Source: a candidate division FCPU426 bacterium (lineage in GTDB: Bacteria; Oederibacteriota; JAAXVQ01; JAUVAV01). Taken from it: 64,000 bases of DNA. A program made the position numbers and the translations under genes. The stretch covers positions 544,001 to 608,000 of the forward strand of contig JBFLYH010000001.1 in the NCBI GenBank assembly GCA_040756875.1, read 5' to 3'. Positions 1 through 64,000 of this stretch are shown here, piece after piece. The notes under the pieces are model-generated. The model did no database searches and was not told where the DNA came from. It saw only the letters and a program-made list of their open reading frames with translations. Position 1 is the first letter of the stretch. The number at the start of each line of letters is the position of its first letter.

Positions 1-297
1 CTAGCCGCAGCCATCGGCGGCGCAGTGGGCGCGTCGCGCGCCGTGGTCGACGCCGGCTGGGTGCCCTATTCGCACCAGGTTGGCCAGACCGGAAAAACCG
101 TATGCCCGAAAATTTACTTCGCCTTGGGTGTTTCCGGAGCCATCCAGCATTTGGCGGGTATGCAGTCCTCGGATATCATCATCGCAGTCAACAGCAATCC
201 CGACGCGGAAATCTTTAAGGTCGCCACCTATGGCATCGTGGGAGATGTCAATGAAGTGGTTCCGGAGTTGATCCAGCACTTCCGCAATCGAGGCTAA
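1..297 (+). CDS. etfA: Electron transfer flavoprotein alpha subunit, C-terminal part (truncated by window edge)
   Basis: Frame +1 open from base 1; [35 protein letters not shown]-binding signatures. Confidence 0.95.
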
Positions 298-300
298 CCC

Positions 301-2529
301 TTGCGGTTGGCGGATGCGGCCCGATCATTGCGCATCTGGACCGGACTGCTATTAATAGCGGCCTGGGCCCATAAGCCCGTCTTGGCTGAGGTGGTGGAAG
401 CGAATGCTTCCACCACCTCAGCGCTGATTTCACTCGTTTATTGCCCGGATATTCCCGAAAAAACCCGCCTTTTGCTTTCACCATCGCCGGCGTGGCAGGA
501 TCATGCCGTTTTTAGTTTTAGTTATTCCCAACCCCTCAATTTATCCTTGGAATACTCGGCAGTAAAAGCCGGGCCGACCGGGCAATTCGGGTTGGGTAAC
601 GGCCGTGTCCTGGACGGGCAGCTGGAATTCTCCCTGTTGCTGGGTTCGGAACGTCGTTCCCTGGTCCCCGGGGAAGAGGCGGTCGAATTGCAGACCGCCA
701 TTTATCCCGGTCGCATTGAAGAAACTTGGAAATGGCCGGAAGGTTTGCGTCTAGAGCGGACTTATTATCAACCTCTGGATATTCCGGCCGTCGGAATCCG
801 TTTCCGCGTTGTTCACGCTCATGCGAAAGCTTTGGCCGGCACAAGGATTGAAGCCCGCTGGCGGCAACCCGAAATCAGGGAGTATCCGGATGAGCAAGAC
901 GACGAAACCTGGGCGGACCCGCGAGACGCTTTGCTGCTATTGCGCGATTATATCCTGCGCGAGGAGTCATGGGCTGCCTGCGGATGGGGAAGCCCCGGAG
1001 GGATGATCAGCGGCGGAGAAACCGGTGGACTGAAAAGCTCTGATTTGAGCGTGACCTTGGAATCGCCTGCCCAGGACCTGCCTGCCGGGCAGGCGTTTGT
1101 CTCCACCTTTTGGCTGACCTGGGGGCCTGACCAGGAAAGCGTAGCCGCCCAAATCAGGCAGCTGCAACGGCAATCCGGTTATTCCCGCTGGAAAACCGAA
1201 CTCGGAAATGGACTGCGACGAGGCTTGACATTCACCTGTTCCGAACCGGATTTGGTGGAATTATTCCTCCTCCATAAGGCTTGGGCGCCCTGGATGATTC
1301 GCACTTTGGCCAGCGGTCAGCCGCCTTTGGTCAATCTGGGAGATAATAAAGCCCTGCGGCCGCAACAGGTGTTGGCGGGCATTGAAACCTGGCTGGCTCT
1401 GCACCACCCTCAGGCCATTCGGACTTTCCTTGATCACTGGCTGGATCAACGAGCCGAAACGCCGGATCTCGCATTTACTTTATGCCTGGCGGCCCGCTAT
1501 TATGAACTCGGCAGGGATCGAACCTGGTTCGCCAACAATGCCGGCCGGGTCGAAGCGCTCGCCGATTATCTGGCAGATATGGACGATAATGGGGATGGGT
1601 TGCCGGACTACCGGCTTCCGCCTGATGTTCAGAACGAATTGCTGGGGCCTTATGCCCATCAAGAACCATTGGCCTACAGAGAGTTGGAATTCTTCGAGTA
1701 TGCACTGGCCGGCTGCCGGGCAATGCATGCAGCCGCAACCTTCCTGAACGAAACCAAAGACCCCGAACAGATGGCCAAAGCGCAGCGATTCGAAAGACTG
1801 GCCAAACAAGGGGCTGATACACTGCAAGCCATGTTTTGGAAGCCCGCCTTAGGTTCGCAAGGGTTTTACACGTTCGCACGCGTCGCTGGGGCCACGACCT
1901 GGATACCCCTTCGCAGTTCAGCAACTATCGAGTTATTGCGTGACGAGATCGGCAGCTCCTTCAGCCGTAAAAAAATATGGCAGGAACTCTGGAACAATCC
2001 ACAGTGGCGTTCGCAGCAAGAACGTTATTTTGGCCTATTAGCACAGTCCTCCTGGCAGAATCCCAGGAAGCCATCGGAAAATTTTTACGCCACCCATGAG
2101 ATACTTCGCCAAGGATTGCTCCGGCCTGAAACGTCGGAAGCAGCTGTGGAACGCTTAAAAGCATATGCCCGCAATGTGGTCATGGATTCCCGCCAACTCG
2201 GTTGGACGGGAAACGCAGGGGGAAAAGCTTGCTTGGATCCTGCATCCTTGGATTATGTTTTCCTGCTTTACTCGGGTCTGGCGGGATTGAACCCAGAACC
2301 TCGAGGTTTGAGAATAGCAGTCCCCACCTATCCCCAGGACCTGGGAGTGGTCTTGCATTCCCTTCCTTATAGGGGAGCATTACTGGATGTTGAAATTCTT
2401 GGGCCTGGCGGCGGCGAGGCCAAGGTTTTTGTGAACGGGAATCAGGTGGTTCCAGGGTCTTTTTTACCTGAAACCGAGCTAAAGAAGGGAAGGGTAAAAA
2501 TAAAAATATTGCGCATTCGGACAGATTGA
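301..2529 (+). CDS. Secreted hypothetical protein, probable (alpha/alpha)6 glycoside hydrolase-like fold
   Basis: 742 aa; N-terminal hydrophobic signal-like segment; DDNGDGLP motif; C-terminal GLNPEPRGL...LPYRGALLDVEILG...VNG pattern typical of six-hairpin glycosidase C-termini. Confidence 0.5.
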   Translation: MRLADAARSLRIWTGLLLIAAWAHKPVLAEVVEANASTTSALISLVYCPDIPEKTRLLLSPSPAWQDHAVFSFSYSQPLNLSLEYSAVKAGPTGQFGLGNGRVLDGQLEFSLLLGSERRSLVPGEEAVELQTAIYPGRIEETWKWPEGLRLERTYYQPLDIPAVGIRFRVVHAHAKALAGTRIEARWRQPEIREYPDEQDDETWADPRDALLLLRDYILREESWAACGWGSPGGMISGGETGGLKSSDLSVTLESPAQDLPAGQAFVSTFWLTWGPDQESVAAQIRQLQRQSGYSRWKTELGNGLRRGLTFTCSEPDLVELFLLHKAWAPWMIRTLASGQPPLVNLGDNKALRPQQVLAGIETWLALHHPQAIRTFLDHWLDQRAETPDLAFTLCLAARYYELGRDRTWFANNAGRVEALADYLADMDDNGDGLPDYRLPPDVQNELLGPYAHQEPLAYRELEFFEYALAGCRAMHAAATFLNETKDPEQMAKAQRFERLAKQGADTLQAMFWKPALGSQGFYTFARVAGATTWIPLRSSATIELLRDEIGSSFSRKKIWQELWNNPQWRSQQERYFGLLAQSSWQNPRKPSENFYATHEILRQGLLRPETSEAAVERLKAYARNVVMDSRQLGWTGNAGGKACLDPASLDYVFLLYSGLAGLNPEPRGLRIAVPTYPQDLGVVLHSLPYRGALLDVEILGPGGGEAKVFVNGNQVVPGSFLPETELKKGRVKIKILRIRTD

Positions 2530-2643
2530 ACTATATGCTAAACCGGGAACCGAATAAAAACGTTGTAAAATAAGCATATTATATTGATTCTGATTTCTTA
2601 ACATAGACCCGGATTCCTATTCATAGTGTACAGGAATTAAGGC

Positions 2644-2673
2644 TTGACAGGACTGTTTTAAATGTGGTACAAA
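2644..2673 (+). promoter_or_regulatory. Putative sigma70 promoter of rpsO-pnp
   Basis: TTGACA-N18-TACAAA with TG extension; a second TTGACA-N15-TACAAT at 2745-2771. Confidence 0.45.
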
Positions 2674-2833
2674 GTTCTGATCCGATTTCCCTGGACTTCT
2701 CCTAAAAGCGTTATTTTACAGGGCAATCCCCGATTTGCAGCCTCTTGACAAATATTCTCCCTGGCTACAATCGACGGCGGAAAATACTAGTTTATATTAA
2801 TCATAAACAACTTTAAGAAAGGAGGGATGGCCC

Positions 2834-3103
2834 ATGGCGCTGCTTAAGGAACGGAAAAAAGAACTGATTGAAGGCAATAAAACACATGACACGGATACCG
2901 GTTCTCCAGAAGTCCAGATCGCATTATTGTCCGAGCGTATCAATGGCCTGACCGAGCATTTCAAGGCGCACCTCAAGGATCACCATTCCCGAACCGGCTT
3001 ATTGATGCTGGTTAGCAAACGCCGCCGTCTTTTGGATTATCTGAAGAAACACCATGTCACCCGTTACAAGGCGATTATCAATAAATTGAATCTGCGTAAA
3101 TAA
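2834..3103 (+). CDS. rpsO: 30S ribosomal protein S15
   Basis: 89 aa; [44 protein letters not shown]; upstream of pnp. Confidence 0.99.
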
Positions 3104-3173
3104 CGGCCCGCCCGTATAGATGCGGGCGGAGTGCTGTTGACGATGCGCATCGATTCTCTCAGGAGGTATCATT

Positions 3174-5297
3174 TTGGAAGGCGCTGTCGCTGTTAGCCGG
3201 GAAATAGCCGGAAGAACATTAACCATTGCTACGGGCCATGTAGCCCGCCAAGCCCACGGTTCAGTCACTGTCCAATACGGTGGAACAGTGGTTTTAGCCA
3301 CGGCGGTGTGTGCTTACGAAGCGCGTGAAGGCGGAGGTGGCGGCGGAGGGGATTTTGTGCCCTTGACCGTCGAATACCGCGAACGAACCTATGCGGCTGG
3401 CAAAATTCCCGGAGGCTTCTTCAAACGCGGTGGCAGGCCCGGAGAGAAGGAGATTCTCACGGCGCGCCTGATTGACCGCGCCCTGCGCCCTCAGATCCCC
3501 AAAGGCTTACGCAACGAATTGCAAGTCTACGCCTTGGTGATCTCCTCGGACACAGAAAACAATTCGGACGTTCCTGCGCTTATTGGCGCTTCGGCCGCCA
3601 TGGCCGTTTCCGACATCCCCTTCAGCAACATCCTTAGCGCCATCCGTATTGGACGGGTGGAGGGACAATTCGTCATCAATCCCACCTTCGAACAGGTGAG
3701 CCACAGCGAAATGGATATTGTTGTAGCCGGTTCCCGCGATAATCTGGTCATGGTGGAAGGCGAAGCCGAACAGGTGGGAGAACAGCATTTTCTCCAAGCC
3801 TTTGAATTGGCTCAGCAACAGAATCGTGAAATTATCGGCATGATCGAGGAATTAGCTAAAAAAGTCGGTAAACCGAAGCGCCAACTGGAACTAAAGAAAG
3901 TGGCGGCTGATCTTGAGCAACGCGTGCGCTCTCTGGCTTCCAATGACATCGCGCGTGCGGTCCGGACTGTAGAAAAGCAAGCCCGCAGCCAGGCGATCGA
4001 CAAAGCCAAACAAGAGGCTTTGGATCGTCTAAAAGCCGAATCCAGCGGAGAGCCGGATCCCCAAATGATGAGCGATGCCAGCCAAGTGCTGGATCAACTC
4101 GAAGTTGAGACCGTGCGGGAGGACATTGCCGTACATGCCCGGCGCCCGGATGGCCGAGGATTGAAAGAAATCCGCCCTATTCATTGTGAAATCAACGTCC
4201 TGCCTCGGCCACACGGTTCCGCACTTTTCACCCGCGGCCAGACGCAAGCCTTGGTGGTGACGACCTTGGGAACCGCCGCTGACCAGCAGTTGATGGAGCA
4301 GCTGGAACGCGAATACAAGAAAAATTTCATGTTGTATTACAATTTTCCCTCTTTCAGCGTGGGGGAGGCCCGTCCTGTGCGCGGGCCGGGACGACGCGAA
4401 ATCGGCCACGGCATGCTGGCTGAACGGGCTCTCGCTCCTTTGATTCCGGACAAGGAAGTCTTCAATTATACGATTCAAATCACTTCGGACATTCTCGAAT
4501 CCAATGGTTCGTCTTCCATGGCTTCGGTATGCGGCGCGTCCCTCTCACTCATGGACGCCGGAGTGCCGATTCCAACTCATGTGGCTGGAATTGCCATGGG
4601 TTTGATCAAGCACCAGGAAAAATACATCGTTTTGACGGATATCCAGGGGTTGGAAGACCATTTTGGAGATATGGATTTCAAAGTGGCCGGAACAAAAACC
4701 GGAATCACAGCGATCCAGATGGATATCAAAATAACCGGGCTTAGCCAAGAAATCATGAGCCAAGCACTGGAACAAGCCAGGGAAGCCCGCCTGAAAATTC
4801 TGGATATAATGAACCAGACGATATCTCAACCCAACACGGAATTGTCGGAATACGCGCCACGGCTGGTTACGATCCAGATCGATCCGGATGACATCCGCAC
4901 GATCATTGGCCCGGGCGGTAAAATGATCAAGAAGATCACCGAGGAAACTGGCGCGGAGATTGACATCGAGGATAGTGGACGCGTGACAGTGGCTGCCAAG
5001 GATCCAAAATCCATGCAAGCAGCTATTGATTGGGTGAACCGCTTGGCTCCAAAGGTGGAAATCGGGAAAATATACCGCGGTGAAGTCAAGAAAGTCACGG
5101 ATTTCGGAGCATTTGTTGAAATTCTTCCAAACAAGGATGGTTTAGTGCATATTTCACAGCTTGCCGATCATCGCGTAAAAGCGGTTACGGACGTCGTGAA
5201 GGAAGGCGATGTCATCGATGTTAAGGTAATCGAAGTCGATCCCAACGGCAAGATACGGCTTTCACATAAAGACGCTCTGAAAGAGTTAAAATCATAA
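3174..5297 (+). CDS. pnp: Polyribonucleotide nucleotidyltransferase (PNPase)
   Basis: AAGKIPGGFFKR, RREIGHG, LESNGSSSMAS, EDHFGDMDFKVAGT, KH and S1 domains; TTG start after AGGAGG. Confidence 0.99.
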   Translation: MEGAVAVSREIAGRTLTIATGHVARQAHGSVTVQYGGTVVLATAVCAYEAREGGGGGGGDFVPLTVEYRERTYAAGKIPGGFFKRGGRPGEKEILTARLIDRALRPQIPKGLRNELQVYALVISSDTENNSDVPALIGASAAMAVSDIPFSNILSAIRIGRVEGQFVINPTFEQVSHSEMDIVVAGSRDNLVMVEGEAEQVGEQHFLQAFELAQQQNREIIGMIEELAKKVGKPKRQLELKKVAADLEQRVRSLASNDIARAVRTVEKQARSQAIDKAKQEALDRLKAESSGEPDPQMMSDASQVLDQLEVETVREDIAVHARRPDGRGLKEIRPIHCEINVLPRPHGSALFTRGQTQALVVTTLGTAADQQLMEQLEREYKKNFMLYYNFPSFSVGEARPVRGPGRREIGHGMLAERALAPLIPDKEVFNYTIQITSDILESNGSSSMASVCGASLSLMDAGVPIPTHVAGIAMGLIKHQEKYIVLTDIQGLEDHFGDMDFKVAGTKTGITAIQMDIKITGLSQEIMSQALEQAREARLKILDIMNQTISQPNTELSEYAPRLVTIQIDPDDIRTIIGPGGKMIKKITEETGAEIDIEDSGRVTVAAKDPKSMQAAIDWVNRLAPKVEIGKIYRGEVKKVTDFGAFVEILPNKDGLVHISQLADHRVKAVTDVVKEGDVIDVKVIEVDPNGKIRLSHKDALKELKS

Positions 5298-5322
5298 AAC
5301 GCTAATTGAGCATTAGTATCTG

Positions 5323-5355
5323 AAACCGGCCAATATCATTGGCCGGTTTTTTTTT
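5323..5355 (+). terminator. Rho-independent terminator after pnp
   Basis: AAACCGGCCAAT-ATC-ATTGGCCGGTTT perfect stem running into a T-tract. Confidence 0.9.
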
Positions 5356-5835
5356 ATTCAGTAACGTTTAGAATTCTATTTTTATTCCCACTAGGGGACT
5401 TGACCCCAAGGGATTTCCTTAGGTCGCCTTTGGTAACGGTCGAGGCGCGTAGATATATAAGTGTTTTCCGTTTAAAGACCTCTCTTGAATTTCCGGGATT
5501 TAAACCTGCGATAAGAATGGAATATACATTTGTTAGTATGAAATAGTCGCAGGTCATATCGGAATAGTTAAACCTGGAGTACCTCTACTCAAATCATTTC
5601 CTATTCCGCATCAGGCTTTTTCCTATAGGGGCTCTGATGAGTAAGTTAAAGACTTACTGTTATTTGCTTAATACAATTCAAATAATCTGGAAAATTTATA
5701 TTATTTTGATTAATAGATTTTCACGACAGACAATTATGGACTGTAAAGCAAATATAACCAAATAAAAAGCATGACGATTATACTATCTATAGTGTGTGGA
5801 TTTAGAGCAACACAGATATATGGTGTTAAAAAAAC

Positions 5836-5864
5836 TTGACACTTGTCGTCTTTTGTTATATAAA
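5836..5864 (+). promoter_or_regulatory. Putative sigma70 promoter of the NtrC-family regulator
   Basis: TTGACA-N17-TATAAA about 100 nt upstream of GTG 5965. Confidence 0.55.
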
Positions 5865-5964
5865 TATTTGTGCAAAGTGAATAAAAAAATGTATAAACAT
5901 AGCTTTTATTATTGACTATTAATCGCAATATAGTATCCTGTGGGTCATTCTTGGGGGTGAAATA

Positions 5965-7332
5965 GTGAAATCAAATATCTTGGTTGTCGATGATGATCCA
6001 TCCGTCATTGCCGCTTTAAAAGAACTTCTGCAAGACCATTATAATCCCATCACCGTTACCAGCGGGGCTGAGGCCCTTGAAAAAGTTAAAAAACACCCCA
6101 ACCTTGATCTAGTCCTGCTCGATATCACCATGCCGGATATGAACGGCATTGATGCTTTGCGGCATATCAAGGAATTGGATTCCCAATTGGATGCCATCAT
6201 GGTTTCGGCCAACAACACAGCCGAGGCGGCGGTTAAGACCATCAGGATCGGCGCCTACGATTACGTTACCAAACCATTCAATAACGAAGATCTGATTGCG
6301 GTCATCAACCGGGCCCTTGAAAAACGGCAATTGATCCGGCAAAAAGAAATAATTGAAGAAGAAAAGAAGAAGTGGGAACAGTCGCTGCTGATTGGAAAAA
6401 GTCCTGTTATGCAGAATGTTTATTCCCTGATCGACAAGGTTGCGGATGCAGACAGCACGGTGCTGATTTTCGGCGAAAGCGGCACGGGCAAGGAACTGGT
6501 AGCACGTGAACTGCACAAACGGGGCATCCGTAACGAAAAACCTTTCGTGGCGGTCAATTGCGCGGCCATTCCCGGCGAATTGGTCGAAAGCGAGTTTTTT
6601 GGACACGAGAAAGGTGCATTCACTTCGGCCAGCGCCCGGAAAATCGGCAAATTCGAATACGCCGACGGCGGGATCATCTTCCTGGACGATGTCGGCGAAC
6701 TGCCGCTTCCTATTCAGGCCAAGCTGCTGCGCGTGCTGCAGGAACGGGAGATCGTGCGCGTAGGGGCCAATGAAGTCATTCCCGTGGATGTTCGGGTGGT
6801 CGCAGCCACCAACGTTGACCTCCGCCAGTTAGTGGAACAGCGGCGGTTTCGCGAAGACCTGTATTTCCGGCTGAAAGTCGTTCCCGTCGAAATCCCGCCC
6901 TTGCGCGCCCGCAGGGAAGACGTGCCCTTGCTGGTGGATCACTTTATATCCAAATTGTGTGTACGGCACAATAAAATCATCAAGAAAGTCCAAAGCGAGG
7001 CCATGAATCTATTGGCCAATTACAATTGGCCAGGCAATGTGCGCGAACTCGAAAATATGCTGGAAATGGTGGTGCTGCTGGCAACCGGCGATGTCATCCA
7101 GACCAGCGATTTGCCTTCGAACATCCTAACAAACCAGGCGCTTAAGGAGCCGTTTGACCAGGAAGGCGCTGTCATTTCGCTCAAAGAAGCCAGACACCAA
7201 TTTGAAAAGCAATTCATCCTCCGGGTCCTGGAAAAGCTGCGCTGGAACCAGAGCAAAGCAGCCCGGGTCATGGGTATCCACCGAAATACATTAATTCTAA
7301 AGATGGAAGAATTGGGCATTAAACGGCAGTAA
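5965..7332 (+). CDS. Sigma54-dependent response regulator (REC-AAA+-Fis HTH, NtrC/AtoC family)
   Basis: ILVVDDD/LLDITMP receiver; [54 protein letters not shown]. Confidence 0.95.
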
Positions 7333-7371
7333 TGAGTTTGTAAAAATCGTTTCAGCAAGGCCTTCTTGCTC

Positions 7372-7448
7372 TCTCCTGTTTTCCCTTAGGGAAGAGAGGA
7401 GACCAGCGAGGGGGTTCCCATAGTATAAGTAGGGGGGACTGTGGGAAC
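7372..7448. repeat. Two adjacent imperfect inverted repeats (hairpins)
   Basis: TCTCCTGTTTTCCC-TTA-GGGAAGAGAGGAGA and GTTCCCATAGT...ACTGTGGGAAC. Confidence 0.4.
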
Positions 7449-7803
7449 GATGATCCATGGGTACGGAAAACCGCCTTTAGCCGATTTTCGCCTCCGGCAC
7501 TCTCAAAGTCCGGAGAGGCGGTCGATTGACCTGGAAAGTACGCTTTCAATCAATTTTTCCACCCATTTATCTGCATTACCCTTCAACCTCGAAGAGAATC
7601 CCGATCTTCAGGCACACCAGGAATCCCCTTTATCAGTTCCTTCAATCCTTAAAAAATATTCCATTGGAACATCGTGGCTCTACTGAATCGCCGCCCATCC
7701 GTCGAAAGCCACTTCCGAAACAAAATGCTGTTGTCGTTGAAATGCGGGTTTTGGTTCTTTAAAGAGTGGCTGAAACCTTTAACAAGCCCGCTTCGCCTGG
7801 TCG

Positions 7804-7894
7804 GTCATTGCGATCCCCCAAAGGGGGAGAAGCAATCACGATTTCACAAACTTGAATGCAGATTGCCACGCTACCTTTGGTCGCTCGCAATGAC
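7804..7894. repeat. REP-like palindromic element (GTCATTGCGA...TCGCAATGAC type)
   Basis: Perfect 10-bp terminal inverted repeats GTCATTGCGA/TCGCAATGAC with internal GCAATC/GATTGC pair and CCCCC-AAA-GGGGG hairpin. Confidence 0.75.
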
Positions 7895-8052
7895 TACCGG
7901 GGGGTTTTTCAGAGGTTTCTGACTTTTATTTCGGCCTGGAAGCCCCTCGTGGCTTCGTAACTGACCTGAAGGAGGTGATAGACCCCGCCATTTTCAGTAA
8001 CGGCAGAAACAAGTTTTACTGAAGTGCAAAGCACAAAAAAAAGGAGGAAAAA

Positions 8053-8526
8053 ATGTCGAAGAAACAGATGTTGATCGTGGATGACAATCAGGGGCTGCGC
8101 GAAGCGCTCCGCACCGTATTCGAAGACGAATACGAGCTGGCGTTTGCGGGCAGCGGGGAAGAAGCCTTGCGCTTTACCTTCAAGCGCCGGCCCGAAGTGG
8201 TTTTGATGGATTACCGCATGCCAGGCATGGATGGCCTGGAGACCTTGTCCTATCTCAAGAAACTCGCTCCGGATTCCAGGACAGTCGTCATGTCGGCCTT
8301 TGATGACCGCAATCAGGTGGAGCAATTCCTCAGTGCCGGCGCTACGGACTTCGTGGGGAAACCGTTTGATGTCCAGGACATCAAGCACAAAATCGCCCGC
8401 GCAGCCGCCACAGCGCCCAAGCTGGTCGAATACCAGCCCGAAGTCAAAAAGACAGAACCCGTCATCAGCCGGCGTGAAGTGGATGACATGATCAACCAAA
8501 CCCTGCGCCTGGCCGCGTGCCTGTGA
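8053..8526 (+). CDS. Single-domain response regulator (receiver) with short C-terminal tail
   Basis: MLIVDDN, VLMDYRMPGMDG, VMSA, GKPF; AAGGAGG SD. Confidence 0.93.
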   Translation: MSKKQMLIVDDNQGLREALRTVFEDEYELAFAGSGEEALRFTFKRRPEVVLMDYRMPGMDGLETLSYLKKLAPDSRTVVMSAFDDRNQVEQFLSAGATDFVGKPFDVQDIKHKIARAAATAPKLVEYQPEVKKTEPVISRREVDDMINQTLRLAACL

Positions 8527-8560
8527 AAAACTGCCGTATAACTCAAAGGGGGGATGCGAA

Positions 8561-9496
8561 ATGAGTACGGTGGTTGCAATGCTTAAAGATAGAAACGAAA
8601 TAATCCAGAATATTTTCAGCACTCCGATGTCGGTAGATCAACAGACGGCAAATGTGCCAGAAATAAAAGAAGAAAGATATTTAGAAAGCAGCACAATTTA
8701 TCAGCTTCGCGGTGGTGTGGAAGCCGAAGTGATTAACAATCCGAAGTTTAAATTTGCTCAAGCGGGTATTGAAGAGCACGCCAAAGAAGAGTTGGGTAAT
8801 ATTTTAATAAGATCATTTGGCTACAATGCGGATCAAAATGGCATGTTCTTGGATGGGAATAGATTTAATCGTGTTGCAATTGATGTTGACTGGCTGGTTG
8901 TTGTCAGAAAAAAATCGCAGCCTATCGCATTTGGCGCGGGCACATTTATTACGCCTTTTTTATTCTATGTGAATAGTGCCATGGTTTTACCGGAATATCA
9001 GCCACTTGGCATAGGTTCGATTGCAATTGCATTGCTTTTGAAAATTGCGCGAGAATATGCTTTGGATATTAACAAATATGAACCTGACATTGTCTGTAGA
9101 ACTCATAACCGTAGCGCCGCGAGCGCACTTCTGCCTGCTCTTGTTGATAGCAAAATATCATCGGAAATCGATAAAACCACTTATTCACAAATGATATTCG
9201 AGAGGACTGCCAATCACTTAAAATGTTCTTATGACAAAACTACTGGCATCTCAAAAGACGTCTATCCATGCGAGTTACCAACTAATGAAAAAGTAAGTAA
9301 TAAACGAATTATCGAAGCATTTCGGCACCTCGAATCCAGGGATGCTTGTTACGTAACTGGCAAGCTCAATGTGAGATTTATAAATCGCTTACTCTCGAAA
9401 ACAGTAAATGAATCACTGCGGACGATGGAAAGAATCCCGGAACGATCATTTTGGGAAAATGCAACTATTAGTAATTTATGTTATGGTAAAGTATAA
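8561..9496 (+). CDS. GNAT-fold acyltransferase-like hypothetical protein
   Basis: 311 aa; motif-A-like YVNSAMVLPEYQPLGIG preceded by beta strands LVVVRK..PIAF; AT-rich. Confidence 0.55.
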   Translation: MSTVVAMLKDRNEIIQNIFSTPMSVDQQTANVPEIKEERYLESSTIYQLRGGVEAEVINNPKFKFAQAGIEEHAKEELGNILIRSFGYNADQNGMFLDGNRFNRVAIDVDWLVVVRKKSQPIAFGAGTFITPFLFYVNSAMVLPEYQPLGIGSIAIALLLKIAREYALDINKYEPDIVCRTHNRSAASALLPALVDSKISSEIDKTTYSQMIFERTANHLKCSYDKTTGISKDVYPCELPTNEKVSNKRIIEAFRHLESRDACYVTGKLNVRFINRLLSKTVNESLRTMERIPERSFWENATISNLCYGKV

Positions 9497-9531
9497 AAAG
9501 GTCACACTAATGAATAATATGAAGAGGGAAA

Positions 9532-10911
9532 ATGAAAGTTCTATTAGTTGAACCTCCGGTAAGTCCGTATGATATACCAACGGGTTTGGCAGGATTGCCA
9601 GAACCGTTGGCCCTTGAGAGTATTGCAAGCAAAATGCGGGAAAAGCATGAAGTCGATATCTTAGATATGCGACTCGAAGACAATTTGGATGTTTATTTAC
9701 GAAAATATCAACCTGATGTTGTTGGCGTCGGATCGGTTACAGCAAATCACCATTTGGCTAAGAAAATATTGTCAGAAGCGAAGAAATATAATCGGGAAGC
9801 ATTAACTATTATTGGCGGTCATCATGTAACATTCATGCCACAGGATGCAAATGAAAGCTATATAGACGTTATTGTAGTCGGAGAGGGCGATTTTACAGCG
9901 GCGAATGTCGTCGATGCATTTTCAAATAAAGAACCATTGGATGAAGTTCAGGGAATCGTAATAAATCGAAATGGTAATCAAATTCAAACTAAGCCAGCAT
10001 CGTTAATTGATATGGATGTGTTACCTCTTCCGTCGAGAGATTTAGTATCAAAATACAGAACCCAATATTTTCAAAGAACCCACAGACCAATTGTATCCAT
10101 TAATTCATCAAGAGGATGCCCTTATAAATGTAAATTTTGTTCTTTGTGGAAAATGAATCGCGGAAAATATCGGACTCGGTCTGCAGAACTTGTTGTAAAT
10201 GAAATTGAGGGATTTAAGGAAGATTTCGTTGATTTTATTGATGACAACAGCCTCGAGAATATAAACCGCGCTAATAAAATCGCGGATTTAATAATAGAGA
10301 GAAGGATTGAAAAACAATATAAAATGTATTCGCGTGCAACGACCGTTGCCAATAATCCAAAGTTAATTGAAAAATTGTCTAGTGTGGGATTAAAAATGCT
10401 TTTAGTTGGATTTGAGTCAATAATGGATAATCAATTAAATTCATGGAATAAAAAAAGCACTTTTCAAATCAATCAACGCGCAATCGAAATTCTTAAAAAG
10501 AACAATGTTGAAATAGCGGCCTATTTTGTTGTCGATCCTCAATTTGGTATTGAAGAATTCGAATCATTAAGTCGATATGTGAATAAAATGGGCATTTCTG
10601 ATCCTGTTTTTACTATCCTCATACCTTTTCCTGGAACCGACTTGTATGAAGAAAGGAAACATGAGATTTATTGGAATGATTATAGAATATATGATTTTTT
10701 CCATACGGTATTTAAGCCGAAACTACCGTTGGAAGAGTTTTATGATCAATTCAGTTTATTGTATAAGAAGTCATACTTGAAAGCGAACATCACCTTGGAA
10801 AATAGCAAAGAAAATCCATCGATGCGAACAATATTGGGGAAAATGCTTGAAAGAATTCACTCACTGAAGTCGCATCATATAAATGTGAAAGAAAATGCAA
10901 ATTGCGAGTGA
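9532..10911 (+). CDS. Cobalamin-dependent radical SAM protein (HpnR/BchE-like)
   Basis: N-terminal B12-binding domain (EPLAL, IIGGHHVTF, VVGEGD); SRGCPYKCKFC CxxxCxxC; PFPGT; YDFFHTV. Confidence 0.92.
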   Translation: MKVLLVEPPVSPYDIPTGLAGLPEPLALESIASKMREKHEVDILDMRLEDNLDVYLRKYQPDVVGVGSVTANHHLAKKILSEAKKYNREALTIIGGHHVTFMPQDANESYIDVIVVGEGDFTAANVVDAFSNKEPLDEVQGIVINRNGNQIQTKPASLIDMDVLPLPSRDLVSKYRTQYFQRTHRPIVSINSSRGCPYKCKFCSLWKMNRGKYRTRSAELVVNEIEGFKEDFVDFIDDNSLENINRANKIADLIIERRIEKQYKMYSRATTVANNPKLIEKLSSVGLKMLLVGFESIMDNQLNSWNKKSTFQINQRAIEILKKNNVEIAAYFVVDPQFGIEEFESLSRYVNKMGISDPVFTILIPFPGTDLYEERKHEIYWNDYRIYDFFHTVFKPKLPLEEFYDQFSLLYKKSYLKANITLENSKENPSMRTILGKMLERIHSLKSHHINVKENANCE

Positions 10912-10928
10912 CTAGGGAATGAATTTAA

Positions 10929-12569
10929 ATGATAAATGATTGGTTGCTAATTAATTATGCTGGTTACCCTTATTCGCCTACAAGTTTAATGCCAGATAAT
11001 GGTCTGGCTAATCTTGCGGGAGCGTTAATAAAGGTTGGCGCAAATGTTCTTATTTTAGATTATTGTACAATTAATGTTATAAATAAACTTACTCCGAAAA
11101 ATATCATGAAACAATTAAATGAAATATTTGATAACGCAAATTCATCATATGCTAAAAAGAATTTAATTGAGAATACTAGATACTATTTAGAACTGTTACG
11201 AGCTGAATTTGTACGCAAACAACGAACTGCAAGATTATTAGACGAAATATTTAATGATATTGAAGTTGAAATAAAACAACGAAAAATTACGGGGATCGGA
11301 TTTAAGCTGTGGAATGGAGATGGGATAGAAGGTGTAGTTAAGATCGCGAAGCGGATTAAACATGATTATCCGAAAATAAAAATATTTGGTGGTGGGCCAC
11401 AGGTCGATGTATTTATGCATAAAATATTGGATTATAACTGTTTTGATGGTTTGGTATATGGCGAAGGAGAAGAAGCGATAAAGTATTTGGCACAGTGTGG
11501 TGATGATTTTAAACAATATCATAAAATACCAAATCTGCTCTATAGAAATGACGGTCAAAATATTACCACGTACGAAAAGATCATTGAAAAATTAGATAGT
11601 TTGCCAATGCCATGCTATGACGAAAAAGTATATCCTGCAATGAGAAATAACGATAAAATAAAAATAATCGTTGTGGATGAATCAAGAGGATGCACCAATT
11701 CCTGTGCTTTTTGTATACATCCGATTAAAAGTAAAAATATACAGAGGTTGAAAAGTACTAAAAGATTAATATCGGAGATTGAGACTTTTAAAGAAAAATA
11801 TAAGATACATACTTTCAGATTTGCGGGATCTTCAACACCCTATTCATTAATGAATGAATTTGCAATTGAACTCATAAATAAAAAAATAAACGTTGTTTAT
11901 TCGAGCTTCGGGCATATAAGATCTGGCGAGAATGCTGATTTCGAGACTATTCGTAAATCTGGATGTCGCTCGTTGTTTTTTGGTATTGAATCCGGTAGTG
12001 ACAAAGTATTAACTCTTATGCGTAAAAAAATAAATCGCGATATGATAATTGAGACAATAAAGAAAGCAAAACGCGCCTCGATTTATACTGTGGGAAGCTT
12101 GATATTTCCGGCACCAGGCGAGGATAATGTTTCGCGAAAAGAAACTCTAGCGTTGCTAAAGGAAATAGAGTTGGATGCTTCTCCTATACATTTCCCGATC
12201 GTAATGCCTAGAACGGATTGGTATGAGAATCCGAAAAAATATAATATAGATTTAAAAGATAAGAATCGTTATGCTCGTATATCATTTAAATGGAAGGCTA
12301 AAATGATTATGCCACCTCAATTCTGGAATCGTCTGCCTTTTTCAATAGATAATCGAAATCATAAAGAAATTATTAAAATGACCGCCCAATTCATAAAAGA
12401 TGTAAATAAATTGGGGATAAATACATCGGTTACTGATGAAATGTATATCATGAGTATTCGAGCTGGTATTGAAATAAATAAATTTAAAGATGAAATTAGA
12501 AAGGCGTTTTTCTCAGGCGATAGTGAGAAAATACATTCTGTAGTTACTAGTATTAATAAAAATATATAA
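10929..12569 (+). CDS. Cobalamin-dependent radical SAM protein
   Basis: GLANLAGAL, FGGGPQV, YGEGEE B12-domain motifs; SRGCTNSCAFC; FFGIESGS. Confidence 0.9.
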   Translation: MINDWLLINYAGYPYSPTSLMPDNGLANLAGALIKVGANVLILDYCTINVINKLTPKNIMKQLNEIFDNANSSYAKKNLIENTRYYLELLRAEFVRKQRTARLLDEIFNDIEVEIKQRKITGIGFKLWNGDGIEGVVKIAKRIKHDYPKIKIFGGGPQVDVFMHKILDYNCFDGLVYGEGEEAIKYLAQCGDDFKQYHKIPNLLYRNDGQNITTYEKIIEKLDSLPMPCYDEKVYPAMRNNDKIKIIVVDESRGCTNSCAFCIHPIKSKNIQRLKSTKRLISEIETFKEKYKIHTFRFAGSSTPYSLMNEFAIELINKKINVVYSSFGHIRSGENADFETIRKSGCRSLFFGIESGSDKVLTLMRKKINRDMIIETIKKAKRASIYTVGSLIFPAPGEDNVSRKETLALLKEIELDASPIHFPIVMPRTDWYENPKKYNIDLKDKNRYARISFKWKAKMIMPPQFWNRLPFSIDNRNHKEIIKMTAQFIKDVNKLGINTSVTDEMYIMSIRAGIEINKFKDEIRKAFFSGDSEKIHSVVTSINKNI

Positions 12570-12582
12570 TGAAGGAATTGAA

Positions 12583-14757
12583 ATGTTTGGCTTAGTTCTA
12601 ACGATATTTATAGCTATTATCGAAGTTATTCTTGGCTTTTTTGTTATCACAAAGAAGTCAAGTTCTGTAATGCATCGAGTATTTCTTGCGTTTTCGATAT
12701 TTATTGGTTTGTGGTCTGTATGCCTGGGATTCATTTTCAGCCCCTTGGATTTATCTGAGAAAATCACCCAAATATTGATTAATACAATTATGCTATCAGG
12801 TTATTTGGTCATTTCGACTTTTTTAATATTTTCGTGGGTTTTTCCTCAACAGACGATTAGAGTGAGTGCGACAAAACTGATTATTCTTTTTGTACCATTT
12901 GCAGTAATTGCATATTTACTAAATTTTACTGATCTGTTTATAAAACATGTAAATGTTGGAAAAGCAAATAACAGGATTCAATTTGATATTAGAGGATATT
13001 CGATATTTGCTTTTTTCTTTTTAATCAATAGCGTATTAGCTACATGGATACTTGTTAGAAAATATATAAAATCTACAGGTATTCATAAGCAACAGCTGAC
13101 GTATTTTGGTTTAGGTTCGGGTCTGTCATTACTGTTGGTTGTGATTTTTGATGTGATTTTACCCGTATTTACTAATAATAATTACGTATGGTTATCTCCT
13201 TTTTTTATGGTTATTTTTCTTGTAGCTGTCGCGTATGCAATACTCAGATATAGATTACTAGACTTAGAAATTATTATTAAACGAACAACAATTTATTTAG
13301 TGATTATTGGAATAATCATCGGGGTTTATACGTTCGTTTTACTATTGCCACAGCAATTAATAGGAACGCCTGGAAGTTTTAATTCGATATTTATTTTAGT
13401 TATTGCCGCCATTACAATCGCGATCACCATGCAACCTTTAAGAGATTGGCTGGATAGTGTAACAGACAGGTTATTTTTTCAACGAAAGTATGATTATTAT
13501 CATGTTTTAGAAAAATCCGCAAAAGAAATAAACGCAGTTTTTAAACTTGAAGAGATTATCAACATTGTTAGTAATGCTTTAATAGAGGAGATGCACTTAA
13601 CAAAAGTCGCGGTATTCTTGCGTGAAAAAGCAGGGTCGAATATATTTGTGTGTTATAAAGCTGATGGCGAAATTGAACCTGGTTTTCCAAGTCAGGTTGA
13701 AGAAGGAAATCCTTTAATCGGTCATCTGATCAATGATCCAATATTGATAGAAGTTGGAGAATTCACCTATAAGTACGAACATTTATTTCCCTCCGACGCA
13801 TTAAAAAAAGCAATCCAGAATGAGCTGAAGCAAACGTTCAATGCCGCTTTAATAGTGCCTTTAATTCAAAAGAAAAACATCGCGGGTTTTATGATATTGG
13901 GTGGTAAAAAATCGGGTGATCTTTTTACGAGCCGAGATTTGACTCTGTTGGAAACGTTGAGCAGTCAAATGACTACAGCCCTGGAAAACATACGTCTCTA
14001 TGAACAGATGATCACAAATGAACGTTTGACAGTCATTGGTACTCTAGCAGCCGGGATTGCACACGAAATCCGTAATCCGTTGGCATCGATAAAGACATTT
14101 ATACAAATGCTGCCGGATAAGTATTCCAACGATGATTTTAAAAAGCGTTTCCATGATATCGTCGGATCGGAGATTGAACGGCTTTCCAACATTACGGCGG
14201 ATTTGCTGACCTTTGCTCGGCCTTCGGCTCCTAAATTGGACAATGTCAGCATTGACCAATTGATGGATAAAATTAAAAACCTTTTAAACAGTCCCTTGCG
14301 TAAAAAGCAGATCGATTTCACCTGGGAAGTGTCCGATCTGCCGAGCATTCAGGCTGACCCACAGCAGCTTTTCCAAGTTTTTCTGAATGTGACCTTGAAC
14401 GCTATTTATGCTTCGAAGGAAAAAGGCCAAGTTAAGGTCTATGGGCAGATTAAAGACCAGATGCCTGGCCGGCCAAGCGGCCAAGGGTTGTACATGCTGG
14501 TAACTATCGAGGATTTTGGTACGGGCATCAAACGAAAGGATTTGCCTAACCTTTTCCAGCCGTTTTTCACTACTAAAACCGACGGCACAGGCTTGGGCCT
14601 CGCTACGTGTAAGCGCATATTGGAAGCCCACCGTGGTGACATGTACATAGACTCCGAAGAAGGGAAGGGTACCAAGGTCACGGTGCTATTACCCACCAAC
14701 CTCACGCAGGAAACGGTTATCGTGCCCACACCTGCACCCATCCAGCAGTTCACCTGA
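12583..14757 (+). CDS. Membrane sensor histidine kinase (HisKA_7TM-like N-terminus, extra TM helices, GAF, HisKA, HATPase)
   Basis: About 9 hydrophobic segments incl. YAILRYRLLD; GAF (LIVPL..GFMILGGKKSG); AHEIRNPL H-box; DFGTGI, FQPFFTTK, GTGLGL. Confidence 0.93.
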   Translation: MFGLVLTIFIAIIEVILGFFVITKKSSSVMHRVFLAFSIFIGLWSVCLGFIFSPLDLSEKITQILINTIMLSGYLVISTFLIFSWVFPQQTIRVSATKLIILFVPFAVIAYLLNFTDLFIKHVNVGKANNRIQFDIRGYSIFAFFFLINSVLATWILVRKYIKSTGIHKQQLTYFGLGSGLSLLLVVIFDVILPVFTNNNYVWLSPFFMVIFLVAVAYAILRYRLLDLEIIIKRTTIYLVIIGIIIGVYTFVLLLPQQLIGTPGSFNSIFILVIAAITIAITMQPLRDWLDSVTDRLFFQRKYDYYHVLEKSAKEINAVFKLEEIINIVSNALIEEMHLTKVAVFLREKAGSNIFVCYKADGEIEPGFPSQVEEGNPLIGHLINDPILIEVGEFTYKYEHLFPSDALKKAIQNELKQTFNAALIVPLIQKKNIAGFMILGGKKSGDLFTSRDLTLLETLSSQMTTALENIRLYEQMITNERLTVIGTLAAGIAHEIRNPLASIKTFIQMLPDKYSNDDFKKRFHDIVGSEIERLSNITADLLTFARPSAPKLDNVSIDQLMDKIKNLLNSPLRKKQIDFTWEVSDLPSIQADPQQLFQVFLNVTLNAIYASKEKGQVKVYGQIKDQMPGRPSGQGLYMLVTIEDFGTGIKRKDLPNLFQPFFTTKTDGTGLGLATCKRILEAHRGDMYIDSEEGKGTKVTVLLPTNLTQETVIVPTPAPIQQFT

Positions 14758-14829
14758 TCGCTGGTTTTTTATCTTGCTTTTTAAGCCGCGCTAGAATACC
14801 CTCGAAAAAATAGGGATTCGGAGCGACCA

Positions 14830-16593
14830 GTGAAATCAAAAACATTTGATTACGTCATCACCATTGGCGGCGAAGCCGGACAGGGCATGCAGACCTTGGG
14901 CGTGCTGCTGGCCAAGGTTTTCCTCAAACTGGGCTACTTTATGTCCACCCTCCAGTCCTATCAATCACGCATCCGTGGCGGGCATAATTTTTTCCAGCTC
15001 CGCATATCCTCCCGACCCATCCACAGCCTGAGGCGAGGCACGGATCTTCTGGTGGCCCTGGATCAAAATACCATTGAAACACATTGCCGGAATCTAAACC
15101 GCCAATCAGTCGCGATATTCGACCTTGCACGAATCAAGCCTAAACCAGGTTGCGGCCAAATGTTGGGGCTCGAGATCGAACGGATATTTCCGGGGGCCAA
15201 AGAAAACGAAATATTCGCGAACATTGTGTATTTGGGTGCATTGATGGCTCTCTTGGGTTGCCCGTCTGATCCGGTTGAAAAATTATTGGCGGCGACCTTT
15301 GGGAAAAAGGGCGAGGATGTGATCGTGAAAAACCGGGCTGCTTTCCGGGCCGGCCTGGAATACATTCTCGGCCAGTCAGCTTGGAAAAACCGCTATCAAG
15401 CGCCTGCGCCTTTGAACCCTCAATCATCACTATTGGTGCATGGGAACCAGGCCATAGCCCTGGGTGCTGCGGCTGCCGGCTGCGGATTTTATTCGGCTTA
15501 TCCCATGACACCGTCCACAAGCGTTTTCGAAACCATGGCCGGGTTGGCTGCCAAAGCGAATATCATCGTGGAACAGGCAGAAGATGAAATTGCCGCCATG
15601 AACATGGTCCTTGGCGCGAGCTATGCCGGAACCAGGGCGATGACCGGCACTTCAGGCGGCGGATTTGCGTTGATGGTGGAAGCGTTGAGCCTGGCCGGTA
15701 TGTTGGAATGTCCAGCTGTGATTGTCAACGCCCAACGGCCAGGTCCTGCCACTGGATTGCCTACCCGAACGGAGCAGGCGGATCTCGGATTTGTCATCCA
15801 CGCCGGGCATGGAGAGTTTCCGCGTGTGGTGCTTGCGCCCGGAAACCAGGAAGAGTGTTTTTGGTTAACTGTACATGCCTTCAATCTGGCTGACCGATAT
15901 CAAATTCCGGTCATCATACTTACCGATCAATATTTGGCGGATCTCTATGGAAATGTAAAACCATTTCAAACAGAAAAGGTCAAAATTGAACGTGGATTAG
16001 TAGTTGAGGCAGGAGAATCATATGTTAGATATAGACTTACGCCAGATGGGGTATCGCCCCGAGCTTTTCCTGGCAAGGGTCCGGGAGTGGTGATCGCTGA
16101 CAGCGATGAACATACGGAAGACGGCCATTTAACCGAGGATTTGAATGTCCGAATTAAAATGAACGCCAAACGGCTGGCAAAGTTAAAATCCCTTCAGCGT
16201 GAACTGCTCAGGCCAACCGTTCAGGGCATCCATAAGGATAATTTGGTTCTTTGTTGGGGTTCGAGTTTGGGGCCTTGTCAGGATGCAGTTAATCAGCTTG
16301 CGGACGAGGGCAGCAAGGTTTCTTTGATGCATTTTTCCCAACTCTGGCCATTGGAAGGATCCAAATTACGTTCCTGGCTGGCGCCTTACCGCCGATTAAT
16401 CTGCGTGGAAGGGAATGCCGGCGGGCAGTTTGCCCGTATTTTGCGCGCTGAGACGGAAATAACCATACACGCGAAAATCCTTCGCACCGACGGCAAGCCG
16501 TTCCTGCAGGATGAACTTGCCGCCCAGATCAAGAAACACCTGAGGCCAGTTGCTTCTGGACGTAAAAAACGGATGATCAGGAGGAAAAAATGA
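14830..16593 (+). CDS. korA: 2-oxoacid:ferredoxin oxidoreductase alpha subunit (gamma-alpha fused type)
   Basis: GGEAGQG, SRIRGGHN, YPMTPST, QAEDEIAA, TSGGGFALM, QRPGPATGLPT. Confidence 0.92.
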   Translation: MKSKTFDYVITIGGEAGQGMQTLGVLLAKVFLKLGYFMSTLQSYQSRIRGGHNFFQLRISSRPIHSLRRGTDLLVALDQNTIETHCRNLNRQSVAIFDLARIKPKPGCGQMLGLEIERIFPGAKENEIFANIVYLGALMALLGCPSDPVEKLLAATFGKKGEDVIVKNRAAFRAGLEYILGQSAWKNRYQAPAPLNPQSSLLVHGNQAIALGAAAAGCGFYSAYPMTPSTSVFETMAGLAAKANIIVEQAEDEIAAMNMVLGASYAGTRAMTGTSGGGFALMVEALSLAGMLECPAVIVNAQRPGPATGLPTRTEQADLGFVIHAGHGEFPRVVLAPGNQEECFWLTVHAFNLADRYQIPVIILTDQYLADLYGNVKPFQTEKVKIERGLVVEAGESYVRYRLTPDGVSPRAFPGKGPGVVIADSDEHTEDGHLTEDLNVRIKMNAKRLAKLKSLQRELLRPTVQGIHKDNLVLCWGSSLGPCQDAVNQLADEGSKVSLMHFSQLWPLEGSKLRSWLAPYRRLICVEGNAGGQFARILRAETEITIHAKILRTDGKPFLQDELAAQIKKHLRPVASGRKKRMIRRKK

Positions 16594-17444
16594 CCACCCT
16601 GTCGGATTACCAAAGCATTGCTCCGGCTTGGTGTCCTGGTTGCGGTGATTTTGGCATATTGCATGCCATTAAAAAAGCCCTGGTCGCCTTGGATAAAAAA
16701 TCCCATGAAGTTTTATTATGCTCGGGCATCGGGCAGGCAGCCAAATTGCCACATTATTTGCGATGTAATGTCTTCAATGGACTCCACGGCAGGGCTCTGC
16801 CTGCAGCTCAAGCAGCCAAAATGGTCAACCCCGCTTTAACGGTTTTGGCTATAGGCGGGGATGGCGACATGTACGGTGAAGGAGGAAACCATTTTTTGCA
16901 TGCTCTAAGGCGAAATATTGACATAACCATGATAGCACATAACAATAAAATATACGGTTTAACCAAGGGGCAAGCTTCACCGACCACTGATCAAGGCGTA
17001 GCAACCAAAGTACAACCTCAAGGCGTAGCTAGTAGGCCTATCAATCCTCTGACCCTGGCAATAAGCCAGAATTGTGGCTTTGTTGCACGTGGTTTTTCAG
17101 GACGGGTAGATCATCTGGCGGAATTGATTGCCGCTGGCATTCAACATCGGGGTTTTTCGCTTATCGACGTGCTTCAACCATGCGTATCCTTCAATAAAAT
17201 CAATACTTTTGCATGGTACCAAGCGCGTGTATATAATGTAAAAGACAACCCAGAATACAATCCCCAGAGTTGGCATCGAGCATTGGATAAAGCATTAGAA
17301 TGGGGGGATAGAATACCCATTGGCATTATTTATAAATCACTTGGAAAAGAATATAATGAAATTTTGGGAATTCGTTCTAATGATAAATTAGTGAAAAATG
17401 ATTATAATAAAGTGCTTAATGATATATTAAAACAATTTGCCTAA
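16590..17444 (+). CDS. korB: 2-oxoacid:ferredoxin oxidoreductase beta subunit
   Basis: WCPGCGDFG, LHGRALP, GGDGD..GEGGNH TPP motif, YGLTKGQASPT; ATGA overlap with korA. Confidence 0.92.
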   Translation: MTTLSDYQSIAPAWCPGCGDFGILHAIKKALVALDKKSHEVLLCSGIGQAAKLPHYLRCNVFNGLHGRALPAAQAAKMVNPALTVLAIGGDGDMYGEGGNHFLHALRRNIDITMIAHNNKIYGLTKGQASPTTDQGVATKVQPQGVASRPINPLTLAISQNCGFVARGFSGRVDHLAELIAAGIQHRGFSLIDVLQPCVSFNKINTFAWYQARVYNVKDNPEYNPQSWHRALDKALEWGDRIPIGIIYKSLGKEYNEILGIRSNDKLVKNDYNKVLNDILKQFA

Positions 17445-17814
17445 TAAAATGTGCATATATTAATGGGCACTTATCAATAATAAGTCTTTTTTTAAATCTT
17501 TTAATTCCTCTCAATAAATCACAATAAACAATAAAATAATTTTTGCACTATGTCCAAATTCACATTTACCTGGTATTTAATGAATAATCATAGATGTTTT
17601 CTTAATGAATATTTTATATACAATATGCACTATAAAATGTACACATTTTTAGGCACAAGATACTAAATAGTTAATAACACTTTTTTAACACCCCGTGTGA
17701 AGGCCATATTTTAAAAACACCACTACAAAATGGGTTCAATCTCTCTATTCAATCAAAATATAGTAGGTTCTAGCATGCTATAAGAACTCACCTAATTTTA
17801 GTTTTCCACAGCAC

Positions 17815-17832
17815 TTGGTAAGGAGTTTGCTT
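17815..17832 (+). promoter_or_regulatory. Putative sigma54 (-24/-12) promoter
   Basis: TTGGTAAGGAGTTTGCTT = GG-N10-GC with TTGC, about 50 nt upstream of ATG 17880, preceded by a long AT-rich intergenic region. Confidence 0.65.
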
Positions 17833-17879
17833 AAGTAATTGGTATAGATCACCTCGCTGCTATCGTTAGGAGCCCATTC

Positions 17880-19391
17880 ATGTCCAACATATTGGTTGTT
17901 GATGATGAAAAAGGCATTCGAGAGTCATTAAACATCCTTTTAACTGATGAAGGATATCAGATTGACATGGCTTCTGATGGGATGGAAGCCCTCACTTTGC
18001 TTGAGAAAAAGCAATACGACCTGGTTTTGACCGACCTGCGAATGCCCAACATGAACGGAATGTCCTTGCTCTCGCAAATCAAGGAGAAATGGGACGAGAG
18101 CATTCCGGTTATCATGCTGACATCCTGCGGTCATGTTGATACAGCAATTCAGGCTATCAAGGAAGGGGCCAGTGACTTCATCATTAAACCCTTTGAAGTG
18201 GACCATTTGCGCGAATCGGTGCGCAAAGCCCTTAAAAAAGAGCGTGAAAAAATGAAACAGGCCATAAAGGCGCAGGAGGAATACGCGCGGCGTATGGAAA
18301 ATGCCAATCGTAAACTGGATCACGCTATCTTTGAGCTGGCAGTCTTGCATGAGACGGGCAAAATGATCAATTCCACATTGGATATCAAGAAGATTGTATC
18401 GATTATCCTGGAAATGGCCAGGCAGTCCGTAGGCGCGGACCGTGCCAGGGTATTACTCTATTATAAGAATTCCCAACGCAATATGATGGATCTGGTTTAT
18501 TCGGTGGATGATTCCAACCATGGCCAATTGGAGGCAGTCGATGAATACGCCGCGGCCTGGGTACGGCGCCGCGGGGAAGGCATTCTGCTGGAAGATATAG
18601 AAAAAATACCCCCGCAAGAATCCCAGCTGCTGGCTGGTTCGGGGCTGGGGTCTTTGGTCGTGCTTCCCATCAAGCGTAAAAGCGACATGGTGGGCGCTAT
18701 GATCCTTAACAACCGTACTGGAAGCAGGAAATTCACCGAACAGGACTTTCAGTTTCTTACAACGCTTGTCAATCAGGCGTCCATTGCCATCGAAAACGCT
18801 CAATTGTATGACGAACTTCAGGACCATTTCGCGGACACGATTCGCGCCCTGGTGACGGCCATGGAGGCCAAAGACGCCTATACGTACGGTCATTCCGACC
18901 GGGTTACCCAGTACTCATTGATGATTGCCGGCCAATTGGGGTTGTCAGAACTGGATGTGCGGGAACTGGAATATACCGCTTTACTCCATGATATCGGCAA
19001 GATCGGCATTGCCGAGGAGATACTGCGAAAACCCGGCAAGCTTGACCAGCACGAATGGTCAGTGGTCAAGAAACATACCATTTTGGGCAGCACCATTGTC
19101 CGTCCCATCAAATTCCTAAACCGAGGCGAGGAGACTGTCCGCCATCATCATGAATGGTTCAACGGGAGCGGGTATCCGGACGGATTGAAAGGCGAGGATA
19201 TCCCGCTGTTTTCGAGAATCATCGCCGTGGCCGATGCATTCGACGCCATGATCAGCGAACGTCCGTACCGGTCGAGCATGACGGAAGCGGCTGCGATGCA
19301 CGAGTTGAGCAAGTGTTCCGGGGAGCAGTTCGATCCCACCGTAGTGGCCACATTTACACGCGCATTGGAAACCGCACGTTTAGCAAGTTGA
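17880..19391 (+). CDS. REC-GAF-HD-GYP cyclic dinucleotide phosphodiesterase
   Basis: Receiver N-terminus; GAF; YTYGHSDRV, LLHDIGKIG, HHHEWFNGSGYPDGL, VADAFDAM..RPYR. Confidence 0.93.
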   Translation: MSNILVVDDEKGIRESLNILLTDEGYQIDMASDGMEALTLLEKKQYDLVLTDLRMPNMNGMSLLSQIKEKWDESIPVIMLTSCGHVDTAIQAIKEGASDFIIKPFEVDHLRESVRKALKKEREKMKQAIKAQEEYARRMENANRKLDHAIFELAVLHETGKMINSTLDIKKIVSIILEMARQSVGADRARVLLYYKNSQRNMMDLVYSVDDSNHGQLEAVDEYAAAWVRRRGEGILLEDIEKIPPQESQLLAGSGLGSLVVLPIKRKSDMVGAMILNNRTGSRKFTEQDFQFLTTLVNQASIAIENAQLYDELQDHFADTIRALVTAMEAKDAYTYGHSDRVTQYSLMIAGQLGLSELDVRELEYTALLHDIGKIGIAEEILRKPGKLDQHEWSVVKKHTILGSTIVRPIKFLNRGEETVRHHHEWFNGSGYPDGLKGEDIPLFSRIIAVADAFDAMISERPYRSSMTEAAAMHELSKCSGEQFDPTVVATFTRALETARLAS

Positions 19392-19406
19392 AACAAGGGG
19401 GGTCCC

Positions 19407-20636
19407 ATGGCCGCAAACATCCTGATTGCTGAAGACGAAGTAGGAATCCGCACCGCCCTGACCATTCTGCTGGAAGGGGAGGGATATGCGGTAAAGACGG
19501 TCAAGGACGGGGATGAGGCTTTGGCCGCCGTGCGGGGCGAGCACTATGACCTCCTGATTTCGGACATACGCATGCCGGGCATCAACGGGTTGCAGCTATT
19601 GGAGGAAATCACCAAAGTGCCGGGCCGCCCTGAAATCATCATTATGACCGCCTATGGCAGCATCGAGACGGCCATCCAGGCCTTGAAAAATGGAGCCCGG
19701 GATTTTCTGTTGAAACCGTTTTCCAATGACCTGTTGAAAATGACGGTCCAGCGTGCCCTGAAGATCCGCGAACTGTCCGAGGAAAACCGGCGACTGCGCG
19801 AGCTCGAGACCATGAAGCGCGAGTTTATCACGATGATCGCCCATGAATTGCGCACGCCCCTGACGGCCATCAAGGGCTATCTCAAGCTGGTCCAGTGCGG
19901 AATGGTGGGGGAATTGAAGGACATGCAGCGGGAATATCTCGGGGTGGTTCAGCAAAACACGGAAAAACTGCGCGAAATCATCGATAAAATGATGGTCATG
20001 AGCAGCCTCGAAATGAACGAACTCAATCTCGAACCGGTCAGTTCCAATACCCTCAGCGTAATCTGGGAAGCCATCGCCGAGGTCCAGGATGCTTACGAAA
20101 AGAAGCAGCTCAACCTGGAAGTCAATTTGGCCTCCTCCTTGAAACCGATTTATGTGGATCCGTTCCGTATGAAGCAGGTCGTCACCTTCTTGCTCGACAA
20201 CGCCATCGCCTTTTCGCCTGCCCACCGGCGCATTTCGCTGTCAGTGGACCGCTTCCGCGGGATGGCCGCTTTAGGCGGTCGCAAAGTGCCGATTTCATAC
20301 GTGGACATGTCAGATCTGCAACCCGGGGAATATCTGGAAGTCTCGGTGTCGGACGAAGGGCCCGGTATACCGGAGGAGAAATTATCGCAGATTTTCGAAA
20401 AATTCTACCAAATCGAGGATCTCTATATCCGCCAGGTCGGCGGTATGGGCATCGGCCTTTCGTTGTGCAAGAAACTGGTGCATTTGATGGGCGGGAAAAT
20501 CTGGGTCCAAAGCAAAATGGGCGAAGGGTGCAAATTCACCTTCATCCTGCCCTGGAAGGAAGCGGTAGACGGTCAGACCACCGATAATGTGAAGGAAGAG
20601 AAAAGCGAGGCTGTCAGCCAGAGCCGGGCAGCCTAG
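19407..20636 (+). CDS. Cytoplasmic hybrid kinase (REC-HisKA-HATPase)
   Basis: Receiver N-terminus; AHELRTPL; DEGPGI; FEKFYQ; GMGIGL. Confidence 0.92.
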   Translation: MAANILIAEDEVGIRTALTILLEGEGYAVKTVKDGDEALAAVRGEHYDLLISDIRMPGINGLQLLEEITKVPGRPEIIIMTAYGSIETAIQALKNGARDFLLKPFSNDLLKMTVQRALKIRELSEENRRLRELETMKREFITMIAHELRTPLTAIKGYLKLVQCGMVGELKDMQREYLGVVQQNTEKLREIIDKMMVMSSLEMNELNLEPVSSNTLSVIWEAIAEVQDAYEKKQLNLEVNLASSLKPIYVDPFRMKQVVTFLLDNAIAFSPAHRRISLSVDRFRGMAALGGRKVPISYVDMSDLQPGEYLEVSVSDEGPGIPEEKLSQIFEKFYQIEDLYIRQVGGMGIGLSLCKKLVHLMGGKIWVQSKMGEGCKFTFILPWKEAVDGQTTDNVKEEKSEAVSQSRAA

Positions 20637-20675
20637 CAGCAAAATAAAAAATTAGCAAGTGATTCACCTCACGTG

Positions 20676-20713
20676 AAAGGGCACGCTCCTGACGGAGAGC
20701 GTGCCCTTTTTTT
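20676..20713 (+). terminator. Rho-independent terminator
   Basis: AAAGGGCACGCTC...GAGCGTGCCCTTT stem running into a T-tract. Confidence 0.85.
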
Positions 20714-20774
20714 ATACTCCAGCGCTACAATTACTGAGACTGTTCTGATGATGCTTATTTTCTTGTTTTTGGCC

Positions 20775-20830
20775 GTCATACCGGCGAAAGCCGGTATCCA
20801 GAACCATTGACTTAAAAGGTTTTCTGACCC
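20775..20830. repeat. REP/dRS3-like palindromic element, copy 1 (second arm degenerate)
   Basis: GTCATACCGGCGAAAGCCGGTATCCAG followed by TTGACTTAAAAGGTTTTCTGACCCC, homologous to 34893-34975. Confidence 0.7.
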
Positions 20831-21021
20831 CTAGGTCCTTCAACCGGGCTTCGGCTCCCAAAGGGACCATTAGCCGCCGATTCATCCAAAGGGATTAAAA
20901 AAACGCATTGAATTAATGAATAAGCAGTCTAAAATAGCAGCGTCATTCCAGGTTGGAAAAGAATCCTAGCTATTGGCGGGGATTTTTTTTATAGCACTGA
21001 TAATAGAAAGGCGATTTATTT

Positions 21022-23559
21022 ATGAGAAAAACCATTGATACAGACGGTTCGACGAGTTTCTCGTTGTGGTGGGAAGCTATCGGTATCGTCTTATTACTAA
21101 CTTGGTTTGGTGTATTGTGTTTTCGAGCTAGCGTTGCCTACCCATTGAATTTTCAGATACTGAAAAATATATTATCGTTTTCATGGCTTGATAAAATTCA
21201 ATATGGCTTATTTATATCCCACTGGCTGAGCACTTTAAAATTAGTTGTGCTTTTAGCTGGGTATACCTTGGGTGCCCTGGGTAATGGCCTTTTTATAATT
21301 GAAAAACTATTTCCGGCAGAACGTCCTAAGCTTGAAAAATGCTTGTTATCTTTTGCCGTGGGATTTGCTCTGCTCATCCTACTGACTTTTTTTCTTGGTG
21401 TTTTGGGCGGATACCATATGCTGATTTATCTCGCGCTCTATGCGGTTTATGTGAGTTGGGGTCTTCGGAATATTTATAGGCAACGGCATGTATTGAAAAC
21501 CACTTCCCTAAGTTGGTGGTGGGGATATAAACCAGTTTTGAGTGATAGGGTTTTAGGTGTAGTGATAGTGTTGTTGGTGGTTTTGGAATACTTCGCCGCG
21601 AATGTTCCTGAATGTTTTTGGGATTCTCTGCTGTTCCACTTGGCAGTGCCTGCGCAATATATTGTACATGGAGGCATCCTACCTATTCCCGGTAATCTTT
21701 TTTCCAATTTGCCGTTGGGGATCGAAATGTTATATACCGGCGCGCTCATGCTGGGAGATGAACGCCTGTGCCGTATGCTGCACGTTACTTTGGGCCTGTT
21801 GACCGCATTGTCGGTCTTTGCTTTTGGAAGGAGATGGTTTGGACGGAGAATTGGATTTTGGGCGGCAGGAATATTTATAACCATTCCTTTTGTGACGTTA
21901 TTGAGTGTTGTTTCCGGTGTGGATCTTGGAGCTGCTTTTTTTATGACAGTGGCTTTTACTGAATTAATCAAAACTATTCTGGCGAAAGAAACACTACCAA
22001 CCGAAGCGTGGCTTACGGGCCTACTAACCGGCGCATCATTGAGCTGCAAATACACAACCGGGCTTTTACTAGCCCCGACCGTATTAGTGTGGTTGGTTAT
22101 GCGTGTGTACCAAAAAGAAAATTTAAAAGCATTGGCGTTTAAGTTATTGATCTTTATTGCCGGTATAGCCGTTTGTTTATTACCCTGGCTTATAAAAAAC
22201 ACGATTTATAATCAAAATCCCCTTTATCCATTTCTTTATCAATTATTTTACAACCCCAATATCGATATCGGGAAGATGCAAGCACAAATGAGAGAATTTA
22301 CGGATTTTGGATTCAATTCCTGGGTGGCATACCTGCGGGCTCCGTGGGATCTGACTTTTAATAGACCATCAGGGAATGCCTATGTGGGGCCCCTGTTTTT
22401 ATTTTTACTTCCCGGATTGATCTGGTTGGGACTTAGGACACGAAAAACTGAACCACAACAAAACGTATTAATAATTATTGCTATGATGGCAGTCTTCGTA
22501 TGGTCCTTGCAAACGAAAGTAGTCCGATACTTGCTGCCGGGATTTCTGCCGTTGACCATTTTATACTCACGCAGTCTTGGACTAGTGGAACAAAATACAG
22601 CTCATTTAGGGAAGATAGCTCGCTGGTGTGCATTGATATTCATGGTCTGGGGAGTGGCAAATACCATAACTTACATTTATCCTAACCAGGATACTGTTAA
22701 AGCAAGTCTGGGTTTTTTAATCCGGGCGGAATATCTTAAACGCAATATGTTAACGGAATACTATTCGATGGCTGAGGAAATCAACCGTTTGCCTGGAAAA
22801 GTTAAGGTGTATGCATTTGGTGAATCCCGTTCTTACTACATCAATAAACCCATCACTAGTGTGAATTCCCATGACACCAACATACTATTAAAATGGTTGG
22901 AGAAGTCCACTTCTGCCGAGGCGGTTTGGGAAAAATTAAGAAGTGAGGGGTATACCCACATTTACGTGCATGCGCAAGAAGCTGTTCGTACCCGAAGTCA
23001 TGAGACCCATCGTTGGACCCCTGAAGAAATATTTCGTTGGCAAGAGCTTCTGGCTCGATATACCAAACCTATAGTCGTAATTCAGCAACAGACTTTATAC
23101 AAAATTCTCGATAGACCAAATTTAAGTGTTCCTGTAAAAAACGAAAAGCCATTATTTGTTTATAATCCGGAAGTTGTCGATGTCGTCAATCTGCTTGCGG
23201 ACCACGCGCTGCGTCTGACAAGGGAAGGCAATTGGCAGGAGGCGGAAAAAGAGTGGCTAAAAATCATTGGAAAGGCACCCGGGTGGAATGCGCCATATGT
23301 TGTTTTGGCGAGCATGTATCAGAGGCAGAACCGTGAAGTGGAAGCTCAACACATGTATGAAAGCGCCGACCAATTGACGGATTTGAATCCGGAAACTTAT
23401 CATGACATGGGCGTCTTGTATTGGAATATGGGTAAACCATTGGATGCCATTCAAGCCATGAAAGAGGCATTGCGGGTACAGCCTGGTTACGAGATAGCTC
23501 AAAAAGATCTAGCAAGCATGGAACGGGCTTATAAATTGCAAAAATCAAATGAAAAATAG
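21022..23559 (+). CDS. Polytopic membrane protein, GT-C/ArnT-PMT-like glycosyltransferase with C-terminal TPRs
   Basis: Many TM segments; FWDSLLFHL, SCKYT, PWLIKN...NPLYP motifs; TPR-like YHDMGVLY..MGK..DAI..MKEALRVQP. Confidence 0.7.
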   Translation: MRKTIDTDGSTSFSLWWEAIGIVLLLTWFGVLCFRASVAYPLNFQILKNILSFSWLDKIQYGLFISHWLSTLKLVVLLAGYTLGALGNGLFIIEKLFPAERPKLEKCLLSFAVGFALLILLTFFLGVLGGYHMLIYLALYAVYVSWGLRNIYRQRHVLKTTSLSWWWGYKPVLSDRVLGVVIVLLVVLEYFAANVPECFWDSLLFHLAVPAQYIVHGGILPIPGNLFSNLPLGIEMLYTGALMLGDERLCRMLHVTLGLLTALSVFAFGRRWFGRRIGFWAAGIFITIPFVTLLSVVSGVDLGAAFFMTVAFTELIKTILAKETLPTEAWLTGLLTGASLSCKYTTGLLLAPTVLVWLVMRVYQKENLKALAFKLLIFIAGIAVCLLPWLIKNTIYNQNPLYPFLYQLFYNPNIDIGKMQAQMREFTDFGFNSWVAYLRAPWDLTFNRPSGNAYVGPLFLFLLPGLIWLGLRTRKTEPQQNVLIIIAMMAVFVWSLQTKVVRYLLPGFLPLTILYSRSLGLVEQNTAHLGKIARWCALIFMVWGVANTITYIYPNQDTVKASLGFLIRAEYLKRNMLTEYYSMAEEINRLPGKVKVYAFGESRSYYINKPITSVNSHDTNILLKWLEKSTSAEAVWEKLRSEGYTHIYVHAQEAVRTRSHETHRWTPEEIFRWQELLARYTKPIVVIQQQTLYKILDRPNLSVPVKNEKPLFVYNPEVVDVVNLLADHALRLTREGNWQEAEKEWLKIIGKAPGWNAPYVVLASMYQRQNREVEAQHMYESADQLTDLNPETYHDMGVLYWNMGKPLDAIQAMKEALRVQPGYEIAQKDLASMERAYKLQKSNEK

Positions 23560-26431
23560 CGAGGGGAAAATGCGGAGACACTCATTAATAGCGATTTTCA
23601 TTAGTGTTATTTTATACCAAAACCCCTTGGTGCTTATGGCGCAATTCGGAGTAAATGGAGCAGTAACCACGGATTTTTCAGGATATTGGATGAGGGCCAG
23701 TAAAAATTTACTGCAACCAAATGGGAAAATACTGACTATAGGCTACGACCAGAATGTTGCAAATAGTGCATTTGCAATTGCGAAATATAATTTGGATGGC
23801 AACCTGGATACGACTTTTGGGGGAGGCGGATTAGTAACCACTGTCATTGGCGATGTCAGTGGCGCTTGCGATGTGCTCCGACAGTCTGACGGAAAGACTG
23901 TGGTTGCCGGGTGGAGCACCTTAAGCGGTAAAAAGAGATTTGCGATTGCGCGATACAATAGCAATGGCAGTTTGGATCCTGATTTTGGCAATTATGGCAC
24001 CACGACGACTACAATCGGGACGGATGAAGATGTTGCTTGTGCTGTTATTCAACAATCCGACGGCAAATTGGTGGCTGCGGGTTATACGAAAAGCGGCGCT
24101 GTTATTTCTATTGCCCTGGTCAGGTATCAACCGGATGGCAGTATAGATACTACCTTTGGAACGAGTGGCAAGGCGGTAACGGTTATTGGCAGCAATTCCA
24201 GGGTATGTAGCCTAATCCAGCAATCCTCAGATAAGTTAGTAACTGCTGGTTATGCTAACGGTAATTTGGTTATTGCACGCCATTTGGATAATGGGAGCTT
24301 GGATGCCAGTTTTGGCGGCGGTGGAACAGGTTATGTAACAACCGCGTTGGGCAGCACAGAAGGGATTCAACAAATTATCCGCCAATCTGACGGGAAATTG
24401 GTGGCAGTAGGATGCGGCTTGGGCAAGCTTGCTGTAGCGCGCTATTCATCCGAAGGCATATTGGATACAACGTTTAATGGGACGGGAATAGTTACTACCA
24501 CGATAGGCACGCAGGCTTGGGGATATGGTGTTGTCCAACAACCTGATGGAATGCTGGTAGCTGCGGGACAAAGCTATAATAGTGGCACGCTTCAATACAG
24601 TATTGCTCTTGCGCGATATCAAACAAATGGCAACTTGGATGCCAGTTTTGGAAGTGGAGGGATTGTAACAACATTAATTGGCAACCAATCAGGGGCTCGG
24701 TCTGTAATTGTGCAACCGGATGGTAAAGTAATTGTCTCGGGATACTATAATAATGGAATTGTTGGTTTCCTATTGGCGCGTTATTTGTCTAACGGGACTT
24801 TAGATACACAGGATGATCCGCCGCTTATGACGGGCATTGATAAAGATCACGCCTTGGTAGGGCAATCCGTGAATCTGAATATACGCGGCTGGAACCTGGG
24901 CAAGGTCGTTGCCGTTCAATTGCGCAATTCCTCGGAGTCGGTTAATGCCTCGGGTATAGTTATTGATGACGCCCGAATAACTGCGTCGTTTGCCTTGGCG
25001 GTTGCGCCAGGGCAGTATGATTTATTCCTGGGAACCAACACCACCAGCAGGACCTTTAAAGGCGTTTTTACGGTATCCGCGAACGTGGCTTCGCCGGTGC
25101 AATGGCAGGTCAATAATTTGGGCAAAGCGGGAACGCCGATAACCGGGCCCATGGGAGTTGACATTGGCGATGTTGACGGCGATGGCCGGCCTGAAATTTA
25201 TATCGCAAACGGCGATAATAAAATACATCGTTATGAAAAAAGCTCGGCCTGGTCCACGACAACGCTGCCTGTTGCCAGCGCGGGCTTTTTCTACGATGTG
25301 GCGCTATTGGACATGGATTCAAACGGCGCCAAGGAGTTATACGCGGCCAATTCATTTCCGCGCTTGCACCAATACCAATGGTCTGGCAGCAGCTGGAGCG
25401 GAAACAGCTTTGCCGCCTACAGCGGTCCGCTGGTTAAGGCTGATCAAACGGCTGGTTGGCTGGCGGAAATATACGCGGTTTACGGAAATGACTTAATGCA
25501 AACGAAGATGCAACATAACTGTTTATACAATGCCACCTGCTTAACGAGTGGCAGCACTATATTATGCGGTGTTTCGGGTGACGCTGATAATGACCAGGTC
25601 ACCGAAGCTTATATTGCGACCAATGACCATAAAATACAGCAAACATGGTACCGGAGTTATGTAAACGTCTTTATGCGGGATGTGTTTAGCGGTTCGATGG
25701 ATATCGAGTGTCTGGCGATCGGCGACCTGGATCGGGATGGAGCCAACGAACTTTATGGAGGAGATGCCGGAGGGGCAGTCCGCCAATTTAAATGGAATGG
25801 TTCGTCCTGGAATGCCCAAGCCATTATTAGCGTCAGTACGGCGATAAATGAAATTGCAATGGGGGATGGAGACAATGATGGCTTTAATGAACTCTATGCA
25901 TGCGGCCTGGATGGGCATTTGTATCAATGCTTCTGGAATGGAAGCGTCTTGCAATCGAACGATTTGGCGAATGCCGGAGAGCCTTTGGTTGCTTTGGCTG
26001 TGGGCGATGGGGATGGCGATGGGCAATGCGAAGTCTACGGCGTTGGCGAAGATGGCGATGTTTATCAGTTCGAGGCTGAATCGATTCCTTCGACGCCAAC
26101 GCCGACGCCGACGGTGACACCGACGATAACGCCAACCCAACCGCCGTGGCCGGACAAAGCAGAGGTGTTTTGCGCCCCGAATCCGGTTCGCGGAAAAACT
26201 GCAAAGCTGAATATAGTGACGAAGCAAGCTGCGGAAGTGCACGTGAAAATATTCACTGCACAAAACCAATTCGTGCAGTCGTTTGATCGTCATTACAGCT
26301 CGGCAGGGAGATATATCGAGGAATTCTACGTTGGGAACCTCGCCAACGGCGTTTATTTTGCCCTCGTGACGACTAGAAATGCAGACGGGGGCGAGGATCG
26401 GGTGAAGTATCGTTTTGCGTTAATTAAATGA
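23549..26431 (+). CDS. Secreted multidomain protein: delta-60 beta-propeller repeats, Ig-like domain, FG-GAP repeats, PT linker, T9SS type-A/FlgD-like C-terminal domain
   Basis: Repeated Q(S/P)DGKLVAAG...ARY..NGSLD..FG; GDVDGDG/GDLDRDG/GDGDNDG; PTPTPTVTPTITPT; CAPNPV...LANGVYF...FALIK; alternative start ATG 23570. Confidence 0.8.
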   Translation: MKNSEGKMRRHSLIAIFISVILYQNPLVLMAQFGVNGAVTTDFSGYWMRASKNLLQPNGKILTIGYDQNVANSAFAIAKYNLDGNLDTTFGGGGLVTTVIGDVSGACDVLRQSDGKTVVAGWSTLSGKKRFAIARYNSNGSLDPDFGNYGTTTTTIGTDEDVACAVIQQSDGKLVAAGYTKSGAVISIALVRYQPDGSIDTTFGTSGKAVTVIGSNSRVCSLIQQSSDKLVTAGYANGNLVIARHLDNGSLDASFGGGGTGYVTTALGSTEGIQQIIRQSDGKLVAVGCGLGKLAVARYSSEGILDTTFNGTGIVTTTIGTQAWGYGVVQQPDGMLVAAGQSYNSGTLQYSIALARYQTNGNLDASFGSGGIVTTLIGNQSGARSVIVQPDGKVIVSGYYNNGIVGFLLARYLSNGTLDTQDDPPLMTGIDKDHALVGQSVNLNIRGWNLGKVVAVQLRNSSESVNASGIVIDDARITASFALAVAPGQYDLFLGTNTTSRTFKGVFTVSANVASPVQWQVNNLGKAGTPITGPMGVDIGDVDGDGRPEIYIANGDNKIHRYEKSSAWSTTTLPVASAGFFYDVALLDMDSNGAKELYAANSFPRLHQYQWSGSSWSGNSFAAYSGPLVKADQTAGWLAEIYAVYGNDLMQTKMQHNCLYNATCLTSGSTILCGVSGDADNDQVTEAYIATNDHKIQQTWYRSYVNVFMRDVFSGSMDIECLAIGDLDRDGANELYGGDAGGAVRQFKWNGSSWNAQAIISVSTAINEIAMGDGDNDGFNELYACGLDGHLYQCFWNGSVLQSNDLANAGEPLVALAVGDGDGDGQCEVYGVGEDGDVYQFEAESIPSTPTPTPTVTPTITPTQPPWPDKAEVFCAPNPVRGKTAKLNIVTKQAAEVHVKIFTAQNQFVQSFDRHYSSAGRYIEEFYVGNLANGVYFALVTTRNADGGEDRVKYRFALIK

Positions 26432-26475
26432 TCCCGCGGATAAATAGACAAATAATGAATTACAAGAGTTGAATT

Positions 26476-28431
26476 ATGGCATTTTTCAAGCACGATCCTC
26501 CTCGTAGGCTGGCCCGGTTCAGCTCCCCGTCCGGCCAGGCGGTGGTGGAATCCGCCCTGGCTATCCCGCTTCTCATCGCTCTGTTCGCCGCCTGCCTGCA
26601 AATGCTCCACCTGGGCCTGGCTAAAGTCGTGGTTTACATCGCTGCCTATGAGTCCGCGCGCCAAGGCACTATCAACAACATGAACCTCAATGAAGCCCGG
26701 CGCACGGCCGAAGAAGTGTGCGGGGTGCTGGGCAAAGGCCGGACCGAAGTCACCTACGACGGCCAGGTTCAGCGATACACCATCACCCATTATTTGCGGC
26801 CCATTGTGCCCGTTATTCGTGAAATCAAGGTAAGCGAGACATTCCCTGCTTATGTGTTCCTGCCGGGGAATGAACTGCCTCCTGCCAATACTTCCAACCG
26901 GAATCAAAGCGGCGGGGGAAGAGGCGGCGGCTCGCCTAGCCGGGAATACGCCAGCCGCGGCGGCAGCCACCTCGATGTAGCGGACTACGATCCCGCGGTG
27001 GATGGCCGGACGGGCAATGATTCCACAAACACCAATGCCTCCCAATCAACCGCTGGATTGGGCAGCCCGAGCGAATATGCGCGGTATGCCTCCCTGGCCA
27101 ATCCATATTCCGCCTATGGCAGCACCGCACCTCTGCGTGCGCCGCCTGGGAGCAATGCTCCGTATAATACTACCGGGGATACCCATATCCCCACTGATGA
27201 AGAAATAATACTCGGCATTTCACATGACAGCGGGAATGACGCGCTTGCCTGGGATGATGAGGAATATAATGCGTCGGCTTCTGCACAGGCCTCCGCAGAT
27301 GCAGGAGCCTCCTCAGCCCCCACAAACAAAGGGCGCGCTTCCACTTTCTCCCCGCACGAAGGGGATTCCTCCGGGCTTTCTCGTAATGAAAAGGAGCCTT
27401 CCTCTGTCTCCCCTCCCTTGACAGGAGGGACCGAGGGGGAGGGTGATGTTTCCGGCACCGCAACTTCCTCCCAAGATAAAAGCCTTCTGACAGCCAGTGC
27501 CGAAGCTGCGGCCAAAGCCGCGGGCAAACGGGCCGGCGAAACCCTGGCCTTCTACCAAGGGGTGGCCGAAGGCTACACAGGCGATTCCAATGCAGACAAT
27601 GCATTTTGGGCCGGTCAGCGCTGGGCCAACCAAAAGACCGAAGAATCCCGCAACCGCCTGGATCAGCGTCTAGGAGAATTGGATGCCCAGGACCAGGAGC
27701 TGGATAAAGCCGCTGGGCTGAAAAAGCTGGCAGGCAAGGCTTCGGTCAAATCGAAAAAAATCGGCGCTGTGGCTCGCAACATCATCGAAGAAGGCATCTA
27801 CGACATCCCCAAAGTTGGCCAGGACCTGCCCGATGCCTGGAAGAACACCAAGGCCGCCGGGCGAGCGATTCTGGATGGGGAGTGGAAAGAGGCGGCCAAA
27901 TCCGGCGGCAAAGCCGTGGGCTTGGTTGCGCAAGAAGCAGGCCGCTTGAGTGCAGGACCAGGCAAGCTGGCTAAAGCGCTTGGCAAAGGGGCCAAAGCCG
28001 GAGTAGCGGGCCTCAAGGCCGCGGATAAAGCCGCTGATGCGGCCAAGGCGGCGAAAAAAGCAGGAAAAGCGGCAGATGCAGCGAAGGTGGGGAAAAAGTA
28101 TTATAGGTATGTAAATGATAATGAAGCAAAAAAGATAAAAGAAACGGGTAAAATACCTAATACAAATACTAAGAATGAAATAAAAGAGGTCTATATAACA
28201 GATAAAAAGTATAAAACGTCTGGTAAAGCTAAAACACATTTGCAATTGCCGCAAAAACCCTTATATAGGGTTGAAATTGATTCGAAAAAGATAAAGAATA
28301 AGCCTGATTTGAGGAAAATAAAAAACAGCGACAACCCGCAATGGGGTAAGGGTGGCGGGACTGAGGCTACTACTAAAGAGTCAATAGAAGTTGACACATC
28401 GAAAATCAAAAAACTTAAAGGCGCAGAATAA
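26476..28431 (+). CDS. TadE-like pseudopilin fused to putative C-terminal polymorphic toxin domain
   Basis: G/QAVVESAL prepilin-like site plus TM helix and AAYESAR (TadE pattern); S/G/A/P linker; K/A-rich pre-toxin stretch; AT-rich C-terminal about 110 aa. Confidence 0.75.
   Translation: MAFFKHDPPRRLARFSSPSGQAVVESALAIPLLIALFAACLQMLHLGLAKVVVYIAAYESARQGTINNMNLNEARRTAEEVCGVLGKGRTEVTYDGQVQRYTITHYLRPIVPVIREIKVSETFPAYVFLPGNELPPANTSNRNQSGGGRGGGSPSREYASRGGSHLDVADYDPAVDGRTGNDSTNTNASQSTAGLGSPSEYARYASLANPYSAYGSTAPLRAPPGSNAPYNTTGDTHIPTDEEIILGISHDSGNDALAWDDEEYNASASAQASADAGASSAPTNKGRASTFSPHEGDSSGLSRNEKEPSSVSPPLTGGTEGEGDVSGTATSSQDKSLLTASAEAAAKAAGKRAGETLAFYQGVAEGYTGDSNADNAFWAGQRWANQKTEESRNRLDQRLGELDAQDQELDKAAGLKKLAGKASVKSKKIGAVARNIIEEGIYDIPKVGQDLPDAWKNTKAAGRAILDGEWKEAAKSGGKAVGLVAQEAGRLSAGPGKLAKALGKGAKAGVAGLKAADKAADAAKAAKKAGKAADAAKVGKKYYRYVNDNEAKKIKETGKIPNTNTKNEIKEVYITDKKYKTSGKAKTHLQLPQKPLYRVEIDSKKIKNKPDLRKIKNSDNPQWGKGGGTEATTKESIEVDTSKIKKLKGAE
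27408..27446. repeat. Palindromic element embedded in coding sequence
   Basis: CTCCCCTCCCTTGACAGGAGGGACCGAGGGGGAGGGTGA, read in frame as SPPLTGGTEGEG. Confidence 0.6.
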
Positions 28432-28432
28432 T

Positions 28433-28894
28433 ATGAAGTTATATGACGAACTAGTCCTTCGAGTTAAAAGTAACAAAAAGTGTGATCTTGGAGACTTGAT
28501 AGTAATAATGAAAATAACAGCAGGAACAAAAAACCCATATTATATTGAATTTCCCAAAACAGATAAAAACGGATTTGCTATTTTGAAGAAAGAAGAACTT
28601 ATTGGCCAGTTTGAGGACCATTTAGAAATGGGTCTAATGGATTATAACGGTACTATTGAGAGTGCAAAAAATACCGTTGAGATATCATTGGTAGATACTG
28701 ATAAATTGATGAAAAATAAAAAAGAATTTTTAACGTGGCCCTTATTGACTCACGAAAAAAAAATCTGGAAAACAAGAAAAGAAGAACTTGAGTATAGACT
28801 TTCAAGTCGAAATCATATTTTTGTTGGGAATGCTATAAAAGTAAATTTGGCGCATTCGAATAAAATAATATTTAATATATATGCTGTACAGTGA
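28433..28894 (+). CDS. Hypothetical protein, putative immunity protein (153 aa)
   Basis: ATG 1 nt after toxin-gene stop (TAAtATG); same AT-rich composition as the toxin C-terminus; no recognisable family. Confidence 0.65.
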   Translation: MKLYDELVLRVKSNKKCDLGDLIVIMKITAGTKNPYYIEFPKTDKNGFAILKKEELIGQFEDHLEMGLMDYNGTIESAKNTVEISLVDTDKLMKNKKEFLTWPLLTHEKKIWKTRKEELEYRLSSRNHIFVGNAIKVNLAHSNKIIFNIYAVQ

Positions 28895-28980
28895 TGGTAT
28901 TCACCTGACGCCTCCGCCTTTTGCATGGCTTTGGCTCCTTTGGGTTCTAGGGCCAATACTAACTTAAAATGCCCTGCTTG

Positions 28981-29361
28981 TTAACGGGGAACAGTATAGT
29001 TGGCTGCAGCGACCGAGCGCGTGGCGACCAAATCCACTCCCAACCCCAGGAAATTGGCGACAATGACTTGATTGATATCCACGGGACAGTTAAGACGCAG
29101 GCGTTTGACCGCTTCCATGGCTTCCGCCAGCTTCGCTCTGGGGATGGGAAGGCTGGTCCGGACCGGGACCATCTTTATTTCCAAGTTCTGAGCCAGGACC
29201 GTGGTGGCCAAGGTCCGCAGCGGATTTTCGATCTCCTGTTTGCCGTAATCCAGGCCTTTGGGGCATTTATTGCCCGTCAGTCTCACGCAGTATCCCCCCT
29301 CGACCTCGGCTTCGAGTTGGCAGCCTTGGGGACATTCGATGCAGGTCAGCCGGCGAATCAT
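28981..29361 (-). CDS. DUF1667-like CxxC metal-binding protein
   Basis: TCIECPQGC, GNKCPKG..Y..QE...P.R.L.TTV, PVRTS.PIP; usual partner of GlpA-like oxidoreductases. Confidence 0.85.
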   Translation of the reverse strand: MIRRLTCIECPQGCQLEAEVEGGYCVRLTGNKCPKGLDYGKQEIENPLRTLATTVLAQNLEIKMVPVRTSLPIPRAKLAEAMEAVKRLRLNCPVDINQVIVANFLGLGVDLVATRSVAAANYTVPR

Positions 29362-31826
29362 TGGCTGCGCTCCAAATAAGCGGCCGCCTGCCGGCCGGCT
29401 TGAATGCTGTCGCGAGTGACACTGTCCGCGAGATCATAGATTTTAAAAGCGTTCCCGCACACGAACAGGCCGGGAATGGAAGTTTCGTTGGGAGCCTGGC
29501 CAATGGGAGTGTTGGTGTCTGGATTCAAGGCTGCTCCGGCCATTTCGATCAGTTCGTTCTCCGGGATCAGGCCCACGGAAATAAGTACTGTGTCGCAGGG
29601 GATTTCGAAACGGGTCCCGGGTTCTTCCCGCAATTGATCGTCCACCCGCGCAATTTCCACGCGTTCGACCCTCCGCGCGCCGCGGATTGCGGCCACTTTA
29701 TGCCGGAGATATAGAGGGATGCCGAAATCTTCCAGGCATTGGACCACGTTGCGCACCAAGCCCCGGGATTCCTTTTTGATTTCCACCACCGCCTTGACCG
29801 TGGCGCCTTCCAGAGCGAAGCGCCGGGCCATGATCAGGCCGATGTCGCCCGATCCCACGATGACTACCTCGCGGCCAGGCAGCCAGCCTTCAAGATTGAT
29901 CATTTTTTGCGCCAATCCGGCGGGGAACACGCCGGCCGGCCGGTCGCCGGGAATAGGAATCATTTCACGCGTGCGTTCCCGGCAGCCCGTGGCCATGATC
30001 AAGGCGCGGGCCTGTACGGTCGACATCCGTCCGGGCTGAAGGTAGGTCAGTTGTTTGTCCGGGGTAAGCCGGACCGCGAAAGTGGACAGACTTACCTGAA
30101 TATCCGGGCAGCGTCTGAGTTTTTCCAGCCAGCGTCCGGCGAATTCCGGACCCGTGAGATCGGCTTTAAATTGTTGGAGTCCGAATCCCGGGTGAATGCA
30201 CTGATTCAAGATTCCGCCCAGGAACTGGTCCCTCTCCAGCAGCAGGATGTCCCTCACGCCGTGCTCCCAAGCGGAAACTGCGGCTGCCATGCCCGCCGGC
30301 CCGCCGCCGACGATCACCAGGTCGCGGACAGGGAAGTGCGGTGACGGCTTTCGGCGGAACAATGGCCGGTGCCTGGCTGTCACCACAGCCTCAAGATCGC
30401 GGGCTCCGGCCAATACTTCGGAGCCAGGACCGCGCTTGCTCAGGGCCGTGACCGGAAGTCCGAGTTCCTCGGCCATGATCCGCAGGATACGGGTAGTGCA
30501 AAACCCGCCATGGCAGCGGCCGGCCTGGGCGCGGGTCCGGAATTTGATTCCGTCCAGCGTCCGCGCGCCGCGACGGACAGCCTCCCGGATTTCCTGGGCC
30601 GAGACCATCTCGCAGCGGCAAACGATGTCTCCGTAGGCCGGTCGGCGGTTAATGAGGCGGTTGGCGCGGTTCCAGGGCAGGGCGAAGAGGTGCACGGTGG
30701 GTTTGCGCGTTTTGTGGAAGAACCATTTGCGGCGGAGGGACAAGCCGCGGCCGCGCAAGATCTCCGCCACTTCCGCGGCAATGGCAGGCGCAGCCGTGAG
30801 CCCGGGCGATTGAATTCCCGCCACAGTGATCATGCCAGGGGCCGTGTCTTCGTGGCGGACAATGAAATCCGGGCCTGCAACCGGACGCAATCCCGCGAAA
30901 TAGGCGATGATGTCCCGGCCTTTGATGGAGGGAATCAGGCGGCGGGCCGATGCCAGCACGTTCTCCAGCCCGGCGTCGGTGGTGGAAAGGTCATCGCGGT
31001 TGGCACCGTCTTCAGCCGTGGGGCCGATCATGGGATTGCCGTCCGAGGTTTTGATGATAAGCGTGCCTTTGGAAACCGGCGTGGGCAGAGGAAACAGGAG
31101 GTGGCGGGAAATCCGTTCCCGCTTTTTATCCAGCAGGAATTCCTCGCCTTTGCGGGGGGTGATGACAAAGTCGTTGATTCCCGCCAGTCGCGCCACTTGG
31201 TCGCTGAACAATCCGGCGGCATTGACGACAAAACGGGAAGAGAAACGGCCACCCTGGCGGGTGGAAATCAGGAAACCGGATGCGTTGCGCTCGATGGCCG
31301 TTACTTCGGAGGAGGTGAAAAGCGCAACGCCGTTTTGGGCTGCGTTTTCCAGCAAGTCGTAGACCAGGCGGTAGGGGCTGACAATGCCCGCGGTTGGCGC
31401 GTACAAGGCGGCCACGGCGTCCGGATTGAGCAGGGGTTCTTGTTCACGCAGCCAGGCTTGATCCACGATCCGCAAACCGGGCACGCCCAGGTTTTCAGCC
31501 TCCTGCTTGAGCCGCGACAATTCGGCGCGGTCTTCCTCCCGGAAGATCACTACCAGTTCGCCCACTTCCTTGAAATCCACACCCAAGTCCCTGGCCAGGG
31601 AATGCAGACGGCGGTTGCCTTCGACGCACAGGCGGCCCTTGAGGGAGCCGGGCGGATTGTGGGTGCCCGGATGGATGATGCCGGAGTTGGATTTGGAAAC
31701 GCCAAAGGCCGGTTCGATTTCTTTTTCCAGAAGGGCGATCCGGAGACGGTATTGGGAGAGTTCGCGGGCAATGGCCGCCCCGATGACGCCTCCGCCTATG
31801 ATCAATACGTCGAAGCGGTCGGGCAT
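29358..31826 (-). CDS. Fused FAD-dependent glycerol-3-phosphate dehydrogenase-like (GlpA/LhgO family) + BFD-like [2Fe-2S] + NAD(P)/FAD oxidoreductase
   Basis: GGGVIG, SKSNSGIIH, GIQSPGLTAAPA; CRCE...GRCHGGFC; second GGGPAG, GGILNQCIHPGFG, MATGCRER, GSGDIG; start moved to ATG 31826 right after the glpK stop. Confidence 0.88.
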   Translation of the reverse strand: MPDRFDVLIIGGGVIGAAIARELSQYRLRIALLEKEIEPAFGVSKSNSGIIHPGTHNPPGSLKGRLCVEGNRRLHSLARDLGVDFKEVGELVVIFREEDRAELSRLKQEAENLGVPGLRIVDQAWLREQEPLLNPDAVAALYAPTAGIVSPYRLVYDLLENAAQNGVALFTSSEVTAIERNASGFLISTRQGGRFSSRFVVNAAGLFSDQVARLAGINDFVITPRKGEEFLLDKKRERISRHLLFPLPTPVSKGTLIIKTSDGNPMIGPTAEDGANRDDLSTTDAGLENVLASARRLIPSIKGRDIIAYFAGLRPVAGPDFIVRHEDTAPGMITVAGIQSPGLTAAPAIAAEVAEILRGRGLSLRRKWFFHKTRKPTVHLFALPWNRANRLINRRPAYGDIVCRCEMVSAQEIREAVRRGARTLDGIKFRTRAQAGRCHGGFCTTRILRIMAEELGLPVTALSKRGPGSEVLAGARDLEAVVTARHRPLFRRKPSPHFPVRDLVIVGGGPAGMAAAVSAWEHGVRDILLLERDQFLGGILNQCIHPGFGLQQFKADLTGPEFAGRWLEKLRRCPDIQVSLSTFAVRLTPDKQLTYLQPGRMSTVQARALIMATGCRERTREMIPIPGDRPAGVFPAGLAQKMINLEGWLPGREVVIVGSGDIGLIMARRFALEGATVKAVVEIKKESRGLVRNVVQCLEDFGIPLYLRHKVAAIRGARRVERVEIARVDDQLREEPGTRFEIPCDTVLISVGLIPENELIEMAGAALNPDTNTPIGQAPNETSIPGLFVCGNAFKIYDLADSVTRDSIQAGRQAAAYLERSQ

Positions 31827-31827
31827 T

Positions 31828-33309
31828 TCAGGGGCGGGTGCGGGCCCGCTCGACCGCGTCCTTCCATCCGGCATAGAGACGCTGGACGAAAGCGGGTTTC
31901 AGACGCGGTTTGAATACGCGGTCAAGCATCCAATGTTTCTTGATCTCGTCGGCGTTTTTCCAAAACCCAACGGCCAAACCTGCAAGGTAAGCGGCGCCCA
32001 GGGCGGTGAGTTCCCTGACCCGGGGGCGTACGACCCGCAGGCCGAGCACGTCGGCTTGGAACTGGCAGAGAAAATCATTGGCTGTGGCGCCGCCGTCGAT
32101 CTGCAAGGCTTTAACCGCCAGTCCGGAGTCCAGACGCATGGCTTCGAACACGTCCCGGGTGGCGTACGCCATGGCTTCCAGAGCGGCGCGGACCAGATGC
32201 TCACGGCGGGTGCCGCGGGTGAGGCCGACGATGGTGCCGCGGGCATCGGCATCCCAATAAGGCGCTCCCAGCCCCACCAGCGCCGGCACGAAGTAGACGC
32301 CTTCGTTGCCCGGCAGGGAACGGGCGAGCGCCTCGGATTCCGAGGCCGTGGCGAGCAGTTTCAAACCGTCCCGCAGCCATTGGATCGCCGCGCCGGCGAT
32401 GAAGATCGATCCCTCCAACACATACACCGGACGGCCGCGGCCATCGCAACCCAGGGTGGTGATCAAGCCGTGGCGGGAATGGGGGCGTTTGGTTCCCGCA
32501 TTCAGCAGCATGAAGCAGCCGGTGCCATAGGTGTTTTTCAGGGTCCCGGGCGCAAAGCAGGTTTGCCCGAACAGCGCGGCCTGCTGGTCGCCTGCCATGC
32601 CGGCAATGGGGAGGCCGGCCGGGAGGAAACCGAGTTTTGCCGTCCGGCCGAACAGGCCGCTGGAAGGCAGCACATCAGGCAGGATGCCGGTTGGAATGCC
32701 GAATTTTTTCAAGATATCCGGATCCCACTGCTTGCGGTCCAGGTTGAAGAGCAGCGTGCGGGAGGCATTGGTGAAATCCGTGGCGTGTTTCTGGCCGCGG
32801 GTCAGGTTCCAGAGCAACCAGGTGTCAATGGTGCCGAAGCGCAATCTGCCGGCGCGGGCCAGGCTGCGGCAGCGGGGCATATGCTTAAGCAGCCATTCGA
32901 TTTTGGTGCCGGAAAAGTACGCATCCACTGGCAGGCCTGTGCGGCGGCGGAAAAAACCGCCCAGGCCCTCGGCCGTCAATTCGCGGCAGCGGTCCGCTGT
33001 GCGCCGGCACTGCCAGACAATAGCCCGGTGGACCGGCTGGCCGGTCTGCTGGTCCCACAGGACCGTGGTTTCACGCTGGTTGGTGATGCCGATGGCAACG
33101 ATCCTGGCCAAGGGCGCCTGGGCGAGCGTTTCCCGGATGGAACGCCGGACACTGGCCCAGATCTCGAGTGCGTCATGTTCGACCCAGCCGGGCCGGGGAT
33201 AATATTGGGGGAATTCATGGTATGCCTGGGCCACGGCACGGCCTTGGACGCTGTATAAAATGGCGCGGCTGCCGGTGGTTCCCTGATCCAGGGCCAGGAT
33301 CACGTCCAT
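31828..33309 (-). CDS. glpK: Glycerol kinase
   Basis: ALDQGTTGSR, GITNQRETT, AIVWQCRRT, DAYFSGTK, GDQQAALFGQ, KNTYGTG; start MDVIL at 33309. Confidence 0.97.
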   Translation of the reverse strand: MDVILALDQGTTGSRAILYSVQGRAVAQAYHEFPQYYPRPGWVEHDALEIWASVRRSIRETLAQAPLARIVAIGITNQRETTVLWDQQTGQPVHRAIVWQCRRTADRCRELTAEGLGGFFRRRTGLPVDAYFSGTKIEWLLKHMPRCRSLARAGRLRFGTIDTWLLWNLTRGQKHATDFTNASRTLLFNLDRKQWDPDILKKFGIPTGILPDVLPSSGLFGRTAKLGFLPAGLPIAGMAGDQQAALFGQTCFAPGTLKNTYGTGCFMLLNAGTKRPHSRHGLITTLGCDGRGRPVYVLEGSIFIAGAAIQWLRDGLKLLATASESEALARSLPGNEGVYFVPALVGLGAPYWDADARGTIVGLTRGTRREHLVRAALEAMAYATRDVFEAMRLDSGLAVKALQIDGGATANDFLCQFQADVLGLRVVRPRVRELTALGAAYLAGLAVGFWKNADEIKKHWMLDRVFKPRLKPAFVQRLYAGWKDAVERARTRP

Positions 33310-33313
33310 GCCT

Positions 33314-34132
33314 TCACATCCTTTGCGCGAACCAAGTCTCCACGTCCTTGAAGACGCGTTCGCGCTCGCGCTCGGCATGCAATACGTGCAGCATGTCCGG
33401 GTACGCCAGGAAGGTTTTGTCGCGGAGTGGCATGCGTTCGAAAACCTTGCGGACCGCCCGGTTGTCGCCGAACTGGTCCTGCCCGGCGGTCAGGAACAGG
33501 GTGGGCAGTTGCAGTTGCCTGGCAGAACGCAGGACCCGGGTTTGTTCCAGCAAGATATTGACGAGCAGTTTGGCGCTGGCCACCCGCAATTCCAGCGGGT
33601 CGGCGTCCATGGTTTGCCTGACCGCTGGATCGCTGGTGCACATGGCCGTGTTGAACGGAAGGGAAATAGTCCGGCGCGGATTGAAAACCAGGGACGAAAA
33701 CACCTTGAGGTAGTCTGCCAAAGGGAAAGAGAGTGTGCTGACGAAAACCGGCGAGCTGAGAATGAGGCCTGCCAACCCTTGGGGCTGACCGGCGGCGAAG
33801 TTGACGGCAATGACCCCGCCCATGCTTTCGCCGTAGAGAAAAACCGGCAGCGAGGGATGGCGGGATTTGATCCGGCGGAGCAGCAGGGCGAGGTCGCGGT
33901 CGTATTGCCGGAAAGAATCGATGTGACCGCGAGGGCCCGGGGTGGCGCCGAAGCCTTTGAGGTCCGGCGCATAAATCGTCGTTTGCCGCGGTTGGAAATA
34001 ATCCGCCAGGTATTGCCAGCGGCCGGCGTGCGCGCCCAAGCCGTGGACCAGGAGCAGGACAGCCCGGGGCTGAGCGGATTCCCAGCAGCGGTAGAGGATG
34101 TCAGTGTCGGTCAGGGTGAGCAGATCCGCCAT
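33314..34132 (-). CDS. Alpha/beta hydrolase, monoacylglycerol lipase/lysophospholipase family
   Basis: LVHGLGAH, DLKGFG.TPGPRG, GESMGG nucleophile elbow, YPDMLH..H.E. Confidence 0.88.
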   Translation of the reverse strand: MADLLTLTDTDILYRCWESAQPRAVLLLVHGLGAHAGRWQYLADYFQPRQTTIYAPDLKGFGATPGPRGHIDSFRQYDRDLALLLRRIKSRHPSLPVFLYGESMGGVIAVNFAAGQPQGLAGLILSSPVFVSTLSFPLADYLKVFSSLVFNPRRTISLPFNTAMCTSDPAVRQTMDADPLELRVASAKLLVNILLEQTRVLRSARQLQLPTLFLTAGQDQFGDNRAVRKVFERMPLRDKTFLAYPDMLHVLHAERERERVFKDVETWFAQRM

Positions 34133-34205
34133 GCTTTCATTATAGCACGGCTACGCCCGGGGTGTTTCTGTATCCTTTTCGGAAAAGCGGGGAAGAAGGG
34201 TGGAA

Positions 34206-34865
34206 TCAGGCCGGCTTGGCGTTTTTCAACTGCCGGATGACAGCCGCCGGATCCGGCTGGCCAAACACGGCATTGCCGGCGATGAGCACATTCGCTCCGG
34301 CGGCGATGACCCGGGGCGCGGTTTCGAGATTGATGCCGCCGTCCACGGCGATATCCAACTGGTACCCGTGGCGGTCGATCAGCGCCCGGGCGGCTTCGAT
34401 TTTAGGCAAGGTTTCGGGTAAAAAGGCCTGGCCGCCGAATCCGGGTTCCACGGTCATGATCAGGAGGGTTTGCACGACCGGCAGGTACGGCTCGACCGAG
34501 GCCAGAGGCGTTTTGGGTTTGATCGAGACGCCCGCCTGGGCGCCGAGCTCGCGTATCTTCGCCAGCACGGCCAGCGCCTGGGGCACGGCTTCGGCGTGGA
34601 TGATGATGCGGTCCGCGCCGGCGGCCACGAAGGCTTCCAGGAATTTGGCCGGGTCGTTGATCATGAGGTGCGCTTCCAACAACAGGCGGGTGTGGGGCCG
34701 GATCGAACGGATCAGGGGCGGGCCGAAGGTGATGTTCGGCACAAAGCAGCCGTCCATGACGTCAAGGTGCAGCAAATCGGCGCCGCCCTCCTCCACCCGG
34801 CGAATATCTTCGCGCAGGCAGCTGAAGTCCGCGGACAGCAGCGAGGGTGCGATAAGGGGGTTCAT
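34206..34865 (-). CDS. rpe: Ribulose-phosphate 3-epimerase
   Basis: IAPSLLSADF, HLDVMDG.FVPNITFG, MTVEPGFGGQ, VDGGI. Confidence 0.98.
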   Translation of the reverse strand: MNPLIAPSLLSADFSCLREDIRRVEEGGADLLHLDVMDGCFVPNITFGPPLIRSIRPHTRLLLEAHLMINDPAKFLEAFVAAGADRIIIHAEAVPQALAVLAKIRELGAQAGVSIKPKTPLASVEPYLPVVQTLLIMTVEPGFGGQAFLPETLPKIEAARALIDRHGYQLDIAVDGGINLETAPRVIAAGANVLIAGNAVFGQPDPAAVIRQLKNAKPA

Positions 34866-34892
34866 GCCAAGCTCCTGAAAGTTAAATTGACT

Positions 34893-34975
34893 ATCATTCC
34901 GGCCCGAAGGGAGCCGGAATCCAGAGATGTTGATTTGAAAGCATTTTCTGGACCCCGGCTTTCGCCGGGGTGACG
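34893..34975. repeat. REP/dRS3-like palindromic element, copy 2 (both arms)
   Basis: ATCATTCCGGC...GCCGGAATCCAG-spacer-CTGGACCCCGGCTTTCGCCGGGGTGACG. Confidence 0.75.
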
Positions 34976-35034
34976 ATTAAAAAAACAGCAATACGACACC
35001 GTCCCATCCTGGGGAGGGGAATTTATCTGTATAT

Positions 35035-35997
35035 TTAGGGCAAGCTGCGTTCCTCTTGAAGTTTGCCGTTGAGATAAATAAACAGACGGGCGCGTTCGCC
35101 GCTGATGGTCCGGCTTAAACTCAACTGCGCCTCGGGTTTTTCCATGGCATTGTACACTTCGTGCAAGCCGGTGTCATCCTGCAACATCAGCTTGACCCTG
35201 ACTTCCATGCCGCCGGCGGGCACCAGGTATTCCAGCCTCACCAGCTGCGTAATTCCTTGTTCCTGGCTCTGCGAGGTGGCCACCAGTCCAGCGGGGTTGC
35301 CCCCCTGGACCCTGGAACCGGCCAGGGGCGTCTGCTCCACCACTGTGCCGGTGGGGCGGCTGTCGTCCACTTTACGCTTGATTTCCTGCACTTCGATGCC
35401 GACTTCGTGCAGGAAAGCAACGGCTTCATCCACGTGCCAGCCGATCAGGCTGGGCATGATGAACCACTGCGGCCGCGGGCCCTGGGAAACCAGGAGGTCG
35501 ACATTGGAACCTCGGCTGGAGCGCGCGTCCGGTTCGGGGAACTGCGCCAGCACGGCGTCTTTTTCGGTTCCGGCGTCGAACAAACGGGAAATCCGCCCCG
35601 GGTTCAATCCGATGGATTGCAGTTTTTGCAAAGCGTCGGTCAACGGAAGGCCGGCCAGCGCCGGGACTTCCAGTGCGCTGGCGCCCCGCGAGACAGTGAC
35701 CTTGACCGCTTGGCCGCTGGTCAGCTTGGAGCCGGCGGCCGGCTGTTGGGACAGCACGCGGTTGGCTACCACCCGCTGGTCGAATTGGTAGCCCGCGATT
35801 TCCAGGGACAGACGCTTGACACGCAGCAGGCTCCGGGCGGATTCAACGCTTTTATTCGACAGGTCCGGAACGACCATTTCGGACAGGCGGTTCAGCGCCT
35901 GCCGCGTCAGGATGAATCCGGTGCTGAAACAGACCAGAGCGCAGAGGAATACGATCAGGGCAAAAGCCCGGCGGCGGGAGGCGAGGGTGGTTTTCAT
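35035..35997 (-). CDS. Membrane-anchored PASTA-domain protein (3 PASTA repeats)
   Basis: N-terminal TM; VPDL...SQQP.AG...VSRG, VPALAG...AQFP, MPSLIG...EQTP; start MKTT overlaps rlmN stop (ATGA). Confidence 0.88.
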   Translation of the reverse strand: MKTTLASRRRAFALIVFLCALVCFSTGFILTRQALNRLSEMVVPDLSNKSVESARSLLRVKRLSLEIAGYQFDQRVVANRVLSQQPAAGSKLTSGQAVKVTVSRGASALEVPALAGLPLTDALQKLQSIGLNPGRISRLFDAGTEKDAVLAQFPEPDARSSRGSNVDLLVSQGPRPQWFIMPSLIGWHVDEAVAFLHEVGIEVQEIKRKVDDSRPTGTVVEQTPLAGSRVQGGNPAGLVATSQSQEQGITQLVRLEYLVPAGGMEVRVKLMLQDDTGLHEVYNAMEKPEAQLSLSRTISGERARLFIYLNGKLQEERSLP

Positions 35998-37070
35998 AAG
36001 CGCCCCTGGGAGGAAAAGACGCGGCCAGAACGGGCGGGGTCCTGGATGCGCCTGGTTTGGCCGGCCAGCTGGCCGCAGGCAGCCGCAATGCCGCTGCCGC
36101 GGGAGGTCCGCAGCGTGCACAGCAAACGGTGGCTCCGCAATTCGCGCGTAAAGGCTGCCACCGCTTCGTCGTCCGGAGCGTGAAACTCGCCGTCCGGTAC
36201 GGGATTATAGGCGATGAGGTTGATTTTGCAGGGGAGATTGCGCAACAGGCGTCCGACGGCTCGGGCGTCTTGCGGCCGGTCGTTGACGCCGCCCAGGAGC
36301 ACGTACTCGATGCAGACCGGATCTCCGGAGGCCTGCGTATATCTCCGCAGGGCTTCCATGACACGTTCCAATGGAAAACGGCGGTTGACCGGCATCAGAC
36401 GGTTGCGAAGCATTCCGTCCGGAGCATTGAGCGAGAAAGCCAGTTTGGCCGGCAACGGAAAACGGCTCAAGGCCTCCAATCCGGGCAGCCAGCCGCTAGT
36501 GGATACGACGGTTTTTTTAGGAGAGAAGTTCCAGGCTTGCGGATGGGTCAGCTGTTCCAGGGCGCTGCGGACCGCATCGAGATTCTGCAGGGGTTCGCCC
36601 ATGCCCATCAGAACCAGGTTGGTGGGGCGCTGGTCCAGGCGCAGGGCCAGGCTCCGGATTTGGCCGATGATCTCGCCGGCGGTCAGGGAACGCCGGAGAC
36701 CGCCCCGGGCGCTGGCGCAGAAGCGGCAGCCCATAGCGCATCCTGCCTGAGTGGACAGGCAGAAAGTGAGCCGGTCGTCCTTGGGGATGGCGACGCTTTC
36801 GATGGTTTCTCGGTCCGCGAGCCGGAAGACCGCTTTCAGCGTTCCGTCCGGGGCCTCGTATTCATTCTCAGGAAGCCAAGGCTTGGGCAGTTGGAAGGCA
36901 TGATCCAGTTGTTGCCTGAGCGCGACAGGCAGGGAAGTCGCCTGGCGGAAACTTGCGGCTCCGGGCTCCCAGGCCGCGGCGATAACCTGTTTGGTCCGAT
37001 AGGCGGACTCTCCCCAGGCGAGCAATTGGGCTTGAAGTTGGCTGGGGGAAAGATCGAAAAAATCCTGCAT
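35994..37070 (-). CDS. rlmN: 23S rRNA m2A2503/tRNA m2A37 methyltransferase RlmN
   Basis: CLSTQAGCAMGCRFC, MGMGEPL, EYVLLGGVND, INLIAYN, IAAACGQL. Confidence 0.96.
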   Translation of the reverse strand: MQDFFDLSPSQLQAQLLAWGESAYRTKQVIAAAWEPGAASFRQATSLPVALRQQLDHAFQLPKPWLPENEYEAPDGTLKAVFRLADRETIESVAIPKDDRLTFCLSTQAGCAMGCRFCASARGGLRRSLTAGEIIGQIRSLALRLDQRPTNLVLMGMGEPLQNLDAVRSALEQLTHPQAWNFSPKKTVVSTSGWLPGLEALSRFPLPAKLAFSLNAPDGMLRNRLMPVNRRFPLERVMEALRRYTQASGDPVCIEYVLLGGVNDRPQDARAVGRLLRNLPCKINLIAYNPVPDGEFHAPDDEAVAAFTRELRSHRLLCTLRTSRGSGIAAACGQLAGQTRRIQDPARSGRVFSSQGRL

Positions 37071-37172
37071 GCCTTTGCCGGCTGTTTCCTTCGGATGAAG
37101 TTGGGATGGCTGGCCCGAGAGGGTGCATCAAACCTCGCAAAATGCCTCCGCTTTCACGGGACAAGCGAAAAA

Positions 37173-37238
37173 AGTATAACTCCCGTCCCTGAAATGTCAA
37201 ACAAAAATCTTGCGCTTGCTTCCAGTAAATGCTATAAA
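37173..37238. promoter_or_regulatory. Divergent sigma70 promoters for rlmN (-) and hisG (+)
   Basis: Minus: TTGACA-N16-TATACT (37200-37173); plus: TTGCGC-N17-TATAAA with TG extension (37210-37238). Confidence 0.5.
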
Positions 37239-37269
37239 AATATTCTCTTTTCTGAACAAGGAGAATTGC

Positions 37270-38181
37270 ATGACCGCCAATCGTAAACGCGTTTCCAGCC
37301 GCCCCGTCCGTCCCCTGGTCCGGCTGGCCCTGCCTGCTGGCAGTCTGAAAGAAGCCACGTTTGCCTTGATGAAAAAGGCCGGATATGTCCTGCGTGGGAC
37401 CTCCCGCTCCTATTTCCCTCAAATTGATGACCAGGAATTCGAAGTCATGCTGGTCCGGGCCCAGGAAATTCCCAGATATGTCGCAGCCGGTGCCATGGAT
37501 GCGGGTCTGACCGGCCTGGATTGGACCATGGAAAACGGAGCCAAAGTGGAAAAGGTGAGCGAGCTGGTCTACGCCAAACAGGGGTTGGGGAAGGTTCGCT
37601 GGGTGCTGGCGGTTCCCGAGGATTCCCCCATCCGGTCGGTCCGGGACTTGAAAGGCAAACGCGTGGCCACCGAGCTGGTCAATGTCGTTAAAAAGTATTT
37701 GCGCCAGCACCGGGTTCAGGCGCTGGTGGAGTATTCCTGGGGAGCGACCGAAGCCAAGCCGCCCAAGCTGGCGGATGCAGTGGTGGAACTGACCGAAACC
37801 GGCAGTTCGCTGCGGGCCAACAAACTGCGCATCGTGGATACGGTGATGTCCTCGGCCACGGTGCTGATCGCGAACCCGAAAGCGTGGAAAAATCCCGTCC
37901 AGCGGCGAAAATTGGAAAACCTGGCGATGCTTCTGCAGGGCGCGCTTTTGGCTGAAGTGAAAGTCGGGCTCAAACTGAATGTGCGCCGCGGCAACCTGAA
38001 ACAGGTGCTGGCCTTGCTGCCGGCCCTGAAAGAGCCGACCGTGGCGCCGCTGACCGATCCGGACTGGCTCGACGTGGAGACGATCATCGATGAAAGCGTG
38101 GCCCGTGATCTGATCCCCAGACTCAAGGCTGCAGGCGCGCAGGGAATTATTGAATACCCTCTGAATAAAGTAGTATTATAG
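37270..38181 (+). CDS. hisG: ATP phosphoribosyltransferase (long form)
   Basis: LALPAGSL, RAQEIP.YV, SWGATEAK, ETGSSLRAN, C-terminal ACT-like domain GIIEYPLNK; start ATG 37270 after AAGGAG. Confidence 0.96.
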   Translation: MTANRKRVSSRPVRPLVRLALPAGSLKEATFALMKKAGYVLRGTSRSYFPQIDDQEFEVMLVRAQEIPRYVAAGAMDAGLTGLDWTMENGAKVEKVSELVYAKQGLGKVRWVLAVPEDSPIRSVRDLKGKRVATELVNVVKKYLRQHRVQALVEYSWGATEAKPPKLADAVVELTETGSSLRANKLRIVDTVMSSATVLIANPKAWKNPVQRRKLENLAMLLQGALLAEVKVGLKLNVRRGNLKQVLALLPALKEPTVAPLTDPDWLDVETIIDESVARDLIPRLKAAGAQGIIEYPLNKVVL

Positions 38182-38243
38182 CTGGATGGAGGCATCCTCG
38201 CTGCGGCCGGATATCAGCCGGGCGGACCGATACGGAGACTGAT

Positions 38244-38738
38244 GTGGCGCGAGCTGGCTGGTTAAGCGGGGTTCTGGTGCTGCTGCTGGCCGCTGTCGCC
38301 GCAGCTTCACAGCCTCCTGGCGCCGAAGAACAGGCGCCCCATGCCGGCGAGAAACGGATTGAGGCCCAGGGAAGCACGCCCCCTGCCGCGGCCGAACCGG
38401 ACGGCCAGGCCGAGGAAATCGAATCCGAGCAGTTGTCGTACTCGGAGAACCGGGGATGGCAGGATTTCGAGGTTCACTTTTTCGTGTCCCTGCCGTTTAC
38501 GGCGCTGTACAGTTATCTGGCCCTGACTTCGCTTGACGCCGCGGTGCAGGGTCGCTTTCCCTCTGAGTTTCGCCAGGCGGATATGTGGATGGTCATCGGC
38601 ATGGCTGCGGGCAGCTCGCTGGCGATCGCTTTAGGAAGCCTCGACCGGGTGCCTGACCAGAGCCAGGATGTATTGCCAGGACAAGCAGCCCCGGTTTCCC
38701 GCCCGGCTACGCTGGCGGCGGTGGAGATTCGTTTTTAG
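38244..38738 (+). CDS. Hypothetical exported/membrane protein
   Basis: Signal-peptide-like N-terminus and two hydrophobic segments (FFVSLPFTALY, WMVIGMAAG). Confidence 0.6.
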   Translation: MARAGWLSGVLVLLLAAVAAASQPPGAEEQAPHAGEKRIEAQGSTPPAAAEPDGQAEEIESEQLSYSENRGWQDFEVHFFVSLPFTALYSYLALTSLDAAVQGRFPSEFRQADMWMVIGMAAGSSLAIALGSLDRVPDQSQDVLPGQAAPVSRPATLAAVEIRF

Positions 38739-38815
38739 CCGTGAGCCCTCCGGGCGAAGCCCGGGGAGGCAGGTGTTGCGGAATAGCGCAACCCACGGCG
38801 CGAAGGAGGATTTCG

Positions 38816-39307
38816 ATGGAAGTCAGCCTGCTGCGCACCATTAATATTTTCGAAGGGCTTTCGGACCCCGAACTGGAGAAAATATTCAAACTGGCCCGGA
38901 TTAAACTGTATACCAAAGACAGTATGATCCTGGAGGAGGGCCGGTTGGGTGGCGCGCTCCACGTGATCATGAAAGGCAAGGTCAAGGTCACGAAAAGATT
39001 GGAAGGGAAGAAAGACAAGATCATCACCACGCTCGGGCCCCAGGCCATTTTCGGCGAGATGTCCCTCTTCGACAACCTGCCTTATTCCGCGAATATCATC
39101 GCCGTGGAAGAAACCCGCTGCATGATGATCTCCAAGGAGCCGTTCGATAAAATGCTGCAGCAGGATCTGCCGCTGGCGTACAAAATCCTGACTCAGATTA
39201 TCACCATTTTGTCCCAGCGGCTGCGCAATACCAACGAAGAATTGGTCGCGATCACCAGCTGGAAAGACCGTCTCAAACAGAAAGCTCCCAAATCCGCGCA
39301 TGGCTAA
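38816..39307 (+). CDS. Stand-alone cyclic-nucleotide-binding domain protein
   Basis: IF.GLSD.EL, GKVKV.K, FGEMSLFD..PYSA; no C-terminal HTH; AAGGAGG SD before ATG 38816. Confidence 0.88.
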   Translation: MEVSLLRTINIFEGLSDPELEKIFKLARIKLYTKDSMILEEGRLGGALHVIMKGKVKVTKRLEGKKDKIITTLGPQAIFGEMSLFDNLPYSANIIAVEETRCMMISKEPFDKMLQQDLPLAYKILTQIITILSQRLRNTNEELVAITSWKDRLKQKAPKSAHG

Positions 39308-40601
39308 AATCGCGCCTTTTGCAGGCCTACGGTACGGGCCGGGCTTGCGCGGCGCCATGCCGCGTCTGGTCACGCCGCCTTACGACATCATCTCGCCGGG
39401 CGAGCAAACGCGTTTCTATCGCTCCCATCCCTGCAATTTCATACGGCTCGAATTCGGCCGGATCCGGCCGAGCGACCATCCGCAGAACAATCGCTATACA
39501 CGCGCCCAGCACACGCTGGCGGAATGGCTCCGCCGCGGCGTGGTGCGGCGAGATCCCCAGCCGGCCTTGTATTTGCTCCAGACCCGTTATCAAGCCCCGG
39601 ACGGCAAGCCGGTTTGCTTCTCCGGGCTGTTTGCGGGTGTTTTTCTGGAACCCTTCGGCGAGGGCAAGGTGCTTCCGCATGAGCAGACCTTCAGCGGGCC
39701 GCGCACGGACCGTTTTCAGCTGCTCTGCGCCACGGGCGTCAGTTTTTCCCCGGTGCTCGCCCTTTACCGGGATCACGGACAGAAACTGTCGCGCCTGCTC
39801 GGCCAGGCCAGGAAGCGCGCCGCGGATATGTCCTTCCGCGATTGGGCGGGCAGCCGTCACCAGCTGTGGATCCTCAAACAGCCCAAGCTCGTGCAAGCCA
39901 TACGCAAGGAATTCCTCGGCAAGCGGCTTCTGATCGCCGACGGGCACCACCGTTATTTGACTGCCTTGAAATACCGCCAGGAGTGCGGCGCCCAAGCCGG
40001 ACCGGCTGCGGATTACGTCATGACGTGTCTGACCGAAATGCACGACCCCGGTTTGCTGGTGTTGCCTGTCATTCGCTTGGTTTCGGGCGTGCCCTCCGGC
40101 CGCTGGCGCGAATTTGAACGGAAACTGCCGGAGTATTTCGAGGTGGAGCAGATTGCGCCATCCAAATTGCTGGCCGCCCAGTCCGCGGCCAAGGGGCCAG
40201 ACCCGGTGATCGGCTATCTGGGCGACCGCGGCAAACGCGCCTGGCTTTTGCGGGCGCGAATGCGGCGGCTGGAGCAGGCTGCGGATCCGCGTTTGACCGG
40301 ACATTCCAGGGTTTACGGACGGTTGGATGTCGTGGTATTGAATTATTGGCTGTTGGAGACGCTCCTGGGGATCAAACCCGGCGAAGAAGCGGGGCGGCTC
40401 CGGTTCACGAAAAGTCCGCAGGAAGCGCGGCGCTGCGTAACCGGCCGCACGGCGCAGGCGGCATTTTTTCCAAGCCGGCCGAACGTGGAGGCCATCTGGG
40501 ATCTGGCCCGGCAGGGGGAGACCCTGCCGCAAAAGTCGACGTACTTTTTGCCCAAAGTGATTTCCGGATTGGTGATGAATCCAGTGGGGTTGAAGGAGTA
40601 G
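39300..40601 (+). CDS. DUF1015 family protein
   Basis: PF.GLRY, PPYDII, LPHEQT, LIADGHHRY.TAL, PQKSTYFLPK..SGL. Confidence 0.9.
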   Translation: MAKIAPFAGLRYGPGLRGAMPRLVTPPYDIISPGEQTRFYRSHPCNFIRLEFGRIRPSDHPQNNRYTRAQHTLAEWLRRGVVRRDPQPALYLLQTRYQAPDGKPVCFSGLFAGVFLEPFGEGKVLPHEQTFSGPRTDRFQLLCATGVSFSPVLALYRDHGQKLSRLLGQARKRAADMSFRDWAGSRHQLWILKQPKLVQAIRKEFLGKRLLIADGHHRYLTALKYRQECGAQAGPAADYVMTCLTEMHDPGLLVLPVIRLVSGVPSGRWREFERKLPEYFEVEQIAPSKLLAAQSAAKGPDPVIGYLGDRGKRAWLLRARMRRLEQAADPRLTGHSRVYGRLDVVVLNYWLLETLLGIKPGEEAGRLRFTKSPQEARRCVTGRTAQAAFFPSRPNVEAIWDLARQGETLPQKSTYFLPKVISGLVMNPVGLKE

Positions 40602-40644
40602 GACCGGCCGCCGCAAAGGCCACTACATTTCACGGGAGGGTCGA

Positions 40645-42711
40645 ATGATCGGGAACTGGAGAGCATGCCTGATGCTGGGAGTCTGGTTGAGCGCCACCCT
40701 GGCGGCGTCCGCCGCCTGGGCGCAGGAACCGTCCGAAGAAGCGTCCCTGGCGGACCTGATCTACATGGGCGTTTCCGTGGCTTCCAAAAAAGTCGAAAGC
40801 ATCCATGATGCACCGGGCGTGGTGTCCGTGATTACCAGCCGGGACATTGCCAGCCTGCCCGCGGAAACCTTGTATGACATCCTGAAAACCATCCCCGGAG
40901 TGACGATCACCGAATCCTTTTTCGGCTACACGGACATCAGCTTCCGCGGCATCAAGGAAACGCACTACAACAACCGGACCCTGCTGCTGCTGAACGGCAC
41001 GCCGATCCGCGACGTGACGGTCGGCACCCACTGGCTGGAAGCCATCCCGGCGGATGTGATCGACAAAATTGAAATCATCCGCGGCCCGGGCTCGGTGCTT
41101 TATGGAACCGGCGCTTTTGCGGGCGTGATCAGCGTGATCACCAAAAAAGAGGCGCCGCTGGCCAAAGCCGCGTTCATGGGCGGCAGCAAGACCACGTTGC
41201 ACGGCGATCTGACCGTGGCTCAGAAGCTCACGGACATGGGCTTTCTGCTCGGCGGTTCCTATCACGAAAGCAAAGGGTATTACGCCGAGGTCAAGGACGA
41301 GAGCGGCCGCACGGCCCAAATGGGCAGCTATCCCAAGGACCCGGACGCTTATGAAAACGATTTTTACAATCTCTTCGGGAGTTTTTCCTGCTCCGGGTTC
41401 GATCTGGACCTGTATCACTTCCGCGAAGAGAAGGACAAGTTCGGCATCGTGCCTACGCACGCCACCACCGGCGAAGCGGTCATGCAGGCCAGCGGCGCCA
41501 CGGTGCGGTATGAAGGCGATCTGCAACCGGTGAACCTCAGCTCGCGTGTCCACTATGCCGAATCGAAATACAACAGTTATCTGGATATGTTCGCCGGCGC
41601 GCCCATGGACACCATGTATTCCGGCCAGAAATTCGGCCTGGACGTCGACGGCCGCATGGAAGTCATGGCCGACCAGACCGTGGGCTTGGGCGTTTCCTAT
41701 GAGCAGCAAAAGACCTATCCCTACCAGTTCGTCAATCTCCTGACCCACACGGTCAGTTCTTACTCGGCTTTTCTGAGGGAGTATGAAACCAGCGACCTCT
41801 CGGTTTACGCCCAGCTGGACGCCCGGGTTATTTCCTCGCTCCGCGCGGTCGGTGGATTGCGGTATAACCACAACCAGGATTACGGCGATACCTATGTCCC
41901 CAGGGGCAGTCTGATTTATACGGTCATGGACGGGCTCTTTTTGAAGCTGTTGTACGGCCAGGCTTACCGCAATCCGACTTTCTTCGAGAAATACGTCAAT
42001 ACCCGGGATGTGCTCTACGGGGACCCCGAGCTGGCACCCGAACGGATCGAAACCCTCGAATTGAACACGGATTGGCAGATCAGCGCGGATCACGCCGTGC
42101 GCTTGACCTTGTTTTCATTGTCCACCAACGACATGATCGGCCGCGTGAAGACCTGGCGCGCGGGCGAAGTGCCGCCTGTGACCCTGCTCGAGAACCGCGG
42201 GGCGTCGACCACGCCCACGCGCAATACGCCGGGGTACGCCAACACAGCCGGCCAGCAGATCAACGGGTTGGAACTAGAATTGAACGGGAAAATATATCAG
42301 GAGTGGCTGGGCTATACGCTGAACGCCTCGTATAAGGAAGGCAAGGAGAAGTCCAATTGGAGTCCGGTGCAATACCTGGATCAAATCGTCGGTAACTTGA
42401 TCCTGACCAATAAGATCGATCAGTTCGACACCAGCCTGAGCCTCGAGATGGTGGGGCCGCGGCGCGGCAACATCGATTCCGGCGTGGCAGCGCCAGGGTT
42501 CACCCGCGGCCAGGAAATCACGGTGCCGGCCTATGCGCTCTTGAATTTGAAAACCACCTATACGGTTATCAGCAACTTGACCGTCAGCCTGATCGCGCGC
42601 AACCTGCTGGGTCAGGAAGTCCTTTATCCTGAATACATCCGCCGCCGGATCGACGTCGTTCCAGGGGACAGCGGCGTGAATGTGTTCGGGCAGGTGTGCT
42701 ATCAGTATTAA
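40645..42711 (+). CDS. TonB-dependent outer membrane receptor
   Basis: Signal peptide; plug motifs DAPGVVSVIT..DI, IDKIEIIRGPGSVLYG; LYGQAYRNP, LAPERI; aromatic C-terminal beta strand. Confidence 0.92.
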   Translation: MIGNWRACLMLGVWLSATLAASAAWAQEPSEEASLADLIYMGVSVASKKVESIHDAPGVVSVITSRDIASLPAETLYDILKTIPGVTITESFFGYTDISFRGIKETHYNNRTLLLLNGTPIRDVTVGTHWLEAIPADVIDKIEIIRGPGSVLYGTGAFAGVISVITKKEAPLAKAAFMGGSKTTLHGDLTVAQKLTDMGFLLGGSYHESKGYYAEVKDESGRTAQMGSYPKDPDAYENDFYNLFGSFSCSGFDLDLYHFREEKDKFGIVPTHATTGEAVMQASGATVRYEGDLQPVNLSSRVHYAESKYNSYLDMFAGAPMDTMYSGQKFGLDVDGRMEVMADQTVGLGVSYEQQKTYPYQFVNLLTHTVSSYSAFLREYETSDLSVYAQLDARVISSLRAVGGLRYNHNQDYGDTYVPRGSLIYTVMDGLFLKLLYGQAYRNPTFFEKYVNTRDVLYGDPELAPERIETLELNTDWQISADHAVRLTLFSLSTNDMIGRVKTWRAGEVPPVTLLENRGASTTPTRNTPGYANTAGQQINGLELELNGKIYQEWLGYTLNASYKEGKEKSNWSPVQYLDQIVGNLILTNKIDQFDTSLSLEMVGPRRGNIDSGVAAPGFTRGQEITVPAYALLNLKTTYTVISNLTVSLIARNLLGQEVLYPEYIRRRIDVVPGDSGVNVFGQVCYQY

Positions 42712-42792
42712 TCGGCGGCAGGACGCGAAATACGGTTTTTCAAGGCAGCCTGTCGAAGACAGGCGCGCCATCTTGAACGGAGCGAACAACCT

Positions 42793-43716
42793 ATGAGTAA
42801 TCGTCTGCACGGAATCAAACCTGTCGCCCGGATGACCGCTGTGCTGCTGTTCCTGGCCGGCTGGACCTGCGTCGTTCCGGCTCAAGCGGCCAAGGTGAAA
42901 ATATTGCTCAGCCGGAGTTCCGGGCCCTATGAAGAGGTGAGGGAATCCGTCCAGAAGCAAGCGGCTTTCGAAACCGAGGCGGTTTTTATTTCCGGAAAAA
43001 TTGACGAGGATCAGGAAACGGTTTCGCGCTTTAAATTGGAAGACACCCCGCTGTTGCTGGCGCTTGGAACCCAGGCGTTGGCCCCCGTGGCCAAGCTGGA
43101 CGAGCGCATCCCCGTGGTGTATACGCTCGTGTTCGACCCGGTTCCGCTTCCGGTAAGGATCAGTTCGGGCGTTGTGATTCAGATTCCCCTCCAGGACCAA
43201 TTGGGAAAACTGGCCAAACTGTTTCCGCAAAGAAAGCAAATCGGCGTTCTGTTCAATCCGGATTTCTCCCAGGAATTGGTCAACCAGGCGCGCGAGGCGG
43301 CTGAAAGCCTGGGCCTGCGCCTGCTGGTCGTGCCGGTGCTGAAGTCTGCGGATTTGCCGGCCGCCTTGGGACGCCTGCAGGAAGGGGCGGCTGAATTGAT
43401 TTGGATGATTGCGGATCAGACGATCGTGCATCCCCAGGCTGTGAAGACCATTGCCGAGTTCTCGGGCAAAAACCGGCTGCCCCTGATCGGGCTTTCGCTC
43501 TATCACGTGCAGAACGGGGCGTTGGCGGCTTTTTCCGTGGATTTCAACGATGTCGGCCAACAGACCGCGGAATTGGCCAAGCGCGTGCTGGACGGGCAGG
43601 AGACGAAAGCCGTGGAAAAACCCCGCAAGGTGATCATTTATGTCAACCGGCGGGTGAAGCAGCAGATGCAAATCAAAGATTTGGCGGAGTTGCCCGAAAT
43701 TCAGTACGTGCCCTGA
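42793..43716 (+). CDS. Periplasmic substrate-binding protein (ABC_sub_bind type)
   Basis: Signal peptide; IPVVY..V.DP, IGVLFNP, GALAA..VDF...GQQTAELA..VLDG. Confidence 0.8.
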   Translation: MSNRLHGIKPVARMTAVLLFLAGWTCVVPAQAAKVKILLSRSSGPYEEVRESVQKQAAFETEAVFISGKIDEDQETVSRFKLEDTPLLLALGTQALAPVAKLDERIPVVYTLVFDPVPLPVRISSGVVIQIPLQDQLGKLAKLFPQRKQIGVLFNPDFSQELVNQAREAAESLGLRLLVVPVLKSADLPAALGRLQEGAAELIWMIADQTIVHPQAVKTIAEFSGKNRLPLIGLSLYHVQNGALAAFSVDFNDVGQQTAELAKRVLDGQETKAVEKPRKVIIYVNRRVKQQMQIKDLAELPEIQYVP

Positions 43717-43728
43717 GGGAGGGGCGCG

Positions 43729-45120
43729 ATGGATTTGTTTGACCACGCGGCGGAACGCCAGCCCGGCCTGACACCTTTGGCCGACCGGATGCGGCCCCGC
43801 CAGCTCGAAGAAATGGTGGGGCAGGACCACCTGCTGGCCCCGGGCAAGGTGTTGCGCCAGACGATCGAACGCGATCGTCTGCCGTCGATGATTTTTTGGG
43901 GGCCGCCGGGCTCCGGCAAGACCACGCTGGCCCGCCTGATCGCCGGCTACACCGGCGCCGAATTCAAATCCTATTCCGCCGTCACCTCGGGACTTAAAGA
44001 GTTGCGCGAGGTGCTGGCCGGCGCGCAAATGCTGAAAAAGCACCACAGCCGCCAAACCATCCTGTTCATCGACGAAATCCACCGCTTCAATAAAGCCCAG
44101 CAGGACGCTTTTCTTCCGGCCGTGGAAAAAGGCACGGTGGTTCTGGTGGGCGCCACCACGGAAAATCCCTCCTTTGAAGTGAATGCCGCCTTGCTCTCCC
44201 GGTGCCGTGTGTTCGTTCTCAATCCGCTTTCGGCCGATCATCAGCTCCTCATTCTCCAACAGGCGCTGGCGGACGCCGAACGGGGGCTGGGCTCACTGGG
44301 CTGCCGGGCCGAAGAAGCGGCGCTCAGGCATCTGGCCGAACGGGCGCATGGAGACGCGCGAGCCGCATTGAACGGCCTGGAACTGGCCGCCACTTTGGCC
44401 GCCACCCTGCCCGAAGGCGGCCGCGTCATCACCTTGGCGCTGGCCGAGGAAGCTTTGCAGCATAAAGCCTTGCGGTATGACCGCGCTGGCGAAGAGCATT
44501 ATAATTTGATTTCCGCCTTGCATAAAAGCGTCCGCGGATCGGATCCGGATGCGGCCCTCTATTGGCTGGGGCGCATGCTGGAAGCGGGCGAGGACCCGCT
44601 GTATCTGTTGCGCCGCATGTCGCGCATGGCCAGCGAGGACATCGGCTTGGCCGACCCCCAGGCCCTGGTTCTGGCCGCGGCCGCCCGGCAGGTGTTCGAA
44701 CTGGTCGGACTGCCGGAAGGCAAGCTGGCCCTGGCTCAGCTGGCGGTTTACCTGGCGCTGGCGCCCAAGAGCAACGCCCTGGAAGCGGGGTATCTGCAAG
44801 TGGCGGATGCCGTCCGCCGGCAGGGTGAGCTGGAAGTTCCGCTGCATATCCGCAACGCCCCCACCACCTTCATGCGCAACCTGGGGTACGGTAAAGAATA
44901 CCGCTACGCCCACGATTACGAAGGGCATTGGGTGGCGGATGACTACCTGCCGGACGCCCTGCGCCGTGAGCGTTTCTACCGGCCCGGGGCCTTGGGCTGG
45001 GAAGGGGAGCGAAAGACGCTGCTGGAAGACCGCCTGCGCCAGAGGGAAGCATCCAGGGGCTCAGGGGATCAGCGGCCAGAGCCGCGCCTGGGTGAAAAAA
45101 AACCTGATATAAACCCCTAA
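43729..45120 (+). CDS. rarA: Replication-associated recombination protein A
   Basis: [61 protein letters not shown]. Confidence 0.97.
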
Positions 45121-45169
45121 CTGACCGAGTCTAATAGGCAGAGCGTATGATCAGCCTGCATTAAGGGGG

Positions 45170-45916
45170 GTGGACGCCTTGCCTCAGGCCGCGGTTTCAT
45201 CCACGACCTCTTCTGTCCGAAAGATTCCCTGGTATTTCATCACGATCATCACTTTTTTCGCGCTGCCGATCATCTATCTCTGGCGGGGACTGAAAAAGGA
45301 GGATTACCCGGCGTTCTTTCAGACCGTGGGCTTGGTCATGGCCCTGGGGTATGCCTGGAGTTACCTGGTGAGCGCCATGGGCTGGTGGACTTTTGCTCCG
45401 GAGTGCATGCTGGGCATCCAGGTGCTGCCGCATCTGCCCTTAGAGGAGGTTTTGTTTTATCCGCTAGGCGGCGCGCTCAGCGTTTTAATCTATCTCAAGC
45501 TTAAATCCCTGGGCCGTTTTTCGAAACGGGCGGATCTGGCGGCCATGCTGGTGCTGGCCGGCATTACAGCGCTGGCCATGGGGTTGATCATTTACGTTCG
45601 GGTTTCCCGCGGCCACTGGGCTTATTATCTGATCAGCCAGCTGGCGCTTTTCAACGCGCTGACCTTGGTTCTGTGGTGGATACCGCGCGCCCGTTTTTTG
45701 CTGGGGCCGGCAACCGTCGGGGTGTTGGGTATGACGTGCATCGGATTTTTCTGGAACTGGCTGGCGTTCACCCAGGGCTGGTGGGCTTATCATGCCACGC
45801 TGGGGTGGATGTTTCCTCCGCGCGTGCCTATCGATGACTGGAACTTTTTTCTATTTGCCCCGCTGGCGGCCATTTCGCTCTACGGTTGCCTGCGGGGAAA
45901 GGAGCCGGCGTCTTGA
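45170..45916 (+). CDS. Integral membrane protein with two lycopene-cyclase-like domains
   Basis: Two repeats of GWW.(F/Y)...LG.....P(L/I)(EE/DD)..F (PLEEVLFY; PIDDWNFF). Confidence 0.7.
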   Translation: MDALPQAAVSSTTSSVRKIPWYFITIITFFALPIIYLWRGLKKEDYPAFFQTVGLVMALGYAWSYLVSAMGWWTFAPECMLGIQVLPHLPLEEVLFYPLGGALSVLIYLKLKSLGRFSKRADLAAMLVLAGITALAMGLIIYVRVSRGHWAYYLISQLALFNALTLVLWWIPRARFLLGPATVGVLGMTCIGFFWNWLAFTQGWWAYHATLGWMFPPRVPIDDWNFFLFAPLAAISLYGCLRGKEPAS

Positions 45917-46248
45917 ATTGGCCCTGGTATTTGCTCCTCGACGTGTTTCTGTGGGCCGTGGCTGCGGGGTTGATGCTGTGGGCGTGGCCGCGCATGGATG
46001 CGGCCGGCCGGCGAGACGCCTGCCTGACGGCCTGCCTGGTCATGGCACTGCAAGTGGGCAATGAACTGCTCAGCCTGCGGGTTTTCCACGCCTGGTCTTT
46101 CTCGCAGGCGCACAACCGCCTGCTGGGCCTCGACCTTTTGGGCGCGCCGGTGGAGGAATACCTGTTTTGGTTCGCCTTTGCCTGGATGATTCCTTTCGGG
46201 TACGCGGGCCTGGCCAGCCGGGAGGTGCGGACCGATGCCGGAAAATGA
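45913..46248 (+). CDS. Lycopene-cyclase-domain membrane protein
   Basis: AWSF...LLG..LLGAPVEEYLFWF; TTG start overlapping upstream stop, after AAGGAG. Confidence 0.72.
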   Translation: MNWPWYLLLDVFLWAVAAGLMLWAWPRMDAAGRRDACLTACLVMALQVGNELLSLRVFHAWSFSQAHNRLLGLDLLGAPVEEYLFWFAFAWMIPFGYAGLASREVRTDAGK

Positions 46249-46621
46249 AATCAACGGTTGCCCGGGGTCAGTCACCTATCGGGAAGGCCGCAAGCGGCTG
46301 TATTTAATCTGGTGGGTGGTGGGCGTGCTGGTTCAGGTGCTGGCCTGCCTGCCCGTGGCCTGGAAACGGATCCGCTGGCGGGCTTTGCTATGGACGTCGC
46401 TCGGCTTCCTGGGACTGATGTTCGCGGTCGAATCCCTGGCCCTGTATTGGGGCTGGTGGGTTTGGAACGAACAGCTGCTCTGGGGCGTGAAAGTCGGCGT
46501 GGTGCCGCTCGAGGAATTCCTGCTGTATTTCCTGGTCGTGCCTTCGGTTATCACCCTGCAAGCGCTGATCCAGGCGCTGTTTTGTCCCCGCCCGGCAAGC
46601 CCGCCTCAGCCCGGTGCATAA
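46235..46621 (+). CDS. Lycopene-cyclase-domain membrane protein
   Basis: GWWVWN...WGVKVGVVPLEEFLLYFLVVP. Confidence 0.72.
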   Translation: MPENEINGCPGSVTYREGRKRLYLIWWVVGVLVQVLACLPVAWKRIRWRALLWTSLGFLGLMFAVESLALYWGWWVWNEQLLWGVKVGVVPLEEFLLYFLVVPSVITLQALIQALFCPRPASPPQPGA

Positions 46622-46721
46622 AACCTCCTGGCAATTAAAACAGTTTTCGATATAATAGTTCCGTATTCCCAAGGTCGACCTGCCGTCTACCTGCCTGCCG
46701 ATCCCGGAGGGGGATTCAGAG

Positions 46722-48392
46722 GTGAAAACCGCCTCATTGCATGAGTTCCAGTTGTTTCGCGTATGTCTGCTCCTGACATTCGTCGCCCCGCTGCTGTTCC
46801 TCCCGTTTGAGCACATTTTCGTGCTGCCGGCTTTTCGCTGGGGCATTTACGGCGTTATTTTCTTTTCCGTGGCTTACAGCGCAGCCTTGTGGCGGTGGAT
46901 CACAACGGAGAGATACCTGCCCGGCGTTTTCCTGTTTCTTGCCTGCCACCTGGCGGGGGATACCCTGGCCGTGGTTTTCCATTCTCCGGCCTGCCAGGTC
47001 TGGGCGTTTTTCGTGGTTTACACCTTCATCTCGGTTTTCAACGTCATCCTGGTGCCCTGGCCGTCGCTGCTGGCGACCAGCGGCCTGCTCTACGCCGTGA
47101 TCGCCGTTTTCATGCTGGCGCCGGTGAGCGGTTTCCGCCAGGCGGCGGCCCATTACGAATTCTGGGGGCTGGGGTTCCCGTTCGTCCTGACCGCGGCCTT
47201 GGTCTGGTTCGCGCTGGTGATGATCATCGGCATTGCGGTGACGGAAGCCTCCCGCCGCAAGGAGCGGCTGCTCAATCATCAGGTGGCCGAAAAAAACGCC
47301 GAGGCGCTGCAATCGCGGACGCAGCTGGAAACCATCCTCCGCTACCTGTCCGTGGGCGTGGTGATCATCGACGAGCGATTGCGGCCGATCTACACCAACC
47401 GCGTGCATTTCGATTTCGTTCCCGAAGGGGACGATTGGCGGGAATTGCCGGGCAGCGCGTTCCCGTTGTCGTTTTTACGCGAGCAATTTTTAAGCGAACG
47501 GGGCCGGCAGCTGCTTGGCTCCCGGCAGGACATCGTCGGCCACCGCCTGGAATACACGGCGCCTTCGGGGTTGTCGAAAATACTGAGGTATTCTTTCGTC
47601 GCCATGCCGCTGGCTTCGGGGGCGGGAAACGCCCTGCGCCTGGTGCTGTTTACCGAGGACATCACCGAGGAAGAAGTGCTGCGCGAGAAGCTGGTTCACA
47701 CCAACCATCTCGCGGAAATGGGCAAAATGGCGGCCGGCCTGGTGCATGAAATCAACAATCCCCTCCAGGGGATCAAGCTGAACCTGGGGCTGCTGGAACT
47801 GGGAATCGTGGAAGAGGACAGGCGCAAACAGGTTTTCGCCAATCTGGAGGAGGGCATCAGCCGCATCAACCGCATCGCGCGCAGCTTTTTGTCCTTTGCA
47901 CGCCAGGAGAAACCCCGGCGCCAATGGACGAAACTGCCCGTGCTGCTGCATGACACCTTGAGCATGGCCTGTAATTTCAAACAGCTTTACGACATCCACA
48001 TCCAGCTGGAATGCGAGGAGGAGATCCCGGCGGTTTCTGTGGACCGGAGCCGCATGGAAATCGTGTTTGTCAACCTGCTCAACAACGCCTGCGACGCCAT
48101 GGCCGGAAAGGGCGGGCAGTTGAAGATCAGCTGTTCCCACGACGCCACGCACGTCATCGTCCGCTTTCAGGACACGGGCAAAGGCATCCGCCAGGAGGAT
48201 CTCCCGAGGATTTTCATCCCTTTTTTCACCACCAAGGAGCGCGGATTCGGGACGGGATTGGGGCTGGCCACCAGCTACGGCATTGTGCGGGAACACGGCG
48301 GCACCATGGAGGTGGAAAGCCGGGAAGGGGCGGGCGCAACGTTCATCATCCGCCTGCCCATTGTCACCCAGGACGAGGCCGGCCATGCCTGA
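46722..48392 (+). CDS. Membrane sensor histidine kinase (multi-TM, PAS-like, HisKA, HATPase)
   Basis: About 6 TM segments; HEINNPL; NLLNNA; DTGKGI; FIPFFTTK; GTGLGL. Confidence 0.93.
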   Translation: MKTASLHEFQLFRVCLLLTFVAPLLFLPFEHIFVLPAFRWGIYGVIFFSVAYSAALWRWITTERYLPGVFLFLACHLAGDTLAVVFHSPACQVWAFFVVYTFISVFNVILVPWPSLLATSGLLYAVIAVFMLAPVSGFRQAAAHYEFWGLGFPFVLTAALVWFALVMIIGIAVTEASRRKERLLNHQVAEKNAEALQSRTQLETILRYLSVGVVIIDERLRPIYTNRVHFDFVPEGDDWRELPGSAFPLSFLREQFLSERGRQLLGSRQDIVGHRLEYTAPSGLSKILRYSFVAMPLASGAGNALRLVLFTEDITEEEVLREKLVHTNHLAEMGKMAAGLVHEINNPLQGIKLNLGLLELGIVEEDRRKQVFANLEEGISRINRIARSFLSFARQEKPRRQWTKLPVLLHDTLSMACNFKQLYDIHIQLECEEEIPAVSVDRSRMEIVFVNLLNNACDAMAGKGGQLKISCSHDATHVIVRFQDTGKGIRQEDLPRIFIPFFTTKERGFGTGLGLATSYGIVREHGGTMEVESREGAGATFIIRLPIVTQDEAGHA

Positions 48393-48744
48393 ACGCCCGG
48401 CCCGCATCCTGGTGGTGGACGACGAAGCAGCCATCCGGCAGCCGGTGAAATGGTTCCTGACCAACGCCGGCTATTTCGTGGACGAAGCGGAGAACGGCGT
48501 CGAAGCCCTGGACCTGGTGAAAATCAGCCGCTACGACCTGATCATTCTGGACCTCCGTATGCCCTATCTGGACGGGCGCCAGTTTCTGGAAGCGCTGCGG
48601 GAAAACCGCATCCGCGTGCCGGTGCTGGTGATGTCCGCGGTTGAAACCACGGAGAAACTGTATCTGGAACAAGGCCGCTTAATTAAAACCTTCAGTCTGT
48701 CCCAATTGAAAGCGCAAGTCGAAAAAATCCTGTCCGCCTCCTGA
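48385..48744 (+). CDS. Single-domain response regulator
   Basis: ILVVDDE, ILDLRMPYLDG, VMSA; ATG 48385 overlaps the kinase end. Confidence 0.9.
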   Translation: MPERPARILVVDDEAAIRQPVKWFLTNAGYFVDEAENGVEALDLVKISRYDLIILDLRMPYLDGRQFLEALRENRIRVPVLVMSAVETTEKLYLEQGRLIKTFSLSQLKAQVEKILSAS

Positions 48745-48809
48745 ACCGCCTGATAACGGCCATGCCAGGCCGGTTGCGGTGCGGGCGAGGAATGCCCTGA
48801 AAAAGGAGT

Positions 48810-51800
48810 GTGCTTATGCCAGCCCTTCATCTGCGTATCGCCTGCGGTTTCCTGTTGCTCCTCGCGCTTGCCGGTTGCGGACCCCGCCCTGTTCCACCGG
48901 CGCAACAGGGGGGCCAGGGCGCGCTGACCCTGGAACAGGCCAGGGTGCTGTCCGGCCTCCCCGGCCGTTATGTTCACTACCGCAGCCCTCTCAAGTTCCT
49001 TTTTGCCAGGCCCATGGTCGCGTCCCAGGTGGTCGGGCAGGCAGACGGCCGGGAATTGCTCGTTTTGGAACCCCGAACCCCGGGGCGGGCTGTGTGGCGC
49101 TCGCGCACGGAACTGGAGTTCCAACCCGGCGCGCCCCTGCAGAAGTTCAAGACCTACCGGGGCGAATTGCAGTTGAGCGTCTTGGTGGATGATCCCACGC
49201 TGGCGCCGGTCTCCTTTGACTTCGACGCCGTGGGCAATGAGGTGGCCCGCCTGGAGGCTGAATTCAAACCAGCCCCTGAAAGCGGTGAACGCAAATTCGT
49301 CTTCGCCGGCAAGGTGGATTTCAACCAACCAATGGCCCGCGAAACGGTCTTCCGAAGCCTTTCGCTCAGAGGCGCCGGCGGGCCACTGGCCCTGACGGTG
49401 GAAGGATCAGATCCAGGGCAGGAATTCACTTTCTCCGCGCCGGCGGTCGCCCAAACCGCGCGCAAGCAGACGTACGAGCTGGCCCTCAAAGCCGCGGACC
49501 TGGATCTGGCGGCGGACATCAGCCAGACCTTGACCGTGCCCGCGGCCCGCCGGTTTCAGGTTGAACGCATCGAACCCCTGCCCGAAGGCGAGGAAGCCGG
49601 CTTCCGGGTGGACTTCACCGAAGCTTTGGCCTCGGCCGCCAACCCGGACGGGTTCGTTAAAGTCACGCCCGCGGTTTCCGTGCAGTTGAAGCCAATGGAG
49701 CACAAGCTGTACGTGCTGGGAGATTTTCAAGCCAACCGGGACTACACCGTCGAAATTCTGGCCGGCTTGAAAGACCGCTGGGGCGAACCGCTGCCAGCCA
49801 CTTACCGCCAACAAGTGCGCTTCGCGGACCAAAAACCCAGGTTGCGCTTCGTTAACCCGGGGTTGTTTCTGCCCACGGACAACCAGCAGCAGGTGGCGTT
49901 CGAAACCCTGAACCTGAAGGATGTGCATGTGGAAGTGCTGCAGGTGTTCGCCGGCAACCTGGGCCAATTCATGCAGACCGAAACCCTGCGCAACCGTTAC
50001 GCCGGGGAAGTGCCGTATTTCAACCAGTATGAATTCAGGCGCGTGGGCGTGGGGGTGGCGACGCAAAAGCTGCACATCGGCACCCAGAAAAACAAGCTCG
50101 TGACCCAGGCCCTCGATTTGTCGCGGCTCCTGGACCGCGACCGCAAGGGACTCTTCGTAGTACGGTTATGGGCCGAACGCGCGGACCTCCTGTACTCCAA
50201 CCAGGCGGAGCGGGAGGCGGCGGAGGACGAGGAGTACTGGAACGACAGTTATTACACCAATCCCTACAAGCAGGGATACCTCGAACGCCACGCCACGGCT
50301 TTGCTGCAGGTGGTGGTGAGCGACCTGGGCCTGACGGTCAAACGGGCCGGAACAGCCTACTGGGTGTTCGCCAACCATCTGCAATCCACCAAACCGCTGG
50401 CCGGCGTACGGGTGCGGCTGGTCAGCTACCAAAACCAGACCCTGGCCGAGGGCGCCACGGACCTGCAGGGACTGGCGGAATTCAAGGATGTGAAGGAGGA
50501 TGTGTTTTACGTGGAAGGGGAGTCGGGCGGCCAGCGCAGCCTGGTCAAGCTGGAGGACATGGCTTGGAACCTTTCCTCGTTCGATATTGATGGCAGCGAG
50601 GGCGGTTCTGGCCAGAACCGGGCCTTCGTGTTCCTGGACCGCGGCGTGTACCGGCCGGGTGACGCCATCCATCTCTCCCTGATCGTGCGCAACCACGAGG
50701 GCACATTCCCCGAGAACCACCCGGTGACAGTGAAGTTCTACAATCCTCGCAATCAGCTGGCGAGCGAGGCCACCAACCGCCAGGCGCGCGACGGTTTCTA
50801 TGCCTTTACTTTGCAGACGCAACCCGAGTCGCTGACCGGCGATTGGCGGGCGGAAATAACCGCCGGCGCAGCCGTATTTCACGAACAAATCAAAGTGGAG
50901 ACCGTCATCCCCAACCGGCTCAAAGTGGCGCTCACGCCGGCCAAAGCCGTGCTGGACCCCGGGGAGCGCGAGCTGCGCCTGTCCCTGGCCTCGAGTTATC
51001 TTTACGGAGCGCCGGCCTCGGAGTTGCAGGCCGAGGTCAGCGCTGATGTGCTGAGCGACGAACGCCGGTTCAACCGTTTTCCCGACTTCAATTTCACCGA
51101 CGAAGCGGTTCGTTTCCGGCCGTGGCAGTCCGCGGTATGGGAAGGAACGCTGGACAGCGCGGGTGAGGCGCAATTTGCCTGGGCCCTGCCGGCATTCGGA
51201 AAAGCGCCCTCGGGTTTGCGGGCGCGCCTTACGGCCAAAGTCCTCGAAAAGGGAGGGCGGTTTACCCAGCACTGGCTGGACGTGGACATCAATCCCTTTG
51301 GCCGCTACGTGGGCCTGAGGCGCCCGGCCATGGAATACGGTTATGTCGCCGTGCCGCAGGACGTGCAAACCGACGTAGTGCTCGTGGCGCCCGACGGGCG
51401 TCCGGTGCCCGGCCGCACGCTCGCGTACCGGCTGTACCGCAATCGCCAGTGGTGGTGGTGGGAATACCGCGACGACCAGGATCGGCGGCTCAAGTTCAAG
51501 ACCGACCGCTCCACGGATCTGGCTCAGGAAGGCGTGGTGGTTACCGGCCAGCGTCCGGCGCGGCTGGCGTTGAAAATCGAGGAGCCCGGCGAGTACCTGC
51601 TCGAGGTCGCGGACGGCGACGAAGGGCATGTGGCGGGCTATTTTTTCGAGGCCAGCCGTTGGGGCGAAACCGCGGGCTCGCGCCAGGATGCGGGCGACGT
51701 CATCCTGAAGGCCGACCGGGACCTGTACCATCCCGGGGACAAGGCCGTGGTCCGGTTTCCCGTGCCCGGCGAAGGCCGGGTGCTGTTCACGCTGGAGCGC

Positions 51801-54359
51801 GGGAACGATGTGCTCGACCGCTGGTGGGAAACGCTCAAACCGGGGCAGCGGGAATGCGTGCGGGAAATCTCCATCACCAGCGCCATGCTGCCGACGGTGT
51901 ACGTGAGCGTGTCGATCCTGCAGCCGCACGCCCAGGTCCGCAATGACCTGCCTCTGCGTTTTTACGGCGTGCTGCCTCTTAAAGTGGAGGACGCCTCGAC
52001 CCGGCGGCCCCTTTCCCTGCGCCTGCCGGAAACGCTCAAACCCAACGAGACTTTCACCGTGGAAGTGCAGAGCGAAGACCGCAAGCCTTATCAGGCCACG
52101 CTGGCCGTGGTGGACGAAGGCCTGCTCGGCCTCACTGCCTTTGCCACGCCGGATCCGTGGCGGTTCTTTTTCCAGAAAATGCGGCTGGCGGTCCGGACGT
52201 ATGACCTGTACGGGTTCGTGATCGGCGCCAACCCGCAGGATCTGGCGAAACTGTTCGCGATCGGCGGAGGCGAGGCGCTGCAACAGCAGCAGAGCGTGGT
52301 CCAGGCCCGCCGCTTCGAACCCGTGGCCCTGTTCCAGGGGCCGCTGCGCTCGGACGCCCGCGGGAAACTGACCGCCACCTTCACGTTGCCGCGCTACATC
52401 GGCGCCGTGCGCGTGATGGCCGTGGCCGCCCAGGGGCAGGCCTATGGCAGCGCCGAAAAGACCGTGACCGTGAGACAGGCGCTCATGGTGCAGCCCACCC
52501 TGCCGCGCGTGCTCGGGCCCGAGGAATCCTTCGAATTGCCGGTGGACGTCATTGCCATGCAAGATGGCCTGGGCCAGGTGGAAGTGGCGGTGGAGACCAG
52601 CGGGCCGGTGTCCGTGTCCGGGGAAGCCGGCCACCGTGTGGAGCTGGCCCGGACCGGCGAGCGCACGGTCCGTTTTCGCCTGCAGACGCCTAAAGCCGTG
52701 GGAGTGGCCAAAGTCACGGTGCGCGCCCGGGCTGGAAAATTCACGGCCGAGGCAGAGACCGAAATCGCGGTGCGGCCATCGGCTCCGCGCCTCACGCGGT
52801 CCCAGACGCTGACCGTGCGCAAGGGTGAAACCGTCCGCCTGAGGATTCCGGATGACGGGCTGCTGGGCACCAACCAGGCCAGCGTGAGCATTCAACGGCT
52901 GCCGCAACTGGGTCTGGAACGGCATCTGCGCTGGCTGATCCAGTATCCCTACGGCTGCCTGGAGCAGACCACCTCGTCGGTTTTCCCGCAGCTGTACCTG
53001 CGGGACTGGCTGACAGATGCCGCCACCACCCGGGAGCGGATCGACCAGAACATCCAGGCCGGGATCGAGCGTCTGAAGCATTTCGCCCTGCCTTCGGGCG
53101 GCTTCAGCTATTGGCCCGGCGGCAGCCAGAGCGACGGCTGGGCCACGAATTATGCCGGGCATTTCCTCCTGGAAGCGAAGAAGAAAGGCTACGCCGTGCC
53201 TGCGGAGCTGCTGGCCAAGTGGCTGCAGTTCCAGCAGTCGCAGGCCCTGCGCACCGAGGGGGATGTCAAGGAGCGGGTTTACCGCGTGTATTTGCTGGCC
53301 TTGGCCGGACAGGCGGCCGTGGGGCCCATGAATTTGCTCAAGGAAAACAATCTGAAGGGCATGGAGGCCGCGGAGCAATGGCTGCTGGCCGCGGCCTATC
53401 AGGCCGCCGGTTCGCCGCAAGTGGCGAGGGAAATCGCCTCCCAGGCGGGGTTCGGCGTGCGCGAGTACACGGAGACCGGCGGCACCTACGGATCAGGGTT
53501 GCGCGACCGCGCCATCATGCTGGAGACCCTGGTTTTGTTCGGACGCCTGGAAAAGGCCCGCGAATTGTTCGAAAGCCTCGGGGAGTCCCTGTCCGCGGAC
53601 AACTGGTATTCCACGCAGACAATCTCCTACTGCCTGCTGGCCATGGGCAAATATCTGCAGGCCTTGGACGCGGATTATGGTTCCAAACGCCCCAGGCTGG
53701 CGGGGTATTTCCAATTGCCGGAGGGGAAGCGGGAAACTTTCGACACCCAGGAAGTCGTCAGGCGCCTGGCCTTGACCAAGGGATTCGGCCAGGAAGTGGA
53801 GGTATACCTGGATCCTAAAGCATCGCAGGACCCGGCTTACGTCACCTTGACCTGGAGCGGCGTGCCCCTGGCCGTGGCCGCCGGGGAAGGCGAGGAAGAG
53901 CGGCTGGCCTTGGGTGTGGACTGGTTTGCCGAGGACGGATCGCCCCTGGATATCGGCGCCGTGCGCCAGGGGCAGAGCCTGTACGGACGTATTTCGGTGC
54001 GCCAATCAGGCGTCTGGCAGCACAATCAAGTCGAGAATCTGGCTTTGGTGCAGATTCTGCCCTCTGGCTGGGAAATCGAAAACCTGCGGTTAAGCGGCGA
54101 GAACCTTCCGGAATGGCTGAACGCGGATTCGCTGGCCGAGGCGGATTATCTCGACATCCGCGACGACCGCCTGATCTGGTTTTTCGGCCGCGTGTCAGGC
54201 CTGGTCCGGCCGTCACAGTTCGTTTTCAAGGCCAATGCGATCACCGTGGGCAAATTTCTGCTGCCGGCCACCCATGTGGAAGCCATGTATGACCATGCTT
54301 ACCGGGCCACGCTGCCGGGAAAACCGGTGGAAGTGCTGCCGGCCCGGAAGAAAGAATGA
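48810..54359 (+). CDS. Bacterial alpha-2-macroglobulin lipoprotein (YfhM-like)
   Basis: Lipobox LALAGC; DRGVYRPGD; TLAVVDEG; intact thioester YPYGCLEQ; DIRDDR; EAMY; adjacent to pbpC; alternative start ATG 48816. Confidence 0.95.
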   Translation: MLMPALHLRIACGFLLLLALAGCGPRPVPPAQQGGQGALTLEQARVLSGLPGRYVHYRSPLKFLFARPMVASQVVGQADGRELLVLEPRTPGRAVWRSRTELEFQPGAPLQKFKTYRGELQLSVLVDDPTLAPVSFDFDAVGNEVARLEAEFKPAPESGERKFVFAGKVDFNQPMARETVFRSLSLRGAGGPLALTVEGSDPGQEFTFSAPAVAQTARKQTYELALKAADLDLAADISQTLTVPAARRFQVERIEPLPEGEEAGFRVDFTEALASAANPDGFVKVTPAVSVQLKPMEHKLYVLGDFQANRDYTVEILAGLKDRWGEPLPATYRQQVRFADQKPRLRFVNPGLFLPTDNQQQVAFETLNLKDVHVEVLQVFAGNLGQFMQTETLRNRYAGEVPYFNQYEFRRVGVGVATQKLHIGTQKNKLVTQALDLSRLLDRDRKGLFVVRLWAERADLLYSNQAEREAAEDEEYWNDSYYTNPYKQGYLERHATALLQVVVSDLGLTVKRAGTAYWVFANHLQSTKPLAGVRVRLVSYQNQTLAEGATDLQGLAEFKDVKEDVFYVEGESGGQRSLVKLEDMAWNLSSFDIDGSEGGSGQNRAFVFLDRGVYRPGDAIHLSLIVRNHEGTFPENHPVTVKFYNPRNQLASEATNRQARDGFYAFTLQTQPESLTGDWRAEITAGAAVFHEQIKVETVIPNRLKVALTPAKAVLDPGERELRLSLASSYLYGAPASELQAEVSADVLSDERRFNRFPDFNFTDEAVRFRPWQSAVWEGTLDSAGEAQFAWALPAFGKAPSGLRARLTAKVLEKGGRFTQHWLDVDINPFGRYVGLRRPAMEYGYVAVPQDVQTDVVLVAPDGRPVPGRTLAYRLYRNRQWWWWEYRDDQDRRLKFKTDRSTDLAQEGVVVTGQRPARLALKIEEPGEYLLEVADGDEGHVAGYFFEASRWGETAGSRQDAGDVILKADRDLYHPGDKAVVRFPVPGEGRVLFTLERGNDVLDRWWETLKPGQRECVREISITSAMLPTVYVSVSILQPHAQVRNDLPLRFYGVLPLKVEDASTRRPLSLRLPETLKPNETFTVEVQSEDRKPYQATLAVVDEGLLGLTAFATPDPWRFFFQKMRLAVRTYDLYGFVIGANPQDLAKLFAIGGGEALQQQQSVVQARRFEPVALFQGPLRSDARGKLTATFTLPRYIGAVRVMAVAAQGQAYGSAEKTVTVRQALMVQPTLPRVLGPEESFELPVDVIAMQDGLGQVEVAVETSGPVSVSGEAGHRVELARTGERTVRFRLQTPKAVGVAKVTVRARAGKFTAEAETEIAVRPSAPRLTRSQTLTVRKGETVRLRIPDDGLLGTNQASVSIQRLPQLGLERHLRWLIQYPYGCLEQTTSSVFPQLYLRDWLTDAATTRERIDQNIQAGIERLKHFALPSGGFSYWPGGSQSDGWATNYAGHFLLEAKKKGYAVPAELLAKWLQFQQSQALRTEGDVKERVYRVYLLALAGQAAVGPMNLLKENNLKGMEAAEQWLLAAAYQAAGSPQVAREIASQAGFGVREYTETGGTYGSGLRDRAIMLETLVLFGRLEKARELFESLGESLSADNWYSTQTISYCLLAMGKYLQALDADYGSKRPRLAGYFQLPEGKRETFDTQEVVRRLALTKGFGQEVEVYLDPKASQDPAYVTLTWSGVPLAVAAGEGEEERLALGVDWFAEDGSPLDIGAVRQGQSLYGRISVRQSGVWQHNQVENLALVQILPSGWEIENLRLSGENLPEWLNADSLAEADYLDIRDDRLIWFFGRVSGLVRPSQFVFKANAITVGKFLLPATHVEAMYDHAYRATLPGKPVEVLPARKKE

Positions 54360-56719
54360 AAGCGCCCCGCTGGATTCGCGCGGCAGCCCGCTGGCCCCTG
54401 GGCGTGCGCTGGTTGCTGGCTCTGGCAGCGGCCGGCGGGCTGGCCTGGCTGGCCGTGCCGCTGCCGCATCCGCTTTTTCCGGACGACTACAGCCCCGTGG
54501 TGCTGGATGCGGACGGAAAATTGCTCAGGGTCTTTCTCAACCGCCGGCAGCAATGGATGCTGCCGACTGACCCCGGCCGGCCCGTTCCCGTAAAACTGAA
54601 AGCCGCGGTCCTGGCGTACGAGGACCGGACTTTTTACCGCCATCCCGGCGTAAGCCTGCGCGCGCTGCTGCGGGCCGCGGCCGCCAATTGCAAACACCGG
54701 CGCGTGCGCAGCGGCGCCAGCACGCTTACCATGCAAATCGCCCGCTTGGCGCGCCCCAAGGCGCGCACCCTGCCGAACAAACTGCTGGAAATGGCCCAGG
54801 CGTGCAAGCTGGAGCTCCTCACCTCCAAGGAAAACCTGCTGCGCCTGTATTTGGATCATGCGCCCTACGGCGGCAATATCGTGGGATATCAGGCCGCGTC
54901 CTGGAGATACTTCGGCAAGCCGCCTGATCAGCTGACGTGGTCCGAGGCCGCCACCCTGGCCGTGCTGCCCAATTCGCCCTCCCTGATGACGCCGGTTCTC
55001 AACCGGGAGGCGCTGGTGGCCAAGCGCGGCCGTTTGCTGCGCATTCTGACGCAGCAAGGGCGCATTACGCCCGCAGAGTGCGCCCTGGCCCAGGCCGAGC
55101 CGGTTCCGGACCGCCTCCATCCTTTTCCGCTCCATGCTCCGCACGCTGCGCTGCGTTTGCTCGGGAAACGGAAGGGGTCGCCCGCCGTGCGGAGCTCCCT
55201 GCAACTGGACACCCAGCAGGCGTGCGAAGGCTTATTGCGCCGCCATATGCAATATCTGCGCTCCCTCGGCGTGCGCAATGCCTGCCTGCTCGCGGTCGAA
55301 ACCCGGACCGGGCTGGTGCGGGCTTACGTGGGGTCGCAGGATTTTTTGGACGTGGAGGGCAGGGGGCAGGTGGACGGCGTGCAGGCGCCCCGATCCTCCG
55401 GGTCACTGCTCAAACCCTTCCTCTATGCGGCTGCCATGGACGAAGGGTTGATTCTTCCCGACATGCTGACCTGGGATGTGCCTACGCATTTTTCCGGATT
55501 CACGCCGCAGAACAATGATCTGGCTTTTTTGGGACTGGTCAGCGCGCGCGAGGCCCTGATCCAGTCGCGCAATGTCCCGGCCGTGCGCCTGCTGCACGCC
55601 GTGGGCGTTTACCCTTTTTATTTGTGGCTGGAACAAGCCGGGGTGAGCACACTGTTCCGGAAACCCGAGGAATACGGGCTGGCGCTTGTGCTCGGCGGCG
55701 CGGAAGTCACGCTGTGGGACATGGTTGCGCTCTATTGCGGTCTGGGGCGCGGCGGCCGGTTCGCGCCCCTGCGCCTGGCCCTGTCTGACCCCGGGCCGTC
55801 CGGGAGATTGCTGCTGCTGCCTGGGTCCGACCAACTCCTATTGGAGATGCTTCGGGAGGTCAAAAGGCCGGAAGGGGAGTATTATTGGGAGCAATACAAC
55901 CGCCAGCGCCCCGTGGCTTGGAAGACCGGCACCAGCTATGGCCAGCGTGACGGTTGGGCCGTGGGCACCAGTCCCAACTGGACCATCGGCGTGTGGACAG
56001 GCAATTTTACCGGCGAAGGCAATCCCAACCTGTCAGGCGGGCGTTGCGCCGCCCCTCTGCTTTTCGACTGTTTCAACACCCTGCCTGCGCTGGTTCCGGA
56101 ACACTGGTTTAACGGGGATCCGGGCAGCTTGGTCTCCTGCGCTGTCTGCCGGGAAACGGGATTCCTGGCCGGACCGGACTGCCCCCACCGGGTGGCCGCG
56201 AAGATTCCCAAAGACGCCAAACCTTTTCGCACCTGTCCCTATCACCGCGTGTGCCATTTGTCCCCGGACCGGCGCCATTCCGTGTGCGCCAGTTGCTGGG
56301 ATCCGGAACGGCATCTTGAGGAAGTTCGCCTGGTTTACCCTCCCCAGGTGATGCAGGTACTGCGCCAGCAGGGGAGGGATGTGGCGGGCATCGCTCCTCA
56401 TTTGCCCGCCTGCTCCAGTGTGGAACAGGATTCCGGAATGGAGATCACCTATCCGGCCGAACGCGCCCGGATTTGGATCCCCCGCGGGTTGGCCGGGGAA
56501 CCGCAGCGGGTCGTGGTGCAGGTGTCCCACCGGGACCGCAACCGGAAAGTATTCTGGTATGTCGATAAAAATTTCCGCGGTGAAACCCGCGAACCGCACG
56601 CCCGCGCCTTTCTTCTGGAAACCGGATGGCATACCGTGGACGTGGTGGACGAGTCGGGCCAGCGCCTGCGCCGGACTTTCCAGGTGGCGGTGAAGCCCGG
56701 CCTCCCTGAAGCACAGTAG
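54356..56719 (+). CDS. pbpC: Penicillin-binding protein 1C
   Basis: EDR.FY.HPG, GASTLTMQ.AR transglycosylase; GSLLKP, SRN, WKTGTS transpeptidase; C-terminal beta domain; canonical pairing with A2M. Confidence 0.95.
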   Translation: MKAPRWIRAAARWPLGVRWLLALAAAGGLAWLAVPLPHPLFPDDYSPVVLDADGKLLRVFLNRRQQWMLPTDPGRPVPVKLKAAVLAYEDRTFYRHPGVSLRALLRAAAANCKHRRVRSGASTLTMQIARLARPKARTLPNKLLEMAQACKLELLTSKENLLRLYLDHAPYGGNIVGYQAASWRYFGKPPDQLTWSEAATLAVLPNSPSLMTPVLNREALVAKRGRLLRILTQQGRITPAECALAQAEPVPDRLHPFPLHAPHAALRLLGKRKGSPAVRSSLQLDTQQACEGLLRRHMQYLRSLGVRNACLLAVETRTGLVRAYVGSQDFLDVEGRGQVDGVQAPRSSGSLLKPFLYAAAMDEGLILPDMLTWDVPTHFSGFTPQNNDLAFLGLVSAREALIQSRNVPAVRLLHAVGVYPFYLWLEQAGVSTLFRKPEEYGLALVLGGAEVTLWDMVALYCGLGRGGRFAPLRLALSDPGPSGRLLLLPGSDQLLLEMLREVKRPEGEYYWEQYNRQRPVAWKTGTSYGQRDGWAVGTSPNWTIGVWTGNFTGEGNPNLSGGRCAAPLLFDCFNTLPALVPEHWFNGDPGSLVSCAVCRETGFLAGPDCPHRVAAKIPKDAKPFRTCPYHRVCHLSPDRRHSVCASCWDPERHLEEVRLVYPPQVMQVLRQQGRDVAGIAPHLPACSSVEQDSGMEITYPAERARIWIPRGLAGEPQRVVVQVSHRDRNRKVFWYVDKNFRGETREPHARAFLLETGWHTVDVVDESGQRLRRTFQVAVKPGLPEAQ

Positions 56720-56806
56720 CCTTTGCACGCGCGGTTGTGGTAAAATCACTGGGCTTGAGTTCACATCTTCCGCCCGCGCGCTTTCGTCGCGGAGAAAGCG
56801 AGAACC

Positions 56807-57094
56807 ATGAGCTATAAATTGAAAGTCAAACCTGCGGGCAACGAACGCAGGGAGTTTCTCCTCGGGCTCGGCGTTTTTTTCGGCATCTATCTGCTCTCAT
56901 ATATATGGGTGCTTTTCATCACGCCCATCGCCGCTTCGGCGGCCGGCCCGTATGCCTTGATTGCATTTCTGGCGGGCGTGCTGGCTTCCGTGGTGCTGAT
57001 TTTTACGCGCCATTCCCTAGTCGGGCTGGGCGGAAGCCTGGCAGCCATCCTTTACGTGGTTTTTTTCGCGGTCACCTGGCCCCTGGTGCGGTGA
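56807..57094 (+). CDS. Small membrane protein (3 TM)
   Basis: 95 aa, three hydrophobic segments, followed by a terminator. Confidence 0.7.
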   Translation: MSYKLKVKPAGNERREFLLGLGVFFGIYLLSYIWVLFITPIAASAAGPYALIAFLAGVLASVVLIFTRHSLVGLGGSLAAILYVVFFAVTWPLVR

Positions 57095-57113
57095 CCGGTT
57101 TGTACGAGGAATG

Positions 57114-57145
57114 AAAAGGCGGCCTGACCAGGCCGCCTTTTTTTT
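57114..57145. terminator. Probably bidirectional intrinsic terminator
   Basis: AAAAGGCGGCCTG-AC-CAGGCCGCCTTTTTTTT between convergent genes. Confidence 0.85.
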
Positions 57146-57253
57146 CAAAGTGAGTTTGATCCGCAAGACCCGGCCGGAAAACCGGCGGTTTGAAGGCCGG
57201 ACAATCTCGGGGCGGGGATGCCGAGGCTTTTCGGATCCGGAAGCGCGGGCGCG

Positions 57254-58567
57254 TTATGGGGTTTTCGCGCCGCCCGGCACTGCGGCCAAGGCGGCCGGAG
57301 CCGGAACCCGCTCCAGCCTGAAGCAAAAGCGATTGCCCTGGCCGGCTGCTGATTCCACCCAGATCATGCCGCCGTGCGCCTGCACGATGCTGCGGCAGAT
57401 GGCCAGCCCCAAGCCCGAACTGGTCGCGCCGGTGTAGGGGTCTGACTTCAACCTGACGAATTTCTCGAACAACCGTTCCTGTTCGTGGGGGGCCAGCGGG
57501 CGGCCGTGGTCCGACACGCTGAAGAGGACCGAGTGGGCGTCCGCGTGAAGTTCCAAAATGATCGGGCTGTTGCTGGGGGCGTATTTGGCGGCATTGGTCA
57601 GCAGGTTGACCAGCACCTGCAGCAACCGCATCTGGTCCGCCTGCACATAAGCGGGTTCCTCCTGAAGCTTGAACTGCAGGCGCGAGGCCAGACCCGGCAG
57701 GCTGCTGCCCACGGTGACCGCGGCCTCATGCAACAACCTTTGCCCGGAACAAGGACCCATCCGCAAAGTCAGTTTTCCCAGCTCCATCCGGGTCAGATCG
57801 AGCAGGTCGGAAATCAGGCGTTCCATGGCTTCCACGTTGCGGTGCATGCTCGAGACCAGTTCCAGTTGCTCGGGCGCCAGCGCGCCCAGGCGGCCGTCCC
57901 GCAACAATTTGGCGAACCCCAGCAGGGAAGTGATGGGGCTGCGCAGTTCATGAGCCACCATGGACAACCCTTCGGAGCGCGTCAATTCGGCCTGGCGGAG
58001 CTTTTCGTTGGCCTGGCGCAATTGCACCGTGGTCTCCAGCAATTGCTGTTTTTGCATTTCGAGGTATTTCTGCTGGGTTTCGCGCAAACGGGCGTTGGCG
58101 AGGGCCAAACCAGCCTGGTCGGCGAAAGCTTCGCACCATTTCATCTGCCGCGCCAGGAACTGGCCGTGTTTCCGGTTCGCCACTATCAGCAGACCCAGGC
58201 GGCGTTGGCGGTGGCGCACCGGCACGGCCATGAGCGTGCGGATTTCGAATCCCCAGGCAGGGGTCTTCGGCCACCAGGTCTCAGGCTGGGGGTGGTCGAA
58301 GCGCAGCGCTTTCTTTTGCGCCCACAGCCAGGCCTCCCAACCGCGGCGGGCAGGCACCCGGGTCGTCTGAAGGGCATGCCGGGAGCGGGGATGCAACTTG
58401 GATAGGCGCAATTGTCCCGGGCGGGAGTCAGGCGCGATCCACAAGGCGCACTCGGCCTGGAAAAGTTCAGCTGCCCAGTGGAGCAGGGCAGAAACCACCC
58501 GGCGGCTGTGATAGGCGCGGTGCAAATCCTGGCCAGCGGCGGCGATGCGTTCCAACCATAATTTCAA
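57254..58567 (-). CDS. Cytoplasmic GAF sensor histidine kinase
   Basis: GAF (LMAVPV...LGLL.VAN); AHELRSP; NLLTNAAKY; FEKFVR; GLGL; TTG 58567 chosen from SD and promoter position. Confidence 0.88.
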   Translation of the reverse strand: MKLWLERIAAAGQDLHRAYHSRRVVSALLHWAAELFQAECALWIAPDSRPGQLRLSKLHPRSRHALQTTRVPARRGWEAWLWAQKKALRFDHPQPETWWPKTPAWGFEIRTLMAVPVRHRQRRLGLLIVANRKHGQFLARQMKWCEAFADQAGLALANARLRETQQKYLEMQKQQLLETTVQLRQANEKLRQAELTRSEGLSMVAHELRSPITSLLGFAKLLRDGRLGALAPEQLELVSSMHRNVEAMERLISDLLDLTRMELGKLTLRMGPCSGQRLLHEAAVTVGSSLPGLASRLQFKLQEEPAYVQADQMRLLQVLVNLLTNAAKYAPSNSPIILELHADAHSVLFSVSDHGRPLAPHEQERLFEKFVRLKSDPYTGATSSGLGLAICRSIVQAHGGMIWVESAAGQGNRFCFRLERVPAPAALAAVPGGAKTP

Positions 58568-58600
58568 GGCGTGATTCCCCCGGTCGGCGTCGTTTCCACC

Positions 58601-58661
58601 ATTATACCGGCGCCATCCGTGCAGGGTCAAGGCTTGACAATTCGGGCGAGTATGAAATAAT
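58601..58661. promoter_or_regulatory. Back-to-back divergent sigma70 promoters
   Basis: Minus: TTGACC-N18-TATAAT (58630-58601); plus: TTGACA-N16-AATAAT with TG extension (58634-58661). Confidence 0.55.
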
Positions 58662-58781
58662 GGTGCCTGCGGGCAAACTCGCGATTCTGATTATTACCTT
58701 GTTTCGCCCTGCTTTTCGGCAGACGCTTTCCCTCGAGGCAAAGAGCATATTTCCGGAGCAGGCGGGCATGAGACGTGCAGG

Positions 58782-59180
58782 ATGGTTCCAATCATCATGG
58801 AAGACCCGATAACCAGCGTAATGCGGATGGACGGCGATTTGGAGCTGTTCATCGAGCAGCATGCCAATTCCTTCGTCAAATGGGAAGCGATCAATTATTT
58901 CCATTCGCATCCGGGCGAGCGCATTCCGTTCGACGATGTGGTGCGGATATTGAACCGGCCGTCCAAACCCTTGAAACGCGAGCTTCAGGAACTTAGCGGC
59001 GCCGGGTTGCTGCACGAGGAAAAGGCGGGCCGCAAGACGCTGTTTGCGTACGAACCGGAAACCGTGTCCGCGGAACTCAGGCATACCATGGAGCGGTTCA
59101 TCGCCCTCTGCCAGGACCGCGAAGGCCGGCTGCGCGTGATTTACAAATTGTTGAAGGACGGCAAACCCATCGCTTCGTAA
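58782..59180 (+). CDS. Hypothetical protein, probable winged helix
   Basis: 132 aa; FI...ANSFVKWE.I.YF, helix-turn-helix-like DDVVRILNRPSKPLKRELQELSGAGLL. Confidence 0.65.
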   Translation: MVPIIMEDPITSVMRMDGDLELFIEQHANSFVKWEAINYFHSHPGERIPFDDVVRILNRPSKPLKRELQELSGAGLLHEEKAGRKTLFAYEPETVSAELRHTMERFIALCQDREGRLRVIYKLLKDGKPIAS

Positions 59181-59262
59181 GGGTGACCTCCGGAACGCGG
59201 TCCGAGCGCGTCCGGGGTTTCGGTTTGCACCATTCGGGGCGAACGCCCGAGGAGGACTTTCC

Positions 59263-60852
59263 ATGCCAATCCACTGCGCCACCTCCCGCAACCCGTTCTT
59301 TGCGTTGCGCCGCACGGCTGCGCTGATCACCTTGCTGCCGCTGGTCGCCGCCCTGGGTTGCGGATCATCGGGTTCCGGCAATTCGCAGATTCGCCCGCCG
59401 GCGGTGGCCGGAGCGTTCTATCCGGATAACGCCAAGGAATTGAACGCGCTGCTCAAGAAGGCTTTCCAAAACGCCCCGCCCCCAAAACTGGAAGGCGACC
59501 TCAAGGCGTTACTGCTGCCTCATGCCGGATACGTTTACTCCGGAGTGATCACCGCCATCGGCATGCGGGCCCTGGTTAAGAAAGACGTCGATACGGTTTA
59601 TGTGATCGGCACCTCCCATTATTCCGACGTGGGCGGCGCCTTGGTTTGGCAAGGGCGTGCTTTTCGCACACCGCTGGGCGAATATCCCGTCGACTTGCAG
59701 GCCGTGAGGGAACTCCTAAAAACCTGCCCTCAAATCCATTTGTTGCCGCGGGCCTGGGTCAAGGAGCATTCGGTGGAAGTGCAGGTGCCGTTTCTGCAAA
59801 AGGTCGCTCCCAAGGCCAAACTGGTCCCCATTCTCATGGGAACGGCCACCTGGGAGGAATGCTGGTCCGTGGCCGAAGCCATCGCCGCGCAGGCCAAACT
59901 GCGCAAGGCTGTGATCATCGCCTCCACCGATCTGTCCCATTATCCGGCCTTTGCTGACGCGAATGTCATCGATCGCAAAATGCTTGATGCGGCCGTGGCC
60001 ATGGATCCTCAGCAATTGGACTCGTTGGACCGGGAAATCATGTCGCGCGGCATTCCCAATCTGGCCTGCACCATTTGCGGGCTTTCGGGGCTCAAGACCA
60101 CCCTGATCGCCGCAACGCTGATGGGCGCAAATGACGGGCAATTGCTGCACTACGCCAATTCGGGCGACATCACCGACAAAAAAGGCCAAGTGGTGGGATA
60201 TGGAGCCGTGGCATTCGTGCAAGCGCCCGGACGGCCGGAGAAAAAACTCGCCCGCCCGGGCCGGGAAGACGACCTGAGTTTAACCGAGGCGCAAAAGCAG
60301 GAATTGTTGGCAATCGCCCGCAGTTCCATCACCGAGGCCCTGGCTACGGGCACCCAGCTCGCGCCCACGACCGCGCAGAAAGCGTCGCTGGAACGTCATC
60401 CTGTTTTCGTGACCCTGCGGCGGGGGGGCTATCTGCAGGGTTGCATCGGCCTGACTGAGGCCCGTCTGCCGCTCTATCAGGCCGTGGCCCAGATGGCCTG
60501 CGCCGCCGCTTTTGAGGATCCGCGTTTCAAGCCCCTGCAAGCAGCGGATCTGCCGTATACCGAGATCGAGATTTCCGTGCTGACGCCTTTGAAGCGCATT
60601 TCCGATCCCAAAGAAATCGTCCTGGGCATCCACGGCGTGGTAGTGAAACGCGGAGACCGTTCCGGCTTGTTCTTGCCGCAGGTGGCCACCGAGACCGGGT
60701 GGAGCAAGGAAGAATTTCTGAATCAGCTCTGCCAACAGAAAGCCAACCTGCCGCCGGATGCCTGGCGGGACCGCAAAACGGAATTATATGTTTTCCGCGT
60801 GCTCAGTTTTCAGCAGCCCGGGCCAGCCCAAAAAACCACACCGGCCAAATGA
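59263..60852 (+). CDS. AmmeMemoRadiSam system protein B (MEMO) - protein A (AMMECR1) fusion
   Basis: RPPAVAGAFYP, PHAGYVYSG, EHSVEVQVPF, ASTDLSHY, YANSGD, VGY; then VFVTL...LQGCIG, AAFEDPRF, EISVLTP, LFLPQVA. Confidence 0.93.
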   Translation: MPIHCATSRNPFFALRRTAALITLLPLVAALGCGSSGSGNSQIRPPAVAGAFYPDNAKELNALLKKAFQNAPPPKLEGDLKALLLPHAGYVYSGVITAIGMRALVKKDVDTVYVIGTSHYSDVGGALVWQGRAFRTPLGEYPVDLQAVRELLKTCPQIHLLPRAWVKEHSVEVQVPFLQKVAPKAKLVPILMGTATWEECWSVAEAIAAQAKLRKAVIIASTDLSHYPAFADANVIDRKMLDAAVAMDPQQLDSLDREIMSRGIPNLACTICGLSGLKTTLIAATLMGANDGQLLHYANSGDITDKKGQVVGYGAVAFVQAPGRPEKKLARPGREDDLSLTEAQKQELLAIARSSITEALATGTQLAPTTAQKASLERHPVFVTLRRGGYLQGCIGLTEARLPLYQAVAQMACAAAFEDPRFKPLQAADLPYTEIEISVLTPLKRISDPKEIVLGIHGVVVKRGDRSGLFLPQVATETGWSKEEFLNQLCQQKANLPPDAWRDRKTELYVFRVLSFQQPGPAQKTTPAK

Positions 60853-60896
60853 TGCGGCGGATGCTTGGATGATAACGGGGAGGAACTAACCGCAGC

Positions 60897-61537
60897 GTGC
60901 TGGAGCTGAACCATGTAGGGCTGTTGGAAGCGGGTTTCGGCCTGCTGTTGGGTGCGGCCTTCGGCGCGTATCCGGTATTGCAGCCGCAAATCATTGGCAG
61001 CGGTTTTCCCAAGTTGAATTCAACCTACGCCATTCGTCCGACGTTCGGACGGATGGCTTTTTTTTATCAGGCCGCTGGCTGGGATTTGCTCTTTTGGGAA
61101 TCATGGGAGGGTGGCTGAACATCGTCTGGTCTGCTTATCCGGTTTTTTCGCGATTATTGCCGGCGGCGGAAATACTGCTGGCGGTATTCATGCTGCTGTT
61201 TCTTTTAACTGGTTATTCGCCTGAATTAAAGCTTTGCCAAAAACTGGATCCTGCCATTCTTAGCCTGCCTTTGGGGCTAAAAGGCTTGCTGTCCGCTTGG
61301 GCAGCAACCGCTCCTATCTGCATCGCTTTATGCCAGGCGATTTTCCAGTTGAAACCTCTGACGGCAATTTTTTACTTTACCAATGTTTTCTTTGGAAATG
61401 TATTGGTTTTATTGCCTTTAATGCTGAATATGCAATGGTCGAAAACGGTTTATTATCAAATTATTTCACGTTTGATTATTTTATTTTGCGCAATTTCGAT
61501 TATTTATTCCGGCATTGCGAGATTCCTGGAATCTTAA
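60897..61537 (+). pseudogene. Probably frameshifted TauE/SafE (DsbD_2)-like membrane protein
   Basis: Hydrophobic N-terminus in one frame (60897); second frame is open from 60890 to 61537 and gives FFLSGRWLGFALLG upstream of its first start codon. Confidence 0.45.
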
Positions 61538-61569
61538 ATAAAATCAATCATAAACTTGGTTTCATTCGC

Positions 61570-61599
61570 TTGACAGTATTGGGTTACAGATGATATATT
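61570..61599 (+). promoter_or_regulatory. Putative sigma70 promoter
   Basis: TTGACA-N18-TATATT with TG extension. Confidence 0.5.
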
Positions 61600-61643
61600 T
61601 TAATTTACAAAGCTTTTTCGATATTTTTTTTAGGAGATAAATT

Positions 61644-61922
61644 TTGGATACTCAATATTCCTTTCTAAAAATCTCCGTAAAAGTTTTAAAAATACTTTCA
61701 TACATATTTGCGGTCCTGGGTTTGGTAGGCGCATTGGTTATTCTCTTTGGGAAATCGCAGGGGTCGGACAAGCTGGCGAGTATTGGCGTGCTTTTACTAG
61801 GCGGACTCTATTTTTTAGTTTCATACCTTATCGCGGAAGTCGTGCGCTTATTTATAAATATAGAAGTCCGGTTGAGGCAAATCGAACAGACCATTCAGAC
61901 TCCGAAAAGGGAGATTCGATAG
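61644..61922 (+). CDS. Small two-TM membrane protein
   Basis: 92 aa; TTG start after AGGAG; two hydrophobic helices and coiled tail. Confidence 0.75.
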   Translation: MDTQYSFLKISVKVLKILSYIFAVLGLVGALVILFGKSQGSDKLASIGVLLLGGLYFLVSYLIAEVVRLFINIEVRLRQIEQTIQTPKREIR

Positions 61923-61955
61923 GCTGATATCTGCAGCATAGGGGGCTCATCGTTC

Positions 61956-64000
61956 ATGCGTCAAACGACATGGTTGGCGGATCTCGATCGGCGACATTCG
62001 GGTTTGCTCGGAATCGCGGCGCTGCTGGCATTGACCGGAACGCTGCTATTCTGCTTCCCATCCTCGACTCTGGCCAAGCGTTTCGTCGACCGCTTGACTA
62101 CGGACTTCTATGGAGGCACGGAAGACAACATCCAAATCGGCCAGAATTTGGACGGCGACCTCCAGCTCGCGCCCTATTCCATGCTGGGCAATTGGACGAC
62201 CACCAGCGGTCCCTCCAATACCTCGCTGTATTTATCGGACGCGACAGTGTCCAACGGGCGCATTTATCTGACCGGCGGGTACGGCAGCGCCGAATCGCGA
62301 TCCTTCAGCGGCCCCACGGTGGCGAATGCCTTGAACAAAGTATGGTACGGTGCGGTTTTGACCGACGGCTCCGTGGATGAGTGGAAGGAAGTGGACGACA
62401 CCTCGCGCCTGCCGCAGCCCACCTACGGGCATTCCGCGGTGGCGATGAACGGACGGCTGTATATTATCGGCGGCCGGAGCACGGCCAATGCCACGCTTAA
62501 CGCCGTCTACTGGGCGAAGATCATCGGCCACGACGGAACCATCAAGGCGTATTACAAGAGCAACACCTGGACCGCCGTGGCCTCGCTGCCCGTGCCGTTG
62601 TTCAGGGCGCGGGCGTTGGCATGTGAAGGCCGGATTTACGTGGTGGGCGGGCAGGATGCCGCGGATATCGCACAAAACACCGTGTACTACGGTACCGTGC
62701 TGCCGAGTGGCGACATTCCGGGCTGGACTGCGACCAGTGTGCCTTTGCCCATCAGTGTGGCCGGGCATTCGGCGGTCATTTCGAACGGCCGGATTTATGT
62801 TCTCGGCGGGTCGACCACCGGCGAACCTTTAAACGCGGTCTCGGACGTTTACATGGGGACCATCGACGTCAATACCGGCGATATCACCGGGTGGACGCAG
62901 ACCACCAGCCTGCCTGAGCCGCGCTATGCGGCCGCAGCCACGGTGTCTTCGGGAAAAATATGGGTTTCAGGCGGCGTCACTTCGGGCACCGCCAAATCGG
63001 ATGTGTTTTACGCCCGCATCGACCGGGTCACCGGTTTAATTCCGGGGTCTGGACAACGCGATACCTGGAGCCGGGCCACGGATCTGCCGGCGTCGGTATA
63101 CAATCATAATTTCATTTCCTTCAACGGACACTTGTTCCTCCTGGGCGGGATGAACAACGCAGGCATTCAGGATCTGGTTTACCGCTCGACCCTGGCGGCT
63201 CCCAAAACGAACATCACCCGCTGGGTGCCGACCACGCCTTTGTTCCTTTCTGCCTACGGCGGAGGCCGGTATGATATTTGGACCGGTCATACGGCCATTC
63301 TAAGGGTGCCGTTGCCCAGCGACACCTCGGGGATTTCATCCGGGGACCCCACAGTCTTCGTGATCGGCGGCGGCCCGAACACATTCGTGGCGTATGCCAA
63401 CGGCATGGGAGATGTGGCCAACGAGCCGCCATCGGCTTACTCCACGGTTTATAATTCCGAAGTGGATCCCAACGGTTCGCTGAAAACCTGGGCTGCACCG
63501 GATACAGGCGGATCCATACCCCTGGCAACCATCAACCACGCCTCTACGCTGGCCGATGGCGCGATTTACGTCGTCGGCGGCGCCAACTCCGTCAATGCCT
63601 GGATTTGGACCGGCGCGGCATCGCGTTCCCTGACCGCCGAAGGTCAGTTGGATACCTTGGGCCGCCCCTATCAAGTCGGCAAGACGCTGGTGATGTACGA
63701 GGAAGTCGGGCAGGGAAGCTCCAGCGGTGGAGCCGGTTCTTTCGAATTCACTTCGCCGCTGCCCATCTATGATCCAGCCTGGGAATCAGGAGGGTCCGGC
63801 GGATACACGGCCAATACCGCCACTCCGATTTATCAGCCTCTCATGCGGCATGCCGCAGTTTCTCATAATGGCAACATTTACGTGATCGGCGGCGTTTCGC
63901 GCGCGAATATCCAGCCGTATGACGGCGCGGGCGATCCGCCCGGGAGCCAGCCGGTTTATGAAACCCGGGTCTGGTTCTGCCGGCCGAATCCGGGTGGCAC
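61956..64000 (+). CDS. Large secreted Kelch-repeat beta-propeller protein (runs off window end; absent from ORF track)
   Basis: ATG 61956; signal peptide; repeats NGRIYLTGG, NGRLYIIGG, EGRIYVVGG, NGRIYVLGG, GKIWVSGG, NGHLFLLGG, DGAIYVVGG, NGNIYVIGG in one frame. Confidence 0.88.
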   Translation, partial: MRQTTWLADLDRRHSGLLGIAALLALTGTLLFCFPSSTLAKRFVDRLTTDFYGGTEDNIQIGQNLDGDLQLAPYSMLGNWTTTSGPSNTSLYLSDATVSNGRIYLTGGYGSAESRSFSGPTVANALNKVWYGAVLTDGSVDEWKEVDDTSRLPQPTYGHSAVAMNGRLYIIGGRSTANATLNAVYWAKIIGHDGTIKAYYKSNTWTAVASLPVPLFRARALACEGRIYVVGGQDAADIAQNTVYYGTVLPSGDIPGWTATSVPLPISVAGHSAVISNGRIYVLGGSTTGEPLNAVSDVYMGTIDVNTGDITGWTQTTSLPEPRYAAAATVSSGKIWVSGGVTSGTAKSDVFYARIDRVTGLIPGSGQRDTWSRATDLPASVYNHNFISFNGHLFLLGGMNNAGIQDLVYRSTLAAPKTNITRWVPTTPLFLSAYGGGRYDIWTGHTAILRVPLPSDTSGISSGDPTVFVIGGGPNTFVAYANGMGDVANEPPSAYSTVYNSEVDPNGSLKTWAAPDTGGSIPLATINHASTLADGAIYVVGGANSVNAWIWTGAASRSLTAEGQLDTLGRPYQVGKTLVMYEEVGQGSSSGGAGSFEFTSPLPIYDPAWESGGSGGYTANTATPIYQPLMRHAAVSHNGNIYVIGGVSRANIQPYDGAGDPPGSQPVYETRVWFCRPNPGG

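Follow-up and report, generated by a model that had tools for sequence, protein, structure and literature searches.

A gene of an uncultured groundwater bacterium encodes a minor pilin of the Tad pilus fused to a predicted NAD-targeting toxin domain, and together with the small gene that follows it probably forms a polymorphic toxin-immunity module with a Tad-pilus minor pilin as carrier. The gene lies in a 64,000-nucleotide stretch of DNA (the window) that was found, as DNA data, in a single sequencing run, its probable source sample. The architecture recurs beyond chance, in a paralog, in three copies in one genome of the same genus and in independent metagenome proteins. An earlier note, made from the sequence, had proposed such a toxin with a TadE pilin as its delivery part; its observation is real and its interpretation is largely supported by the results below.

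Gene organization and the composition switch

The 651-aa ORF starts with ATG, and its product runs from a TadE module through a disordered linker (~200 aa), a helical module and a K/A-rich spacer to a 110-aa low-GC tip. The features assigned in the window are as follows.

26476..28431, plus strand: whole gene, predicted TadE minor-pilin/polymorphic-toxin fusion, 651 aa and stop (ORF list)
26476..26535, plus strand: putative class III (prepilin) leader, aa 1-20, ending at G20 (read from the sequence)
26536..26865, plus strand: complete TadE pseudopilin module, aa 21-130 (Pfam, AlphaFold2 model, standalone homologues)
26866..27474, plus strand: S/G/A/P/D-rich linker, aa 131-333, predicted disordered (composition, pLDDT)
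27475..27948, plus strand: conserved helical 'pre-toxin' module, aa 334-491 (model, identity to paralog and to G004)
27949..28095, plus strand: K/A-rich spacer, aa 492-540, varying among family members (sequence, model)
28096..28428, plus strand: toxin tip, aa 541-651, predicted ART-superfamily fold (model, fold search, homologues; GC 0.33)
28090..28950, unstranded: low-GC cassette of tip and immunity gene (composition profile; GC 0.31-0.35 against 0.59 for the contig)
28433..28894, plus strand: putative cognate immunity gene, 153 aa, no known family (adjacency, homologues, co-fold)

The elements reported earlier, namely the ORF, the linker, the GC switch, the motifs and the downstream ORF, are all present where they had been placed. 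The YYRY, VYIT and GGGTE motifs lie within the final 118 aa of the protein, and one base separates the toxin stop codon TAA (28429-28431) from the ATG at 28433 of the AT-rich 153-aa ORF, which ends at 28894. The sharp switch from GC-rich to AT-rich DNA near 28090 is seen as a fall in GC from 0.62 (27800-28099) to 0.33 (28100-28399); GC then stays at 0.31-0.35 up to 28999 and returns to 0.50-0.58, the mean of the contig being 0.593. So abrupt a change within one ORF of a metagenome-derived genome could point to an assembly chimera of GC-rich genomic and low-GC foreign DNA joined near 28090, a reading whose probability we put close to nil. It is contradicted by a Logan contig from another assembler (record 7), which covers 27819-29600, across the switch, with 0 differences and at equal depth (52.6 versus 51.5-52 in the flanks), this contig being only partly independent because it comes from the same sample. 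Furthermore, low-GC tips are present at 5/5 loci of this genome (G000) and a second one (G001), and the same tip stands in frame on a like carrier in an unrelated metagenome protein (P0006).

The translation shows the three parts described earlier (S/G/A/P-rich, helical and K/A-rich), and the AlphaFold2 full-length model supports them, with pLDDT below 50 over aa 137-350 and helices across aa 334-535. Identity with the paralog falls to 0.40 in the middle of the linker and is 82-98% per 40-column block in the helical module. This module comprises helices H334-368, H381-409, H415-447, H452-466 and H470-491 (pLDDT 61-89) and closes with GGKAVGL..E.GR.S, the last motif common to all carriers; no recognisable fold or family was found for it. 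It is 52% identical (E 4e-44) to aa 435-604 of a TadG-TNT protein in G004, and it also ends a frame of more than 2412 aa in G011 that has no pilin domain; pilins are therefore not the only carriers of the toxin cassette. In the assembly graph a branch to the paralog opens at 27852, and nucleotide similarity between gene and paralog stops at 27945. In the spacer that follows, column identity with the paralog is 32-48%, and a helix (H497-535) is modelled with low confidence.

The pilin module and the Tad machinery of the genome

A complete TadE pseudopilin, including a site for prepilin peptidase, occupies aa 1-130. The HMM search that had been proposed for the N-terminus gave a match of Pfam TadE (PF07811) to aa 20-62 with 25.3 bits (E 1.7e-5), above the curated cut-off of 22.9 by only 2.4 bits, while NCBIfam TadE_Rv3655c scored 18 bits on the protein, below its cut-off of 40. 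In the full-length model, aa 20-130 are pilin-like (pLDDT 83-97), with two helices, the first (alpha-1) long and hydrophobic, and a sheet of three strands (H18-66, H71-85, E90-95, E100-107, E117-124). The ESM Atlas's own model aligns over aa 14-131 to a TadE cluster with TM 0.65, according to its entry there. In addition, the module aligns near full length with 13 standalone TadE ORFs (121-205 aa) from 13 loci of related genomes (E 3.6e-32 to 1.9e-7), most of which stop soon after a YVF/VF motif. As read from the sequence, TadV would cleave between G20 and Q21, placing E25 at +5 (SG/QAVVES); Q21 and E25 are almost invariant in the family alignment, and the G/Qxx(V/T)E register is also found in the two Flp-like pilins of the genome.

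Genome-wide searches for TadE, Peptidase_A24, T2SSE and Flp matched only the gene at 26476-28431 within the window, in agreement with the earlier statement that no other tad genes lie there. A Tad locus and a prepilin peptidase, which had been sought elsewhere in the genome, were both found. C1:1496259-1501977 encodes TadC, TadB, a 700-aa TadZ-TadA fusion, a secretin and RcpC/CpaB, and C2:147935-163168 contains TadV (Peptidase_A24, 64.8 bits), two Flp-like pilins, a plain TadE (35.4 bits) and a TadG-like gene (PF13400, 25.8 bits). On their common contig, the toxin gene and the Tad machine are ~0.9 Mb apart; the paralog (C2:153521-155536) lies at a distance of ~5 kb from the genes for the Flp pilin and TadV and adjoins the TadG-like gene. 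The label 'orphan effector' is thus true of position only; since the genome encodes the entire Tad machine along with a TadV-type peptidase, the toxin is not without machinery.

The near-threshold Pfam score, the window locus without tad genes and the toxin cassette on the pilin-less G011 protein would fit an N-terminal helix that is a signal-anchor only, the tethered toxin being exported independently of Tad and the likeness to TadE being a relic of gene fusion. We regard this as very improbable, given that all full-length carriers keep the G/Q..VE site and the globular TadE part at ~35-65% overall identity, that TadE is intact at five loci in two genomes, that a second Tad minor pilin, TadG-like, has undergone an independent fusion in G004 and that the genome retains a dedicated TadV adjoining the Flp genes. 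A pilin that works with the Tad system remains the preferred reading of the N-terminus.

Tips of the carriers and the downstream gene

Carriers of the TadE type bear at least six tips, namely those of the window and the paralog, TNT, EndoU, RES and one unnamed, so the same N-terminus does occur with different C-termini, as had been anticipated. The family is rare: a search of a 5.8-billion-protein database returned six members, including the protein itself and the paralog, and 5/15 genomes of the order have it. Block by block, the paralog is 78-98% identical to the gene product across the TadE and helical modules; past aa ~490 it departs into a different low-GC tip. The tips of P0005 and P0007 are TNT (74.8 bits) and EndoU (42.2 bits), and that of one copy in G001 (L032) is RES (40.9 bits), the tip of a second copy there (L033) being near-identical by eye. 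P0006 bears the window's tip, 77% identical, on a carrier only 43% identical overall. Furthermore, the helical module and a TNT tip (77.4 bits) are found in G004 on a TadG-like pilin (PF13400, 25.5 bits), whose gene start overlaps the stop of a standalone TadE gene and whose locus has M3-peptidase synteny in common with the paralog of this genome.

The 153-aa protein encoded downstream has no Pfam or NCBIfam match. Its family has 12 members of 151-191 aa with 33 invariant columns and an invariant DH.EMGLMDYNG loop. When metagenomic loci were collected by the tip alone, 19/20 had a family member immediately downstream (15/16 once four duplicate pairs are removed); the match of these 19 ORFs to the immunity HMM covers no more than roughly its N-terminal half and is weak in some (E up to 5e-4). 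Co-folding of the tip with this protein, a check suggested earlier, came out in favour of the pair, with an ipSAE of 0.90 versus 0.01 for the best of three controls; three runs shared at least 96% of contacts and partner pLDDT was at least 92. The mark used was reached by 58/80 solved complexes and 2/110 mismatched pairs, a calibration that is only rough with the alignments used here. Immunity loop residues 62-73 contact tip residues 11-17, 37-42, 56-62 and 97, and the protein is predicted to plug the catalytic cleft of the tip. This predicted mode agrees with the loop-in-cleft binding described for three unrelated NADase immunity proteins in the part of PMC10539506 that was available. Immunity homologues, two of them frameshifted, occur without an upstream tip in six genomes; they fit orphan immunity genes and lend no support. 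Judged from adjacency and co-folding, the 153-aa gene behaves as an immunity gene that travels with the tip.

Tip chemistry, delivery and known systems

Its model and homologues identify the tip as an exchangeable ART-fold toxin domain. The AlphaFold2 model of the tip (pLDDT 94.2, pTM 0.85) has R544 on strand 1, Y573-x-T575 on strand 2 and G-G-G-x-E630 on the fourth strand. The best match by VIA-align was Tne2 (6b12), a T6SS NADase (Z 10.1, rmsd 2.8, 100 aa aligned), followed by the Serratia Rhs1-CT NADase (Z 7.4); the other matches listed included numerous solved ART-fold enzymes, among them Tpt1/KptA, TreTu, Scabin, DarT and diphtheria-, pertussis- and cholera-like toxins. With Foldseek alone, no PDB entry matched at E <= 1e-3, a sequence profile detected no solved relative, and no Pfam family, TNT included, matched at E <= 1. 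The tip has 100 homologues at E <= 1e-3, with Rhs and PT-HINT proteins among the carriers, and ends at most 9 residues from the C-terminus in 82/88 complete domains. Over the 100 homologous domains, R is conserved in 94/94 and T/S in 96/96, and the last position is E in 86 and Q in 12 of the 98 ungapped. The earlier description of the tip as ART-like therefore holds for the fold and the R/[TS]/[EQ] triad; it does not extend to ADP-ribosyl transfer chemistry, since the closest relatives of solved structure are NAD(P)+ glycohydrolases.

The conserved R, T/S and E correspond to the R-S-E pattern of ADP-ribosyltransferases in PMC13285283, transferases (TreTu, Scabin, DarT, Tpt1/KptA, pertussis- and cholera-like toxins) are among the fold matches at Z 4-6.4, and the Gln of the TNT-type motif (GG..Q) is called strictly conserved in the available part of PMC10539506, where the tip, if the positions are equivalent, mostly has Glu. 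These points suggest that the tip might be an R-S-E ADP-ribosyltransferase acting on a target-cell protein or nucleic acid and not an NAD(P)+ glycohydrolase. This possibility, which fits either delivery model, deserves about one-third of our confidence. However, both top fold matches are NADases and the Z of Tne2 is far above the rest, target-recognition elements are not obvious in the minimal 110-aa core, and the E-x-E/Q-x-E motif is absent because Gly stands two positions before E630. In addition, PMC13285283 describes an Rhs tip of ART fold whose predicted pocket contains a Glu; it proved to be an NADase, for which that Glu is dispensable. NAD(P)+ hydrolysis would thus be slightly favoured over ADP-ribosyl transfer.

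We infer display or export by the Tad pilus and entry into a target cell. The prepilin would enter the inner membrane and be cut by TadV at G20/Q21, and the TadE module would become part of the minor-pilin complex priming the Flp filament and lie at the filament tip. On its ~200-aa flexible linker the toxin module would leave via the secretin, which a 520-aa appendage would have to pass, and meet a neighbouring cell. The helical module (aa 334-491) may free the tip or aid target entry, and the tip would use up NAD(P)+ in the target cytoplasm; inside producer cells and their relatives, the active site would be blocked by the DH.EMGLMDYNG loop of the immunity protein.

The TadE part could also be a pseudopilin-type export signal only, with a soluble bacteriocin released through the Tad secretin in a T2SS-like manner and no display at a pilus tip. 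The long disordered linker and separate helical module would suit a released toxin that needs receptor-binding or translocation parts, the toxin gene lies outside any tad operon, and a T2SS-like mode is raised for the Kil tips of Myxococcus xanthus in the available part of PMC12075869. We consider release unlikely, since TadE is present as an entire module, orthologous to tip pilins that stand alone, and not as a mere leader, and since the carrier in G004 is TadG, in the model of that paper the tip-complex backbone with an exposed C-terminal domain. Moreover, no processing site is recognisable between pilin and toxin, and no PT-HINT, PT-TG or peptidase domain turned up in the 651-aa protein.

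The module resembles the Rhs/YD, CdiA, MafB, LXG and PT-HINT/PT-TG systems, which combine a conserved trafficking N-terminus with an exchangeable C-terminal toxin of deviant composition (Zhang et al. 2012, PMC3482391). As in classical polymorphic toxins, the immunity gene is immediately 3' of the toxin; the same tip domain also occurs on Rhs and PT-HINT proteins, and TNT, EndoU and RES tips are common to the classical systems. Unlike in these, a Tad minor pilin (TadE; TadG-like in G004) serves as the trafficking part, the protein contains no Rhs, VENN, LXG, PAAR or HINT element, and the junction motif and helical pre-toxin module are specific to the present family. The words pilin, pilus, prepilin and Flp are absent from the 300,000 of 357,715 characters of PMC3482391 that were searched.

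The Kil tips (KilL/M/N) of M. xanthus serve contact-dependent killing (Herrou et al. 2025, PMC12075869; Seef et al. 2021, PMC8460266). Like the present carriers, they are TadE/F/G-like minor pilins proposed at the end of a Tad pilus with a variable C-terminal domain exposed, and several paralogous tips occur in one genome (PMC12075869). Unlike for the window protein, the available part of PMC12075869, in which 'polymorphic' occurs 0 times, describes for Kil no recognisable toxin domain, no immunity gene and no exchange of cassettes; the variable domain is on the TadG-like KilN, and killing needs a T3SS-like apparatus. Here, a polymorphic-toxin module with an immunity gene sits mostly on TadE, which sets it apart from KilL/M/N as these are described.

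Modular and cargo-bearing type IV pilins offer a further comparison. The appendages of Streptococcus sanguinis PilB and Vibrio cholerae TcpB-TcpF, two examples, are adhesins or colonisation factors of systems that are not Tad, and to our knowledge they are not exchangeable enzymatic toxins with immunity genes. The likeness lies in a filament that presents a functional domain borne by a pilin, or docked to it as TcpF is to TcpB (cited in PMC12075869). The tip itself resembles Tne2-Tni2 and the related T6SS NADase effectors Tne1-Tne5 (6b12, 6xtd; PMC10539506 and PMC13285283) in its small ART/TNT-type fold at the C-terminus of a modular effector and in an immunity loop predicted to enter the active-site cleft. 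It differs from the Tne effectors in that it has no detectable sequence similarity to solved chains, Glu dominates in GGGx[E/Q], the immunity family has no Pfam or NCBIfam model, and the delivery part is a pilin instead of PAAR or Rhs. In literature searches, a Tad-pilin polymorphic toxin was not found described. These results suggest that the Tad pilus may bear interchangeable toxins against neighbouring bacteria.

The TadE carrier and the Tad machinery of the genome

The system consists of two adjoining genes on the plus strand of the window.

26476..28431, plus strand: TadE-toxin ORF with an ATG start, 651 aa, as found in the ORF list
28433-28894, plus strand: immunity ORF, 153 aa, with its ATG 1 nt past the toxin stop TAA (28429-28431)

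The 651-aa protein consists of a leader (aa 1-20), a TadE module (aa 21-130), a linker (aa 131-333), a helical "pre-toxin" module (aa 334-491), a spacer (aa 492-540) and a C-terminal tip (aa 541-651). Its start had been read in the earlier note as a TadE-type prepilin, and both the profile match and the processing site agree with that reading. Pfam TadE (PF07811) matches aa 20-62 with 25.3 bits, above the curated cut-off of 22.9 bits, and the same gene scored 30.0 bits in a six-frame genome search; the NCBIfam model TadE_Rv3655c stayed below its cut-off on this protein (18 vs 40 bits). The leader ends in SPSG and is followed by QAVVESALAIPLLIALF, with Gly at -1, Glu at +5 and a hydrophobic helix after them. 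The same prepilin register occurs in both Flp-like pilins of the genome (G/QGLVEY and G/QSLTEY). Furthermore, Q21 and E25 are almost invariant among 20 aligned sequences of the carrier family, and a few standalone TadE relatives have Ala at -1.

When aa 1-490 were used as the query, matches were found in 15 of 41 related genomes, mostly aligned only over aa ~15-130. Thirteen of the extracted ORFs are standalone TadE proteins of 121-205 aa that align to aa ~9-133 of the window protein, and most of these stop soon past a YVF/VF motif, where the window protein enters its linker. In a full-length AlphaFold2 model built from a 20-sequence alignment (mean pLDDT 55.6), aa 20-130 were confidently modelled (pLDDT 83-97) and show the elements that a pilin should have, namely an extended alpha-1 helix (18-66), one further helix and three strands. 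In addition, aa 14-131 of the ESM Atlas's own model aligned to a TadE cluster (TM 0.65 by row). The ESM Atlas feature search gave no usable match, and Foldseek with the whole low-confidence full-length model returned weak unrelated rows with no pilin among them. Taken together, sequence and model indicate that the carrier part of the protein is a whole TadE minor pilin.

The earlier proposal depended on a Tad machine and a prepilin peptidase elsewhere in the genome; the former is encoded on contig C1 and the latter on contig C2. The C1 locus (C1:1496259-1501977) contains TadC and TadB (T2SSF, 66.8 and 71 bits), RcpC/CpaB (76.3 bits), a secretin (155.6 bits) and a 700-aa protein in which a TadZ/CpaE-like ParA is fused to the TadA/CpaF ATPase (T2SSE, 222 bits).

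C1:1498079-1500181 (L009 2579-4681), minus strand: TadZ-TadA fusion, with ParA/CbiA at aa 14-224 and T2SSE at aa 348-626

On C2, two Flp-like pilin genes (PF04964, 23.9 bits against a cut-off of 32.2) lie ahead of the gene for a TadV-type prepilin peptidase of 175 aa (C2:160667-161194; Peptidase_A24, 64.8 bits; without the methyltransferase part). The same contig encodes a plain TadE (219 aa, 35.4 bits) and a TadG-like protein (380 aa, PF13400, 25.8 bits), and these two genes lie within 15 kb of a second TadE-toxin gene, the paralog of the window gene. The window gene itself is ~0.9 Mb away from the Tad machine. TadV is reported to process TadE and TadF.

Exchangeable tips on a common carrier

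The paralog (C2:153521-155536) encodes 671 aa. Compared per 40-column block, it matches the window protein at 78-95% identity across the TadE module and at 82-98% across the helical one; past the helical module, identity drops to 48%, 32%, 25% and 10%, and nucleotide similarity (84-86%) ends at window position 27945. Its tip is low in GC too (0.31-0.42), and two AT-rich ORFs, one of 112 and one of 139 aa, come after it. These ORFs occupy C2:152677-153521 (L010 6677-7521, minus strand), and the 112-aa ORF begins on the toxin's stop. For the 139-aa ORF, a role as second immunity gene or as an orphan one is possible, and the low-GC stretch runs on for ~1 kb.

A search of 5.8 billion proteins returned only six members of the carrier family. 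Among the family proteins from this database, P0005 combines TadE with TNT (74.8 bits, hmmscan), P0007 combines TadE with bacterial EndoU (42.2 bits, hmmscan), P0008 ends in an unnamed tip, and P0006 has the window's tip (77% identical) on a carrier with just 43% overall identity. P0007 is one of three copies in the same-genus genome G001; the other two have a further tip, which is RES in L032 (40.9 bits) and, by eye, near-identical in L033, and each of them precedes a low-GC ORF of 147-150 aa. One carrier family thus bears six tip types: those of the window protein and P0006, of the paralog, TNT, EndoU, RES and that of P0008. The earlier note had anticipated a common N-terminus with different C-termini, and the paralog, P0005, P0007, P0008 and the G001 copies, L032 with its RES tip included, contradict the opposite pattern, in which all homologues share one C-terminus. 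Judged by sequence, the carrier is that of a polymorphic toxin, with a conserved N-terminus and differing C-terminal toxin domains in paralogs and orthologs, and the family swaps its toxin domains as Rhs/CdiA systems do by recombination.

Base composition changes at the same end of the gene. GC is 0.56-0.63 over most of the window gene (contig mean 0.593), falls from 0.62 (27800-28099) to 0.33 (28100-28399), remains at 0.31-0.35 until ~28950 and then returns to 0.58; this switch, the gene coordinates, the 1-nt gap and the quoted motifs are all as first described. Among sequencing runs, only the probable source sample holds this DNA, and no RNA run is listed as holding it. An assembly chimera at the GC switch was considered and rejected in view of Logan record 7 from the source run. 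This record spans 27819-29600 without differences at a depth of 52.6 (51.5-52 in the flanks) and runs through the GC switch and both tip and immunity gene into the GC-rich flank; it comes from another assembler and the same reads, so it is only partly independent. Short Logan contigs of raised depth fall in stretches common to the window gene and the paralog, and one Logan contig departs from the window sequence at 27852 into that of the paralog. The spacer-tip-immunity cassette is flanked by a 16-nt inverted repeat (27984-27999 and 28927-28942, 94% complementary), which may be due to chance or be a trace of cassette exchange.

Several further genes were recorded in the surrounding DNA.

21022-23559, plus strand: 845-aa membrane protein, polytopic, with TPR repeats at its C-terminus; GC 0.38-0.47
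23549-26431, plus strand: 960-aa secreted protein, directly upstream of the toxin gene and overlapping the previous gene by 11 nt
9532-10911 and 10929-12569: two B12-binding radical-SAM genes in a low-GC stretch
12583-14757: 7TM-GAF histidine kinase in the same low-GC stretch

In G001, the EndoU TadE-toxin gene has an 842-aa homolog of the 845-aa membrane protein encoded close behind it (L031 427-2955), and a similar-looking membrane protein of 541 aa is encoded near the paralog on C2; membrane proteins of this type may be recurrent neighbours of TadE-toxin genes. The 960-aa secreted protein contains seven DUF5122 beta-propeller repeats (205.9 bits) and FG-GAP repeats, and its C-terminus resembles Por_Secre_tail below threshold (19.3 vs 27 bits). 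The stretch at ~9500-14750 has a GC of 0.33 in a contig of 0.59 and looks like a separate foreign island.

Between the pilin and the tip, the AlphaFold2 model shows disorder over aa 137-350, moderate confidence for the helical module and low confidence for a K/A-rich helix at aa 497-535. The helical module is present in 5 of 15 genomes searched within the order, and it is found on other carriers. In the related genome G004, a standalone TadE gene (30.4 bits) comes after one for an M3 oligoendopeptidase. The stop of the TadE gene overlaps (ATGA) the start of a further gene, whose 776-aa product is TadG-like at the N-terminus (PF13400, 25.5 bits) and ends in a TNT tip (77.4 bits). This protein is 52% identical to the window's helical module over its aa 435-604 (E 4e-44), and its TadG part is 42% identical to the toxin-less TadG-like protein of the window's genome (E 3e-58); the same M3 peptidase is encoded directly upstream of the paralog. 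Because of this fusion, the helical module, spacer and tip can be seen as a unit that rides on TadG or on TadE, depending on the lineage. In the related genome G011, the helical module ends a reading frame that exceeds 2412 aa, has no Pfam domain and runs off the contig.

L035 3007-10242 (G011:C33): giant carrier of the toxin cassette with no pilin domain, >2412 aa, ending in the helical module at the contig edge

By sequence, the giant frame is largely helical, and its helical module is of the type of the P0006/P0007 subgroup. The helical module is a new conserved pre-toxin module with a candidate role in release or entry.

The tip and its immunity protein

An exhaustive phmmer search with aa 534-651 found 100 representatives of the tip at E <= 1e-3, and 42 of these reach <= 1e-10. 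Of the 88 tip domains aligned through to the last model position, 82 stop within 9 residues of the protein's C-terminus. In ten long tip homologs that were scanned, RHS repeats were detected in five (up to 411 bits), PT-HINT in two, Laminin_G_3 in one and nothing in one, and one of the ten had a sub-threshold PT-TG (23.2 vs 23.5 bits). The tip is thus common to unrelated carrier classes and C-terminal in nearly all of them. The plasmid collection yielded only three weak matches, all from Leptospira (E 3e-4 to 8e-4, 69% of the query), one of which is annotated as Rhs-core.

No Pfam family at E <= 1 and no NCBIfam family matched the tip, and the tip-family profile, run against PDB sequences, had 0 matches at E <= 10. 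AlphaFold2 modelled the tip from a 45-sequence alignment with a pLDDT of 94.2 and a pTM of 0.85. Exhaustive VIA-align of this model placed Tne2 (6b12), a T6SS NAD(P)+ glycohydrolase (NADase), first (Z 10.1, rmsd 2.8 A, 100 residues) and the Serratia Rhs1-CT NADase second (Z 7.4). Eleven chains reached Z >= 5, including protein 6b (7.2), KptA/Tpt1 (6.4/6.1), TreTu (5.8), Scabin (5.6) and DarT (5.1), and further rows of the list are the ART-fold proteins PltA, CARDS, diphtheria toxin, Tse6 and MbcT. The case for the fold rests on the Tne2 row and the uniform list, since Z values <8 are common between unrelated folds. Foldseek of the tip model against the PDB returned nothing at E <= 1e-3, with the same ART-fold families as its top rows. 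These results agree with the first assignment of the C-terminal domain to the ADP-ribosyltransferase (ART) fold, and sequence and model together indicate that the tip is a toxin domain of the ART superfamily that has no existing family model.

In the R-S-E clade of ARTs, the Arg is on strand 1, the Ser/Thr on strand 2 and the catalytic Glu on strand 5. In the tip model, R544, T575 and E630 are on the first, second and fourth strands. Among 100 aligned tip domains, position 544 is Arg in all 94 ungapped sequences, position 575 is Thr or Ser in all 96, and, of the 98 ungapped residues at position 630, 86 are Glu and 12 are Gln; an E/Q-x-E motif is absent from the tip. An R-S/T-E reading had been proposed from sequence, and it holds at the level of conservation and secondary structure.

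Two chemistries can be considered for such a domain. The tip may hydrolyse NAD(P)+, as the first two structural neighbours, Tne2 and Serratia Rhs1-CT, are both NADases, and an ART-fold Rhs tip with a dispensable Glu acts as an NADase according to the part of PMC13285283 available. Against this stands the strictly conserved Gln of TNT-type NADases, which according to PMC10539506 places the nicotinamide ribose, whereas the tip family has GGGx(E/Q), mostly with Glu and with Glu in the window, a residue that is equated with Gln1452 by motif likeness. A TNT-type sequence match of the tip was not found in Pfam (E <= 1), in the PDB profile search (E <= 10) or by hhalign against the TNT-bearing P0005 (no relation, probability 0.4%). 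We lean slightly towards NAD(P)+ hydrolysis; the alternative, transfer of ADP-ribose, is somewhat less probable, and the prevalent Glu at position 630 is the residue that bears on it.

The window tip (28075-28428) and the paralog tip (L010 7524-8000) share a WGKGGG(T/V)(E/Q) motif, and the GGGVQY of the paralog tip resembles the GATGGATQY of P0005's TNT tip. When compared by hhalign, the tip family and the paralog tip matched weakly (probability 56%, E 1e-4, 53 columns). Because of this weak match, homology of the two tips is not claimed; on sequence grounds they may be distant relatives, representing Glu and Gln variants.

No Pfam or NCBIfam model matched the 153-aa protein. Its family has 12 members of 151-191 aa with 33 invariant columns, including DH.EMGLMDYNG. 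In six species genomes, the immunity homologs stand amid small unrelated ORFs, two copies are frameshifted, and a tip lies upstream in 0 of 6 loci; these sequences fit orphan immunity genes and lend no support to pairing. The loci concerned (L036-L041) come from metagenome-assembled genomes labelled Thiobacillus, Thiotrichaceae, Methylomirabilota, Udaeobacter and Verrucomicrobia, and the frameshifted copies are L040 and L041.

Metagenomic loci were found from the tip alone with a tighter tip alignment, a single-sequence tip query having given no relative. At 19 of 20 such loci, an ORF matching the immunity HMM starts at or overlaps the tip stop (E 6e-11 to 5e-4); four pairs of loci gave identical results, which leaves ~15 of 16 independent. 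Roughly the N-terminal half of the HMM is matched, and the ORFs are 141-158 aa long in 18 loci and 215 aa in L061. Different tips are followed by different ORFs, of 112 aa after the paralog and of 147-150 aa, Zn-ribbon-like, after RES. L061 (1-3982) has two successive ORFs ending in the tip and then the 215-aa ORF, whose N-terminal part matches the immunity HMM and whose C-terminal part matches the tip HMM; this arrangement suggests cassette shuffling, as far as sequence can tell.

Co-folding of the tip with the 153-aa protein gave an ipSAE of 0.90 (runs of 0.91, 0.89 and 0.90), compared with 0.01 for the best of three controls. The runs shared at least 96% of contacts, with a partner pLDDT of at least 92. 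In calibration, 58 of 80 solved complexes and 2 of 110 mismatched pairs attained the mark used, a guide that is rough with self-made alignments. In the predicted interface, immunity residues 62-73, the invariant loop, face tip residues 11-17, 37-42, 56-62 and 97; the tip side includes R544, the YIT strand and E630, and all three residues of the R544, T575 and E630 triad contact the immunity protein. A loop-in-cleft mode is described for three unrelated NADase immunity proteins in the accessible part of PMC10539506. The co-fold model supports binding of the tip by the immunity protein. The adjacency at 19 of 20 tip loci and the co-fold contrast (0.90 vs 0.01) both favour the downstream ORF as the immunity partner that the earlier note had taken it to be.

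Tad pili as a candidate route for polymorphic toxins

Polymorphic toxins are sorted by their N-terminal secretion route, which may be T5SS, T6SS, T7SS, Rhs shells, phage-like particles or others. In the available text of Zhang et al. 2012 (PMC3482391), no type IV filament pilin is among the polymorphic-toxin carriers, and the words pilin, pilus, prepilin and Flp have 0 occurrences. A full-text literature search linked "polymorphic toxin" and TadE solely through a reference-list entry, and no fusion of a pilin, pseudopilin or TadG to a toxin domain was found in the search listings, which cover few subscription journals.

The closest comparison is the Kil Tad pilus of Myxococcus, which kills in a contact-dependent manner via interchangeable TadE/F/G-like tips exposing variable domains; the portion of PMC12075869 available states that one tip may bear toxic activity and does not name the killing agent. 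In the same portion, no toxin domain or immunity gene is described for the Kil tips, whereas the window system has both. The Kil type has a TadE/F/G-like trimer with the variable domain on the TadG-like subunit, and in G004 a TadE gene is directly followed by the TadG-like-toxin gene.

Our analyses establish the architecture of the window protein, the exchange of cassettes, the ART-fold tip with its conserved triad, the linked immunity gene, and a TadV-type peptidase and Tad machine in the same genome. In our judgement, the two genes very probably form a polymorphic toxin-immunity pair whose carrier is a Tad minor pilin. In the proposed mechanism, TadV would cleave the window protein at G20/Q21, and the TadE module would enter the tip-priming minor-pilin complex. 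The tethered toxin would then be exported along with the growing Flp filament and meet a neighbouring cell, where the helical module would give release or entry. The target cell would suffer NAD(P)+ depletion or ADP-ribosylation, and kin would be protected by the immunity protein. We prefer display at the pilus tip to mere use of a signal peptide because the toxins are fused to either of two tip pilins, TadE and TadG. The mechanism as a whole, including Tad-dependent presentation, is likely, and for contact-dependent delivery of the tip specifically we see an even chance.

On a broader view, Tad (Flp) pili would be an unrecognised polymorphic-toxin route, in which TadE/TadG tip pilins carry tethered, exchangeable toxins, the helical module crosses the target envelope, and extension and retraction kill on contact; we regard this proposal as evenly balanced between true and false. 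Polymorphic toxin systems are already known as a class; what is new here is the carrier and its probable route, the tip family (~100 representative homologs and no Pfam model), its immunity family and the pre-toxin module. The locus joins the fields of polymorphic toxins and of killing by Tad pili through immunity-protected toxin domains (ART/NADase-like, TNT, EndoU and RES) fused in frame to Tad tip pilins, and it shows that a seemingly isolated "orphan" gene can be linked to machinery encoded at other sites of its genome. It offers a concrete, testable model for killing by a Tad pilus. If the proposal is true, pilin-borne toxins would be the molecular counterpart of the toxic activity of the Myxococcus Kil tips, in an uncultured groundwater lineage.
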